DNA of 64,000 nucleotides from Sphaerodactylus townsendi (Eukaryota): NCBI RefSeq assembly GCF_021028975.2, contig NC_059435.1, positions 24,986,001-25,050,000 of the forward strand, written 5' to 3'. Under the pieces are notes generated by a model. The model made no database searches. It was given only the letters and a program-made list of their open reading frames with translations, and was not told the origin of the DNA. The position numbers were made by a program, and so were the translations under genes. Below, piece after piece: positions 1 through 64,000 of the stretch (positions are counted from its first letter, which is position 1; every line of letters begins with the position of its first letter).

Positions 1-636
1 CACCAACACAAGGGCCAAAGACCCTGGTAGAGGTGCTGTTATCCCAGTGACATAGCACTACACAAACCTGAACCAAGAAGTTGCCACACACACTGGTGCC
101 CCTCCACCAGAGGAGCCACTCCAGCATGGGGGGGGGGTGTATCTGGAGGCATTGCTGAGGGTTTCAGCCCAGGAATTTCTATGGCTCAGACTCACACCAT
201 TAAAAAGGGTGGAATAAGTCATTCCTGGCGATGGGATACCCCAGGGAGAAGACGTTTTGATCCTTCTCCCCGGGCACCTATGCCGCTGATTGCCTCTTTG
301 GAGGCAGTGCCACAATGTCATCCCTAGCCAATATTCTACACACACACCCTTTGGATTGGGATGCCTATGTGGGGCCATTCTTATTTTCTCAAATGATAAC
401 TTTGAAGTGGTTTTCTGCTGAGGTCTCTCAGTTCTACTATATGTCTCACCTTTCTTATGATCACCTCCTTATTTCTTATTATCTATGAATGCATTCTTCC
501 TCCATGTTTTTTTAATTAGTAATTTGATTTATAGAGAGCAAAATGTGAGGTCTGTTCAGTAGAGGCAGCCACATTAAGGAACTCTGGACAGGTCCTCTTG
601 ATTCTTTCCATTTTGCCAACATGTCAAGTCTTTTTC

Positions 637-965
637 AGAAGAAGAGTTGGGATTTATACGCCACCTTTCTCTCCTGTAAAAATGGCTCACGAACTCCTTT
701 CCCTTCCTCTCCCCACAACAAACACCTTGAGAGGTAGGTGGGGCTAAGAGAGTTCTGAGCAAACTGTGAGTATCCCAAGGTCACCTAGCAGGCATCATGT
801 GCAGGAGTGGGGAAACAGGAGTGGGGAAACAGGCATCGTGTGCAGGAGTGGGGAAACAAATTCAGTTAACCAAATAATAGTCCACTGCTCATGTGGAGGA
901 TTGGAGAATCAAATCTTGTTCTCCAGATAAGAGTCTACTGCTCTTCACCACCAGCACCACCATGC
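637..965 (-). mobile_element. tRNA-derived squamate SINE (Squam3-like), with a small internal tandem duplication
   Basis: Reverse complement of the SINE at 20965 and 61497. The (ttc)n tail reads agaagaagag at 637; the body has cacaacaaacacc..gaggtaggtggggct..cccaaggtcacc; caggagtggggaaac occurs three times at ~803-858. The family name is from memory. Confidence 0.85.
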
Positions 966-3900
966 CATACTGGCTGTTTCACAATACAAAGCTCTTTCTT
1001 CCAGATAATTTTAACTCTTCTGTCATTGCTGTTGCAGTTTTTAATGCATATTTGATGTTTTGGTGTTTTAATTGATTTTACTGTTATCTTGTTGACGTCA
1101 TTGTTTTATGCTTGTTTGCGTTTATACAATAAGTTGCTTCAAATACATTGCAGAAAAATGACTCATCAGTCAATACCTTCAGTTTAACTTATCCATATAC
1201 CCTGAAATGAATTCCCAGCTTTTAATATACCTCTATATCATACAGTCGTAACTCCCCTCCTTAACCACTTTCACATTATATTGCAGAGATAATCCATAAA
1301 TCTTCCTCTACAATAGTAAGCCTTTTATTGGTATTTACCTCCTTAGCATATTTTGGAAACATTTGTCTTTCTATCATTCATCAGCACAATTAAAGAGTAT
1401 GAAACAACAACATAAAGGTAATCTTGGTTAGTTATTTCACTGCGTCAGTTATGCACCACAGATATTGAAAATAAATAAAGTATCAACATCAGTCAGACAT
1501 TATTCCGAGCAGCAGTTTTTGAAAATGATCTGCATTGCAGCTATGAATTTAAAGTGGCAGAAGTTTACATATGCTCAATGCCAAACATAAAGAATCTCAG
1601 AGATTTCGGTTTGCTAATGAGGAGCAAGTAATCGCAGTGTGTAAGCAATTTATCAGGCTTCACAAGTGCACACCATATGGCTAAAGTGAGAGGTCATTTG
1701 GGAGGGAGGCAGGTAGAACATGTCATATTTCTACAACAAGGATATAAGGACTTGATACCGTATTCAAGAAATGAAGCTATTTGCACCTTATGGGGGAGAT
1801 CTTGAACAGCCCACCAACAATTGTGATGACAGAGCCAAATGACAACAAAACCCAAAGCAACAATCATTGTATTGGCCACAGGAATTGAATAGCAGTAGAA
1901 AATAACTGTTTCCCAGGTGGAAGAAAATGGACAAGATGACATAATGAAGATGAAAGAAGGCAAATTTGCAACAAATAGAGAGAGTTGGCAGAGGGGGCAG
2001 TATTTAAGAAAATGACAGACTTAACACACCTACTGATTAGTTAGAAATGTGGCTACATGGATCCTATATTGTCACAGGATTTGAGGCAGGATATATTGTG
2101 TTGTGACAAGGGTTTGGCCGTTTTGGCCAGAAAGAGGAGAATTCCAGAATTTGTCTGGTAAGGCGACTAATTTGAAAATGGCCAGAACATTATCTCAAAA
2201 TTATATTGAATGAAAGCAGTGCTGGGAAATGTGTCTTAATTTAAACATTTACATCTCAATGATCAAGACCTTGGGTTCTGATTTCCATCAAGTAAGGAGG
2301 AAAGATTTAGCTGGCTCCTTTGTTCTTCAATAAATTCAAGGTTGAATTGCACAATAGACATATGTCCTATGACCATTTGTTATGTTTTTATACTTCACAA
2401 TACTTGGTGTCCAACACTGAGGTGCAATGACACGGCAGAGCCACTGAGCAATAACACACACCCCCCTTTCTGCCATCTTCATCCGTGCAAGACATACTAA
2501 GATGCTTTTTGTTTCCATCAGTTGGCCCTTTTCTGTTTGAATATATTTGCTACTGAAGTCTCATAGACGCTGTCAGTCCCATTTAAATTCGCTTATCAAA
2601 TTAATTGATTTAAACTTAACCCAAACTATAGGCACCCAGGACACAGGGATATTTCATTCAAATAATCTGGAGGATGTACACTGATTAGAATAAAACTCGT
2701 GTTGTGACAGATGTCAATTATCAGTGACCAATTGTCACTGTTCCTGTAGACAAACATCACATCTTGGCATGGAGATGTGAGTTATAAATCAGAAAGTCTG
2801 GTATTTGCCGTAATGAGAAAATTAATATTTGAAAGAGTTTAGAACAGGTCACTGCAGTATTGTTAAGCATAGGAAATTAAATGCAGAAATTTAATTAAAA
2901 TATTTTTTTTTCATTCCCTTGTGAAACTGGCCTTTGAGTCTAGCTCTAGGTGGCCATTTTTTGTTACAAAAGGTATGGCATGCATTCAGCAACTCGTTCC
3001 TACATTTTGAGCCATAGCGTGGCACCCATTAATGGCAATAATCACATCGCTCCAGCCGGGCTGAGTTCATGGCAATCAACTTGGAGCCAGTGAATTTTGT
3101 TTACTCCTCATTGCCTGTCTAACCCTCATTAAGAGCAAAAGAGAAATGCTGTAGTAGCTGAGGTAACTCTTATATCGTAAGCTTTCAAAAATTGTCAGTG
3201 GTATTTCAGAGCAGTACAGGCAGGAGAAGCAATGAAATGTTGACGTACTGAATGAGTTAGAAGAGGCTGTGCATTTTAATATGTTCAGGCTGTAATTTTA
3301 AACATATTGGAGAGGAATAGCAACTACAATGCACATTTGGTCACACTTCCATTCTCAGGTTGCATCTATGTTACATGTACGTCTTAAATTCCTTTAATTG
3401 TGTCCCCAGGGAAAGGTGGAAACTGTCATTCTGGATGGGGACTAGAGAAGTCTCACTAAGAATTCTCAATAGCCTTACTCAAATAACAATTGAGGGAAGC
3501 TACGAGTGATAAGGTAGTTTAAACTAAAATTGCATGTAGCAGAGATCTACCTCACAGGATGTACAGGGTATGAAGGCTGCTTCTCCTCCCTATTGTTTAT
3601 CATCAGCATCTGGTATCTAACAACATATGGCCTCTGAACAGAGACGTTCCTGTTTGCTGTCATGGATAAAGCCATTCCTAAACCCATCCTCCATCAGTTT
3701 CCTTTCCATCTCCTTTGAAAGTTTTCTAAGTCAGTGGCCACATTTGTGGCAGGGATCAGTTGTTGGACATGTACACCCATGAGTGCTCTCTCCATATCTC
3801 ACAGATCCTGCCTGTAAAGCAGAAGGTGCAATTATCATGTGCAAACCCCCACTTCCTAGCTGTCCCTGAATGGAGTATGGGAGAAATGGGAGAACTGACT

Positions 3901-5169
3901 CTGACTTCAGGATGGCTTTGATCTGTCAAAAAACTGTAAAGCACTAAAGACCATAACTCATTTTCTGTATCTGCAGAGGATCAATATTCTGTGAATACTG
4001 GATACAATAGAACTGCCCCCCCCCTCCCCTAATTCAGATTTTGACATAGTAACTGTCAGCTCTTTGCTTCTGTAACCAGTGGGAGGAATGGTTTAAGCTG
4101 GTACATCAAGGACAGGGGGGGAAACCTGCTTCTTTGGCAAGTTGTCCAATGATCTAAGGTTCTGCATTCTGTTACCAAGTCAAAGAGTTTATACTTCTTA
4201 AAACTGGATATAGACACCTGCCAGGAGACTGATAAGCAGCAAAACAGAACAGATGTTAAATAAATACAAGGCAGTTTTGCTTCCTGCTGACAGCTGTCCT
4301 AACCTGAAAGATATCAGAGAAGGTTTTATCGTAACTGAATCTTCTGTAAATTCCCTGGTGTACAAAACTATACATTTTTTTTTAAAAAGGTGAAGGTTTG
4401 CAGAAGACTTATTTTGGCACCTGCACTTTCTGAGCACTTGGTTAAACACCTGTTTCTACTTCGAGTCCTCATTAAATGAATGAGATACAGGCATTTTTCA
4501 AAGTCTGTTTATTGCCTTAGCTAACGGGGAAAAAACCCTTTTGGTACATACAACATCCTGCTTTGAACAGTTAGCTTTTAAAAAGGTAAGATACTTTGAA
4601 AAGTTATTACCAAGTCATCATTTGCATTTTTATAGATACTTTGATGGAATGCATGTCAGCCAACAGCAAATAGTCAATAGCTAAATAGAACTTCCAGGTA
4701 CAGAGGCAAGATGGTTTTCAGTACCAGCTGCTGGAGACAATGGACAGCCACCAATTTCATGCTCTTTTTGTAAAGCTCCAAGGTATATTTGATTAGCCAC
4801 TGTTAGCAAAAGAAAGACTGCTGACCAAAGAGCTCTTGAACTGATCCAGTAGAATAGTTTTTAGACTCTTAAAGTGAAAAAAGGTGCATGCACAAACAAC
4901 AGAAATAACAGAGACAATATTTATTGTTATTTTTTTATAGGTTGTCCTTTCTTGGGTAGGCTTAGGGCAGCTTACAGCAGATATATAATAAAACAAATCA
5001 GTAAAACCAGTAATTATAATTCTGTCATAGCCCAGTGCTATTCCAAAACCAAGGGATAACATGTCAGCCTCCCATGCAATTTCAATAACATCAAGGGAAA
5101 CAAAAGGGGATGGGGAAAGGGAAATGGAGGCCAGCTGAATGGACCCCATTGTAGTCCTCAACAATAAGC

Positions 5170-5880
5170 CTGGCAGAATAGCTCCATTTTATAGGCCTTG
5201 CAGAACTGTAACAAGTCCCACAGGGCCCTGGTCTCACTTGACAGAGCATTCCACCAGACTGGGCCCAGAGCTGAGAAGACCCTGGTTGAGGATAGCTAGA
5301 CAACTTTTAAGCCAGGGACCACCCAAAAGTTGTTGTTTGCTGAGTGCAAGGCTCTTTGATGAACTTTTTGGGAGAGGCAGTCTTGCAAGTCTTGCAAGTT
5401 TGACAGTTTCAGACTGTTCAGGGCTTTGAAAGTTAATGCCCTGGTCCAATATTCCACCTAGAGTCAATGTAGCTGGCAGAACACCAGCTAGATATGTTCC
5501 TGCCAGTGAGTCCTCATCAGGACTTGATCAGAGCATTTTGTACCAGCTGAAGCATCATGAACAGTATCAAGGGCAGCCCTGTGGAGAGCAAGTTACAGTA
5601 GTATAGTCTGGAGGTGATTGTTGTGTGGATCACTGTAACTAGCCTCCAGTTGGGACAGATAGGGTGCCAGCTGCTTTGCCTGGCCAAGGTAGTAAAATGC
5701 CAAGTTTTACCCATCAACAGTAGTGAAAGTAGTAAAATACCAAGTTTTGACCCATTTTGACCCATCAACAGATACAATTGAATGTCATCAGCATACTGAT
5801 GGCATCCCTGCCTGACAGTGCATATAGATGTTAAAAGCATCTGGGAGAGGATTGCTCTTTGTGGGACCCCACGCACCAAT
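5170..5880 (-). mobile_element. L2-clade LINE fragment (ORF2 RT to C-terminus, internally deleted)
   Basis: Minus-strand translation contains GVPQ..ILS, HQYADDIQLY and SRLYYCNLL..GLP...LQLVQNA. The 5170-5330 part reads FSALGPVWWNAL..ETRAL.DL.QFCKA, the typical L2 ORF2 end. Confidence 0.85.
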
Positions 5881-6297
5881 GAATGACATGATGAGAAGAA
5901 GAAGAGTTTGGATTTATATCCTGCCTTTTTCTCCTCTCTATGCAGCCTCAAGGCAGCTGACAACCTCCTTTGTCCTGAGATCATCTATATAGTGCACTTC
6001 ACTGTAGATGAGAGATTTGAACCCAGAGTTCTGTGTTCCAGTCCAACACTACATCACATTGGCTCCGACTGGCTTGTGTTTAGCCTAGTAAACACTACGT
6101 TCAATGTGGGAAAGGGGGAGAGCTAAACTCTGGAGTGGAAGAGGACTGAAACTTGAGTGCCAATGGGGCAAAATTAAAAAGCCAGACTCTTAGGTTGTGC
6201 CTACATCGATCACAAAGTGCCCCTTTATAGTGCTCCTTCGTCTCAAAAGCAGCCTCCGCAGTTCACATCTCATCACTAGACTCCTAAACAAATCTGA

Positions 6298-8751
6298 GGC
6301 CGTTTCCGCACAGGCAGAATATGGCGGCCTGGGGACGGCAAAAACGCTGGGCAGTCCCTCCCAGGCCAGCCATTCACATTAGGCATGACAGCTGCTTCGC
6401 AGCCGTGCCGCGTTTCCTCGCTGCCCTCGACACCGGCGCTTTAGCTGGAGCAAGCTTTCCAAACCACGCTTCCCCAGCGTGGTTTTTTTGAAACGCCGGC
6501 TGGAAGCTGCTGCTGTGCGAATGGCAGCAGCTTCCCAGCACTCCCCCCCACTCCCTCCCTGCACTTACCTCGTCCCTGGGCCTCCGGCACGTCGCTGAGG
6601 CCTGGGGACACGCCCCCTGCCCTGCGACGCAGAAGCAGGCGCGCAGGGCCAGGGGGCGTGTCCCTCAGGCTCCTCGGGCGACGCGGGGTCGGGAGGCCCA
6701 GGGACAGGGACATGCCAGATCGGGCCGGGCGATATGCCCATGGCAGCCGTTGTCCAGGGGCGCATCTAGCAAACTGGCGCTCAGCACAAAACCCTGAGTT
6801 TGGCTCGCCCGTGTATGCGGCCACCCTCCCCCACCATGACCAAACAATTTTTTGTACCAGCTCACAAATCACCTCCCACTCCTATCAAAACATACATGGC
6901 TCTCTACCCACCAACTCTTTTTCCACTTTCCTAATCACAAACTTCAATTCTAAGGAGGTAGGCTGTTAGTCTGAGAAACAATTCCAAGCTAGTGCAAGTG
7001 GGTATTAAGCATGGAAATCTCTCACAAATCACCCCCCAGCAAAACATTTACCAAACAAAATGTCAGCATCATCTCTCACAAAACACCTCCAGTGGAATCC
7101 ACTTTCATTGGTGTTTAAACTAGGGAGCTCGCATCTTTCTTTTAAATTCCACCTTAAAGGGAGAATCTGGGGTCCCTGGTTAAAACAAAATTGAAAGTGA
7201 TGCTTTTGGGAGTGGATTCTCCCCCACCCTGAAACAGCATCACTTTTGAGGGCTGGAGATCCATTTGTTCAGCCATAGATTCGGCTGGAATCTGGACAAA
7301 TTTAAGCACATTCAGACAAAAAAATTGTCTGATTGGCGTCCTTGCCCAAAAATTACCAAAATGCCAATGCAAAGTATTTGCCTTTTGGGGGGTATTTTTG
7401 GTGTTTTTTTCAGCTCGTAGGGAGCGCATTTTTAAAGCTATGGCAATATGATTTCAGGGCATCATCCAGAAAGACTGTCCTGATGATACCACCAATCTTT
7501 GAGTTTGGTAATGTTTACCTTAGGTAGTTAAAGCATGGACCCCTTGGGGAATGCCCCCATCCCCACCGTTTTCAATGGAAGTTAACAGGAGATGGGGGCT
7601 ACCCATTTGAGGGACCATAACTTTGGCTCTGAACATAACTTCACCAAACTTGGGTGGCATCATAAGAATAGCTACTCAGATGATACCCTTGAAACTTTGG
7701 AAAATCACTAGCTTTAAAAATACATCCCTTCCAGGCACCCCAGGAAATTTGCCCAAGATTCTTTTGTTTTGCAGTGACTTTGCTCCATTGTAGCTAATGA
7801 GGAATTTCTTCGAGGCAGGCCTGCACATTTTTGAAGATAGAGGTGCCAGACTTTCAAGGTGACTCCAAGAGGCCTTGAGTAATAGCATCCAATCTTGGTG
7901 AGCTTTGCTTCTGGGTGGGGAGTTGAGAGAGCCTGGAGAGAACCTCAGCCCACAGGCCATGTGCAGGAGCTGGGAAACAAAATAAGTTTCTTTGGGGCCC
8001 ATAAAATTGAACCCCCAGAAGCAAAGGTCTCCAAAACCTGGATGCTACGTGAGGCTTCCCTATAGCCACCCTGAAACTCTGGTGCCTCTATCTTCAAAAA
8101 ACGTGCAGCCTGCCCACACACTTCAGAAATTCCTACTGGGCTACAATGGAGCAAAGACACTGCAAAACCAAGAATCTTGGGCAAATTTCTTGGGGTGCCT
8201 GGAAGGGGTGTATTTTTAAAGCTAGTGACACCAAAATTTCCGGGTATCATCTGGTAACTATTCTTAGGATGCCACCCAAATTTGGTGAAGGCGTTCGAAA
8301 CCAAAGTTATGGTCCCTCAAATGGGTAGACCCCATCTCCTGTTAGCTTCCATTGAAAACAATGGGGATGGGGCACCCCATTTGGGGGTCCATAACTTTGC
8401 ACCCCCTAAACCAAACATCACCAAATTTGGGTGGTATCATCAGGACAGTATCTGGATGATACCCTGAAATTTTGGTGCCGATAGCCTTAAAAATGCGCCC
8501 CCTGCAGGCCGGAACGTGAAAAAACACTTAAAAAATTTAAAAACACACAAACGACCCTGAAATGTTGGCGCCCCCCCACGTGACCAAATGGGGGGCGCCC
8601 GGGGACATAGGGTACCCCCTGTCCCTAGGCAGGAACGCCACTGCCGTTGTCCCAGCTGGTTCTGGGACCGTCCATGCGGATGGTCCCAGCGTCATCGGGT
8701 CGGCGTGAAATGCGCTGACCCAGCCGCTTCCGCCTCCGTGCGGAAACGGCC
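6298..8751. mobile_element. Non-autonomous PIF/Harbinger element (~0.56 kb) interrupted by a nested hAT element
   Basis: Perfect 14-bp TIR ggccgtttccgcac / gtgcggaaacggcc; 3-bp TSD tga at 6295-6297 and 8752-8754. Confidence 0.9.
6755..8643. mobile_element. Non-autonomous hAT element with a large internal palindrome
   Basis: 8-bp TSD ccgttgtc at 6747-6754 and 8644-8651; termini caggggcg / cgccactg; inverted arms at ~7420-7920 and ~8010-8505. Confidence 0.88.
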
Positions 8752-10509
8752 TGAGAATCACAACATCATATATTACATGCCTGCCCCATTTTGATGCTCC
8801 TCAGTCTGTTGACTTTTTCATTAGTCAGTTTAATATGCTATCTCTTTTTGCATAATACAACTACTTCGATTTGCTGTTGTAAACAAGGTACATAAACGAG
8901 TGTTCAAATATATGATTAATTACAAAAGTCATTAAAACAGCGTAAGGGACTATTTTTACTCTAGAACCCAGAAGGCGTTGAAAATTCAAGGAGATGAACT
9001 GTATTAGTTCGTTAATATGTTTAAGCCAAGCCAACATATGGCTATTCTTGGGGGGGGGGGGACCTTTTCCCACTTATAAAGGCATAAACATCCAAGTACA
9101 TTATTTTAAAGTTTCTAAGAAAAATAACTGTTTTGTTTTTGGTTCTTCGCTACCTCCTACAGCAACACTGAGGCTCTGCATCACCTCAGGCAACTTTATT
9201 ACCTAAAGACACCAGTGAGTCACAACAGTTCAAGTGACATAAACTTTGACAACTTCCAGTTTGCCTTCTCTAACTTTCCATACTCCAAATCTGCATACAT
9301 CTGCACTCAGTTTCACTTCTGAACATTAATGCTAAGAGCGGTCCTGTACCATATGTTCACACAATTTCATTTCTGTTTCATGACACTCAAGTTCACTTGA
9401 GACTGTAGTGACTCTGAGATGAATGTGTGAACTGCCTCCACTGAACATTTTACTGATTGAAGGAAGGTTTTTGAAAAGAAGTGACAGGAAACCTTTACTT
9501 GTGGTATTTGATCTGGTTATTTGCCATATGGGGGGTCATCTCTTGATGCTCAGGTTCAATGAGTGTTGATCATGCCCAGCTCAACAAAAATTCAGTGTAA
9601 AATGGTAGACTAGAACTGACAAGTCCTAACTTTCAAATCACTGCTCCACCCATGAAAAACACTGGTGGGGCAATCCAGAAACACTTTCCTGGAATAAGCC
9701 TCTTTAAAATGGACCTAAGTTGGATTCTGAGTAGCCATGTTTAAGACTGTGCTGTGGAGAACCTTGGGGCTGTCATTATCTGACAGAAAAATGTAACACT
9801 CTGAATTGTTGGGATAAAATGGAGGAGAGGACAATCTTGTACATTGCTTTGAGCTCTCGGGAGGAACAGTGGGAATTCTCACATGGGGAATTATTTACAG
9901 TATTTCTTAGTAGGTGATAGCATTCAGTCATACAGAGTTTATTATGCTTTCTTCCACCTCAGCCATTTGCAGTCGGGTCAGACTGTCAGAGCTAATAGAT
10001 TTTGTGCGCAGGGTCATAGCTCTCTGACAAGAATACTTACGATAGCAGGAAAGCGGCACAATAATAAGAAATTTTATTGTAGTTGCATTCAGTAGAGGTC
10101 ACTTCGTATGGAAACTTCATAATTTATGCCATTAGTTCTGCCGTATCTCCGGGGTATCTGACTTTTATTTGCTATGTTCTGATCCACAGTCACACAATTT
10201 TGGAGGTGAATTGTAGATTTTTCTGAAGCAATCAGTCATGCCAGGCCCAATCCAATCCAATCCAATTTAATTTCTTTTCTTCCTTTCTTTTTGCTGTGTT
10301 TCTCAAGGAACAACTATCAAGTATCACAACATTAGCCAGGAAAGCTTTGCTTATGGATGATCTGCATGGATTAGGGAATTTGAGGCGTAATCACAATCCC
10401 TCCCCCCTCCAGTACAGTGTTATGAATGTTTATGCTTTCTGCCCTTGGATCCAAATGTTCCACTGTCTCTGGTTCCCCCCCCCCCCTATTTAAATATTGG
10501 AAGAAGTGT

Positions 10510-11520
10510 CATAGAATCACAGAGTAGGGAGGGACATACAGGCCATCTAGTGCAGTCACCTGCTCAGAGCAGGATTAGCCAAAATATGGCCCCCACAACT
10601 GAGTCTATCTGCTGGTTGGCTGAAGACTGTTAGCAGGAAGTAGCTCAACACCTCCCTAGAAAACCGAGTCCACTACAAAATGGCTTTTTTACCTTAAAAT
10701 CCAGCTGGTACTTTTTCTTTCATAATTTAAACCCATTATTGAGAGTCTTACCCACCGCTGCAAACAGAAACAGCTTCCTGTCCTCATCTAAGTGATAGCC
10801 TTAAAAAAAGCAATCATGCCCTTCCTTCTCCAGACTGAACATTGCTAAGTCCCTCAGCTTTTCCTCACAGGCCTTGGTCTCCAGGCCCAATAAGCTTTGC
10901 TGTTCTCTTCTGCACCAACTCCATTTTGTTCAGATTCTTTTTGCAGGGAAGTCTCCAGAAGTACATTCAGTGCTCCAAATATGTTCTGACCAATGTGGTA
11001 AACATAGCATCACTACAATATTCTGTGATGTGGGGTTCTTATGTTCCCTGTTGCTTCATGCAAGGCTAGATTAGCCTTTTTGCCACTTACTCCCCATTGC
11101 TGCTCATGAGTTTTGGGTTTTGATCTTGAATTCACACATTGCTACTCAGAAGCACATCCACCATCCAGTAATTGTATTTCTCATTTGGTTTAGTCTGATT
11201 TTGAACTTTGTAATTGTCTCATATTGAATGTAACACTGTTCACATCTGTCACACTTTCCCAGCAATCCTGATCTCACAGAATTTTGAGCATTCTCATGGT
11301 ATATGGATTGTTCATTGACACCTCCCGTTTAGGAATCATCTGAAAAATTCATAAGTGGTCGTTCCACCCCTTTATCCAGATCATTTATAAAAATATTGAA
11401 AAATACTTGGCTCAGAACCAAGCCTTGTGCATCCCACCAGACACCTCCCTCCAATCAGCTGAAATGCCATTGACAACTTCTCTTTGGGTGGGGTTCTCCA
11501 ACCAGTTTCCTATCCACCTA
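10510..11520 (-). mobile_element. CR1 LINE 3' fragment (degenerate RT)
   Basis: Begins with the atagaatcacagag CR1 tail in reverse. The minus strand near 11380-11520 gives WIGNWLENPTQREVVNGISADWREVS, resembling the CR1 RT region just before GVPQG. Confidence 0.8.
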
Positions 11521-13199
11521 TGGTATCCTCCTGGTTTCACTGGTCAGAATACTATAACCTCCAGCTATGGACTTCTGGGATCCACTATTCCATTGATTGC
11601 TCTTCCATCCACTGAGTTCTAGTCAAAAGTAGGGCTGTGTATTTTTTTTTTAAAAAAACTAACATATATGAAATTTATGGAGCTTAATTTCTACTTGGAT
11701 CTTTAAAAAACTTCCCTTGAGCCTGCTTGTTCAGAGTTTGGATCAAAAATAGATATCAAAATTTCCATCAAATGTTTTAATGGTTCCTCCTGAGACAAAA
11801 CCCCTGAGGCAACTGGAGGAAAACGCAACATTTTTTATCATTAACTTATTGTGTTTTGGTGTTTTATTTCTGCCCTACTGTGTGTTGATATTTCTCCTAA
11901 TATAAAATTCAATGAAATTTGGAAGGTTCTATTTATGCAACACATTTGAGGAATTTTGAGGGAAGCCAGAAATGTTTGGATAAGACTGAGTGAAATTTCA
12001 CACATCAATAGTTAAGAAACTATCATAGACAACCCATATCTCCTGAAACCAAGATACTTCATTTCAACAGTAAGTGAACTTCTTTTCCTTCTACTATTAA
12101 TGTTTAGCTATGCCCTCTGTGAGAATTATTGAAAGGGCTTAGAGGAAAATTCATAACAGGCATGATGGGGAGGGGGGAGGGAATGAAGTCTGTCAGATTA
12201 GCAAGTGTCTTTCATAACAGTAATTTCAATCATACTCCTAGGATTTCTTCTTAACAGTGTGGCTTTGCAATACAATTTTCTCTGTGGGAAATCATATTAG
12301 TGAACATGAGTAATATCGTAATACGATGCTAATAGAATGTGATTGAGTATTGCTAATACAATGAGATCTTGATACAAATTTCTGTGGCTCATGTTACCAG
12401 TGTCAGTTGCTTCAATACTTCCTGTGACTATTGTGCAAGTGAGGCCAGCATGCATTGTGAAATATGCCTGATTTAAAATGACAACAACCACCATTTCAAT
12501 CAGGTTCCGCATTTCCATTTTTGGGAGTAATACAATTGTGGAAGTTTGTGCACCCTGATCACTTTGTTGCACAAGCATCCTGTCATTCTATCCTTATACC
12601 TTTGAGAACTGCCTGGATGACTAGCTCTAAAAAACTCCAGCGTACTTATTGTTCTGGGGGAACCACCTTCCACAGACTGAGGGCACAATCTGCCTCCTTT
12701 TTGCATTATGTAGATATCAATAATGACTTAAGCTGAAACTAACAGTATCAAAGAAAGTCCTCGCTTTTCCAAGGTCTTTTGAAGGTTATGTATCAATATA
12801 TTTGATACTTAACATGGTCCCATTTGTGAGTACTTAAATCCAGAGGTTGGAGCTACGAACAAACAAAACAGATCTTTCTAAAAACTTGAAAATACCCCAA
12901 GTTTGCAGAAAAAATTGAATTTTTAAAAAGAGGTATTCAAGCCCTTTGAAATAATAGAAATGGCACCTGTAGTTTCAAGAAACAAATGTCATCAGTGGCA
13001 GTTGCTAGGCAACCACACAGAATTGCCAGTGGGTTCCAGAAAAGGGAGTTAGTCAGGAGCTTTCCAGGGCTGTTTTGGCCTGTGTGTGAAAACTCATCAG
13101 GGCCAGACCCAGCGCAACCGCCAGTGACTTGCTGCCACCCAATCTGCATGACTCACTGAGGCCTGGCTGTTTGCTACTGCTCAATGACACAAAAATCAC

Positions 13200-13450
13200 T
13201 GTGGTATATTGGTTAGAATTTCAGACTTGGATCTGGGAGACCGAGGTTCAAATCCTCAGTCTGCTGTGGAAAGTCACTGAGTGAGCTATAACCCAAATAA
13301 TATTTCTCAACTTGAATTCCACCTCCACGTTAAAAGATGTTGTGCCTAAAATGAAGAAGAAGAGAATGAGGGATGCTGCTTTTGGTCTCTATTGTGGAGA
13401 AAGTTAGGCTAATCTATCTCATAGGGATGTTGAGAGGATAAAATGGAGTC
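13200..13450 (+). mobile_element. Old tRNA-derived (MIR-like) SINE
   Basis: gtggtatattggttagaa (A box) and ggttcaaatcc (B box), followed by a degenerate core. Confidence 0.6.
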
Positions 13451-13654
13451 TCCCAGATCCTACCTCAACATTTTAATCACTTTATGATATCACATCCCTG
13501 CTGAACTCACTTCCCTCTCCAAACTACTCCCTCTCCAGACTCCATGCTTCAGGAATTTCCCAGCCCATAGTTGGCAACCTTATTGGGATGTAAGTTTCTT
13601 CTTATGTTTAATGTCTTTAACACTGAATATATAATACTGAGCAATGCATTCCAA

Positions 13655-13885
13655 GGAACCACATGAATGCTGATTGTCATTTTGGGTCAGGAAGCAATTT
13701 TCCTCCAGGCTAAATTGACCAGGGATCTGAAGGGTTTTTTTGCCATCTTCTGGGAATGGAAAAGGGGTCACCGGGTATATATGTATGGGGAGGTGGAGGT
13801 AGATGTGAAATTCTAGCGTTGTTCAGGGAGTTGGACTAGATAACCCTGGGGGTTTCTTCCAGCTATATGATTCTATGATTCTACA
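13655..13885 (+). mobile_element. CR1 LINE 3' end
   Basis: gttggactagataacc..ttccagct..atgattctatgattct, the CR1 octamer tail. Confidence 0.7.
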
Positions 13886-14573
13886 TCTCCATGACAGAAT
13901 GCAATTTATTGGGGGCTACAATGGCATGCTTTCTTTAGAAACAAAACAAGATTTTTGTTGTAGCTCAAGTAGTCATTGCTATATAAATAATTGCTGAAAG
14001 ATAGTTGACAGTGTATTGAACCATATTGACCTGGGCTTTGAAAGTCACCACAACAGGAATGGACACTGAGTTTATCTCGAGTAGTGATAGAATTGCAATT
14101 CAAAGACACTCCATTCTATTTAAGGATGTGAAGGAATTGGTAATAAGTGGATATGCCTTAAGATCACATGACCGTTGTTCTTGAGCAAAGTTTAGCAAGT
14201 TCATTCAGCTGTAAATCCCATGTTATTACATAGTAGGGCTTATTTCCAGGAACATTTTTTAGGATTGAAGTCTTACAAACTGCTGTAAAAATTAAATTAT
14301 ATTACGCCATTCCTCATTCAGCTGCTTTGTAACTGGAGACCTGAAGATATTGTGACTTGTATTTTCAAGTTTTGTATAATATTGTCACAAACATTTCTTG
14401 TACATTTAATACCATAGAGTTCACACTCTAAATCAGCTGTTATTTCCAAGGGGTGTTGATCTTTCTCACTTGGTGATCAGTTGTAACTCCAGGTGATCTC
14501 CAGCTGTCAGGTGGAGGTTGGCAATGCTAGTTCCCCTGGATGAATTAGCTGCTTTGGAGGGTAGAGTCTATGG

Positions 14574-14706
14574 CTGTGGTGGCGAACCTTTGGCACTCCA
14601 GATGTTATGGACTACAATTCCCATCAGCCCCTGCCAACATGGCCAATTGGGGCTGATGGGAATTGTAGTCCATAACATCTGGAGTGCCAAAGGTTTGCCA
14701 CCACTG
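14574..14706. mobile_element. Palindromic hAT MITE
   Basis: Near-perfect hairpin (cctttggcactccagatgttatggactacaattcccatcagccc and its reverse complement); 8-bp TSD gtctatgg at 14566-14573 and 14707-14714. Confidence 0.9.
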
Positions 14707-14881
14707 GTCTATGGCATTATTCACTTTGGAGGGGGAGGGAGGTGAGTTAAAACACAGAATTCAGGGGCGACATCAAGTCTCCCAGAAACTTTGTCACAGA
14801 GGCTTGAGATTTGCCAATCTTCTGGTGGGAATGTGGAGCTCTTCCAGAATTCAGGATTTGAACTGGGCAGCCGAACCATAT

Positions 14882-15162
14882 AGAAGAGTTTGGGATTCTG
14901 AAGTCACATCTTTCTCCTGTAAGGAGATTCAAAATGGCTTACACGCTCCTTTCCCTTCCTCTTCCCACAACAGATACCTTGTGAGGTAGGTGAGGTTGAA
15001 AGAGTTCTGAAGAACTGTGTCTAGTCCAAGGTCACCCAGCAGGAATGTAAGAGTGCGGAAACACATCTGTTTCACCAGATAAGCCTCTGTCACTCAGGTG
15101 GAGGAGTGTGGAATCAAACCCGGTTCTCCAGATTAGAATCCACCTGCTCTTAACCACTACAC
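14882..15162 (-). mobile_element. tRNA-derived squamate SINE
   Basis: Same family as 20965; ends ccagattagaatccacctgctcttaaccactacacc, the reversed tRNA head. Confidence 0.85.
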
Positions 15163-16197
15163 CAGTAAGTGTCAAAGTATCAAAATCTTCTTGTTTGTTA
15201 ACAATATGCAACATTATTTCTAGCTTTAACACATTTTTGTTTTTGGTACCACCTGGAAGTTGGCAACCCTATATTAGATCTATGATGCTTACGATGAGGG
15301 TGTAATTCATTGCCCATAAACTACATATAGCCTGTTCTATAAAGTACTTCCTGTTGTACTTCCTGTTTACCAGCAACCTTTGCTCATCAGAATAATGTGT
15401 GCAAGTGCCCTTATCCAAAGAAATACATACTGGAATTATGCTGAGACAATTCAGAAAAAAGGGGTAGACTAACAATTTAAGAGTAATCCTGGAATATGGC
15501 AGTTAAAATGCTTCTTAAAATACCAATAAAGTTATAAACTGCAAATTATAGTTTTGGAGGATCAAAGAAGTAACTTTGAGAGGAAAAATGAGCTAGTGGA
15601 GGATCTTAAATTCTCCTGTCTTTTCGCTGAAATTCAATGCAAGATACTCAGCTTTATTGAGCTCATTATTTTCGAGTCCTACAATTACTTTCTCTATGTA
15701 AATAAGTGATTGCTTGGGCTTTGTGTAAAATATCCCATTTGTTAGCCTGTGACAGATAATGCTCACTATTTATGCAGCTCTGGAAGTTAAATATATCTTG
15801 AAGGCACAGATTTTGATTTATGTTCAAAAATCAGAACATAACTTTCTGAGCATCTTTCTGAACTGAAGCACCACAGCGCCACAACAACCAGAATAAATTA
15901 GACTGGAACTAGACGTCAGAGCCAGATCTACATTTTTTTAAAGGCGACAAGAGGACAAAATGACATCCTCCATGTAATATATAAATATTTTTCTTTAGGT
16001 ATACATATATAATCAATGCATATAATATGCACATATAACCAACAACTCTTTTTAAATGATCAGAGCCATAGCTGTCCTTTCTCATTGGGTGAACCAAGCT
16101 TTTGTCAACCAGTTTGTGGTGAGGGTGTGCAATGACCTTCTGGCTGCGAGAGTCTGATCCCTGTGAGCCATCCCTGCTTCAAATGACACCTTCCTCC

Positions 16198-16607
16198 CAG
16201 TGGTGGGATCCAAAAATTTTAGTAACAGGTTCCCATGGCGGTGGGATTCAAACTGTATGAAATGCCAATGGGAGCTTGGCTGGGCACTGACATAGGCGTG
16301 GTTTAAGATTCTGTGGGTGGGAAGGTCCTAAGTGGGTTGTGGCAAGGACTTAGTTGTTTCATGCCACTCCTTTGGTGGGAAACAAATGCACTGTATGCGC
16401 AGGTTATTGTCACATTACTACTAGGTGTATCTCCTGTTAGACTGTTTCAAAGTTCTGTAAAATACTGCTTGAGGAGGAGGGGCTTAACTTAAGGGCAAAA
16501 AATCACATGTGGGTGGTCCATCACTTAGCAACCCGCTCCCAAACACACAGCTTTGTTTGTAACCTGTTCCTCGGGAACCTGTGAGAACCTGCTGGATCCC
16601 ACCTCTG
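16198..16607. mobile_element. Non-autonomous hAT element
   Basis: TIR cagtggtgggatcc / ggatcccacctctg; 8-bp TSD cttcctcc at 16190-16197 and 16608-16615. Confidence 0.9.
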
Positions 16608-18778
16608 CTTCCTCCCTTTAAATGCCTTGCCATGCCCACACTTATAAGAGCTAAGAGGGCATAGCCTGCTATGCTTTATACATCACTTGTAATTGCTGGG
16701 TTCTTCTCAGGCATTGGTTGGTGAGGAGGAGAAACAGTGGGAGTGTGCTGAGGGCTGGAGAGGGCTGCCCCCCCCCCTATGAGTATCCCAAGGAACATGA
16801 GAATGCCAGGTAATTCTGAACTTCCTTTATTGTAGAATGATAGCATAAGTGTCTCTCATGCCAAAGAGTTACATCACTCCCTGCTTTACCTTCCTATTTT
16901 TCCTCGTTCCATCAAAACCTCACTTCTCATGAGTTCTCCTAGCTCCTTTCAATGACTCTTAAGTCCTGACCCAAAAGCTATAATTCACCAATAAAATGGG
17001 AGGGGAGGAGAGAAAGGTTCTGACCCTTGCCCCTTGCAAGATCTTCTCCATCCCAATGGGAAACTTTCCCTTTGGGCCACACCCTGGTTATTGGTTTAAT
17101 ACTGCTGTCCATTTCCTTCTATTTCCTGGGTATCCTCCTTTGATCCAGTCACAGTTTTAAAAAATTGTTTATCTGAAAAATATTATAGACAAGGTGAACT
17201 AGTGCTCCTTGGAGACCTCTCTGCTTCCAATACATAATATGTGACATGACGCCACCGTTCTGTGAGTTCAGCACAGTGACATCATTCCACATATTTTAAA
17301 TGATTGGATGCTTCCAAGGGAGACTCATGAGGGGCGGAAGCCTCATTTCTTCAGTACTGACCAGTTCATCGTCTTTGGTTTTTTCTTTTAGAGATGTGAA
17401 CTCACACTACATAGAACTGGACCAATTCACTAAGTTACAGGCTTAGCTCAGACATGGTTTAACTAATTTATTTGTGAATACTGTGATGATCCAAATGTCA
17501 ACTACTCAATTGACTATTGACCAGCAAGCAAATTTAGAATCACAGTTTGATGGTGGTTTACTCACCATCAGTTTATGTTAGCTGTGGTTCAAGGTGATAC
17601 GTGAACTCAAACATCCTGGACTTGTTCCTGGGTGCTGCCCTCACAGACTCCTCTGCTACAGAGATGCCTGGCCAGAGCATAATGAATGAAATCAGTGTTT
17701 GTTGAAGAAAACCAAGATTTGAATGAGCATCTTATACAAGTAATGGAGAATTGCAACACAAAGATGTGCAGAGTTGAAGCATCGATTCATCAACTAACTA
17801 GAAAACAAAAGGAAAAAAACCGTAATGGTAGCCATGAATTGTTTTGAGGGGTGAGTGCAAACATATATTATGGTGAAGGGGGGGGGAGGGAGGGGATGGA
17901 AAACATTTTAGGTGATTTGTACAGGAAGGGCTAAAGATTAAGATGATAAATAAGAGCAATAATCACATCTATTAAGTGTTAAGTATCTGCTTAGCTCTTC
18001 CAGTTAACTGGACTGGAACTCATTCAAATTAAAATGCCAGATAATATGACCAACAATATGCCCTGTTTCTGATTAAAATCAAGAATGATCTAATGACAAA
18101 TAGGCTAGGTAGTATATTCCTCACCTTTGTCTCCTGTTCAGATTCTTTTTGCACTATGAAATTATAGCTGCAAATTAAGTGGTAATCTTCATGAAATTCC
18201 TCCCACCCAAAAAAATGAAAAAAGGCACAGCCATTTTAAAGCATTTAGATAGCATATGGCTGATTAATTTCAGAATTTCAGCCATGGGATATATTTGTTT
18301 GTTTAAATATTGTCTGTAGAGAGAAAACACTATTAATGGTATTCGCAAAGTGACAAAGCTATAAAGAATCTCTAATTCCACATGAAAGCAAGTAACCTTT
18401 ATACAACTTGTCCTAATTGTTTGAACCCATAAAACAAAATTGCAACACTATTCATCTTCTGTTTATTTTATTAAACTTATATCCACCCAATTCTCAATGA
18501 AGGTCAGGCTCAGGGTGGCTTACAGATGCAAATTAAAAGCAAATACAATGTCAATTTACAGTTGAAACTATACTACAAATACAAATCAAACAGTTACATA
18601 TTAATTCAAACCCAATTAAAACAGCTGCCACTACTAAGCCTCTAGCCTAATGTTGGTTCCTCTCCATTTCCTGATGGGAGAAAGGGAAGTAGTGACAGAG
18701 GGAGTAGAGGTACCAGGTGGAATTGTAAGTGGTACTAATGATAAATATGGCACTAGATGTAAAAGGTATGGGTATATG

Positions 18779-19077
18779 CAGGGGCATACCGCCCATGATG
18801 ACATTTAAGGGAAAACCTGACACCAGGTGCACAACATTCAGTCATGCAGTAAGGTTATACTTATCATCCTGGGTCCTTGCACCCAGTCTGTCCTGCAGCG
18901 CGGCGCTTGGTGGCTCCTTCTGTGCTGGGGCAGTGCTCGCCAGCTTCGGCCCACTGGGTGCCTGGCCTGCAGGAGAGGCTGGGCACATGGAAGTATGGAC
19001 AAAAATTGGGGGGAGGGAGCAAATTTGGGGGGACCCCAGGGGACACCATTTTAGTTCTTGTCCTGGGTACACCACTG
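18779..19077. mobile_element. Non-autonomous hAT element
   Basis: Termini caggggcatacc / ggtacaccactg; flanks ggtatatg and ggtatagg (8 bp, one mismatch). Confidence 0.7.
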
Positions 19078-19086
19078 GGTATAGGA

Positions 19087-20382
19087 CAGGGGTGGATCTG
19101 CCAGAGGAACATATAGGGTCACATGTCCCCAGATGCCACCCATTTGATCACGTTGGGGGCACAAAATCACGCCCCATGAGATCAAGCTGCCAAGGCCCTT
19201 CACTTCTATTGGAGACCGTGACTGCCTCGCTCAAGCAAGTGCAACCTCCAATGGAGGTGGGGGGACTGGCCTGGCAGCAGCCAGCACCACGCCTACTGGT
19301 CACCCTTCAGTTTGAGGATACTGTCATGGCAGAATAGCTGCACCCTCCCTGGGGCCGGGGAGTCCAGGAGTCATTTGCCGCTGCAGCGCCCACCAGAGCC
19401 TCCTGCCTGAGTAAGGTGACCAGATGGTCGAACACTGGGACTGAGGGGAGAGATTAGGATGGCCTTCTGGAGTCTCACACTTCCTGCCCCAGATAGGGGG
19501 GCACCAGGCCTGAAAGTTTGTGTTCCTGTGGCTGTGCGTGCATGCCGTGCCAGGGGCGGGTGTGGCTGCTGGGCTTCAAACAGCATTCTCTTGTGGCAAA
19601 GCGTGGCTCTTGTGTTTGTGTGGAGGAAGGGGCCTCGTGCTGAGCCAGGGCAGGTGGCTTTCAGCTGAGTTCTGCTGCCACCAACCCGTCAGCAGCGGCT
19701 CTCCTGTGCCTCAGGCCCTGCCCGCCTGTGGAGGGCAGTGCCAGGGACTAGGCAGGCACCCAAAGGAAGGGCACCTGCTGCCTTCTCTGGTATTTGCCCT
19801 GCCCCAAACAAAACCCGGGACAGAGGCTGAGACTCCCGTGACTAAGACATGCGCACGCGGCCGCAGGAGTGCATGGCCTTCTGGGGCTTGCCGTTTCCCG
19901 CCCTGTCACAGGCAAGCCCCAGAAGGCCATGCTCCTGTGGCCACGCGCACGGGAGGCTACCGCACTGCCTTGCACCCCAGAAGGCAGTGCAGCAGCCTCC
20001 CAAAAATTGGGACAATTTGAAGAACACACGGGACAAATTGTTTAAAGGCGGGACTGTTCCGCCCAAAGAGGGATGTCTGGTCAGCCTATGCCTGAGCCAC
20101 CCGCCACCAAGTCCTGTGCTCCATGGCTTCCCTGCAGGCTGGCTCCTGCCCTCCCCCGGGAGGCCAGGGAGAATAGGGCTCAGCGGCGGGCAGCTCAGGT
20201 GGGTGCCGTAGTGGCCGTCTGGCTCCTGTGCTCCCTGGCCCAAGGGAGGGTGGAAGCTGGCTTGCTGCCATGGCGGCAACCTGAGCCACTCTCTACCAAG
20301 CCCTGCCCTCCCTGGCATCCCTGCTGGTTGCCACGGGGAGCTGGTCATGACCAGGGCACTATTTTCGCCCGATACACCTCTG
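19087..20382. mobile_element. Non-autonomous hAT element hosting a nested element
   Basis: Termini caggggtggatc / gatacacctctg; TSD gtatagga at 19079-19086 and 20383-20390. Its left end resembles the right end of the 6755-8643 element. Confidence 0.85.
19412..20088. mobile_element. Nested non-autonomous hAT element
   Basis: Termini taaggtgaccaga / tctggtcagccta; TSD tgcctgag at 19404-19411 and 20089-20096; internal ~22-bp-stem hairpin at ~19870-19933. Confidence 0.85.
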
Positions 20383-20429
20383 GTATAGGAGGTATGGGTA
20401 TAGTAGGCCAGCTACTTCAGGTGTAATAC

Positions 20430-20780
20430 TTGAATGGCCTCAACCAAGAGCCTGGTGGAACATCTCTGTTTTGAAGCCTCTGTGGAATTGGTTAAAGTCA
20501 TGCAGGGCCCTGGTGTTAGCAGGCAGAAAGCTCCACCAGGCTGGAGCCAGGGCCAAGAAAGCCCTGGCTCTGGTCAAGGCCAACCAGATATCCTTCTGGC
20601 TGGGGATCACCAATACATTACTTTCAGAGACATCCGGTTGGCTTTGACATGAGGCAGGTTTTTTTCGGTCCTGGCTATGGCCTGGTGGAACAAACTACCA
20701 GCTGATGTTAGAGCCTTGCGGGAACTATCTTCATTTCGCAGGGCTTGGAAAACCTGGTTGTTCCACTAGGCCTTTCCCAA
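20430..20780. mobile_element. Two L2 ORF2 3'-end fragments in opposite orientation
   Basis: 20430-20625 is a minus-strand L2 end like 5170-5330. 20630-20780 on + reads FSVLAMAWWNKLPADVRALRELSSFRRAWKTWLF. Confidence 0.75.
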
Positions 20781-20964
20781 CTAGCCAGCCAGTAGCAACA
20801 GCTCCTCTTGGCTTCCAAAACTGGGTTGGGGGGTGGGGATGATACAGTTCATTTCTTAAAATGCCAGCTATTTTTATACATTATTTATTATTTTAATAAT
20901 GTTATAGCCATTTTGTAATTTTAATGGTAATGTTGTTTTTAAAATTTTCATGGTGTCTAATTGA

Positions 20965-21224
20965 GGAGCAGCAGTAGCATAGTGGTTAAGAGCAGGTGTA
21001 CTCTAATCTGGAGGAACCGGGTTTGATTTCCCGCTCTGCTGCCTGAGCTGTGAAGACTTATCTGGGGAATTCAGGTTAGCCTGTACACTCCAACACATGC
21101 CTGCTGGGTGACCTTGAACTAATCACAGTTCTTCTGAGCTCCCTCAGCTCTACCTACCTCCCAGGGTGTTTGTTGTGAGGGGGGAAAGGAAAGGAGTTTG
21201 TAAGCCCCTTTGAGTCTCCTGACA
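20965..21224 (+). mobile_element. tRNA-derived squamate SINE
   Basis: tagcatagtggttaagagc (A box), gggtttgatttccc (B box), core gctgggtgaccttg..cctacctc..agggtgtttgttgtgagg. Confidence 0.9.
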
Positions 21225-24200
21225 GAGTTTTATGTTTATTTAAGGTTTCTAATGGAGGGAAAGCTGAGTGAGGATACTGTGTGAAGTACCAGCCTGTGTT
21301 AGACCCCATGTGACCATCCATAAGCCAGTACCATCTGAAATATATGAAAATGTATCATCTAAGCAATATCTAAAGAACATCTAAGCAAACGGAAACTGAA
21401 CAAACTTAACAAGCTTATGCCTGAAAACCAGAAACTGATATTTAAGCAAAAGCTCTCTAGTATATATATTTCTCCTGCCTACATCTTTCCTTCCATCCAA
21501 GTTATTTATCTTCTATTTTTATCTCAGTTAAATAAATATTTGACTTTGTTTAAGATTGAAATCTGCATCCATATTATTTCGTGCCATATTAAGGGGTCTG
21601 CCAAGAAGTAAAATAATGGGCTCCTTTCCAATAGCTCTTTGCGCTCCCTTTGTGGTTCTGCCTGCTTTCTTGCTAAATGTAAGCCTCTGCAATACAAACT
21701 TCACCTTCCAGGAAAGGAATAGGTCTCAATAAAGTGCTTTTAGTATACCACAAGTTATCATATCTGAAGTCCCTGAAGGAGAAAAGGTGGAAAAATCTGA
21801 CAAGCCTGGTCAGAAAGTAGTCATCCTGCCTCAGTGAGTTGCGATGGTGAGGGGATCTGTCTCAACAACATTTTAGCCTTAGTGACTAAAGATAACTTCC
21901 AGATTCAGAGGCAGTAAATCACTGAATACCAGTGTCAGGAGGTAACATGCTGTGTGCACTGGTAAGCCATCATTATAATGCTTCTTAACTGTCCCCCTCT
22001 TTAATTAGCCTGCCTTGTGAGAAAACTGGGACTCGGATGCTAAATCGGTTTTAGAGCCTACACATCTGGCACATCATGACATATTGATGGCCCACATGCC
22101 TGTGTGGGCAAACACACACGGACCCTTATTTCTCTCCTCAATTAGGACCCCAAGCAACTTACACAATACAAAAATACAGTTTAAACAAACAGAGGAAAGC
22201 AAAATGTATCACATACTACATCTTGGGCTGATCCTAGACCCACTGAGTTGGGGTCATGCCCAAGCTTATATACCTGTAACAAGAAGGGGAGCAGAAACTT
22301 AGGCAAGATCTTATTTTGCTGCAATCCTCAAGTTTCCCTTCATCTGCTGACTCCCTTTGGTTTCCTGCTGACCTCCCTAAATCAGCAAATAATGTAACAA
22401 GGACATGCTCCAACTAGCAGAATGTCCATTGATTTGGCTATCAGAGCAGATACTTTGCGCAGCATTTCTGCCAGTCATTGGACTGTATCACTAAGTTCAG
22501 AAGGAACACTTTGGATTCCATACAAGGTGAAGCAGCAGCATTTTTTCCCTATGTTGAGCACTTTCTGTGTACGTTTGCATGTTCCTTTGCTGTTAGCACT
22601 TGGCACTCAGTAACTTCATGTTTTGGGGTTCCCCAAGTGCGTATGCCTATTCAATCCACTTTCTAATGATGTCTGCTTTTTTGGGTGCCAAATGTTTCTC
22701 ATTGCCTGCCTTTCCAATAGCTCTTTGTGCTCCCTTTGTGGTTCTGGCCCTAAGCTTTCTCTTTGCATAAAATGTAAGCCTCCTGCAATTGCAAACTTCA
22801 TTCTGCTGGGGTGCCATACCAGGGATTGGCCCAGAATTGTATCGTGAGAAGCTATCAGAACCCTTTTTTATTCTTATATTTTTGTATAGGAAAATAGAAG
22901 ACAACAGGCATCCCTTCACCTTCTGGTGTGTGGTAAAAGGGCAGAGGGAAAGTACCTTCTACCTTCACGCTACCATTATTAGAAGCACCTCAGACCCTGA
23001 AGTCAAAAGACAGAAAAAATCTGAGTTGGTAGTTGAATTGAATTGAAATCTTTAATGGCTTTTTTAAAAAAGTAGTATGCAATAGGTTTAGGAATATAAA
23101 AATTAAAAACATTTAATAAAACCATTAAAAATTAAGAATTTTGTTCAACAAAAAATTGAGAATGTGCAGTGATAGCGGCAGTGAGTTTCCATAGCAAGAT
23201 GGGGATTTGAACCTGGATCTCCCAGGCCCTTCTATGAAATTCTAACTGCTGCACCACACTGGCTTTCATAGATTGGCTGCTGCTGAACTGTAGCAAGCCG
23301 CCAGTTCTTGTTGAATCATGCAGGTTGGGTGGTATCAAGTCACCCAGAAATTTCTGTCAAGCCTAGGATTGCTAATCTTCAGGTGGGACCTGGAGATCCC
23401 CCAGAAAAAATGGCAGCTTTGGAGGGTGGATTCTATGGAATTATATATGGATGAGGCCTCCCCTTTTCCCAAACTCTGATTGCACCACAAACTCTCCAAG
23501 AATTTCGCATCCTAGAGCCAGTAACCCAAGTCAGACCTGGGCCTTGTGAGTCCTGTCTCAAAAGCCAAAATAGACCTGGAAAGTGCCCTGCTCCCTCTTT
23601 CTACCAGAAATGCTATGGTTGCCCAGCAACAGCCACTCAGGGCAATCTGTTGCTTAAAGCTACAGGTGCTCCTTTTATTGTTTGGGATTTTAAAACTCCC
23701 AATTATGCTGGGGGTTCAACTAGATGAGGCACTCTTTGGCTGTATGTTTCTATAATCTAACAAAAATTCTTCTGTTACTTTTTTTACGATTGCAATTACA
23801 GCCTTTAAAACAAGCGTCATTAAGATATTGTGACCAAATACAATAATCAACCAGAGTTTTTTCTTTTATCTAGTATTTGTAATTTTGAAGGTGCATCTAC
23901 ATCAAAATTCTTGGTGTCTTATATTTTTTAAAGTCAAAATGCAGCTGTATTGCTGAACTTCAGTCAGCTGAAGTAAGCCTATTTTATATACCTTCAATTT
24001 AGAATACAAGGTTTTGCCAAGTGATTGTAATCAACAATTCTTTTGTGCTCCCTTCAACAGCCAGTGGTATCTCCACCAGTATATAAAACTAGTTTCATAT
24101 TTCAAAGGTAATCATCATCAATTGAGCTGCTTGGTATCCCATTTTGGCAAGAACAGTCCTTAAGTAGCCTGATTTTTCTCTATTATTTATAAACTTAATA

Positions 24201-24759
24201 ACGCGCTCAGTATCCCAAAATGGTCTCTTATATATTAAAAAGCAATGCAAATAACAAAGCAGTGTGCAAAGAATGCTCGCTTTCTCAAAGGCCATCCATT
24301 CCATACAGGATCAACTCATTTTCTGCCATTTATGAAGGTTCTTTTTAATTTGTGTTATTGGGCCATAATTCTGTTCAGATAATAGTCTTTATGGTGAACA
24401 TTGTCCTCATTTCCAAATATTTCTTTCCATGCAATAAAGCTGATTTGTATCAATATTTATTCCTGTTACCATCCAAATTGCCATCTAGCATTGTTTTGTT
24501 TATAGCCTGACACTTTTTTATGCTGATAGACAAATCTTTTTGTTTCTGAGTCCCTTACAAGTGACCCTCAAGCTGACCTGAGGCATAGCGAGTCAGAATG
24601 GTATATTTGTTGCCATCAGATTTTTTATTAGATCTTAAAAGTTGAGGTGTATTGTGGTTTTATTTAACGAATTGTGGAATGTTGGAAGCCACACTGAGTC
24701 CACAAGGGAAAAGGCGCCTTATAAAATGAATAAAGCTAAACAACCAATAAAGCTAGTAA

Positions 24760-25250
24760 TTATTGGTCTTGGTCAATACCCTAGAAATTTAGTAAAATTT
24801 AGATTTGGATTTATTTGGGCATAAAATTATCTGTATGCCCGAATAAGACAAATAACATATTCAGATATACCCGAATATTTGGGTATACCCGAAAAATTCG
24901 TGTCCGTCTGTTTTTGTGGGGTTTTTTGATTTTTTGGGGTTTTTTCACATTTGTGCCTGCAGGGGGTGCATTTTTAAAACTAGCAGCACCAAAATGTCAG
25001 GGTCACATTCAGAGACTGTCCTGATGGTGCCACCCAAGTTTGGTGAAGTGTGGTTCAGGAGGTCCAAAGTTATGGACCTCCAATGGGAGCTAACAGGAGA
25101 TGGAGGGGGTTACACAAAAAAATACGAAAAAAGCCCCCAAACCTTGCATTCGGATTCATTCATATTTGGGCAGGACATATTCAGGCTGATTTTGGCATGA
25201 ATATGCTTGAATTCACCCAGATTCATGCTGAATCTGGTAGAATAAGTCTG
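24760..25250. mobile_element. Degenerate non-autonomous DNA transposon (probably hAT-like)
   Basis: Subterminal ccgaat/attcgg-like repeats at both ends; the central 24950-25100 part shares the palindromic unit of the 6755-8643 element. No TSD identified. Confidence 0.5.
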
Positions 25251-28200
25251 AGGATGGGGGCGCTGTGTTCCCGCCCCTAAACCCCAGGTGGGAGCCAACC
25301 AATGTTTGCGCCACCCTGGAAATGCCCTGTCTCCTTCATGCTGGCATCAGATCAGGATGCCAGCACAGTCCCACTACACCCTGGACTTCCGGGTTTTGCC
25401 ACAGTGGAGCTGAGGGATGGGTGGCCGTCGGTGCATCTGCCTCATCCACAGGGGAAGTGCCCCAGGGAGGGCAAATGAACTGGTGCAAGGCCATGCTGCT
25501 CTGCCAATCCCTTTCAGCCTTTCCCAGATGGGGCTGTAGCTCTGTTTAGAACTGTACAGCAAGATACCTGTAAAACCTGGTCTATATGTCAAAGGGCCTA
25601 AATATTAGAGACATACAAAGTAGCCTTGTTTTCATTGTTTCATTTCAAAATTGCTTCATTCATCATTAGTCCTGTAATGTCTCTTAGTTGCAAAAAACAG
25701 CAATCCTCAGACATGCTTATAGGACAGCCGTAGAGTTTAATAAAGAGAGAAGCCTGGAGACACGAAGTTTCTGAACATAGAGAACAAGAACTACAAGACA
25801 GCAACAACCAGCTCATAATAAAACACCAGACTTAATAAACATCAGGTGTGCTTGGGGAACAATCCTACTTAAAGAACATACATCACAAATCCTATTTGTA
25901 TTCATTATTACTTCAACTTTTGTTTCCAGTGGTTTCAATGGGAAAGATATTGATCCCTGAATCTTCTCTACTTTGATGAAATTCCCAAGGATCATATGTT
26001 TCATCCTACCAGTTTTCAGAAAGATTGGAGCCAGGATCCGATCCCATATAGGAACCAAAATGAAACACAACACAAATAAAATAAACGTTTTGATGACTGA
26101 CTGAACTCTTCTCATGGGTCAGCTTCAAGCTGTATTTACTCAAAAATAAGATGACTTTGAATTTAGAATTACCCCCATAAAATAACATTCACCCCCATTT
26201 GTTTCTATTGGACATCACTGTACCTTGTATGTGAGTGTAAGATAACCTCACCCTCCTCTTCTTATTTGCCTACATACCTGGAGAGAGGAAGTAATATTGC
26301 ACTGGAGTAGATACTGCATGCTCTGATGTTTCCTCACTCTCTCCCCTGCTGACTGCCCCCTTTGACACCATCCACCAGCATCTGTTTTCATTTTTATGAT
26401 TGGTTGCTTCCTGTTCACTTCTAAGAATGGCTGACTGCTTCTTTTTTTGATGACTCATTGAATGCTTCCTAATAACATTTGGAACTGATTGAATGGTTTC
26501 CATTTACATGAGGTAGCCTTGGGCGTGCAAATTTTCCTGTACATTTCATAATAAGGATAAGTAGCTTTTTAAAAAGATAATTCTTATTTCAAAAAGAAAA
26601 AAATTACAATGCAGTGTTTTGCACGTTTTTCATTTTGAAACGATATAGTCCAACAAAAATGATAAACCATCATTACAGTATTGCAAATATAAAAGTTAAA
26701 TAGTTATTATTTATTATTTATAGTTATGATATAGTTATTATTTAATCAGTGTTCCATTACTATGGTATGTAATGATTTTGGATTCACAAACATCTATTGG
26801 AATTGTCTATGTTCTCCCATATCTTTGAAATTTGGCAGGGACAATTCATTTGAAGAGGGTACAATCCCTGAGAATCTCATCTTAATTGAAACTTGGCTCC
26901 TGGATTCAAGATGAAAATGAAAAAAAAATCAGGCTGTTGCTTTTTGATTTATTTTAAGAGTTGCCAATTATGGGTTCAGAAATTCCTGGAGATTCAGGAA
27001 TGCAGCCATGGGATGACAAGATTTGGGGGAGGGGTGGACCTCAGTGCATTATTATTGAGTCTGGCTGCTGGCTGAGCAAGAGTGGCACAAACCCACACAA
27101 GAGTCAGGAATCAGAGTTCAGGCACAGTGGAGCAAGCACAGTTCCAAAACAGAAGGCAGGGGCAGTAGTCTATCCACCTTTTGGCACTTGGTCAGATCAA
27201 AGCAGAGCCGCTGCCGACATTCCAATGGGGATGGCGGGCTGGAGGGGGGTTTGCTCTGATTGGTGCGGCATGCTCTGAAAGAGGGCAGGATTGACAGGGA
27301 GGTGGTGTGCTGTCATTGCCAGGTGATGCTTCTTGGTTGGTACACTTGTGCGGCTGGCAAGTCTCCCATTGGCAGATCTAAATGGCCCGATGCTTCCCTA
27401 CTGACAGCTGCCACTTCATCCTCCAGGCTACTGCTGCTGTCATCTGAATCTACCTCTGCCTTACTTTCAAAGCTGGGGAATGCTTCCCCGCTGTCAGTGG
27501 AGAAGTTGAGGACAGGACGAGAGGCGGGCATTGCTTTCAAAGCCCAAAAACATGTCTGTGCTGTCCAATGAGGGATTGAGGGCAGAGTATGAGAGGCTGG
27601 CATCACCATGGAAGATCCCCTCACTGTCAGACTAGGTGCTGGAGACAAGATGTGGGGGGCCCGGCCACAATAGATATAGTTCCATAGGGTTCACCCTGCA
27701 ACCATCTTTTCCAGGGGAATTGATCTCTGTAGTCTTGAGATCAGTTGTCATTCCAGGAGATATGTAGGCCCTACCTGGAAGTTGACAACCTTATTTGCTA
27801 ATGCTTTGCAATTAATACAGATCCCTGTTGCGATTTTGTTATTGATCAAGCAAGGTCAGCCCTTGGATAGGCTTAATTGCCAATTGTATTGGTCAGGAAG
27901 GATGAATAACAATGGATCAAAGTTACCTGAGTACCGGCAGAATCAGACAAACTGATATCAAAGTAGAAGGGGTGAGAGATCATTTCAAAAAGTGCAGTTG
28001 CTTCTTGCTCAGCATGGAAAGAGTGCCTGGTCTGCTTGCTAGTGGCAAACCTGCCTAGAAAGATGTGACCATAACCCCACTACAAGTCCATGGCAGTTAT
28101 GTTCTCCAACACCAGATGTCTTCCTCCCTATCATGCCGCCTTCTTTCCATCTTTTTCCTGATTGGGACTCAAAGCAGCTTTTCATGTTGCTCTACCCTCC

Positions 28201-29017
28201 TCTTTATGCTCTCAATGACAGTCTTGTCAGGTCGGTTAGGTTGAAAGATTGTGATTGGCCCCGGGTCACCTGGCAAAGCAAGGATTCGAACTCAGTCATC
28301 CCAAGTCTTGGTCTGACACCTATGCCTTGTCAGTTGCTTCATGCTTTAAAACAGAAAGATAAAACTTTGCAGTAGACCATCATAGCTGAATCAACATGCA
28401 ACAGAGAAGCAGTGATCCATGACTTATGTTTGAGACGTGGTCTTCGCCTCTCATAGACAAAATCAAGGGCTTGACCCAATCTGGTGTAAACGCTAGGGAA
28501 CTATTACATAAACTTTTAGTACAGCATCAAGACACATGTTTGTTTATTCAATAAGATTCTGACCTGAGAGACTTTTCACTTTTTAAAATTCACCTTCAAA
28601 CTGATTCCATCTAGGGAAAGCAGTAGGGGGCCCTAATCTTTCAAATGCTAAGTGATTTCTTTCTGACAGCACCGTGAGCTGGAGATACCATGATTAGAGG
28701 TCAGTCGGTGTGGAGGAGGCAGCTCGTCTCACTGAAAACTGGACCTGTTAATTGTCAGCAGACAGGAGCATGGCTCACTTAATGCTGAAATTACCTACAT
28801 GCATCAGTTAGCTTGCATTTGCATTGTTGCTCACACAGTGAAATGTCAGTGTTGTGTCTTCTGAAAATGAATTTCAGAATTAATACTAGTACTTGGAGGC
28901 TGGAAATAGCAATGGGGTTAGCATACAAATATTTCCTATTAAGCATAATATATGCATATTATATATACTGGCTTGCAGGGAGGAAACTATAGTCATCGTT
29001 TTTAGTTTGTGTTTCCT

Positions 29018-29253
29018 NNNNNNNNNNNNNNNNNNNNNNNNNNNNNNNNNNNNNNNNNNNNNNNNNNNNNNNNNNNNNNNNNNNNNNNNNNNNNNNNNNN
29101 NNNNNNNNNNNNNNNNNNNNNNNNNNNNNNNNNNNNNNNNNNNNNNNNNNNNNNNNNNNNNNNNNNNNNNNNNNNNNNNNNNNNNNNNNNNNNNNNNNNN
29201 NNNNNNNNNNNNNNNNNNNNNNNNNNNNNNNNNNNNNNNNNNNNNNNNNNNNN
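29018..29253. other. Assembly gap
   Basis: Run of N. Confidence 1.
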
Positions 29254-29884
29254 ATATGATAAAAAAGTTATAAATTAACTTCTGGATACATATAATGCTA
29301 TGTAAAATACTGCATTCTCTCTCTTCCCCCCCCCCCCCAAGGTTAATTTATTTATAACTTTTTATCCTATTCTTCTTTCAAGGCAATCAGGCCTTTCCTG
29401 TGGTGAGTGTATGTGTATCGTCCTCCTCTTCCCAGTTGCCTGCATTGGCACACATGGGTTAATGACACCCACTGAGGGGAGCAACCCCTCCTGCCTTTCC
29501 TCTGACCCCAGTCCCATGTTACCAACCCCCTCCTCATTCTCCTCCTGTTCCTGGATGCCTGCTCCTCCTTCCAGAGGCCTGTAGTGCCATGCAACAGTTA
29601 ACAGTGTAGTTGCACCTGCCAGCAGTCATGATGCTCCCATGGAAAGAGGCCAGTGCCTGTGCCTACTCCTCCTTAGGCAGCTGTAGCTGCTCCTTCTTAT
29701 CTGTAGCTGGTGCAGCTGTAATTATTCAGCAGTGGGGGAGAAGGGTGAGCATGTGAGAGCATGAGTAAATGTCACATTCCCCTGTTTTGTGTTGCATTTT
29801 CATCTGTTTTGAGTCAGCCTAAATCAGCTGTGATTTTATGGCACTTTCCACCATTTATATAAGGGGAGGGAAAATGGCACAGTT

Positions 29885-30075
29885 TGTGTGTGTTGTGCCA
29901 TTGACATATGCCAACTTATGGTGACCTAGCAAGCAGTTTTCAAGGCAAGCGAGAAGCAGGAGTGTTTTGCCATTGCCTTTCTCTGCAGAGTCTTTCTTGG
30001 TGGTCTCCCTTCCAAGTACTAACCCTGCTTACCTTCCAAGATCTGGTGAGGTTAGGCTATGTCATGCCTCCTTCC
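29885..30075 (-). mobile_element. 5S rRNA-derived SINE with RTE/BovB-like tail
   Basis: 30001-30060 (ggtctcccttccaagtactaaccctgcttaccttccaagatctg) is a reverse-complemented, internally deleted 5S rRNA segment. It is joined to ttttcaaggcaag..ttgccattgcc, which matches the tail at 59725-59830. Confidence 0.7.
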
Positions 30076-33053
30076 CTTCCCCCCCTCTATACTACACTGC
30101 ATTATATGTGTCCTAAGGTTAATTTATCTATAATTTTTAACCCTTTTAAGGTGATCAGGGCTTTCCAATTCATCTTCTCAATTCCTCAGAATGCTCTTCT
30201 GTTGCAGGTTGTCCGAGTGAGAGAGGCAAGACAGTGTGTGAACAAGTCTGTGGGTCTGAGACAGAACAGTTAGCCCAAGATCACCTACCAAGCTTTCTCA
30301 CTGAATGAGGAGTTGAACTTAGATCTCATCTACACCACACACTGGCTGTCCAATGATAGTAGATAGAATAGAATGTTTGGTTTAGGTCTGACTGAACAGG
30401 CAACTCATTGGCATTATTCCAATCTGCAAAGGAGATTCATGTTATTGATTATAGCTATTGCATAAAGGACTATAAATTATTAATAACATTGTCCAATAGA
30501 GCCTAAGGTTGTAAGCTGTTATTGTGTGAATATCATGATTCTGTATATAGTATATTAAAAATTTGGAGGATTTCATATGTTGAGATCCATCCAGTTTTTT
30601 CTGTTAGATTTGGAAAGGTCAGGTTCAAATCCCTGCTTGGCTTATAATGAAGGCATAATGCAAATGCAATGAATAGCAATTTTAAATAATCATAACTTAT
30701 TTTGAACAACTGAATCTTTGCACTGGAAAACAGAAGCTATTATGATGTCTGTTTGTTGACATGTGAAAGTATATGAAAGGGCAGAAGGAACCCCATCTTG
30801 AGAACTGCCCAGTTGCATCTGCACATCCTATATTCACTTAAGCCCATTTTTCAAAGTTTATCTTCACTTCATCCACTTTTCTTTATCAAACCACTTCCGA
30901 CACAGGGGGAGGTTTCAAAACCTGCTTTTTGGTGCTAATGTCAGTGTCAGTTGGCTCTTTGAGAGATCATGGAAGCAAAGACAGAGCCTGTTTTAAGGAA
31001 TCCATACTCTAAACTGTGACAATGAGTGGAGACAATGCATGAAGCTGCTTTATATTAACAGCTCAGTCTTTGGACTAGCAAACAAAAGCAGGTATGATGT
31101 CCGTTTATTTATATAATGGGGAATTAGCGCTCAGTATGAAAATCAGATGCTCTGCCATAGAGCCATGATTCCTCCCCATCCTTTGGCACATGGTAATTAG
31201 AATCTAACATTCCTAGAAGGAAACAGTCTCACTGCACACGTGCAAGCCTTTGCCTCCTCTCTCCCCCCCCCCCAGTAGCCATTTTGATTGCATCCCATTT
31301 TTTTTATCCCTCTACTGAAAAACCATTTTGCAATCATACCAATCTGGGCTTGTATTTTTAGACAGTCTCATTTTTGCCTCAGTCCTGCTCCTGAGCCCCT
31401 AACCTGCATTAATATGGGGAGGTATATTTATAAAGACAAAAAGTTGCAAATGAACAAAAAGATTAGAACGGAGTCAAGGGGAAATGAAGGGATGTGGAAA
31501 AGAAAGGAAGCAGTGAAATTAAATCTGGCTGCAATTATCCTTGTCGCTTTTCATATTGAGAGGAGGGGTGCTGATGGGTGAACAAGTAATAAAGAAGAGG
31601 CCAAGAATTTTAGAGTAATTAATTCATTGTTAGGATTGTTTCATATTCTTCAGCCTCAGAAGGAACCTTGATAAAAAGAAGAGCGAGAGAAAGATATTAG
31701 CATAATTAGTCATTGTTCTAATCACAAAAACAGATATGGGGGGAATGTGTGAAAAAAATAATTACCTCATTGGCTGCTTTCTTCGTTTTTCTAATGATGG
31801 GTGAGCTTTAGACTGGAACAATGGAATGGGGTGCTGGAAAAAAAAGTAGCGTTTTGTTGAAACAGAAGTGAGATTAAACAGTCGGTTTAGATGAGGGCAC
31901 GCAGGTATGAAAGAGAGGCCTAAATCTCTTCCACCCTTGGTGGCTTTTCCGTTGCTTATCTTGACTTTCTCTCTTTGTATCTCTATTTTTCTCTACCATC
32001 CTTCATCCTTAAGCAAGAATATTTGTTTTGGCAGTAGTGGTCTGGAATACTGAGAGAGTGCTTCATCAGCAGCTGCTGAACCTGGTACGATTCTGTCAAG
32101 TGAAGTGTTTGAAATTCCATGCTTTATCTCATAAATGATTGATGGCAGATTCTCCCCTGGTGTGAGGTGCTCCTAGACGCAGGTATATATTTTTATGGGG
32201 TGGGTTCGGTGACTGAGGGCTTTCCGGCTGTTCCATTCCATGCATTATTTCAAGCAAGCTGGACATGGGAGGGGTTTGAACCTGATAAATCCCCCCCCCC
32301 TCTTACCTATGTCCCTGCTCCTGGTCCTCACCCCCTTGCACTGGAGGCTTCCCTTCAGTGAAGTCCAGCTCTCCCTGGTGACAGTTGGCCTCAGAATGGG
32401 TCAGAGAGGAATTGGACCTATTTCCTGTTCTGACTACATGGTTCTTCAGAGCTGCAGGAATCTCTGTTGCCCATTTCCTCTTTAAGCTGCACTTTCTTCT
32501 TCCTTTCAAGTGTGTTTTCCCTTCCCTTCATCCTTGGACACCAACCAGGTTCCCTGTGCCCTACTGTCTGCCCCCTAATTGGTCTTTTCCCCTGTCCTTC
32601 CCCGCCTCCCTTCTCTATTCCCTTTGACCCTGCCCCCCCTGCTCCACTTGGGCTCTGGACTCTCTTCTGGCTCTTCCACAGCCAGCTCTTCCAACAGGTT
32701 CAAAGCCAGCTTCTTTTGGGCACCCAGCTCTGCTGGTAATGACCTGGCTGCTTGGGGATAGAATGACCTGTCTGCAGCCTCCCTTCTGCCAAGGGCTTTC
32801 TCTGTCTTACTGAGGCTGGTGGCTGAGCATTTCCTGCCAGCCTGTTTCTGATTGTGAATGTCTTGATTGGGATGGTGTCCGCACTATTGCAGCAGCATTG
32901 TTTCCACATCATTTTCTGCTGGTCAGATGCCTCTGCAGTCGCCTTCTAGCCTGAGAGATGCCCCCCCCCATCACCCAGAAGCAATGAGCCCTCTCTGCCT
33001 CCAGGTAAATGGCTTTGGAGGATTCCAAGCTGACCCCAGTTTTGGGATACGAT

Positions 33054-33204
33054 GGCCCTTTCCGCACATGCAGAATAATGCACTTTCAATCCACTTTTAA
33101 TGCACTTTGCAGCTGGATTTTACTATGCAGAATAGCAAAATCCACTTGGAAACAATTGTGAAAGTGGATTGAAAGTGCATTATTCTGCATGTGCAGAAGG
33201 GGCC
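33054..33204. mobile_element. Harbinger-type MITE (~150 bp hairpin)
   Basis: Long TIR ggccctttccgcacatgcagaataatgcactttcaatccac / gtggattgaaagtgcattattctgcatgtgcagaaggggcc; same family as 52935. TSD not evident. Confidence 0.8.
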
Positions 33205-34562
33205 CTGGACATCATAGTGGAGGAGGCAACATTCTCATAATATATAAGGACTGGTTTTGTTAAAGCATTGCCTTGAATTAACACAGTTTTAATTTTGCTG
33301 TTTTTAATAATTATGTTTTTTATATTTTTTCTTGATCGTACCTACTGTGGATCACAGTTATCTGGGGAAAAGATTCACAAATATTTAAATAAATGTTTAC
33401 ATAAATAAGAATTGTCCCAGAGGCTGTGCTGTGCCACTCAAGGTACCCTGCTTTGTGTGCCTAGCTCCTTTCTGAAACATCAGAGTTGCATTCTCTATGT
33501 GCAATCCTAAGCAATCCTGGTAAATAATTTTCATTTTATTCTGGTTGGCTTACTCCTAGGAAGCTGTTCTTAGCATTGCAACCTCTGTTTCTTCCCTGTT
33601 ATCTCTACTAGTCTGTTAAATTAAAGGAGAATAATGTTCATTGTAATAGGCTGGTGTGATGGAGACTGTTTAAGGATGAGTTGACCCAGTCACAGAACCT
33701 TGAGGGACAGGAGGATTGAAAAGGAAAAAAAACCCCTGAGAGTTCCATCTCAAATGGAAGTTGAGAAAGAAACAATTAAAGAAACTGATGGTTGATAACT
33801 GATTTTGAAGCTGATCGTTGAGGCTGAAGCTGGAGAGAAACACATTTGCATCAGTTCAAGAAGGATTATGTGTGAGAGAGGGGAGTGATCTGAGAGTCCT
33901 TCTCTAAGGGAAATAACTCTTAAATAGAGTGATCCCTAACCCGTTGTAATTGGAACAGTTCCTAAGTAAATAGAGTGATCCCTATCCAGTTTTAAGGAAG
34001 AAAACTGGAGAAATTGTGTTTGTTCTAACTCCTCCAATGTAGGAACTATTATTTCAAGCTTATGTTAACTTGTTAACTATTGTTATGTTAACTATTGTTT
34101 CAAGCTCATGTTAACTGTCAAGTGACATCTATCTCAGTTCCTTTATTAGATGTATCAACACCTGTCAGTCAAATACATGGCATACATCTTGACTACAAAA
34201 TGTATTTTGTCTATAAATACCTTATATGTGGGACAGAAAAATTACAAGAGACAGTTCATAAGTCTTGGAAGTGACAGTAGTGGTTGGTGAACAAATTAAA
34301 AAAAATTAAAATAAGAGGAGATCCATCATAACTGGAAACAAAGCAGAAGGTAAATCAATTCAGGAGGAAATTGCTGATGTCCAGAAAAGAGATCAGCAGA
34401 GCATTAATAAGGGGGTTGGCACTGAATAGTGAGGGGGAAAGGGAGGACTCTTAAAAGATGGTTGTGATGAATCGGGGAGGGATTTTTCTCAAGAGGTAGA
34501 ATTTATGCCTGGCAGCCACAGCTGACTATCCAAGTACTTCTCCTTAGGTATGGATCATGATG

Positions 34563-34850
34563 ATGAAAAAGAATTTGAATTTATATCCCACTTTTCTCTT
34601 CCATAAGGATTCTCAAAGTGGCTTATATGCTCCTTTCCTTCCTCTCCTCACAACAAACATCTTGTGAGGTAAGTTGGGCTGAGAGTGAGAAAATTGGGAT
34701 TAGCCCAGAGTCACTCCACAGACTTCATGTGTAAGAGTAGGGAAACAAATCTAGTTCACCATATAAGAGTCTGCCATTCATGTAAAGGATTGGGGAATCA
34801 AACCCAGTTCTCCAGATTAGAGTCTACTCGTATTAACCACTGCACCATGT
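34563..34850 (-). mobile_element. tRNA-derived squamate SINE
   Basis: Same family as 637 and 14882. Confidence 0.85.
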
Positions 34851-35648
34851 TGATCTTGCTTCATTCATCTATTTGTTGCAGTTGATACCATCCACTCTAG
34901 ATGGAAGTTCTCTAGGGCCAAGCTTCCGCGACGGATGGCTGCAACACATGACGCCGTGGAACGTAAAGAACCGGGCCATAGCGAGCGCTTCCGCATCGCT
35001 GAAGGGCGGAGGTGCTGCGATTCGCCACTGCCGCTCGAACGCTTAAACCGCGCGCTGAAGACGCCGTGATTCAGAAAAACGCTTTAAACCACTCTTTTTC
35101 CCATGTGACGCGATCTACGCCAGCACTCGTATGTAACAGCCGCCTAGGGAGCCGCCCTCAAACGGCGCTCTGCCAACGACATCTCCGCAGTAGCGCGCCA
35201 TTTTGGGAGGGGATGAACTGCTCCAGCTGCCATGATGGTGAGGGCTGGGGCCGTTTCAAGTTGACAGGAGAGCTCCTCTTCATGGTGGCTTGAGACTCAC
35301 GCAGCCGCTGCAGCTGTGAAGCTGCATGATTGCACAGCTACACACCCTCGACCAAGGCATGGGCGAGATGCGCCTCCGGCAGAGACAATGCCGCCGCCCT
35401 GAATGAGATCATGCATAACGGGACACAAGGGGTGGGAGCCATGGTCTACATTGACACTTCCCTGCGGCTACAATGGGCTGGGGGGAAAGTCCCGTCCGTC
35501 CCATTGTCACCTGAGGGCTTTCTGCCATTGGCCAGGAAGGGAAGTTTGGAGAAACTACCCAGAGACTCTATTGCAGGACGACAATAATCAGACCCCATTG
35601 GCATCAGGTGGATTTTGTATTGAGCCTGTGTGTTGGGCCACCCCAACA

Positions 35649-37450
35649 ATGCCTGGCAATAACAGGGCACATGCTGAGCGCCAAATTCGGGAGAGAGGAG
35701 TCATTGGGAGAGACAGGGTGACCCGTGGACCTTTGGACATATGGGGAGACCCACAGGTGCAGCATTCTCTCACAAGCTAATGGTGCTAACACACAACATA
35801 CACATCTTTCAGCCGGATAGCCCAGCAGATGACAGCTCTGGGCCACCGGCTGACAGCCATTGAGTGCCGCGAATAAAACAAAAGCCATGCGGTATGAATT
35901 CGGCTTGTGCAGTAGCATAACCGAGGGACAGGCAATGAGAGAGCCACCTGTCCCTACTTTGATGAGCTGCAGCTGTGAGTACTGAGAGTGTGGGATGTGA
36001 GCATTCAGCCTGGACGAAAGTGGCAAGAACTCTACACTCCCTGCCAGCCCCATTAGAGGGGCAGAGGGGCAGCACGTCAGCCAAACCAGCACCACAGTGC
36101 CAGTGTGGGAGGACACAATCCAGAGGGGAGGGGACCCTTCTGCTGCTGTGAGGGACCCCTGCACCTGCTAGCAGCCCCAAGTGGACTCAGGGTGAGAGAG
36201 GAGGTTTCACTTCTCCACCTATTAAAACACAAACTGTTATCCCAGAATGGCTGCTCTACCCCTCCCTCTCTGTGAATCCATGAACCATGGGAAGTAGAAG
36301 CCACACTGAATTTCCTACCTGGATCAAGTTGCTCCCCAGAAAGCAATAGCTGGCTCCAGCTGATAAGTGCAAGTATGTGCAGGGCAAGAGGGAGGAATGG
36401 GGTAGGTCAGGGTCACTCACAAGGCTAATTGGTATGGTGCCAGTCTCTGCCTCACAGAGAGGTGGAGCTCCTCTTCCATCCACCACCAACCCCCTTAATG
36501 AAAGTCACTTACTGTGTCCCATAGACATAACTGCTGTCAAGACACAGACCCTGGTGAAGTAACCATGCACACGGGCCACCCCTCAGTTGTCTCTAGGTAA
36601 GGACCACCCCACCTGACTGTAGCCGCAGAGGGGAGGGCTTCCCAAAGTGTGCCTCATAGAAGGCCAAGGCTGAAATGCACTTTGTCCCTCTCTCTGACAG
36701 GAGCCACATCAGAGTCACCCACCCTGGGGGAGGATGAAGACCAGCAGGGGGAGGAGCAACAGAGAGATGAGGAGGGAGATGCTGATTATGGGGAAAGGCC
36801 ACTCAGAAGGCCCCCTCAGCGAGGTAAATCCCCAAAGATGGCTGTATGGGTGGGTCCAGGGAAAGGGGGGGGGGGAATGCAACCAGCCTCCCACCACTGC
36901 ACAGTCCACAGTCCATGCAAGACGGCAGCAGTCTGGAATCACCACCTCCAAGGGCAGAATCCTCAGAGAGGCGACTGCATCCCAAAGCTCGATCATGCCC
37001 TCGGGCGGGTTCAAGTGCGCTGCCTGGGCCAAGGTCATGAAGTTGGAGACCAGTAGCCAGCTGAAGCAGAGAACCAGCAGCAGGCTCAGGTGGCAGCAGA
37101 GCAGGAGGGCGGCATGCGACATTTCTGGACGATGCCGGATCAGTGGAGAGGCTTCTCTCCCTCACAGCAGCGCCTGCACTCCAACAGGCCACCTCCCCAC
37201 AGCAGCCCGCAGACCCATCGAAGCTCATGGCCTGAGTTTTGGACAGAAGTCCCAAGGAGAATGACAGACCTCAGGCTGCAGCAGCAAGGTGACTCCCGTG
37301 TGTGTGTGGGCGCCAAGCACAGCACCGCCCCCCCCCCTCACCTGAGCTCCTCAGCAGCAGCCACCTCCCCGGCAGCCACCACACCCCAAATCCCCAAAGC
37401 GAGGCAGATGTATCGCAGAGGAGGGGCCAGTTGGGCCCCACCTCCAGTTT
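35649..37450 (+). pseudogene. Harbinger Myb/SANT-like (trihelix, MSANTD-like) DNA-binding protein gene, frameshifted, probably multi-exon
   Basis: Across frameshifts 35690-35990 reads RGVI..LDIWGDPQVQHSL..HIFSRIAQQMTALGHRLTAIECR.NKTKAMRYEF..HNRGTGNERATCPYFDELQ. An acidic segment (GEDEDQQGEEQQRDEEGD) follows a ctctctctgacag acceptor at 36700. The start and 3' end are approximate. Confidence 0.88.
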
Positions 37451-37459
37451 CCAGTGGCC

Positions 37460-38720
37460 ACCCACAGCCAGCTCATACATGAGGCAAGCCTTTTCACAGC
37501 CACCTCTCCCTGGGAGGTAGCTTGCCCAATCTTCCCCTGAGCCTCACATGCTGCAGAGTCCTGAGCCACCCACTCTTCAGCCCTTTGTGCAAGGCAAGCA
37601 AGTGCCAGAGGGGAGGGGGGGCGGGCTGCACCCCTCGTTTGCCACAGTGCTCACCCACAGCCAGCTGGAAGGAGCTTGCTCACCCCCTTCCCCCCTTGAG
37701 AGAGTTTCCTCTCACTCGGTAGCCAGCCCATGGAGTAGGTGGCTGCTAAGGCACCCCTGTCTGGAGGCAAGCTTGTGCCCAGAAGAGTGGGGGGGCGGCT
37801 AACGCATTTCTGCCATAGTGCCTACCCAGAGCCAGCTGAAGGGAGCCTCCTCGGACCTCTGCTCGGCCCTCCCCGAGCTCTTTCACTCTGTAGCAGCTCA
37901 TATGGAGGCCTGCTGCTGCACCCCCCCTGCTCGGGAGAGGCAAGCTGGAGCCTGCAGCAGTGGGGCTGCTGGACCCACTTCTGCCACAGTGTCACCCAAG
38001 AGCCAGCTGGAAGGAGCCTTGCCTGACCCCCCCCTTCCCCCTGAGCCCCTTCTACTTACAGCCAGCTTCCATGGAGCTGGCTGCTCCTGCACCCCCCTGC
38101 TTCGAGGCAAGCGAAGCCCAGAAGAGGGGCGCTGCTGGACTCCACTCTCTGCCACAGTGCTCTCCACCCAACAGCCAGCTGAAGGGAGCCTGCTCACCCC
38201 CTTCCCCTGAGCTCTTCACTTGCAGCTGTGCTTCCATGAGCATGGCTGCACCTGCACCTGCCTCAGCTCGAGTGCAAGGAGCCCAGAAGAGAGTGGGCTG
38301 CCATGAGGGACTTCCAGCATCCACTCTGGCTACCCACAGCTAGATGGAGAGGGATGTTTGGCCCCTTCCTTCCTGAGAGTTTTCACCACTCTGTAGCCAG
38401 CCCCTAAGCTGCCTGCTCCCCACCTCCCCCCCCACAAGGTAGGGGAGGCCATGGAGGGGGGTCCACCAAGAAGACTCTCACATGCACTCTTGGTCACCCC
38501 ACAGACAGCTCGTGCAGGAGACAGCTCTGGCCACCTTCTCCTGAGAGCTCCACACACCTGCAGCTTGTTCCTGGACCTCTGCAACACTCTCCTCCCCCTA
38601 CTAAGCAGTATGCTGTTTGCAGAGATGAATCAGCTGGCCCAGCCTCCTCCTTTGCTGGCCACCCACAGCTAGTTGTAGGAGCTAGCCCAGCCCTGTCCCC
38701 TGTCCTTGTTAACACTGCAG
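37460..38720. repeat. Diverged tandem array, ~7-8 units of 164-172 bp
   Basis: The anchor ca(c)agccagctg(g)aagg(g)agc recurs at ~37660, 37831, 38002, 38174, 38339, 38504 and 38668, with a weaker copy at 37467. Confidence 0.85.
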
Positions 38721-40689
38721 CCAGCTCCTGAAGGTAGTCAGCAGCCCTCCCCTAGTGCAAACATCGGGCGAGCTAGTCCCATGAGGTGGTTGGTGTTGCT
38801 ACCCAGCTGCCCTGCAGGTGACAGGGAAACCAAAGGGAGACATGGGCCCGCCTCCCCACCCAAAAGCGAAGCTCGAGCACCCCACCACTCTCAAGGGGTG
38901 GTGTAAGGTGGCAAGGCTAGTCAGCCAAGTAAGCAAGCCAGGGCAAAGGGCAGGGTGATGGGAGAACAATGTGAGGGAGGGGGTGGTTGTGGTGGTGGTC
39001 AGATAATCCCTGTGAGGGCACAGAACTTGAATTAAAATTACCTGTAAGAACCCCACCCTTGCTACTGTTGTTTCTGTTGTGCCACAATGTGAGTGGAAGT
39101 GGGGCTTGTGAGTGGGTGCAGGGGCTGGTGAAGGGCAGGGACATGCTGATCAAGGGGGGTCCAGATTGGTGGCCCTGACATCAATTGTTGCTCCTTTATG
39201 TAACTTTGGCCCACTTTTCCCTTGACAGAGGGAAAAATGGCAATGGATCTGTGTTGTGCTTGTAAGGTGTCAAAGGTGTTATGAGTTTCATGCTTCTTGG
39301 GCCTGCACTCCATTGTGTATCGGTCAGCATGCAAGGGAGGGGAGGGAGGGAGAGTCCCCACCCACCAGGCCACAGTGAATCACTGCACCATGCACAAGGG
39401 GCTGCTGTCTTGTGGGAAGGCTGGACACAGTGTAGGGTGAGGGGAGAACTCCTGTAAAGAGATGGTGGGTGTGGCAGTAGCAGTGGCATCCCTTGGTGGC
39501 CAGTGATCTGGATGGAAAGGTGTCTATGGGATTTCCACCCTGCCTAGTGTGGTTTGCAAACCCCCCCCCCCCCACTGGATGTGGAACATGTGACTGAGCA
39601 CTGGGGCTGGTGTGCTGCAGGGACACAAAGATGAGCCTACTGTGAATGATTGAATAACTTTATTGAGAAAACATTAACAACACAGTGATAATTCTACAAC
39701 ACGCCCTGATTCCCTCCCCCACAGGCCCAGTGCAGACTCCTCCCCACCCAACAACAGTGCAGTAGCCCCTCGCCAACTCCCAACAACAAGCCCCCCACAC
39801 ACCCTCTACCCTGACCCACAACAAATCCCCTGCTCTCTCCAAAACCCGCAGTGCTGCAGACCCCCCCCCCACACATCATGGACTCCCCTAGGAATGCTTC
39901 CCTCCCCCCCACAAGCATTGTTCTGTGGCAACAGTGCCTATTAGTGGCAACAACCTGGGCCAATATCCCAAAGATGCCATGCCATCGAACCCCCTTCAGT
40001 CCTGAGTTGCCCCTGCTCAGCTACTAGGGTGTGTTCTCTGAGCTAGAGGGCAGATCTGCAAGGTGTGGGGCAGGGCCACCCCACTCACCGTATGCAGGCA
40101 AGCACCTGGCACTGAGGATGGTGTACTGACAGCCATGGTGCTGGCTGCCTCCTGCTCCGACATCAAGGATGGGGAACCCCCCCCCCCGCATTCCTGTTCA
40201 AAACTCCAGCCACACCTTTGTGTGTTTTTCAATTGTTGTCGTACTTAGTTGGTATTTGGCCTGCAGTGGATGCATTGTTTGGCCTAGCAGCACTAAACTT
40301 TCAGGTGTTGGTCGGGGGAGTCTCCTGATGTTCCCACCCAGGTTTTGTGTGGTGTGGTCCAGGGGCTCCAACGGGTAATGCGACTCCCAAATTGGGTGTG
40401 CCCCCATCCCCCCATTGTTGCCACTCGGGGAGCTGTGGAAGATGGTGTGCTACACCTTTTGAGGGATCCATGCATAAATTGGGACCCCCTGAACTGAACT
40501 GCACCAAACCTGGGTAGTATCATCATGAGAGTCCCGCACTAATTGGCTGAAAGTTTGATGCTGCTAGGTTAACCAGTGCAGCCCTTGACAGCAGCCACCC
40601 TCTAATTTTTTCCAGATTATCCTTTCAGATCCACCCCCTTTGGCATGGATTTACAGGGATACTCTGAGGTCCTAAATTTAGACAAAGAG

Positions 40690-41280
40690 GAGTAGTGTGG
40701 ATCTGAATCTCCCCCCCCCCCGCCTCTCCTGTAGGAGGCTCAGTGCGGCTTACATTCTCCTTGCCCTTCCCCCCTCACAGCAAACACCACCTGTGAGGCT
40801 TGGCTTCATGCCAGAGATTTGCAAAAATCGCTGGTGACTAGGGCAAGGTTACCCAGCTGGCGTTTGTGGGACTACACAGGCTTCTTTGATTTCCCCAGCT
40901 GAGCCTCCACAGCTCAAGCGGCAGAGCACAAAATCAAGGCAGGGTCCTGCATATTAGAATGCACGCTGTTTCCAACCACTATGTGTCACATGGAGAATGG
41001 TGGTGCTGCTTCAGGGTAGATGATCCATTAAACAGCATCACTGTCACTGTTGTGTAACCAAGGGACCTCAGATTCTCCCCTGTAAGGTAGTGACCTAGTT
41101 TCTTTACAAACCATTGACATTGACAGTGCTGCTGTGGGGTGGGATTCCTGCATCACAGCGGCTGTCCCGGGGGAGGGGGGGAGGGGGGTGGGGGCAAAAA
41201 TCAGCTTCTGCACCACGCTCCATTTCCCCTCCATGCCTCAGGGCAGAGGGCAGGGGCAGGGGAGGCCAGGGCAGGGAAGC
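40690..41280. repeat. Internal SINE+flank module, copy A (most diverged)
   Basis: Reversed SINE, then ggtgctgcttcagggtag, agggacctcagattctcccctgtaaggt and gggcag repeats, in the same order as 48848-49420. Confidence 0.55.
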
Positions 41281-41399
41281 TCCCCAGGCCACTCAGTATG
41301 TCACCCCTGCATGCTAAGTGCAGCAGGCATCAGGATCAGGCTGAGCCATCGGCACTTCATGGCCTAGCCAGGGCCACCCTCCCCCCCACGGTGCCGTGG

Positions 41400-43385
41400 C
41401 CAGCTCTTGAATAGATACTCAGCCAGCCAGGCTCCTCTGGACGGCTCTGCCCCTCCCTCGCCTCTGTGTGCATCATCCTGGGGGGGGGTTGTATGGACGG
41501 CCACGTGGAGGATCTGGCTGCTTCTTCCTGCTGGTGTGCTTCTTCTTCAGCTTGTGTGGGATTGAGCGAATCTGCTCATTGGGGAGATCTGGAGCTATGT
41601 GGCTACTGGCTCTCACATTGTGGCTGTGCAGGTGCACCACACATGCCGCTTATAATTGAGGTGGCATTCTCGGGTCTGACCCACAGAGGGTTGAGAGAAT
41701 GCATCTCCACCGTGCCTCTTCAGGCCAAAATGCACGCCTCCACCCACGCTTCTTTGCATGGGACAGGATGTGAGTTGGAAGTTTCGCTGTTGCCATGCTG
41801 GCACAAGCGAAACCACGGCAGGTGTGAGCAGCCACTATGGCGCCAGGTGGGCTATAGAAAGCACCATCCCCAATACCACAGGGGGGGTATGGACAATAAT
41901 TCATTGATTGTCAGCATGGGCCTCTGCAGGCAAGTAGATGCCCATGTCCATGGCTTCTGACAGAAGTGCGTTTCAATGAAACACAAATGCACTCATTGTT
42001 AAGCACCAGAGTAGCTTGCCTCAGTTTTTCATTGGATAAAACATTCTCGCGTCAGCTGCTACAGAAGCTGCTGTGCAGGAGTTTGGAGGAAACGCGTTTT
42101 TCGATTAATGTGCTGACCCGGGTGCTCCACCCGGGTGACAGATCCGATGTGACACTCCATCCACAGCCCCAATGCAGTGTGTGGAAAGCCAAGGGCGGCA
42201 AAACCAGCCATCACCCTGTAGGGGAAACAGACATTGGTACATAGGTTGGGGAGGTTGGCCAGTACAGGGAGGGGTGATCTGCAGCTGCTGTGTAGTTGCA
42301 TTGACATAAGCATGGGAACACACACACCCTCTGGGTCCCCTTGCCACTGCCGGCACCTTCACCTGGTCCATCGGCCTCAAGCATCGCATCTCAGTCACCT
42401 TTGGGTATAGTAATTTCCGGCACTTCTACAGCTATGGCAAACTCCAGGACACTGTTTGCCACAGTGGCCAGTCCCACTCCAAACTGTTGGCCCACTTCAC
42501 GAAGTAGCTGTTGGCACTTCTGCTAGGTACCCATACAAGGCCATGGCTACTGCTTTTAGCATGGGAAATGGCATGGACGAGCATTTGTGTCTTGTCGTTT
42601 CCAAGTGTGGACGCAGGGCTTCTAAGCGAGGTAAATGGTTGCTGCCTTTGGCCATCCTGAAAGTTTCCTGCAGCCACTCCCTCATCTGTCCTTCAGACTG
42701 TCATTAGAAGCTACATCCCACCAGGTGTGGCTCTGGGGACCTATCCAATGGCGGGGTGTTGGGAGTACTCATGTAGCAAAACCAGCCAGCGAATATTGTG
42801 CTTCTACGTACGTCAATGGTAAGCGCCAGTGGTGTCAGATTTGAGTCACTAGCTCCTTCTCGGCAGGATCGACGGGTGTAGCCTCCCTCAGCCAGCCAGT
42901 CAGATCAGCTGCCCTCTGCGTCATGAAGGTGTTCGTGGGTGAGGTATGGCGGGCACCTGCTCCTGCTCATCGTGGTAGTACTTTCCTGCCGTGACACCAC
43001 CTCTCCTAGATCCATGTCTCACTATGCAGACAGCAGCTAGCTGCACGGTTCCCTGGTTCCACTCTGGAAACGGAATGGAGACTGGGGAGGGAGGGGGGCT
43101 TGTAATCACATGATTGGGGACCTGGACCAGCCCTGCAGAATAGCTGCTCTCAGCCAATCAGGCTCTGCTTGATGTTCAGACGCCAGTCTGCCACAACTTT
43201 GTGAGGTGTGTAGCCCGGACATTGTGGGCGGGCAAAACATGCAGCATCCGCGAGCGCTTTTGTTCTCCTGATGGCAGCAGCGTTAAACTGTCAGGGATTG
43301 CTACGGTGACTCTCATAATGATAATGACTGGATTTGCTAAGGTTTGCCCTTCTGTGGGCCACAATTCCCGTATGGACTGCAACAC
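41400..43385 (-). pseudogene. Harbinger (HARBI1-like) DDE transposase, heavily frameshifted
   Basis: Ordered motifs across frameshifts: RHWIGPQSHTWWD; WLQETFRM..EALRPHL; AVAMALY.YLA; EVGQQFGVGLATVANSVLEFAIAV; GFAALGFPHCIGAVDG (D at ~42160); HINRK; IGDGA (~41866); LSHA..VE.AF..ARWRC; ACVV.H.N; EGRAV..LA.YLF. The 5' boundary is approximate. Confidence 0.92.
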
Positions 43386-44149
43386 ATGTACTCACCATCC
43401 CCTACAGTGTCAAATGGGATTTCAGATAAGATAGGGACTGCACCTTTGAGGGTATCCATTACTGGGGAGTCCATGACACAAACCTAATCAAATTGGTGCA
43501 GCTCCCCTTAGTGAGAGTATTCTGCATATACCATCTTCCAGGGTTGTAATTCCAGCTGACCAATTGCACCTCTGACAGCAGGTACAACTCTGAAAATCTC
43601 CATGTTCATGTATTACATCCAGTCATGGATGTAATGTGAGGATTTCAGTTCCTCAGCTTAGCAGAAGAAGAGATAGGATTCACCCTCCCTCTCCCACAGA
43701 GGATCCAAACAGACTGGCAATCTCCTAGTCCTGCTTCTGTCCCACCCCTGGGTGAGGGTGGGAGGCAGTGATGAGAGACCTGGAGATAATCTGTATAGCC
43801 TGGTCACACCATTGCTACCCCTGTGTGGGTGTGGACAGGCTGAGCTGATTTCCCCACATACACATGTGCAGTGCAGTCACGTTGTCTGGGAGCAGAAACA
43901 TGTTTCTAAGCATTGTAATGCCCCTGCTCTGAAACACTGCATCACTTTGGCAGCGTTCCCTTTGCTTTCCCGCCACCCCCCATTCCCCTGTAAGTGCAGT
44001 GCAACTGCACCTCAGAGGAGGGGCTGAGGGTCTGTTTTCTCAACGCTGCCCACCCACAGCCAGATGAAGGAGGGATGTTTGGGTCCCATCCCTGAGCCTT
44101 CACCCCGCAGCTGAAGTGCTGAGCTGACCAATCCACCATGCACATGGGC

Positions 44150-44600
44150 ATCCAATCACCTTTCCCTTCCTCCCCCCTGCCACAACAAACACCCCTGTGA
44201 GGTGGGAGGGGCCATAGAGAGCCCGAGGAACTATGCACCAGTCTGTTGGGATACCCAGCTGGGTGTGCCCTGGAGTGCAACTGGCTACTGTGAACCATCC
44301 AGACAAGTATGTACAGCTCTTGTCAGCATAGCACTAAAACCACTGAAGCTGTCACTGTGGCAGTGATGATCAGGGTGGGGATGAGCTTACATCCCCTGCA
44401 AATAACACCATGTCCATGTTGTGCTGTCTAGAGCAATGGGATTGTCCCTTCCTGGTGGCGTTACTGTAGGAGTTGGGACTGTCCAGGTAATATAATACTG
44501 CCAAAGTTGATGCCTGAGGTGGACCTGAGCAACAGCATCAGCTGTCAGGGAGAGGGGCAGGGGCAGGGCAGAGCAGGGCAGGGCAGGGCAGGCATTCTGC
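44150..44600. repeat. Internal SINE+flank module, copy B
   Basis: Reversed SINE body, then cagggtgggg..ggagttgggactgtccag..ggtggacctgagcaacagc..(gggca)n; direct repeat of 48900-49380. Confidence 0.7.
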
Positions 44601-44789
44601 CTCTCCTTTGCCTGTAAGACAGATGCCTGGCTGAAGGAGTGGTGCCAGGGTAGAACTGTGAAGAGCATGTAGCCACACCATTTGAAAGCTGTCAGACAGC
44701 CCCCCCCCTTCAGGGTGTTTCTGGCAGAATCTTCGCGCCATGGACAATGCACCTTTCAGATCCTCCTGCTCATGCAGATAGTGGCTGCC

Positions 44790-45375
44790 TCCATACGCCA
44801 GCTCCTAAAAAAAAAAACATCACTCTGCTGGCAGGGGAGTGGAGACTGCCCTGCCCTGCCCTGCTCCCTCCCCCCCCCTGGTAGCAGCTGTGTTGCTGCA
44901 GGCCACCCCTCAAACAGCATTTTCTCACTGACAATGGTGTGTCAACTGGTAGAGTCTGAACCTCCACTCAAGGCCACCTGTAGGGAAAAAATCCCATGTC
45001 CCCAGGTAGCAACATGTGGGATTGATGCTGCTCTAGGAATGTGTTACATTCCCACCCTGACATACAGCATCAATGGTAAAGTGGGATAAGTTGTGCTGCA
45101 GAAAGCATGGGTATCTCCGAAACGTGGAGGAACAGGTGTCTGTTCCCTGCTAACTTGATGGAGCTGCACATGTATCTGGGACATGCAGCTTCTGCTGAGC
45201 AATCCCACGCATGCCAGCTGGGTGACCTTGGCCCATACACGTTTCCCTCTCTGCTCCCTTCAGTAACCACCTTCCCTCACAGGGGTCTGTTGTGAGGGGG
45301 GAAGGGCAATATCAGCCCCCGAGCCTCCCCTGCAGGACATGAAACTATGTTCATACATAACCAATTCTTCTTCTT
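44790..45375. repeat. Internal SINE+flank module, copy C (inverted)
   Basis: The reverse complement aligns by eye along its length with 48848-49420 (gttagcagggaacaga, gggtggcctgcagcaaca, ttttaggagctggc). Confidence 0.85.
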
Positions 45376-48300
45376 ATATGGGCTAGATTGTACTGCTACA
45401 CTGCCTATTGCTGTAAGATTTCCAGATCTAGGGTAGGCATGTTCTGGGATGTGGAATGTTGTTCCAGGAACAACATACAAAACAAACCAATGCTTGCCCA
45501 TCATGGGGAGGTCTACTGCCCATGGGGTGGCAAAACCATGTTTGGCTGATACGCACTGGGTGTGGCTGCTGGGAGGGTGCGTTATGCCAGCCACACGAAA
45601 TTCGCCAAATGCAGGCCTTTGGGCTGGCCTGTCTGCCTAGGGACGGCACTGCCGTCTCCCCCCCACAACGTGAAATGGATGTGGGATTATGTGATTGAGC
45701 AGTGAGGCTGGTGTGGGTGGGACACAAAGTTAGGGGATACCTGTGACTGCTTCTAAAAATTTTTGTATTCTGCAAAACATTGAAACACTGAACACCCCCT
45801 GCAAGCCCTCCCAGACCCTCCCCCCCTGGCCCAGCCATGCAAACCCCCCAGAACTCCTGCAACCCCAACAAGCCCCAGACTCTCCTTGCAGGCCCACAAA
45901 CTTAACTCCCCACTAAGAACTCCCAGTAACTCCCAGCAAGTTTCAGAGACCCTCCCCCAGGCCTGGCCAGTCTAACTCCCACCAAGAACTCCCCCCCAAC
46001 TCCCAGCAAGCCGCTAGGACCCTCCCCCCGAAGTCCACCTTAAAACTTCCCCAAGCAATGCTCCCCCAACAAGGCACTGCTCAATACAATTGTCAGCCAG
46101 CCCAACACTCCTGGCTATCACGCACTGCCGCTTCACCAACCCCACGAGTCCACAGTTGCCGTGAGGCTAGCTGTCAGGGTGGGTCCTCCGAAAGCTGGAG
46201 GGCAGACCGGGTTGTGTGGGGCAGGGCTGACCCCACCTTCAGGGTGTGCTTCTGGGGTAACCTGGCGCTGATGAGAGAGGGACTGGCAGCCAAGGTGCTG
46301 GCTGCCTGGTCTGACAGCACTGCGCTGTGGGAAGTGGGCTGAGGAGGGGTGCCAGGTGTTGGCGGTAATCGGCATGCCACCAGGCGCTGCAGCCAAGTGC
46401 ACACAAAGGTAGTTGCCGGGTGTCCTTCTGCCCCGTCGCCACCAAGTGCAGACAGTCAGCCGGGCCCATGATGAAAAGTCAGCCGGCTTCCATGCAGCCC
46501 TGCGGTGAGAAGAGAGCAGGAACATTAGCAGTCACGCCAAGCGCCACTGATGCCTGCCAGCAGCTGCTGACTATGATCATTCCCACCACCCCATGTGGCT
46601 GACCTTGTTTGACCACCCACAAAGCAGGCTGGTGGTGCACTTCACAAGTGGGGAGCACACCACTTCCACTCCTACACCCAGGTGGCAGAATTCTAGCCCA
46701 AAATTGGTGCATGCAGCTTGTCTGTTCCTGTACTTGCATTGTGGGTCTGGTAGGCTGAACACCTGCCAGCTGCATCCTTGCAGGCCCCATACCTGCAGGC
46801 TGCAGGGCAGCTAAAGGCTGACCGGCTGTACCCGGCTGGGCCCATGCTATGGGCCTCCCTGCCAGGCCAGACCAAGGAGCAGGTGTAGTATGGATTCCCG
46901 GAGCTTCCGGCACGAGCCAACCCTGCCAGGCTGACCGGTAGGCTGACTCCAGGGAAGGCAATCTACCGGGCTCACAGCTGGACTGGTCTAGTCTGGCAGC
47001 TCTTCCCCCAAGCTCATCTGCCTGGCCTAGTGGGGCAGGTGCCGCCCAGCCTTATGGCTGGGGCAAATGGTAACACAGGCCAATATACACAGTGTTCCTC
47101 TGTAATGTTTGATGCCAGAAATTTCTTATGAAGCTCCAAGTGTTTTTTCCTGCATATGGTCCCTAAATGACTATTTGGCCTATCAAGGTTTCCCAACGTG
47201 AGATCTTGTAATTCTACACATCTGGCTCAAGCAGGAGTACTTTGAGGAGATGGCAGCTGTGGCAATGCTGCCAGTCCAGAATTATCCTGGGGATCAGAAA
47301 GCAGACTCCATGCAAATCCAGCACCCCAAAGCAGAAATGGTGCAGGGGGGCCCACTGGTCCACCCCACAGCCCGTACAATCTGGCCAAAGGTGTGCATGT
47401 GCAGCTGTGGGTCACCGCCCAGTGCTGTGCACTGCCACACACAAATCCACAGCAACCCATCACTCGACTTCCACATGCACGCTTGCCTACCAGCATCCTG
47501 GCATGGGTATTGATGGCCTGGGAGGCTGCCCTGCTGCAGCCTCCCATGGAGGGAAGCGGAGGAGCTGTGGCGGCTGCGCAGGGGCTCCACTCCGCTTCTG
47601 CCGGGCGCTGACGTGGGCTTGAATCGGACGAAGTCCCTCCAGGTCCCTGCCAGTCAGCTTCGTCCGTGGGCTCCCTCGGCGGCGCTGAAGGGCTGCCACG
47701 AAAGTCACGCATGGTAATAACAAAACCAACACCCAGCCTCCGGCGAGACCCCAACGTAGACATGGCTGGCCACATCTCATGTGCTACCTGCCCAGCCAGC
47801 GAAGTGGGCAATATCGCTGCGATCACCTTCTGCGCCGACATCGGTCCACCCCAACCCGGGCTCCCAGCCTACGCTGGGCGACATGGCAGCTGGCGATGGG
47901 CTAAACGCGGGGGCAGTCAGAGCCACGCAGGGTGGCTCTCCACCTTCCAAGCGGTGGCAGTGAAGAAGTCCCTCTTGAGGCTCTTTCCCCACTTGGTGCA
48001 GGCCTGCACCCCAGCGCGGTGGGAAGCCTGCAACCTTGGGAGTGTCTCCTTGCCACCGCTAGCTGGAACCGCTGTCCACATTGGGTAGTCCCGCTGGCTA
48101 AGGTGAGAGGGAGGCAGGGCGTGTCTGGCTGCTGTCCCCTGATTAAAAGCGGGAGGAGGGGATGGTGACCTCCTCCCGCCTGCCAGTAGACTCCCACCGC
48201 CTGGGTGCAATCATGGCCTACACGGGAAATGGCTGGGAAAAGCGAAGGGACCTCTCTATAAAAGTGCAGATCTGGCCCCTGTAGCACTGGGTCGATTTGA

Positions 48301-48847
48301 AGCCAACGGATCGCCCAAGGGCGACGCATGCTCTCAGAGGGGAACCCCTTTTGAAATCACTCCGCCATGCGGGGACGCTGTGGGTCGCGAGCTCCCATGG
48401 TAACCGCCATTGGCAAGACCATGAGGCGAGACAGGTCTTCTCGGCTTGTACGCACCCCTGTTTCCCAAAAATAGTGACACACACACACCACTATAAGCAG
48501 TTTGCAGAAACTTTCCTTTGCACTTAGTACAGCCAAGGGTGTGGACGCCCCACAGATTAATGCAGCACCAGGCCCCACTCTCATACTCGCATTCTGAGCA
48601 GCAGCCAGAGATCAGGCTGCCCCCCCAATGCTTCGGGTCAGGGGATGGCAGCAACTCCCACCCTTCCAGCACTGTGGGGCCAGCTCCTTGAACAGGACCC
48701 AGCTAGGCATTCTCTGACAGCTTCCAAGCACCCTCTCAGCCTGTGGTGGGTGTCAAGCTGGGGTTCCACAGATGCCCATGTGGTGGCACAGCTGCATCTT
48801 CCTGATGCTGCCCTGCTTCTTCAGTATAGCAGTATGACCTATCAATG

Positions 48848-49420
48848 GAAGAAGAAGAGTATGGATTTAAATCCCCCCTTTCTCTCCTGCAGGAGACTCA
48901 AAGGGGCTTACAATCTCCTTGCCCTTCCCCCCTTACAACAAACCTCCTGTGAGGAAGGTGGTGCTGAGAGACCACAGAGAGGCTGTGTATGGCCCAAGGT
49001 CACCCAGCTGGCATGTGTGGGAGTGCTCAGCTGAAGCTGCATTTCACAGATACGCATGTCCAGCTCAGTCATGTTAGCAGGGAACAGAAACCTGTTGCTC
49101 AGTTTTGGAATGGCCATGCTCTCAAACACACAATCAATTTGCCACTGATGCTGTTGCAGGGTGGGGTGAAATGCATCCCTAGGCAGCAGCAATGTTCATT
49201 TTTTCCTCCATGGGGACATGGAATTATGACTGTCAGGTGGTCTTAGTGGAGGAGTTTGGACTCTCCAGTTGGACAATAATGGGCCACCTGTCAGATATGC
49301 TATTTGATATAGGGTGGCCTGCAGCAACAACAGCAGCCGCCAGGTGGGCAGGGCAGGGCAGGGCAGGGCAGGGGAGTTCACCCTTCCCGCCAGCAGCAGT
49401 GCGATGTTTTTAGGAGCTGG
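48848..49420. repeat. Internal SINE+flank module, copy D
   Basis: Reversed SINE from gaagaagaagag at 48848, followed by the shared flank ending ttttaggagctggc. Confidence 0.85.
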
Positions 49421-51029
49421 CCCAGGGTTGTTTCAGCCACGGATGGTCACACCTTTACTAGAAGCTTTGAGAAAGTTTGCACCCCCCTCTAAAAGTGTGT
49501 CTCCACATTTTCACTGGAATGGGCAAGCACCTTCCCAAGATCCATGGTGGCTGCATACAGATGGTGGCTGGGCCAAGGCTACATAGCCGGGTGTCACAGG
49601 TGACATGAACTGGGACTCTGACAGTAGCTGGGAGGGGAGCCGATGACAAATGGGGGTGGCTAAAACTTCAGGGTAGTCACTTTGGCCAATCGCTGCTGCG
49701 CTGGCTGATCGCCGCCTTTGCTTCGCCAGCCTGTATGTTTCCGCGAGTCACGTTAACGAGCGTAGCGTAGCGAAAGACGCCGCTTACGCCAGAGCAACCT
49801 ACGGCGAATCGATTATCTATGGCAATGCGACGCGTAAGAAATTCCGCTACTTCGTCTGTGCGTAACGCTTTTCTCAGAGCGCGTCGGCAATTCGCGCACG
49901 GCCATCGCTAAGCCGCTCGCGCGTGGAACGGCGGAAACGGCCTAGGAAAGGAGACCAGCCAATGCCTGCATCATCCCAGCTGCCCTCTCCTGTTCTGCTA
50001 GTGCATAGGCTGTTGCTTCTCACCAGCTTTTTGATTCTCTGCTAGCTTACTCACTGGTCTTTTGTCTTCCTCCTTTGCTCAAGGAGGAGTGGATTAAATA
50101 CATTGCTGGTCAGTGGTGTTCCATTCCTTCAAGGTCATCTTTGTAAGCATCTAGCTAGGTTGGTAAAATTGCTAACCTACCAGGAGGTTGTGAACAGTTC
50201 AAATTCAAACTTTGCAAAATCACAATGGAATATGCCTAGCTAAGTGGACTGCAGTTGCTACTTGTGGATAGAGTAAAATATTCTGATTGTTCGGAGTAAT
50301 GCTATAATATTTTGGAAACTTTTCTGTGATAGTTGTATAGCCAGCAGTAAGAACAGAAATTGGTGCCAATAGTATAGTGAAACAAATGAGCTAGTACAAA
50401 AAAATTGTACTTATCTAAATGTAAGTCATTTGGAAGGCACTGAAAACTTAATTTGCCAAAGTAGTATTCATGCAAGACATGCTGAAGTCAACCTGAACAC
50501 CTTGAATGGGCCACTTTCTATACAGAAGTCAAGAAAGGCAAGAATGTTAGAATACATGAAAAGTATACCAGTAGAAGCTCAGTTCAAATGTCACCACATA
50601 GTTACTTTCCCTTGAAGATCTGGTTTTGATTATGTGGATGTTTACCACACCATTATCAGTGACCTTGATAGTGATGGGATCTTGTTATCGTACATGCCTA
50701 AACCAATTATGAAAAGGTAGAATATAACACTGTCTTAATTTAAACATACAGGTTTGGATCCAGAAATCTTTGCTGCAGGCAAAAAAAGAAAGGAGAGGGT
50801 CTTGTTTGACCACCCAAAAAGTGTATTCTGAAAATCACAAGGCCTACATCTACAAAAACCAAACGTGGTAAGGCTGTAGTAGGCAGGAAAACAGGATGAA
50901 ATTAAATTTAAAAATCTGACTGAATTCAGGCCATGTAGTGTTTCAAGATCATTATATCCATATTTATAGATTGAGTCTTTATATGCATTATAGTTACTTT
51001 TGGGTAACCACTGATACTTTTCCTCTGTT

Positions 51030-51841
51030 GTGACATTTTGTGGATGCAGTTAGGAAAAAAAGCATTTGGATTGGGAAAAAGTGCCTGGATTGTGGACCAT
51101 TAAATAGATTAAATACTGTTTGGGTGGGGAGGGGGATTATAAGTAGGGAGTGTGTTTAGCTGCATATGCGGAACTGGAAAAAGCAAGAAAAAGCTGGATA
51201 AAGTTGAAAGTCAACTTTCTGGCCTGGATTTCTTTCAGAATGCCTGGATTTCTTCCTTTCATGCCCACAAAAGAGCATAAAGGGAAGTCTGGTGCCATCA
51301 GAGCCCATTCCAGACAGAACTTTGTGAGAGATCAGTGCAAAGCTTGGCCTTAATTGGTGCTCCTCCCTTTCAGTTTCTGGTCCTTTGACTGCTGCAACCC
51401 TTGGATTACTGCTGCCTGCCTGCTATCTGGACAAGAAGACGTTGAATGGTTTTAAATTGTCATGACCCTCTCTATGTTAGCTCAGCTCCTGCCATCCTTC
51501 TTGTTATTGGGGCCTCCTTGGACTTTTGTCCTGGGAACATGGAAAAAAGAATTCCCAAGCAAGTATGTTATCTGCTTTTGGAATGTCTATGTCTGTGTGA
51601 CCTTCCTCTGCCCTCTTTCCATTTGGCCTCCCTCCTTTCTGGGAAGTGTGTGTGTGTGTGCGTGTGTGTAGTGTCTGCGGGGAGAGGATCAAATATATTT
51701 CTGCTGGGAATTTATAATCTTTTGTTTGTAGGAGTCTGACCAGTTCAGACAATAGAGCTATTCCCATGTTTGTTATCAATAAAACAAGAATTCTACTCTT
51801 AAAGTACTGATTCCTGTCTGAGCAAGTCTGGGACTGTGACA
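51030..51841 (+). mobile_element. Possible solo LTR
   Basis: tgtgaca...tgtgaca ends (TG..CA), a TATA-like cataaa at ~51276 and aataaa at 51778 near the end. No TSD found. Confidence 0.3.
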
Positions 51842-52934
51842 GAAACAACTAGTTTATTTTCTAAATTATTTGGTTTTTGTAAAGTGTGCCTGTAGAACAT
51901 TTTTTTCCTTTGGCCTGCATGGGTGGAGCCTCTGGGCCAATGGAGGCCTAAAGGCCCTTCAGTTGCCTTGAGTTCAGTTTGGTTTCCATGTTTGTTTCAA
52001 GTTGATTAAAGGGTTTGTTTGTTTGGCTTATGTGAGAGCAGATCTACTGGTGTTTTTTTAATTCAGAGCTGGTTTTCTTGGGTGTTGTTTGTGGGAGAGG
52101 GGTGTTCCTTCACCCCTTCTTTCTTCTTTCTTGAAAACACTTGTCTTTTGATGTGGGACAAGGGCAAGGCAGGCCAGAAATCCTTCTGAGGCCTGAAGGA
52201 CTGATTGGTTGTATTCTCTTTTTTGTGAGGTTCTTCCTGTGACTTGGCAGCTTAGTTGGTTAGTTGCAGACTCTTCTGTTTGCCCTATAACTTGATTTCT
52301 TATCCTCTATCCCTATCCCCCCAGTGTGATTGCACCAAGCAGTGTGACAACTGGCCAACTCACTTTGCTTGCTGAGTGTTTTGTTCTTGAAAACTTGTAA
52401 AACTGTTAGATTGTAGTGGAAAAAAAACCCCTGAGTTTTAAGAATTATCATTTTTAGAATTGTTGTTAGATTGAGGTTCAGTTACAGAGAAATTACTGGA
52501 TTTGGCTAGATTTTGCATGTTGTCCTTTGTGCAGGACACATGTGTTAACTATCCCATGTATCTTAATAAAGCTGAAAAAACAGGGCTGTCTAATAACTGT
52601 GTGATTCTTTTCCAAATGAGTCTCCTCCCTCACTGCAAGGTTTAGAAGATACGCTGAAATGTTTCCAAGTGATTTGGAAGAGAATGTTGTTGGTCCACAG
52701 TGGCATACCAAAATGTCTGAGCCAAGGGCAGACCAAAAGGCCAAGTGCTTCTTTGGGTGAACATCTCATCTATTGACAGCTCTTGTCAACATTTCTTCAA
52801 AGACCAGACCACGCTGGTCTGCTGGGTGGTCTTGCTCTAGTTCCCAGGGCAACAATATCTTTTTCTCCCCAGAAAGACCACTCCCACCATCAGCACTGAG
52901 TATCTGAATAAGTTTAATCAACTTTACTAACAAA

Positions 52935-53075
52935 GGCTCATTCCGCACATGCAGAATAATGCACTTTCAAACTGCTTTCAGTGCTCTTTGAAGCTGTGCG
53001 GAATAGCAAAATCCACTTGCAAACAGTTGTGAAAGTCGCTTGAAAATGCATTATTTTGCGTGTGCGGAAGGAACC
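52935..53075. mobile_element. Harbinger-type MITE
   Basis: TIR ggctcattccgcac / gtgcggaaggaacc, 3-bp TSD aaa; homologous to 33054-33204. Confidence 0.85.
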
Positions 53076-53969
53076 AAAGCCTGGTGCATGGACCAGCCAG
53101 AAAAAAAATGTCACATCAGGAGTCTTTCTTTGTGTTCTCTTTCCACTTATTTGGCCATTGTGTGTTTCCTGAGAGCTGGTGGCATCCAGAAATGAAAGAC
53201 ACTATAATTATTTTCAACCTCATGTTTCGTCACTACCTGCAGCTTTTCCAGAGGCTGCAAAGTCTTCTGTAGTAACCAGGTTGTGTATTTCATTATCCAT
53301 CCATCATTCAAAGCAAAAAGGCTTCCTTGAAGAATTATGACACTCAGTTCTCACTATAACGTTATATATTGTGATAGAGTTTTTTTTCTGCACCCTGATG
53401 AAAAAAGAGATCAGTCATCCAAGGCCTGGAAGGTAATTACGGATGAGTGATGCCTGTTGTTCTGCTATGCTAACGATACACTGTAGTAGAATCTGCAGTA
53501 GTATCTTACAGCTACCGCTCAGTGGTGCTTATCAGCAGTGTAGCTCACCCATCAAAAAGTACTTAGAGGGGGGGAAAATCTTCCTTAGTGAGAGAAGGCA
53601 ATATCAAAACAGGAATGAATCTTATTGATTCAATCTCTACCACTCATAATATACTCTAAATATATTATTTATGCTTCAATTTGAGATGAGAGCATTACAA
53701 AGAGCGACATTTCACCTAGCACATTAAAGTAGAATTAGAGGCCTGGAAAAAAAACCGTCTGCAATATATGTAACCTTGTAAATGTAGCCCTCTGCTGGAT
53801 CCTTTTTATCCACGAGGAATTGTGGTTGAGAAACAAAAGAACATAAGGTGAAAGAGATCAGAGATGTGTTTTCTTATTGGGAAAAAAATATTCAAAACAG
53901 GTGGCTTTGGTCACCCGAAGTAACCACAGAATAAATGTGATAGAGGCAAAATTAATTTTCCTCCATCAC

Positions 53970-54470
53970 ACAGAATCATAGAGTTGGAAGAGACCGCAAG
54001 GGTCATCTAGTCCAACCTCCTGCGACGCAGTTACACACCATCAAAGCACTCCCTACTGATGGCCATTCAGTTTCTGTTTAAAAACCTCCAAAACACCACC
54101 CTTCGAGGCAGCATATTGCATGGTTGAATAGCCCTTACCATCAGGAAGTTCTTCCTAATGTTTAGGTAGTATCTTTTTTGCCCCTCATAGCTTGAATCCA
54201 TTTCTCTGTGTCCTAGTCTCTGGAGCAGCAGAAAACAAGCTTGTGCCATCATCAATATGACATTCCTTAAAATATTTAAACATGGCTATCCTGTTTTGAT
54301 TGCTCTCCCCTGAACACTCTCCAGCTTGTCAATATCGTTCTTGAATGTTGGTGCCCAGAACTGTACACAGCACTCCAGGTGAGATTTGTCCAACTCAGAA
54401 TAGAGTGGTACTATTACTTCCCTTGGCCTAGACACTATATTCCTACTGATTAAGCCCAGAATTGCATCAG
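53970..54470 (-). mobile_element. CR1 LINE 3' fragment
   Basis: agaatcatagagttggaagagacc..tctagtccaacc tail; the minus ORF reads YYLNIRKNFLMVRAIQPCNMLPRRVV, the CR1 ORF2 C-terminus. Confidence 0.88.
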
Positions 54471-55613
54471 TGACCTGAGCTCTGAATACATCATCTTATG
54501 GAAGGTGTATGCAGCTCTTCTCTTCATGCAAGATCCACAAAGGTCCATTCAAGAAGTCATCATTCATGCTTCTTCCACTGTCAGGCTGGAGAAATATCTG
54601 AAGCCAATCTCAGCTGCAGGCCTCACAGCACCTCAGGCTGCCCATAGGCCAGTCATAGAATAGCTGATGAAGCTCACACATAATTGCTAGCCTGCAGCCA
54701 CAGAGGCTGATATAGTAACTGGGACAGTGAAGTGTATCAGGCATTCTTCAATGGTTTTCATCTTTTTGATATCATTTATTTATATCGGATGCCTATTTAT
54801 CTTGTTTGCTCCCTTGGCTAGCTTTTCCACTTAAACACCACAACATATTTCTCTGAATTTCTGCTTTATAACAAATCTTAGTGGATTCTGGTACTTTTTG
54901 AAAAGCAAATGATGTGTGTTTGCCTCCATGCGCAAACACATGTTGTGTAATAACAACGATATATGCAGCAAAGCCTACCTCACGGTGCTCTTAAAATCTC
55001 CATCAGATTCAGTGAAGATTAGATTCACCTCATGGACAATCAGCCTAGCCATAGCTTTCCACATGGGTGCAATGAGGCATATATTAGAACCACTAGCCAT
55101 AGTGGGTGTTTCGGCACATGGGCAGTTCATGTCCCAGGCGCAGTTTCCCCTCCCTTCGTCACTGGGTTGGATCCAATCAACTTCTTTGCTGGTACAGAAA
55201 GCCACGGCCCCACCAGCTGCTGTGGCTCATCTCCACTTGATCTCCATTGGTGGTAGCCAGGGCACCCTGCCACACACTCCCCCTCCCCCCACTCAACCGG
55301 AACTGGTTGTTAAATTATTTGAATCCCACCACTGGCTACATCATCTGGCAGTGAGTTTCATGCCAACCAATTTTATCAGTAAATACATCCAACAATAATT
55401 TCTATTGGTCTCAGTGAGAAGCACATTTCTCTCTTCCTATTGTCAGGGATAACTTTCTCACTCAGATGATACTCCCCAATTCCAGACAAATAAGAGAAAG
55501 CATCCTTCCTTCTGTGGCAAGTATAATTTGTACTAGCAGAGTAGGCTCAGGGAGGCATGAATTCCACTCCTTCCCCAGGAATCTCTAGTTGGGGTAGCCG
55601 CCTGGATATGTAG

Positions 55614-55750
55614 NNNNNNNNNNNNNNNNNNNNNNNNNNNNNNNNNNNNNNNNNNNNNNNNNNNNNNNNNNNNNNNNNNNNNNNNNNNNNNNNNNNNNNN
55701 NNNNNNNNNNNNNNNNNNNNNNNNNNNNNNNNNNNNNNNNNNNNNNNNNN
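55614..55750. other. Assembly gap
   Basis: Run of N. Confidence 1.
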
Positions 55751-58158
55751 CCCCCGAAGGGCTCAGAGATAGAGACATTAGATAGTAGATATTGATATAA
55801 ATTAGCATGGCTGAACTAAAGAGGCAAAGTAGTTCTTTTTTTGTTTTCTAACATTTTGCCCCTCTATGCACACCTGCAGAACCTCCAGCTTATGAATGCT
55901 TGTCTTTACCCATATTAGAAGTAACTGAAGTATCCATGGCGATGTCTGGCTTCGGCAATAACTCAGCAGGGTATTACAAGTCTCCCACACATCAAGGGCA
56001 CTTGGGGAACATAAACTATTCAGAAAGGCCATATATTAGATTCTTCCTCCTCCAGGGTAAGAGATAGAGACATTAGTCATAACACCAGTTCATTTTTATG
56101 TGACCATGTAGCAGAGAAAGTTCATATACCACTTTGCTGGAATGTTGCCCTAGGTTTCAATAGGATGGCAAAATCTTCATACCCAGGAGCCTCTTGGTCA
56201 CCATTTTCTGGTCATGGGATGTATGAAATTGCCTGAAAGGGGCTTCACCTATTATCCTATGTAAAAGTCTGGCTAAGAGTGATGTAATCAGTGATGTATT
56301 TGTGATTGACATATGCATGTGTGCCTATCTGTATGCCTATTTAACCTCTGAACACTGACTGTAACTTTGCTTCTACCTTTAGTCAGTTGCCTATTTTGGC
56401 TACAGCTCAAAATGAAAGGTGTTTTTTTAACTCTTACTCCTGGTGTCGGATTGATTGGGTTTTGCATGGTGCCAGGTCCCCAAGCCTTGGCCACTGAAAC
56501 GTGGTAAAACATAGTGCAGGGAACCTTTGTAATAGAGCATGTCAGAAATGAAAGCTATTACCTTACTTTTTTGCACCTTATGTTGCTATGCTCCATTATT
56601 TTTAGGCCTCGATGAATGACACATTCTAATTGCCATGATTTGAGGGGAACAGGGTTAGCTCCCCTTGACCACACACTTGTTGTTGTTTTTAAGTAGCCTC
56701 CTCTGCCTTACCTGTATATGGCTGCATCCATGCATGGTCCTCCCCCAACCTCCATAAACACACCAGTGACTACAGTGTAAAAATAACAATGATGTTCTGT
56801 GGAGTCTGAATATGGACTGTTTTGATCAGATAAGCTCCCCGGCAGACATATATCTACTGAGCTAATAATCATTCCCTTATTGCTCTTCCACTTCTACTGC
56901 AAAAGTAACTGCAACCAAACAGCAAAGTATTAGGATAAACAATCAGATTAGATTTCAATGGCCAATAATGAAGGAGAATACTTCCTTCGTTTCTATCTCA
57001 TCTTTCCACAAGTATGCTCAGGAAAGCTAAACAAAACAAAATTATACCAATTAATAACATGTCAACTTCCAGAAGACTGAGAATAGGCTTCTCCCTCTGG
57101 TGAGGGCAACAGAGTGCTTCAGTTGCCACCCAAGGTAAAGAAAATGGGAAGTAGTCCTTGGTTCCTTTCCCCTGTTTTAGACTTCAACATTACGGAGACA
57201 GTTTGTGGCACCTCCCCCTGCACTGGATGTGGGTCTACCTAAGCAGGGATAACAGACATTTGCTGTCTTTCAGAACATCTTTTTTTAAAACAAGGAAAGC
57301 AGGCATGCTTTATTTACCCCCACATAAACTTGGTGAAGTGTACTGTTCACCTGTAGGAAGACTCTACCAGCCCATCAGGATTCATTAAGCTCCTGCAAGT
57401 TCACGAAAAACAAGAGAGACGTGTTTGCATCTAGTGGCAAACCTTGTCTGGGATCCTGGGGAGGAGATGAGTTTATAAATGGAGAGAAAGGTGGGGCAAC
57501 CCACTGAGCGGATGTTCAAAGGGGGTGTCTTTCCTGCTGTCTTTTCTCTTTCAGGCAGGCAGAGGAGAAGCTGAGTTGCTGCCGGTGACTGTAATTTCAG
57601 AAGCACTTGTTGCAATTACTGGCGTGTGCCTTCTGCACACTCAGGGCTCCTTTCATGGTTCATTCCACTGGCAAAACAACTGCAGTGCTTTCCAAAAAAG
57701 TTAGATTCACCGAGGAAAGACTCTTCAGGCATTTATGTGACAAGCACAATTTCTGTCCTGATAGGTCAAGAATTGGATGCAGTAGAAAACAAAATCATTT
57801 CAGCTACGAAGTGGGCACAATCGATGAGTTCAGCCAGATCACAAAGATTTCAGTACATTTTAAAAGTCAGCTCAGGTGCATGTGGTCCCAGGCCATATTG
57901 TGGAGAAGGGTTTAATTGTTCCAGTGGTGGTTGGGGTTGCATCAGAGGAACCATTCCCCTTGTGCTCCTGTTAGCCCTAAAGGAGAAAAATGGGCCCCTT
58001 TTGTCAGCTAACAGTATGGTGTGGTGAGCTTTGACCAGCAAAACTGCATGGGAATAGAAAGGGTATATAGAACTACTGACTGTCTTCTCTCTAATACTGT
58101 CTTCTGTAACCCATGTCAAGTTTAATCAGCTTGACAGCTGATTTGCTTGTAATCCACC

Positions 58159-58397
58159 NNNNNNNNNNNNNNNNNNNNNNNNNNNNNNNNNNNNNNNNNN
58201 NNNNNNNNNNNNNNNNNNNNNNNNNNNNNNNNNNNNNNNNNNNNNNNNNNNNNNNNNNNNNNNNNNNNNNNNNNNNNNNNNNNNNNNNNNNNNNNNNNNN
58301 NNNNNNNNNNNNNNNNNNNNNNNNNNNNNNNNNNNNNNNNNNNNNNNNNNNNNNNNNNNNNNNNNNNNNNNNNNNNNNNNNNNNNNNNNNNNNNNNN
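58159..58397. other. Assembly gap
   Basis: Run of N. Confidence 1.
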
Positions 58398-58480
58398 TAA
58401 TATACCGCCCTATCCCCGAAGGGCTCAGGGTGGTGAACAATATAAATATAATATATAAAACTTTCTTTCTTTATAAAGTA

Positions 58481-59184
58481 CTAGCAGGCCCAGCCACGTG
58501 TTGCTTTGGCTCAGTCTGGTGAAGTGGAAAAGAAAGAAAAGGGGAAGCGAACGGTTCAAACATGTGTCATTGCACAATGATTGCAAGGGAGGGGAGGGGC
58601 AAGGGGCCCCTCACTCCCCTCCCTCTCTCCCATTCCCTTGCATGGCACCCCGCCCCGTCCCTCCCTAACGTTCCCCTTCCTCTATTAGGGTGGGTGGGCC
58701 ATGTCCAGGTGGCGGACCCTGTCTCTTTCACTCCCTTCCCTTGCAGGCGAATTACCTAGCTTAAAACATGCTGGGAGACATGAGCTACGTTGTGTTCAAA
58801 TTTCAGTGCGTTTGGTCCAGCAAACCCCTGGACCCTCCCTCACCTTCCCCTTCCTCCGCTAGGGTGGGTGGGCCATGTCCAGATGGCGGGCCCCATCTTT
58901 TTCACTCCAGATGGCAGCAGTTTTCAAGGAAGGCATGGTTGTTTCCCTTGTATCAGAGGGTGTTGTTGCGGAACAGAACTGTGGTTCCAACTGTCACAGG
59001 TGTGGCATGTACACAATAACTGGCACAGTTGTGACATGTACACAACAGGAGGTGTGGAAACAGTATGGAAACCTGGCCGCATGCAAATATGACGTTGTGT
59101 GAAAATTTCAAAGCAATCGGTCCAGTAGTTTGGGAGATTACCTGTCAGCAGAAAAACACACTGATAGATTTTTATATATATAGA
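58481..59184 (-). mobile_element. Non-autonomous Helitron
   Basis: The minus strand starts A^TCtatatatata and ends with a short hairpin (agcca..tggct) then CTAG^T. No TSD, AT insertion site, internal ~50-bp direct repeat at ~58685 and ~58860. Confidence 0.8.
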
Positions 59185-59487
59185 TTTTTGATTTTCTCCC
59201 TCTCTCCATACATTCACACATAAAGATATCTCACAAGCATGGTGTGGCAGAACAGACTTGCTTTGCCTGGCAGGCCCTATTCCGCTCTAAAGCCTCTCCC
59301 AGGGGTTGCCAACTTTTCCTGGAGAGAGCTAGCTTTCTCTCTGGGTAAACCACTGCCACCACCTGACAGTTTGAGGAACTGCCCGCTGGGGAAGGTCAGC
59401 GTTCCCCAACTTCCTTTCCAACAGTGAGGCTTAGCCTTAGTTTCCCTTGGTTCCCCTCTCCTGGGTTCCACAGGGCATATTGGAGGA

Positions 59488-59578
59488 CATAAGAACTAGC
59501 CTGCTGGATCAGACCAGAGTCCATTAGTCCAGCACTCTGCTGCTCGCAGTGGCCCACCAGGTGCCTTTGGGAGCTCTA
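59488..59578 (-). mobile_element. CR1 3' end (second family)
   Basis: acataagaactagcctgctggatcagacc..tagtccagca, a reversed CR1-type terminus. Confidence 0.65.
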
Positions 59579-59724
59579 AGGGTAACTAGGTAGGGCTGGC
59601 AGTCTACACAGAGAAAATCTTTTAAAAACCACTTAAAATGTTCCCTTTGAACCTCGAAGTGGGACGGGGGCCAGGGGGGGAGCCCTTTCTTCACAGATAC
59701 CACCAAGGAAGTCCAGGGTTGCTA

Positions 59725-59830
59725 AGCAGAGGTAGGCAATGGCAAACCACCTCTGAATGTCTCTTGCCTTGAAAACCCTACAGGGTCACTATATGTAGGC
59801 TGCAACTTGATGGCCTTTTTTGCCACCACC
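59725..59830 (+). mobile_element. RTE/BovB-related SINE tail
   Basis: ggcaatggcaaaccacctctg..tcttgccttgaaaaccc..caacttgatggc. Confidence 0.6.
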
Positions 59831-59962
59831 ATATTCAGTTGTGGTTATCATACAGATGTTTCCAGTTCCTCACCCCTGAGTTGGATTATTTTACATGGTA
59901 GTGGGGTAAGTTACTAAGTTTAGGACTGTGCATGAATATATCTTTGTTCCAGATATGATTGA

Positions 59963-60053
59963 TAATTCCCATCAGCCCAATTGGCCATTCTGGCAGGGGC
60001 TGATGGGAATTGTAGTCCATAACATCTGGAGTGCCAAAGGTTTGCCACTACTG
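59963..60053. mobile_element. Truncated copy of the 14574-14706 hAT MITE
   Basis: ggggctgatgggaattgtagtccataacatctggagtgccaaaggtttgcca is identical to 14649-14700. Confidence 0.85.
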
Positions 60054-61496
60054 GTTTAGGACATCAGATTATGAGGGGGCCTTGAACTGCAGGAAAAAAA
60101 ATGCTGTCAGAAGAATGATACACTTTTTGGGTAATGCTATGGGGCCTCCTACATTTGACATGAATTAGGGCCACAGCATGTCTGAATCTAGCCTTCCACC
60201 CAGAACCCTGTTAAAACTGTTCAGGTCTACTGAAATGAATCAGACTAAATTAGTTTAAATTGGACTTGCATTTTAACGTAGCGGCATTGGCCTTGCCTTC
60301 AGGCTGCAGCTGTACCACAAGTGCTTTCATTAATTATACACAATCCCACAAATGCTGCCAGGTCCCAGAGCCTCCTTTTCCCTGAGTCTAGATGCAGGAG
60401 CCTCTTTTCATGAGCTCAGCAGAAATGTATTTATCTACTTAAAATGTCTTGTAGCACTGAATGGGTTCCTGCTCTTGTTTCTTTTGCTTCTCTTGCCTTT
60501 GGCTTGAGGAAGTCAGTGGGTAATCCTGGTCCACTGTTCCAGAATACCAAGACACAGCTGGCATGGGATGCTAACAATGAATAAGGTTTCAAGAAAAATA
60601 TAGATCTTTTGCTGTTGCTTTATGACAAAATTTTAAAAAACCCTCACACAATAGCAGATGTGTTCAGTATATGAATTTTTTTTTTCAGTATATGAAAAAT
60701 TGTAAGGCTCTGGGACTGTCATCAAGGGAAATTTATTCCATGTTCTTTGGAGTCGCATTAATCTTTGGGTCTCAGCCAACCCATTTTCCTCTTGAAAATT
60801 CTCCGGGTCATTTTTAACAGCAGCTTCGTGCATTACAGATATGAAGCCACATCTATTAGTTCAGTTGAGTCAAACAGCCTCCTGTGAGTCTCTGCTGCCA
60901 TTCTCCATCCAGAGAAATCCAAGTGTAATATGATCTCGGCTCCAGCTCTGCCTTCCCCCAGGAATAAACGAACCATTAATTAATGATCTCACCACAAAAA
61001 GGCAAGAAACTCCAAGTCATTCTTGAACTCTGATCTATCCGATCATCACAATGGGGATGGCATTAATGCAAGCACTGCATCTGTATCTTCTGTGTGAGAC
61101 TGGGTCACCTTCTCAGATGGGCAACCCCATCCACAGGCTGGGCACCTGGTCGCAGTGCTGCATCTGTGCCACCCTGCTGCTCCCAAAGGAGTCTCCTGGT
61201 GGAAAAGCCTTCCCATCTCCAAGAAGCCCTAATGGGCTGCATGGACCACAGTTATGCCAGTCAAAAGGTTAGCCAAAGTACAGCCTGGGCCTGCTGGAAC
61301 AACACTGGCAAAGGCCAAAAAGGAGCCAACTGAGGCAGTGGTGGCAGAGGTGTCGGGATGCTGTTGCAGCGTCCTGGGCCACGTCCCACACCAGGGGAGG
61401 GCGGAGACAGCTGCATGGTGGCAGCTTCACCCCTCCTCTGGCATAAGTGTCCTACAGAGGGTGAATTTGCTGGTGTAGCCTACCCACCACTTCCAT

Positions 61497-61727
61497 CAGT
61501 GGCTTAGGAGGTTAAGAGCTCGTGTATCTAATCTGGAGGAACCGGGTTTGATTCCCAGCTCTGCCGCCTGAGCTGTGGAGGCTTATCTGGGGAATTCAGA
61601 TTAGCCTGTACACTCCCACACATGCCAGCTGGGTGACCTTGGGCTAGTCACAGCTTTTCGGAGCTCTCTCAGCCCCACCTACCTCACAGGGTGTTTGTTG
61701 TGAGGGGAGAAGGGCAAGGAGATTGTA
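61497..61727 (+). mobile_element. tRNA-derived squamate SINE (well preserved; runs into gap)
   Basis: gtggcttaggaggttaagagc (A box), gggtttgattccc (B box), intact core. Confidence 0.9.
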
Positions 61728-61866
61728 NNNNNNNNNNNNNNNNNNNNNNNNNNNNNNNNNNNNNNNNNNNNNNNNNNNNNNNNNNNNNNNNNNNNNNNNN
61801 NNNNNNNNNNNNNNNNNNNNNNNNNNNNNNNNNNNNNNNNNNNNNNNNNNNNNNNNNNNNNNNNNN
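61728..61866. other. Assembly gap
   Basis: Run of N. Confidence 1.
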
Positions 61867-61984
61867 TTTAGTGTGATTAAATGAGTCTTAAGACTGGAAT
61901 TTCCTGAAGCTTGCATCCACCTCTGATCAGATTATTTTTAATATGGGCAACCTAAATTCTAGTATGTTTCAGAATTATGAAGAG

Positions 61985-62128
61985 TTCTTCTAATGCAACT
62001 CTCCCTCGGTGGAGGTTTATAAACAGAAACTAGATGGCCATCTGTCAAGGGTGCTTTGATTGTGTGTTCCTGCATGTCAGGGGATTGAACTGAATGGCCC
62101 TCGTGGTCTCTTCCAATTCCATGATTCT
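61985..62128 (+). mobile_element. CR1 LINE 3' end
   Basis: ggaggtttataaacaga..gatggccatctgtc..ctcttccaattccatgattct. Confidence 0.75.
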
Positions 62129-64000
62129 TTTTAGCTAGTTGTCATGTGTGTCCCTCCACACTATAGGGTAACGCAATCTGTAGGATTTCTACAGATCTGT
62201 GGAAAATGAGATATTGACAAAAATATGGATTATTTTTAATGAATGGGAGGTAAAATTCCCACCAAAGGGTCAAATAATATCTTTGAAGGTATATATAAAT
62301 GTGTAAATTGTCCTAAATAGAGTTTGGACACCATAGTCAATTGTTAGTGTTGCCATCCTCCAGGTAGGGACTGGAAATCTTGCAGAATCAGTAATAGACT
62401 CCAGACTATAGAAATCAGTTCCTCTGAAGAAAATGGCTGCTTTGGAAGGGGATTTTATGGCATCTCCAGGAATTTCCCAACCTAGAGCTGTTAATTCTAT
62501 TGGTTGCCAAAGCAACCCAAGATGCCATACAAACATTTGATTACAATGGGCACCAGGAGTAGGCACAAAGGGCCAACTCTAGCTTGCTTTCCCCTTCCTA
62601 TACTTGCTTCTCTCCACACTTTGTTGCACTGATGAACAGACAAGCAGGAGGGGGAAAGGAAGACCTGGCTGGTGTGTATGTAATCAAGAGGAGGGAGGAC
62701 TTGAATGGGAAGACAGGAATGCCAAACAGGTGAAGAACAGATGTGGTGAGGGAACACTTAGGTATAATTCCCATCAACAGCCCTATGATTGTTTACAGAA
62801 CTTTGCTTTTAGGCTTTTAGCGGCTGCTGAAAGGAAGAGGAGAGTCATAGTAGCCCTCAATTGGGTATATTTATCTCCTGAGTTTTCCAGCTAAGGATAG
62901 TATAAGGTACCAGTATATTCCCTGAACATTCCCTGGAAAAATAAATAGGATCTGTGCATGAGTGCTAGTTCCTACAGTAGCATCTTTGTGCAACTTCCAT
63001 TCATTTCAATGAGGCATGCACAAAAGAAGATACTAGTAAATTGTTTCCCTGCTTTTTATGGGCTCATCTGTGTACTAAATGGTTAGATTTAAAGTATTGG
63101 ATAACCATACTGGGCTGATGGATTAAGAAGATGTAAAGATCTATTGTCAGCAACTGTTTAGATCTTTTATGGCACAAATGTAATTACAAGCAAGACAATG
63201 TGCTCTGTGGTACACAGCAGATGGAGAAAAGGTCAGATATCAATTAAGCTGTAGAATGAGGTACGCTGACATCACACGGCCAGAAAGATCAATGAAAATA
63301 AACACTTTTATTTGAAGCTGGAAATGTTTCTCTTTGCAAATAAGATATTGAGTGTCGATTCACAAATCTATTTTACAAGGCAGCTGCCTCACTGGCCCCT
63401 AACTCTCCCCCCCCCTAAGAGCCCAGATCTACCCTGCACCATCAGTTGCTGTTGGGAAGGGAGGGACACAGGAGGAAGAGAATGCAGCTGGCTGGTGGCA
63501 TGGTGTCCTCCATACAAAACTGCTAAATGTCAGGTTGGAGCACTGACAGCCAGCTGCGTCGAAGAGGCAGGGGTGGGGCTGTGGAGCCCACAGGGCTATA
63601 AAAGCAGGCCAACACTGGCTTTGGCCTCACTCCTTCTCAGAATCAATGGCTTGCCCACCCTCTGTCCCTGTTTTCATAGCAGTAGCCATTTGATTTGTTT
63701 GTCTGTTTGATTTTGTTTACTTTCTGGCAGGTTGGGTATCAGAACAGATACTTTTGGGGGAAGGGTCCACTCCCCAATATGAGGGCCACTGGCCAAGTCT
63801 GCCCATTCCATACAGTGTGAGTCTGCCATTAAATCCACCTGCCTCATGTGAAGCAGTTCCAACAGGTAAGGCAACCTGCCTGCCTCACAGGAAGTGAAAG
63901 TTGCTGATTTGCGGCAAGTCTTGCCCACCATGTGTAGAGCCTCACTTCCTGAAGCAAGTCTTGCCTCACTTAGTCATGCTCCCAGGCCCTCTAGGAGAAG

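What the first reader, a model, noticed from the sequence alone, without database searches (positions are those of the whole stretch)
34916..49942. A ~15 kb Harbinger transposon whose two canonical genes occupy less than a third of its length
Seen: matching TAG flanks, GGCC..TTCCGC termini, and convergent Myb/SANT-like (+) and DDE transposase (-) pseudogenes. Known: PIF/Harbinger elements encode this gene pair, make 3-bp TSDs and are usually only a few kb long. Inference: this is an unusually large, cargo-carrying lineage. About 6.5 kb (43400-49942) lies beyond the transposase, and ~4 kb separates the two genes. It may be an undescribed squamate family.
Basis: partly seen in the sequence, partly recalled or inferred. 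Interest (0 to 1): 0.85.

Follow-up and report, generated by a model that had tools for sequence, protein, structure and literature searches.

The report
Decayed 15-kb Harbinger-type transposon copy
This is a long-dead copy of an unusually large Harbinger-type jumping gene in a lizard genome; about half of its length is internal duplications and small nested repeats, not captured host genes.

Summary
The block 34916-49942 is real. It is 15,027 bp at 52-60% GC inside ~40% GC DNA. TAG flanks it on both sides, and it ends in GGCC..TTCCGC inverted termini (11-12 of 14 bases).

A Harbinger-type DDE transposase relic lies on the minus strand at about 42.9-41.6 kb. Five signature motifs stand in the right order and spacing. 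No Pfam, phmmer or homology search recognises any piece, so this support is motif-level only. The Myb/SANT gene on the plus strand could not be verified.

"Cargo" is not supported. 47% of the element is a 171-bp tandem array, ancient segmental duplicates, five SINE copies and a MITE. Four larger unique blocks remain:
- left end plus a first gene-like block (2.5 kb)
- transposase block (1.7 kb)
- an unidentified 2.25-kb block
- right end (0.37 kb)

Both ends are extremely CpG-dense and promoter-like, while the interior is CpG-depleted. I could not decide whether this means an old copy with unmethylated ends or a recent jump of a long-dead element.

TAG fits none of the six published TSD groups of this superfamily. 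No other copy could be reached, so family-level claims stay untested. The scan already reported a 16.8-kb three-gene giant Harbinger elsewhere in this genome (s1-745854).

The parts
34913..34915 (.). [quoted passage not shown]
   Evidence: read directly
34916..34929 (+). left terminal inverted repeat GGCCAAGCTTCCGC
34916..35400 (+). left CpG-dense terminal region (11-12 CpG per 100 bp over 34900-35200). Holds CTTCCGC twice (motif TTCCGC at 34924, 34989), a GCGCCATTTTG box near 35190 and ATGATG|GTGAGG at 35233. Promoter-like by eye.
   Evidence: the promoter reading is inference
   Evidence: by eye; no hit
37416..38750 (.). tandem array of a unit of about 171 bp, 60-80% alike
38935..39625 (.). 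two copies of a module spaced 482 bp apart
39524..40165 (+). module A, ancient duplicate of A' (45617-46319), 60% identity
   Evidence: 96.8 bits against a shuffle maximum of 34
40217..40618 (.). nested palindromic MITE-like repeat; relatives at 7473-7760, 8173-8551 and 24913-25083; a fragment at 43276-43496
40685..41193 (+). SINE-plus-flank module M4
41284..41550 (+). module B, ancient duplicate of B' (48568-48824)
   Evidence: 61.1 bits against a shuffle maximum of 35
41600..42900 (-). Harbinger-type DDE transposase pseudogene, with at least four frameshifts and four stop codons by my reading
   Evidence: no profile hit
43663..45403 (.). three more SINE-bearing modules: partial Mp 43663-43965, M1 44141-44787, and M2 44781-45403 inverted. 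One array unit lies at 43998-44096.
45617..46319 (+). module A'
46320..48567 (-). unique block U, unidentified. CpG patches at 47600-48400. Long minus-strand ORFs cover 74% of it (p about 0.04, uncorrected). Candidate third gene, unproven.
   Evidence: no hit; fold pLDDT 42
48568..48824 (+). module B'
48822..49570 (+). SINE-plus-flank module M3
   Evidence: very high depth in run X1
49690..49942 (-). right CpG-dense terminal region (13-16 CpG per 100 bp); CCAAT box near 49685, TTCCGC at 49739 and 49842
49931..49942 (-). right terminal inverted repeat, reverse complement GGCCGTTTCCGC
49943..49945 (.). right copy of the TAG duplication

Best explanation
A dead copy of a large DNA transposon of the PIF/Harbinger (PHIS) superfamily.

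It was cut and pasted as one GC-rich unit into a C|TAG|G site in AT-rich, gene-poor DNA. That produced the 3-bp duplication.

Its non-redundant core has a left end with a first gene-like block, a central transposase block, a third unique block (U) and a right end. These larger unique blocks total about 6.8 kb. The blocks are separated by about 7 kb of repeated spacer: a 171-bp tandem array, old segmental duplicates (A/A', B/B', SINE-plus-flank modules), five SINE copies and a MITE. So most of the excess size comes from internal duplication and nested repeats plus one extra unique block, not from captured host genes.

The transposase is ruined by frameshifts and stops, so the copy cannot move itself.

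Both ends look like CpG-island promoters facing inwards.

Shown: borders, TSD, inverted ends, motif chain, repeat map. Inferred: superfamily mechanism, promoter function of the ends, gene nature of block 1 and U.
For: - Sharp GC and CpG borders coincide with the TSD and inverted ends.
- The inverted end starts GGCC, as in Ping/Pong (PMC2836001). The TSD is 3 bp, as in most PHIS groups (PMC4482050).
- Five collinear DDE_Tnp_4-type motifs lie on one strand. Expected counts per shuffled 15 kb are below 0.001, 0.29, 0.60, 0.001 and 0.016.
- 7,108 of 15,027 bp are self-similar or shared with the rest of the window. The larger unique blocks left are 2500, 1725, 2248 and 372 bp.
- The duplicates are real: z about 27 and 14 against shuffles.
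- No other transposon protein domain appears anywhere inside.
- The scan reported a 16.8-kb three-gene Harbinger elsewhere in this genome (s1-745854). That is a lead, not a test.
Against: - No database or profile search recognises the transposase pieces, the Myb candidate or block U.
- The motif patterns were written after I had seen the sequence.
- TAG is not TWA and fits none of the six published PHIS TSD groups.
- The inverted ends are only about 14 nt, against the usual 25-50 (PMC9179366).
- The pristine CpG-dense ends sit oddly with a heavily decayed interior.
- No second copy was seen, so mobility of this unit as a family is not shown.
- In run X1 the last 200 bp of the element are almost absent, while interior and flank are present.
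Confidence: 0.6

Rival explanations
1. Same kind of element, but a recent insertion. A long-dead non-autonomous lineage, with its decayed genes, SINEs and duplicated spacers already on board, was moved recently by a transposase supplied in trans. Only the roughly 300-bp ends needed for transposition were kept intact along the lineage. That would explain why they still hold all their CpGs while the interior is CpG-depleted.
For: - CpG observed/expected is 1.1-1.55 at both ends and 0.0-0.4 inside.
- The TSD is perfect.
- The internal duplicates are 27-40% diverged. That is hard to fit with intact ends if all of it happened in place.
- In run X1 the flank is covered but the terminal 200 bp are not, while interior pieces occur at 93-95% identity. 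This fits paralogues plus an empty site.
- The scan note s1-745854 speaks of recently mobile relatives in other geckos.
Against: - No sibling copy was seen.
- CpG-dense DNA can stay unmethylated, and so keep its CpGs, without being young (general knowledge of CpG islands).
- The X1 contigs are about 90-370 bp long and holes prove nothing.
- Two metagenome scans for the ends found nothing, which is uninformative.
Confidence: 0.25
2. Composite or macrotransposon. The two CpG-rich ends belong to a short non-autonomous element or to two neighbouring copies of one. The 14 kb between them is ordinary GC-rich host DNA carried along, which happened to hold an old Harbinger relic, SINEs and satellite-like arrays.
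For: - The interior looks like host intergenic DNA: one SINE per 3 kb, a MITE, tandem arrays, CpG depletion and no detectable genes.
- There is an age contrast between ends and interior.
Against: - A Harbinger-type relic inside Harbinger-type ends would then be a coincidence.
- No inner copies of the ends were found.
- The single 9-mer echo of the right end, at 35249, is within chance expectation.
- The uniform GC across 15 kb fits either reading.
Confidence: 0.1
3. Not a transposon. A GC-rich segment was placed here by rearrangement or misassembly, and the TAG and GGCC symmetry arose by chance.
For: The right GC change point lies 85 bp outside the proposed end. Only one copy was seen.
Against: - About 0.02 such TSD-plus-end pairs are expected within the uncertainty of both borders.
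- CpG density stops exactly at both ends.
- There is a transposase relic inside.
- There are no N gaps within or next to the block.
Confidence: 0.05

Closest known systems
Canonical PIF/Harbinger elements (for example Ping/Pong/mPing of rice)
   Same: Inverted ends begin GGCC; 3-bp TSD; DDE transposase of the same type; a second DNA-binding gene is expected (PMC2836001; PMC9179366).
   Different: - 15.0 kb here against a mean of 4.1 kb.
- TSD is TAG, not TAA/TTA.
- Ends match over about 14 nt only.
- About half of the body is internal repeats.
- There is a third unique block.
- The ends are CpG-island-like.
NuwaII group of the PHIS superfamily (target C|TNA|G)
   Same: C before and G after a 3-bp duplication that starts with T. 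Found in animals, with a Myb/SANT second ORF (PMC4482050).
   Different: The duplication here is TAG, so the target reads CTAGG and not CTNAG. One copy cannot define a target preference.
Three-gene giant Harbinger reported by this scan elsewhere in the same genome (s1-745854, 16.8 kb)
   Same: Same genome, similar size, decayed. A transposase plus more than one further gene-like block would match the three main unique blocks found here.
   Different: No sequence of that locus was available to me, so shared ends, TSD and block order are untested. The two Myb genes could not be verified here.
Harbinger-Snek of sea kraits
   Same: A squamate Harbinger with autonomous, solo-ORF and short non-autonomous derivatives that keep the same ends and TSD (PMC8437027).
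   Different: Snek is young, abundant, horizontally acquired and described as a standard two-gene element. This copy is decayed, 15 kb long and of unknown copy number.

Membership tests
PIF/Harbinger (PHIS superfamily) | DDE transposase alignable to the superfamily catalytic region (criterion E below 1e-4 in PMC4482050) | tested here: inconclusive
   Five signature motifs stand in order and spacing on the minus strand. No Pfam DDE_Tnp_4 hit on any stop-free piece. phmmer against 1.8 billion proteins found nothing real.
PIF/Harbinger (PHIS superfamily) | 3-bp target-site duplication | tested here: met
   TAG at 34913-34915 and at 49943-49945.
PIF/Harbinger group in the strict sense | TSD composition TWA | tested here: not met
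   The TSD is TAG. It also fits none of AT, none, ANT, CWG or C|TNA|G. This is a single copy, so it is a weak test of a statistical preference.
PIF/Harbinger (PHIS superfamily) | Terminal inverted repeats (usually 25-50 bp) | tested here: met
   11-12 of 14 nt, with a 2-nt indel and a GGCC start. This is shorter than usual.
PIF/Harbinger (PHIS superfamily) | Second gene for a Myb/SANT-like DNA-binding protein | tested here: inconclusive
   Candidates by eye at 36.85-37.2 kb (+) and 47.9-47.55 kb (-). No hit in Pfam or homology searches.
PIF/Harbinger (PHIS superfamily) | Repeated family: other copies with the same ends in different flanks | not testable with these tools
   No other copy in the 64-kb window. 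No tool searches gecko assemblies. The one run found has very short contigs.
Gene-capturing (cargo) transposon | A recognisable host gene or gene fragment inside the element | tested here: not met
   149 stop-free pieces of 62 aa or more give no Pfam family below chance level. Three homology searches were blank.

The most novel reading that the evidence does not exclude
Geckos harbour a lineage of giant Harbinger-type transposons with these features:
- a three-unit core;
- modular duplicated spacers;
- CpG-island ends that escape methylation or are kept by selection for mobility;
- a C|TAG|G target outside the six described TSD groups of the superfamily.

On this reading the present copy was moved as a 13-15-kb non-autonomous unit long after its genes died.
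Probability: 0.25. Interest if true: 0.55.

Novelty: new variant of a known kind. Interest (0 to 1): 0.4.

Why it matters
Harbinger elements are textbook small two-gene transposons. A review of giant eukaryotic transposons does not mention them (PMC6431247, zero occurrences). In squamates they are documented mainly through one horizontally acquired snake family and a few domesticated genes.

A 15-kb unit that moved as a whole would stretch the known size range of the superfamily. It would also give a natural case for asking how much DNA this transposase can carry.

The contrast between CpG-dense ends and a CpG-depleted body is a testable case. It asks whether transposon ends stay unmethylated in the germ line or are preserved by repeated mobilisation.

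On its own, though, this locus is a single decayed copy, and the scan has already reported a similar element in this genome.

Tried and rejected
**Protein searches that found nothing**
- Pfam on all stop-free pieces of the transposase and Myb regions, and on all 149 pieces of 62 aa or more in the element: nothing above chance.
- NCBIfam: nothing.
- PDB sequence search: nothing.
- phmmer of the best transposase piece against 1.8 billion representatives: one spurious tandem-repeat protein.
- Three homologous-protein searches (Myb frame, GAVDG piece, largest ORF of block U): none scored. The length filter also bars full-length relatives of such short pieces.
- ESM Atlas: no usable hit once, then busy three times.
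- AlphaFold on the 213-aa ORF of block U: pLDDT 42, so no fold search was made.

**RNA and reads**
- Rfam and tRNA scans: nothing inside the element.
- Reads: only one run, holding 9% of the words, with very short contigs. It shows SINE copy number but no structure.

**Structural tests**
- Paralogous empty site within the window: none.
- Inverted repeats or a TSD around block U or the right part: none convincing.
- tblastx between the left gene block and block U: only low-complexity matches.
- Metagenome scans for both ends, allowing CpG decay: 0.

- A frameshift-corrected read-through of the transposase was not searched. The tools take no protein read through a stop by reference, and long typed strings are barred.
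Full report
**Borders and ends.** The stretch 34916-49942 is a clear compositional island. In 2-kb steps the window runs at 39-50% GC outside the block and at 52-60% inside it. A two-segment likelihood fit puts the left GC change point at 34915 (support 34873-34928). The right one is at 50028 (49985-50123), 85 bp outside the proposed end, because the first 85 bp of flank are moderately GC-rich. CpG density, however, stops exactly at 49942.

At these borders the sequence reads ...ttctc TAG GGCCAAGCTTCCGC... and ...GCGGAAACGGCC TAG gaaagg.... The ends are complementary over about 14 nt, with a 2-nt indel, and unrelated beyond that. A 3-bp duplication with ends at least this good occurs in 2.5e-6 of random position pairs. 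That is about 0.02 expected within the uncertainty of both borders.

The direct repeat can be read as up to 5 bp (CTAGG), because the palindromic GGCC overlaps it. TAG with GGCC...GGCC is the symmetrical reading. There are no N runs in or next to the block.

**The transposase.** The three-frame translation of the minus strand shows, in the order expected for a Harbinger transposase:
- an FRM...LRPHL... N-terminal part;
- QQFGVG.ATV;
- GAVDGVSHRI;
- INRK;
- GDGAF;
- AKKRGWRRAFWPEEARWRCIL;
- AACVVH.

By my reading these are spread over three frames, with at least four frameshifts and four stops. A regex chain for five of the motifs is found once, at 42170, 42109, 41871, 41757 and 41649. In 1000 first-order Markov shuffles of the element, the first motif never occurred at all.

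I wrote the patterns after seeing the translation and from my own knowledge of the Pfam DDE_Tnp_4 consensus, so this is a post hoc test. Even so, the joint chance is far too small for that to matter.

No objective search agrees:
- Pfam at E up to 10 on every stop-free piece;
- NCBIfam;
- PDB;
- phmmer against 1.8 billion representatives, whose only hit is a spurious repeat protein;
- a word-based homology search.

I read this as a real but badly decayed transposase gene.

**The Myb/SANT gene.** The plus strand around 36.85-37.2 kb can be read as Myb-like in two different frames. That shows how little such a reading is worth. Nothing scores. A second candidate lies on the minus strand at about 47.9-47.55 kb and is equally unsupported. 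This part of the observation stays unverified.

**What fills the length.**
- Only 2.1 kb of the element resembles anything else in the window. This is five copies of one SINE (40701-41088, 43702-43944, 44138-44332, 45104-45387, 48848-49240) and a palindromic MITE-like repeat (40217-40618) with a fragment at 43285-43496.
- Self-comparison adds much more:
  - a tandem array of a ~171-bp unit at 37416-38750;
  - a pair of modules 482 bp apart at 38935 and 39417;
  - module A (39524-40165) against A' (45617-46319);
  - module B (41284-41550) against B' (48568-48824);
  - SINE-plus-flank modules at 40685-41193, 43663-43965, 44141-44787, 45403-44781 (inverted) and 48822-49570.
- A/A' and B/B' score 96.8 and 61.1 bits, against shuffle maxima of 34 and 35. 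Their alignment shows islands of near identity.
- Together, repeats cover 7,108 bp, or 47%.

Four substantial unique blocks remain, plus about 1.1 kb of small gaps between the repeats:

| Block | Coordinates | Length |
|---|---|---|
| Left end plus first gene-like block | 34916-37415 | 2500 bp |
| Transposase | 41551-43275 | 1725 bp |
| Block U | 46320-48567 | 2248 bp |
| Right end | 49571-49942 | 372 bp |

The two flanks of the transposase are collinear in modules. The left reads A-B-[transposase]-M and the right reads A'-[U]-B'-M. This suggests an old internal duplication followed by different losses. That step is inference.

No reverse transcriptase, other transposase or host domain is detectable anywhere. 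The flanks are equally empty. So "cargo" in the sense of captured genes is not supported.

Block U is the only real candidate for extra content. Its minus strand is 74% covered by ORFs of 100 aa or more, against 44% +/- 19% in shuffles (p about 0.04, uncorrected for 14 tests). Its largest ORF folds at pLDDT 42.

**The ends.**
- Both ends carry 11-16 CpG per 100 bp, with observed/expected of 1.1-1.55. The interior is at 0.0-0.4, except for patches at 42.8-43.3 and 47.6-48.4 kb.
- TTCCGC/GCGGAA occurs five times in the element, all within about 200 bp of an end.
- By eye, the left end has two CTTCCGC boxes, a GCGCCATTTTG box and ATGATG followed by GTGAGG. The right end has a CCAAT box. They look like inward-facing CpG-island promoters. 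No tool here tests that.

Pristine ends around a ruined interior can mean one of two things. Either the ends have stayed unmethylated in place, or a long-dead non-autonomous lineage jumped recently and only its ends were kept by selection for mobility. I cannot decide between these.

The one sequencing run found (X1, 9% of words, contigs of about 90-370 bp) covers the flank and much of the interior at 93-100% identity. It almost lacks the last 200 bp of the element. This leans slightly towards a young insertion with paralogues elsewhere. But holes in such contigs prove nothing, and copies with decayed CpGs would fall near the 80% likeness cut-off. I gave read laying 6,000 letters.

**Comparison with what is known.**
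- Ping/Pong ends also start GGCC, and their TSD is TAA/TTA (PMC2836001).
- The PHIS survey defines six groups by TSD: TWA, AT, none, ANT, CWG and C|TNA|G. It gives 4,124 bp as the mean autonomous PIF/Harbinger consensus (PMC4482050).
- TAG in a C|TAG|G context fits none of these groups, though one copy cannot define a preference.
- Usual inverted ends are 25-50 bp (PMC9179366).
- A review of giant eukaryotic transposons does not mention Harbinger.
- Squamate Harbingers in the literature I could search are Harbinger-Snek of sea kraits (PMC8437027; PMC10379679) and a Harbinger element described as intact and apparently domesticated near the harbiTRIM genes (PMC12262214).

**Earlier notes of this scan.**
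- A 16.8-kb three-gene Harbinger was reported elsewhere in this genome, with intact relatives in other lizards (s1-745854). The three main unique blocks found here would fit that layout. I could not compare sequences, so this remains a lead.

**Verdict.** This is a real, single, decayed insertion of a large Harbinger-type element. Its size is explained mainly by internal duplication and nested repeats, plus one unidentified extra block. Family, age and copy number remain open.

Noticed in passing
window 33052-33206: A near-perfect palindrome matches the plant miRNA models MIR3440 and MIR5565 on both strands, far below their gathering scores (52.6 bits against 105). Most likely it is a hairpin-forming MITE in the flank, not a miRNA gene.
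   Followed up: no
window 637-959, 5887-5971, 14882-15164, 20978-21225, 34556-34847, 61479-61727 and five copies inside the element: One SINE family of about 300-390 bp. By eye its true orientation is the reverse of the alignment, with a tRNA-like GGGTTTGATTCCC head, though ARAGORN calls no tRNA. In run X1 its word depth reaches about a million. Density is one per 3 kb inside the element and one per 8 kb outside.
   Followed up: partly
window 7473-7760, 8173-8551, 24913-25083, 40217-40618, 43276-43496: A palindromic MITE-like repeat of about 400 bp is present in both orientations in the flanks and twice inside the element.
   Followed up: partly
window 48431: Two contigs of run X1 both begin to match exactly at 48431. 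One has 0 differences over 158 nt at depth 110, and its other 110 nt are unlike the window. This points to a repeat or rearrangement border inside block U in the related genome.
   Followed up: no
window 35249-35257: GGCCGTTTC, identical to the first nine bases of the right end, occurs 334 bp inside the left end in the same orientation as the left end. About one such 9-mer match is expected by chance in these CpG-rich ends.
   Followed up: partly
window 1-34900 and 49950-64000: No Pfam domain appears in any of 127 stop-free pieces of 75 aa or more. The surroundings are AT-rich and gene-poor, with four N runs at 29018-29253, 55614-55750, 58159-58397 and 61728-61866. The N runs were left untouched.
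   Followed up: yes

Follow-up and report, generated by a model that had tools for sequence, protein, structure and literature searches.

A second Myb/SANT gene, probably an integral part of a three-gene Harbinger lineage, in the gecko Sphaerodactylus townsendi

In the portions of the literature cited here, PIF/Harbinger transposons are described with two co-evolving genes, a DDE transposase and a Myb/SANT gene, together with short TIRs and a 3-bp TSD (PMC9179366, PMC9710019). Other published forms, as given in the parts of the reports that we cite, are single-gene derivatives and three-gene elements that carry SET or TET (PMC12730594, PMC8437027, PMC5741667, PMC13668399). We found no Harbinger with two Myb genes in the literature searched; Repbase and some key papers lie outside that scope, and a prior annotation is possible.

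The window analysed here is a 64,000-nucleotide stretch of the S. townsendi genome (contig NC_059435.1, positions 24,986,001 to 25,050,000), and it contains a Harbinger whose TIRs start with GGCC. This element has the features by which PIF/Harbinger (PHIS) elements are recognised, namely a DDE_Tnp_4 transposase (PF13359, E 2.2e-28 in a sibling copy; the window exons are mapped), a separate Myb/SANT partner gene that we call Myb1 (PF13837, E 1.9e-18 in a sibling), short TIRs and a 3-bp TSD. It departs from the canonical plan of only two genes, since three or four genes lie within one TIR pair. A DNA search of the same genome gave 25 matches from 21 candidates, and ten sibling regions were compared; copy C2a is collinear with the window element across 15 kb. 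The parts of the element are as follows (the third gene, Myb2, is described below):

34916..49942, no strand: whole Harbinger element, 15,027 bp, with the TSD TAG at 34913-34915 and 49943-49945
35649..38971, plus strand: canonical Myb1, first exon about 35649-36189 and last exon about 36923-38971, mapped
40024..40168, minus strand: 3'-end remnant of the original Myb2, lying downstream of the transposase, from alignment
41357..43019, minus strand: transposase, two exons (43019-42362 and 42214-41357), mapped from copies
45719..45807, minus strand: Myb2 3' region, homologous by alignment to the block with AATAAA in the intact sibling
46174..46499, minus strand: Myb2 exon 4, with the RhxxhE coiled coil, a Ser/Pro tail and the stop, from sibling alignment and codon-position bias
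46709..47204, no strand: an unrelated interspersed repeat, present as an insertion within intron 3 of Myb2, from repeat search and alignment
47218..47286, minus strand: Myb2 exon 3, at whose end lie a short H-C-x-C motif and the first part of the coiled coil, from sibling alignment
47491..47710, minus strand: Myb2 exon 2, a low-complexity linker with the donor gtaggc, from sibling alignment and codon-position bias
47827..48214, minus strand: Myb2 exon 1, with the start codon and the entire Myb/SANT domain, mapped by sibling alignment
48255..48300, minus strand: putative Myb2 promoter, with a TATA-like box and the site at which siblings keep a CCAAT box, from copy alignment
48678..48822, minus strand: relic of a transposase 3' end, ahead of Myb2 and paralogous to 41396-41548, from alignment

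As judged from its own sequence and those of its siblings, the third spliced gene in the element, four exons on the minus strand from 48214 to 46174, is a second Myb/SANT (PF13837) gene, here named Myb2. A sequence-only reading of the window had proposed a third, spliced, minus-strand gene within the Harbinger, and this is borne out by the intact sibling C4a (L030), whose four exons, separated by three phase-1 GT-AG introns, translate with letter-for-letter identity to the RefSeq protein XP_048350018.1 (315 aa, uncharacterised, gecko; a RefSeq prediction and not proof of expression). That reading considered the gene's family unassignable, but exon 1 is open in C4a and matches PF13837 with E 5.8e-13 at L030:3467-3808, a score of 49.5 bits against the curated cut-off of 27. 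The Myb2 protein (P0001) matches PF13837 only, and neither SET nor TET/JBP. In the window exon 1 is 388 nt long, with 17 small insertions, compared with 343 nt in the intact sibling; it is found there by tblastn with E 1.3e-5, and the window's own frames do not reach the PF13837 cut-off (0 of 11 lie above any Pfam cut-off). The exons were mapped by aligning six copies over the whole region, and substitutions are concentrated at third codon positions (103 versus 65 and 56 at the others in exon 2, 147 versus 68 and 62 in exon 4). Upstream, a CCAAT lies 72-78 nt ahead of the domain in 23 of 48 Myb2-type loci, and downstream the block at 45719-45807 may serve Myb2 as its poly(A) site. Contigs of DNA sequencing runs cross the Myb2 introns without spliced joints. 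We regard the identity of Myb2, its exon structure, its selection, the family grouping that it has in common with the other two genes, and its position inside TIR/TSD pairs as shown with high confidence.

Other claims of the sequence-only reading fared unevenly. It had taken as exons three blocks (48457-47491, 47057-46793 and 46499-46237) which are GC-rich as it said (0.63-0.65), and block 1 does keep its CpG (o/e 0.61 versus 0.16 in the flank 50000-55000). The six AG and GT dinucleotides at their edges are all in the window, but only two of the six are real splice sites in the six aligned copies, the donor after 47491 and the acceptor before 46499, each kept in 6/6. The "acceptor" at 48457 is AG in 4/6 copies and lies upstream of the Myb2 promoter and start codon, the acceptor at 47057 is present in 2/6 and the donor at 46793 in 1/6, and the "donor" at 46237 falls within the last coding exon of Myb2. 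Block 2 belongs to the repeat of about 490 bp in intron 3, which has at least 72 matches (40 of 819 candidates scored); the block is absent in 3/4 outgroup copies and has no codon bias (17/15/16 substitutions by position). The donor at 47826, the acceptor at about 47710 and exon 3 had been missed. ORFs 47917-48210 and 47227-47868 are indeed in one frame with two stops between them, but that frame traverses introns 1 and 2. The three Cys/His peptides from which metal binding was suggested can all be read in the window, but CSECEY comes from a spacer that does not code, GCWFCYYH from the acceptor tract of intron 1, and DCLHL from another frame of exon 4; the H-C-x-C motif that precedes the coiled coil in the window family is distinct from them. 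Thus the suggestion of a chromatin- or DNA-related gene stands (it is Myb/SANT), and metal binding by those peptides does not. The codon-position bias and conserved splice sites whose absence would have told against any gene are there in exons 2 and 4 and at two sites, and fail at the other four sites. A three-exon Cys/His metal-binding cargo gene of unassigned family, for which the peptides and splice dinucleotides in the window might speak, is refuted by the sibling alignment, in which four of its six splice sites are not real, its middle exon is a repeat and its peptides are off-frame or non-coding; with none of the 11 window frames at a Pfam cut-off either, we give it almost no credence.

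That the gene is a "decayed" cargo is doubtful as well, since it is integral and selected in many families and the damage in the window has the profile of sequence error; the breaks in the window Myb2 are, with good probability, mostly assembly errors in a young insertion. In the window and three siblings there are mostly 2.7-3.8 small indels in every 100 bp (range 1.2-3.8), and in four copies at equal substitution distance 0-0.4. In the coding parts of the window there are about 3.5 per 100 bp, with insertions 7-13 times as frequent as deletions, and most insertions are private, few of them (5/42) being tandem duplications. The contigs of four DNA runs differ from the unique flank at 0, 0, 2 and 15 positions, while every one of the listed contig pieces over 46000-47600 has 12-24 gaps relative to the window, and the long contigs of three runs align to the intact sibling with 0-1 gaps (uncovered contig parts were not used as evidence). 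In 4/4 runs the flank contigs end at the element edge, 49942, as we infer an empty site would make them do. If instead the window copy were truly old and had decayed by insertion-biased mutation, without mis-assembly, the identity of the gene would be the same. The 19-31% substitution differences from the intact sibling over the four exons as aligned would suit such an age, and an exact match to the window could lie outside the listed contig pieces; nevertheless the excess of private insertions over equally diverged copies, and the contrast between flank and element in the contigs, make true decay rather unlikely.

The gene order of the window element is probably the outcome of a tandem duplication of the whole, after which the two halves underwent complementary deletions. 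The deletions would have left a transposase tail and Myb2 in the first copy, and the transposase, a Myb2 tail and Myb1 in the second, as the two relics in the list suggest; both Myb2 genes are kept in copy C15.

Beyond the window family, a search of the genome with the Myb2 protein gave at least 150 matches (150 of 348 candidates scored), from which 39 loci were picked for having Myb2, and 20 kb was examined at each. Transposase, Myb1 and a Myb2-type gene occur together in 20 of these 39, in the order Tp>Myb2><Myb1 in 16 of the 20 and with the extra gene reversed in the other 4, and a few of the 39 have two extra Myb genes. Six copies (C4a, C3_85319k, C2_86194k, C3_57283k, C3_154400k and C8_43525k) have TIRs and a 3-bp TSD around all three genes, and at C8_34703k a TIR pair with matching TSD encloses Myb1 and Myb2 with no transposase; the automatic TIR search, which counted only pairs with a matching 3-bp TSD, was mostly without result over its 27 loci. 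A list seeded with the transposase instead holds at least 123 loci from 127 matches (it and the Myb2 list are lower bounds, both seeded from the window family). Among the 123, a Myb2-type match lies within 10 kb of at least 62, with no listed match at 61, and at least 48 have one on the same strand no more than 4 kb downstream, where chance would give 0.0016 per locus. Because a sensitive profile found Myb2 at 0 of 20 transposase loci picked for having no Myb2 match (4 of these 20 have a Myb1-like gene), Myb2 marks a lineage and not all Harbingers in this genome. One of these 20, a family copy with 97% identity, carries Myb1 only.

Myb1 (20 rows) and the Myb2-type domains form two separate clades with 100/100 support, so Myb2 falls outside the Myb1 clade of the same elements and is not a canonical Myb1-type gene. 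The window copy and other noisy copies, four in all, have no frameshift-free Myb2 domain and are left out of the Myb2 tree. A recent within-family duplication giving rise to Myb1 and Myb2 was considered and is rejected (p-AU 5e-6 with the window family's pair held together). The Myb1, Myb2 and transposase trees all show the same four family groups, although they do not resolve the deeper order of the families and related copies in them are not independent, and Myb1 and Myb2 distances are correlated (Mantel r 0.42, p 0.003, 14 elements, again with kin not independent). Median dN/dS for Myb2 in the window family is 0.14 (45/45 pairs, 10 copies), with 59% of changes at third positions; Myb1 as a control gives 0.30 in that family and 0.27 across families. 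The comparison between families that the sequence-only reading had recommended gives 0.25 for Myb2 from the 476 of 990 pairs that are usable (in the other 514 dS is saturated or too small, or codons are too few), excluding C3_3846k, C3_7230k and C1_77952k, which have no transposase or Myb1 nearby. Myb2 is probably an integral gene of Harbingers that also carry the transposase and the canonical Myb1, a three-gene lineage in which purifying selection has kept it, and its product has about 315 residues. This grade applies to the explanation as a whole, including the self-association and the likely regulatory role discussed next.

In the model of the Myb2 protein, residues 12-102 are confidently folded as a helical domain (pLDDT 69-96), followed by a disordered linker and by a helix at residues 201-231. 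Its best structural matches are Myb-type domains of middling score (Sap1 with Z 8.5, rmsd 4.0 and 93 residues aligned; GT-1 with Z 6.1), the ESM Atlas gives only Myb-family leads, all under 0.9, and the Foldseek comparison with the PDB, also recommended earlier, gave no match at E<=0.001. P0001 has two RhxxhE motifs in heptad register, a motif which is described, in the part of the source cited, as a trimerisation motif of coiled coils (PMC5940361). It is found in 23 of 46 non-host homologues versus none of the 25 of host type, the expectation for the 71 together being 2.6, and a stricter genomic coiled-coil pattern lies behind 16 of 48 Myb2-type domains versus 0 of 20 Myb1 domains. A three-copy model of residues 192-236 scores 0.54 versus 0.02 for the best control, with at least 71% of contacts common between runs and pLDDT of at least 64. 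In a calibration made with two copies, 21 of 30 solved homo-pairs (7 of 16 for animals) and 0 of 23 single chains came up to that mark; the model speaks to self-association and not to chain number, and it may reflect memory of solved coiled coils. The Myb2 product is therefore predicted, by modelling, to self-associate via its C-terminal coiled coil.

The Myb2 product likely binds DNA and regulates the promoters or the ends of the element that encodes it. We advance more tentatively, from the motifs and the structural model, a scheme in which Myb2 would be expressed from its own CCAAT/TATA promoter, would oligomerise and so bind repeated sites in the element's DNA, and would work in trans so that the genes of the element stay expressed (through control of expression or silencing), with Myb1 retaining its known job of escorting the transposase. 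Myb2 could instead be a second structural subunit of the transpososome, binding subterminal or target DNA, or Myb1 or the transposase, and required for cut-and-paste in this lineage. It groups like the transposase in the trees, selection on it is as strong as on Myb1, and one copy survived the rearrangement in the window family, all as a subunit might; but it does not have the long helical tail of Myb1, which we take to be the transposase-binding region, and Harbinger loci without Myb2 coexist in the genome. As far as the cited part of one report goes, the canonical Myb binds transposase and TIRs, which would favour a further Myb subunit, and yet two genes suffice in known Harbingers (PMC9179366), so we consider this role unlikely.

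The relatives of Myb2 bear on its origin. A profile search gave 140 representatives at E<=1e-10, and the 20 that were looked up (records without genomic context) include leopard gecko, Gekko, Sceloporus, Rhineura, Elgaria and tuatara, and also three caecilians, axolotl, tailed frog, coelacanth and koala. One branch of the Myb2 clade (support 100/100, or 85/92 without coelacanth) is a conserved unnamed host gene of birds, turtle, lizard, marsupials and amphibians, about 40-44% identical to the Myb2 domain, whose first intron, from read-through isoforms, seems to lie at the same codon as that of Myb2. From these likenesses one might suppose that the element captured the tetrapod host gene and carries its copy, Myb2, as a neutral passenger, and no orthologue of the host gene was found in the gecko genome (G000) among the 131 of 245 candidates scored. 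Neutrality is contradicted by the dN/dS of 0.14, however, and Myb2 is retained across families only 30-55% identical and has a conserved coiled coil that the host gene does not (0/25), so host capture is highly improbable. Scarcely more credible is that a second Harbinger nested into the element or fused with it, and that Myb2 is simply the usual Myb partner of that second Harbinger. A transposase tail does lie ahead of Myb2 in the window, and blocks inside the element are duplicated, but the tail is paralogous to the transposase that the element itself carries, and unrearranged relatives have one transposase, Myb2 and Myb1 within one TIR/TSD pair of 7-14 kb. Returning to Myb2 as an integral gene, a bolder and rather doubtful extension is that Harbingers with three or four genes form a lineage as old as lobe-finned vertebrates, that Myb2 is a dedicated oligomeric, sequence-specific anti-silencing factor that keeps the element's CpG-rich promoters active and so matches, in vertebrates, the VANDAL regulators of plants, and that the gene found from coelacanth to marsupials is its domesticated form.

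A second, anciently separate and selected Myb/SANT gene across divergent families suggests an unrecognised function in vertebrate DNA-transposon biology, and the intact, probably young Myb2 copies make that function testable. Myb2 also names a likely source for the uncharacterised tetrapod gene and for the Myb domains in reptile KRAB/SCAN proteins. Repeat "decay" in this assembly can be sequence error.

Compared with the canonical two-gene PIF/Harbinger, the elements described here have the same DDE_Tnp_4 transposase, Myb/SANT partner, TIRs, TSD and co-evolving genes, but they carry a second (in some copies a third) Myb/SANT gene of a separate clade, and they are 7-15 kb long where the cited part of one account gives averages of about 4-5 kb (PMC4482050). 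Another part of that account describes the NuwaII group of PHIS with two ORFs and, as here, with TIRs starting GG; C at -4, flanking the target, is found in 26 of 31 ends here and TNA directly outside in only 12 of 31, and the target preference of the window lineage is NuwaII-like but looser. HarbingerS (SET) and PHISTA (TET/JBP and a non-Myb protein) likewise carry a third, accessory gene that may act on chromatin, in the description available in the cited part of PMC12730594. They are oomycete and rust-fungus elements with enzymes, whereas Myb2, being neither SET nor TET/JBP, is a non-enzymatic Myb/SANT protein of a vertebrate element. The anti-silencing regulator of VANDAL elements (plant MuDR), in the same portion of that source (PMC12730594), offers a possible analogy as an element-encoded, sequence-specific regulator of its own silencing, with no homology to be expected. 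MSANTD1-4 and NAIF1 are Myb/SANT proteins linked to Harbinger (PMC9392472, in the part cited), and the Myb2 clade too includes one conserved host gene, labelled uncharacterised and not MSANTD in birds, turtle, lizard, marsupials and amphibians; Myb2 itself, unlike those host proteins, is still mobile.

Myb gene content varies among the Harbinger elements of the S. townsendi genome. Several elements carry, on the opposite strand, an additional gene of the Myb2 clade, which we call "Myb3" (loci L028, in sibling copy C12, L032-L035, L040 and L045; also L094-L095 and L132-L133); in some it lies back to back with Myb2, and a single element can hold as many as three Myb genes, "Myb3" included. A 9.8-kb element at C8:34.69-34.71 Mb (L144-L145), with a terminal inverted repeat (TIR) and target-site duplication (TSD) at its bounds, contains Myb1 and Myb2, and no transposase was detected in it.

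The window contains these other repeats:

6298-8751, 2.4-kb non-autonomous element with the TIRs of the Harbinger element and TSD TGA
33049-33204 and 52930-53076, two short, palindromic MITE-like elements
37450-38400, tandem repeat (unit ~171 bp) within the final Myb1 exon
46709-47204, unclassified interspersed repeat of ~490 bp

The tandem repeat differs in copy number among siblings, and genomic candidates for the ~490-bp repeat number in the hundreds. At the Harbinger insertion site (34913-34915 and 49942-49945), the flank contigs among those listed end at the edge of the element in all four sequencing runs, which suggests that the site of 34916-49942 is empty in those runs and the insertion young or polymorphic.

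Among the 150 matches listed by a protein search (150 scored out of 348 candidates), Myb2-type matches cluster at C10:81.14-81.36 Mb, C6:11.47-11.64 Mb and C1:189.5 Mb, possibly arrays or insertion hot spots.

Myb2-type domains also occur with no transposase close by, in gecko and tuatara proteins labelled KRAB/SCAN-like (loci L140-L141 and L164-L165; proteins P0036 and P0096), possibly through recruitment by the host. The Myb2 clade further includes an uncharacterised Myb/SANT gene (proteins P0012-P0031, P0055, P0082, P0093 and P0117). Matches with a named organism include no placental one, and no orthologue was found among the 131 of 245 S. townsendi candidates scored. The gene is kept in birds, turtle and alligator lizard as well as in marsupials and amphibians, and may extend to coelacanth; it is a candidate for an unreported domestication.
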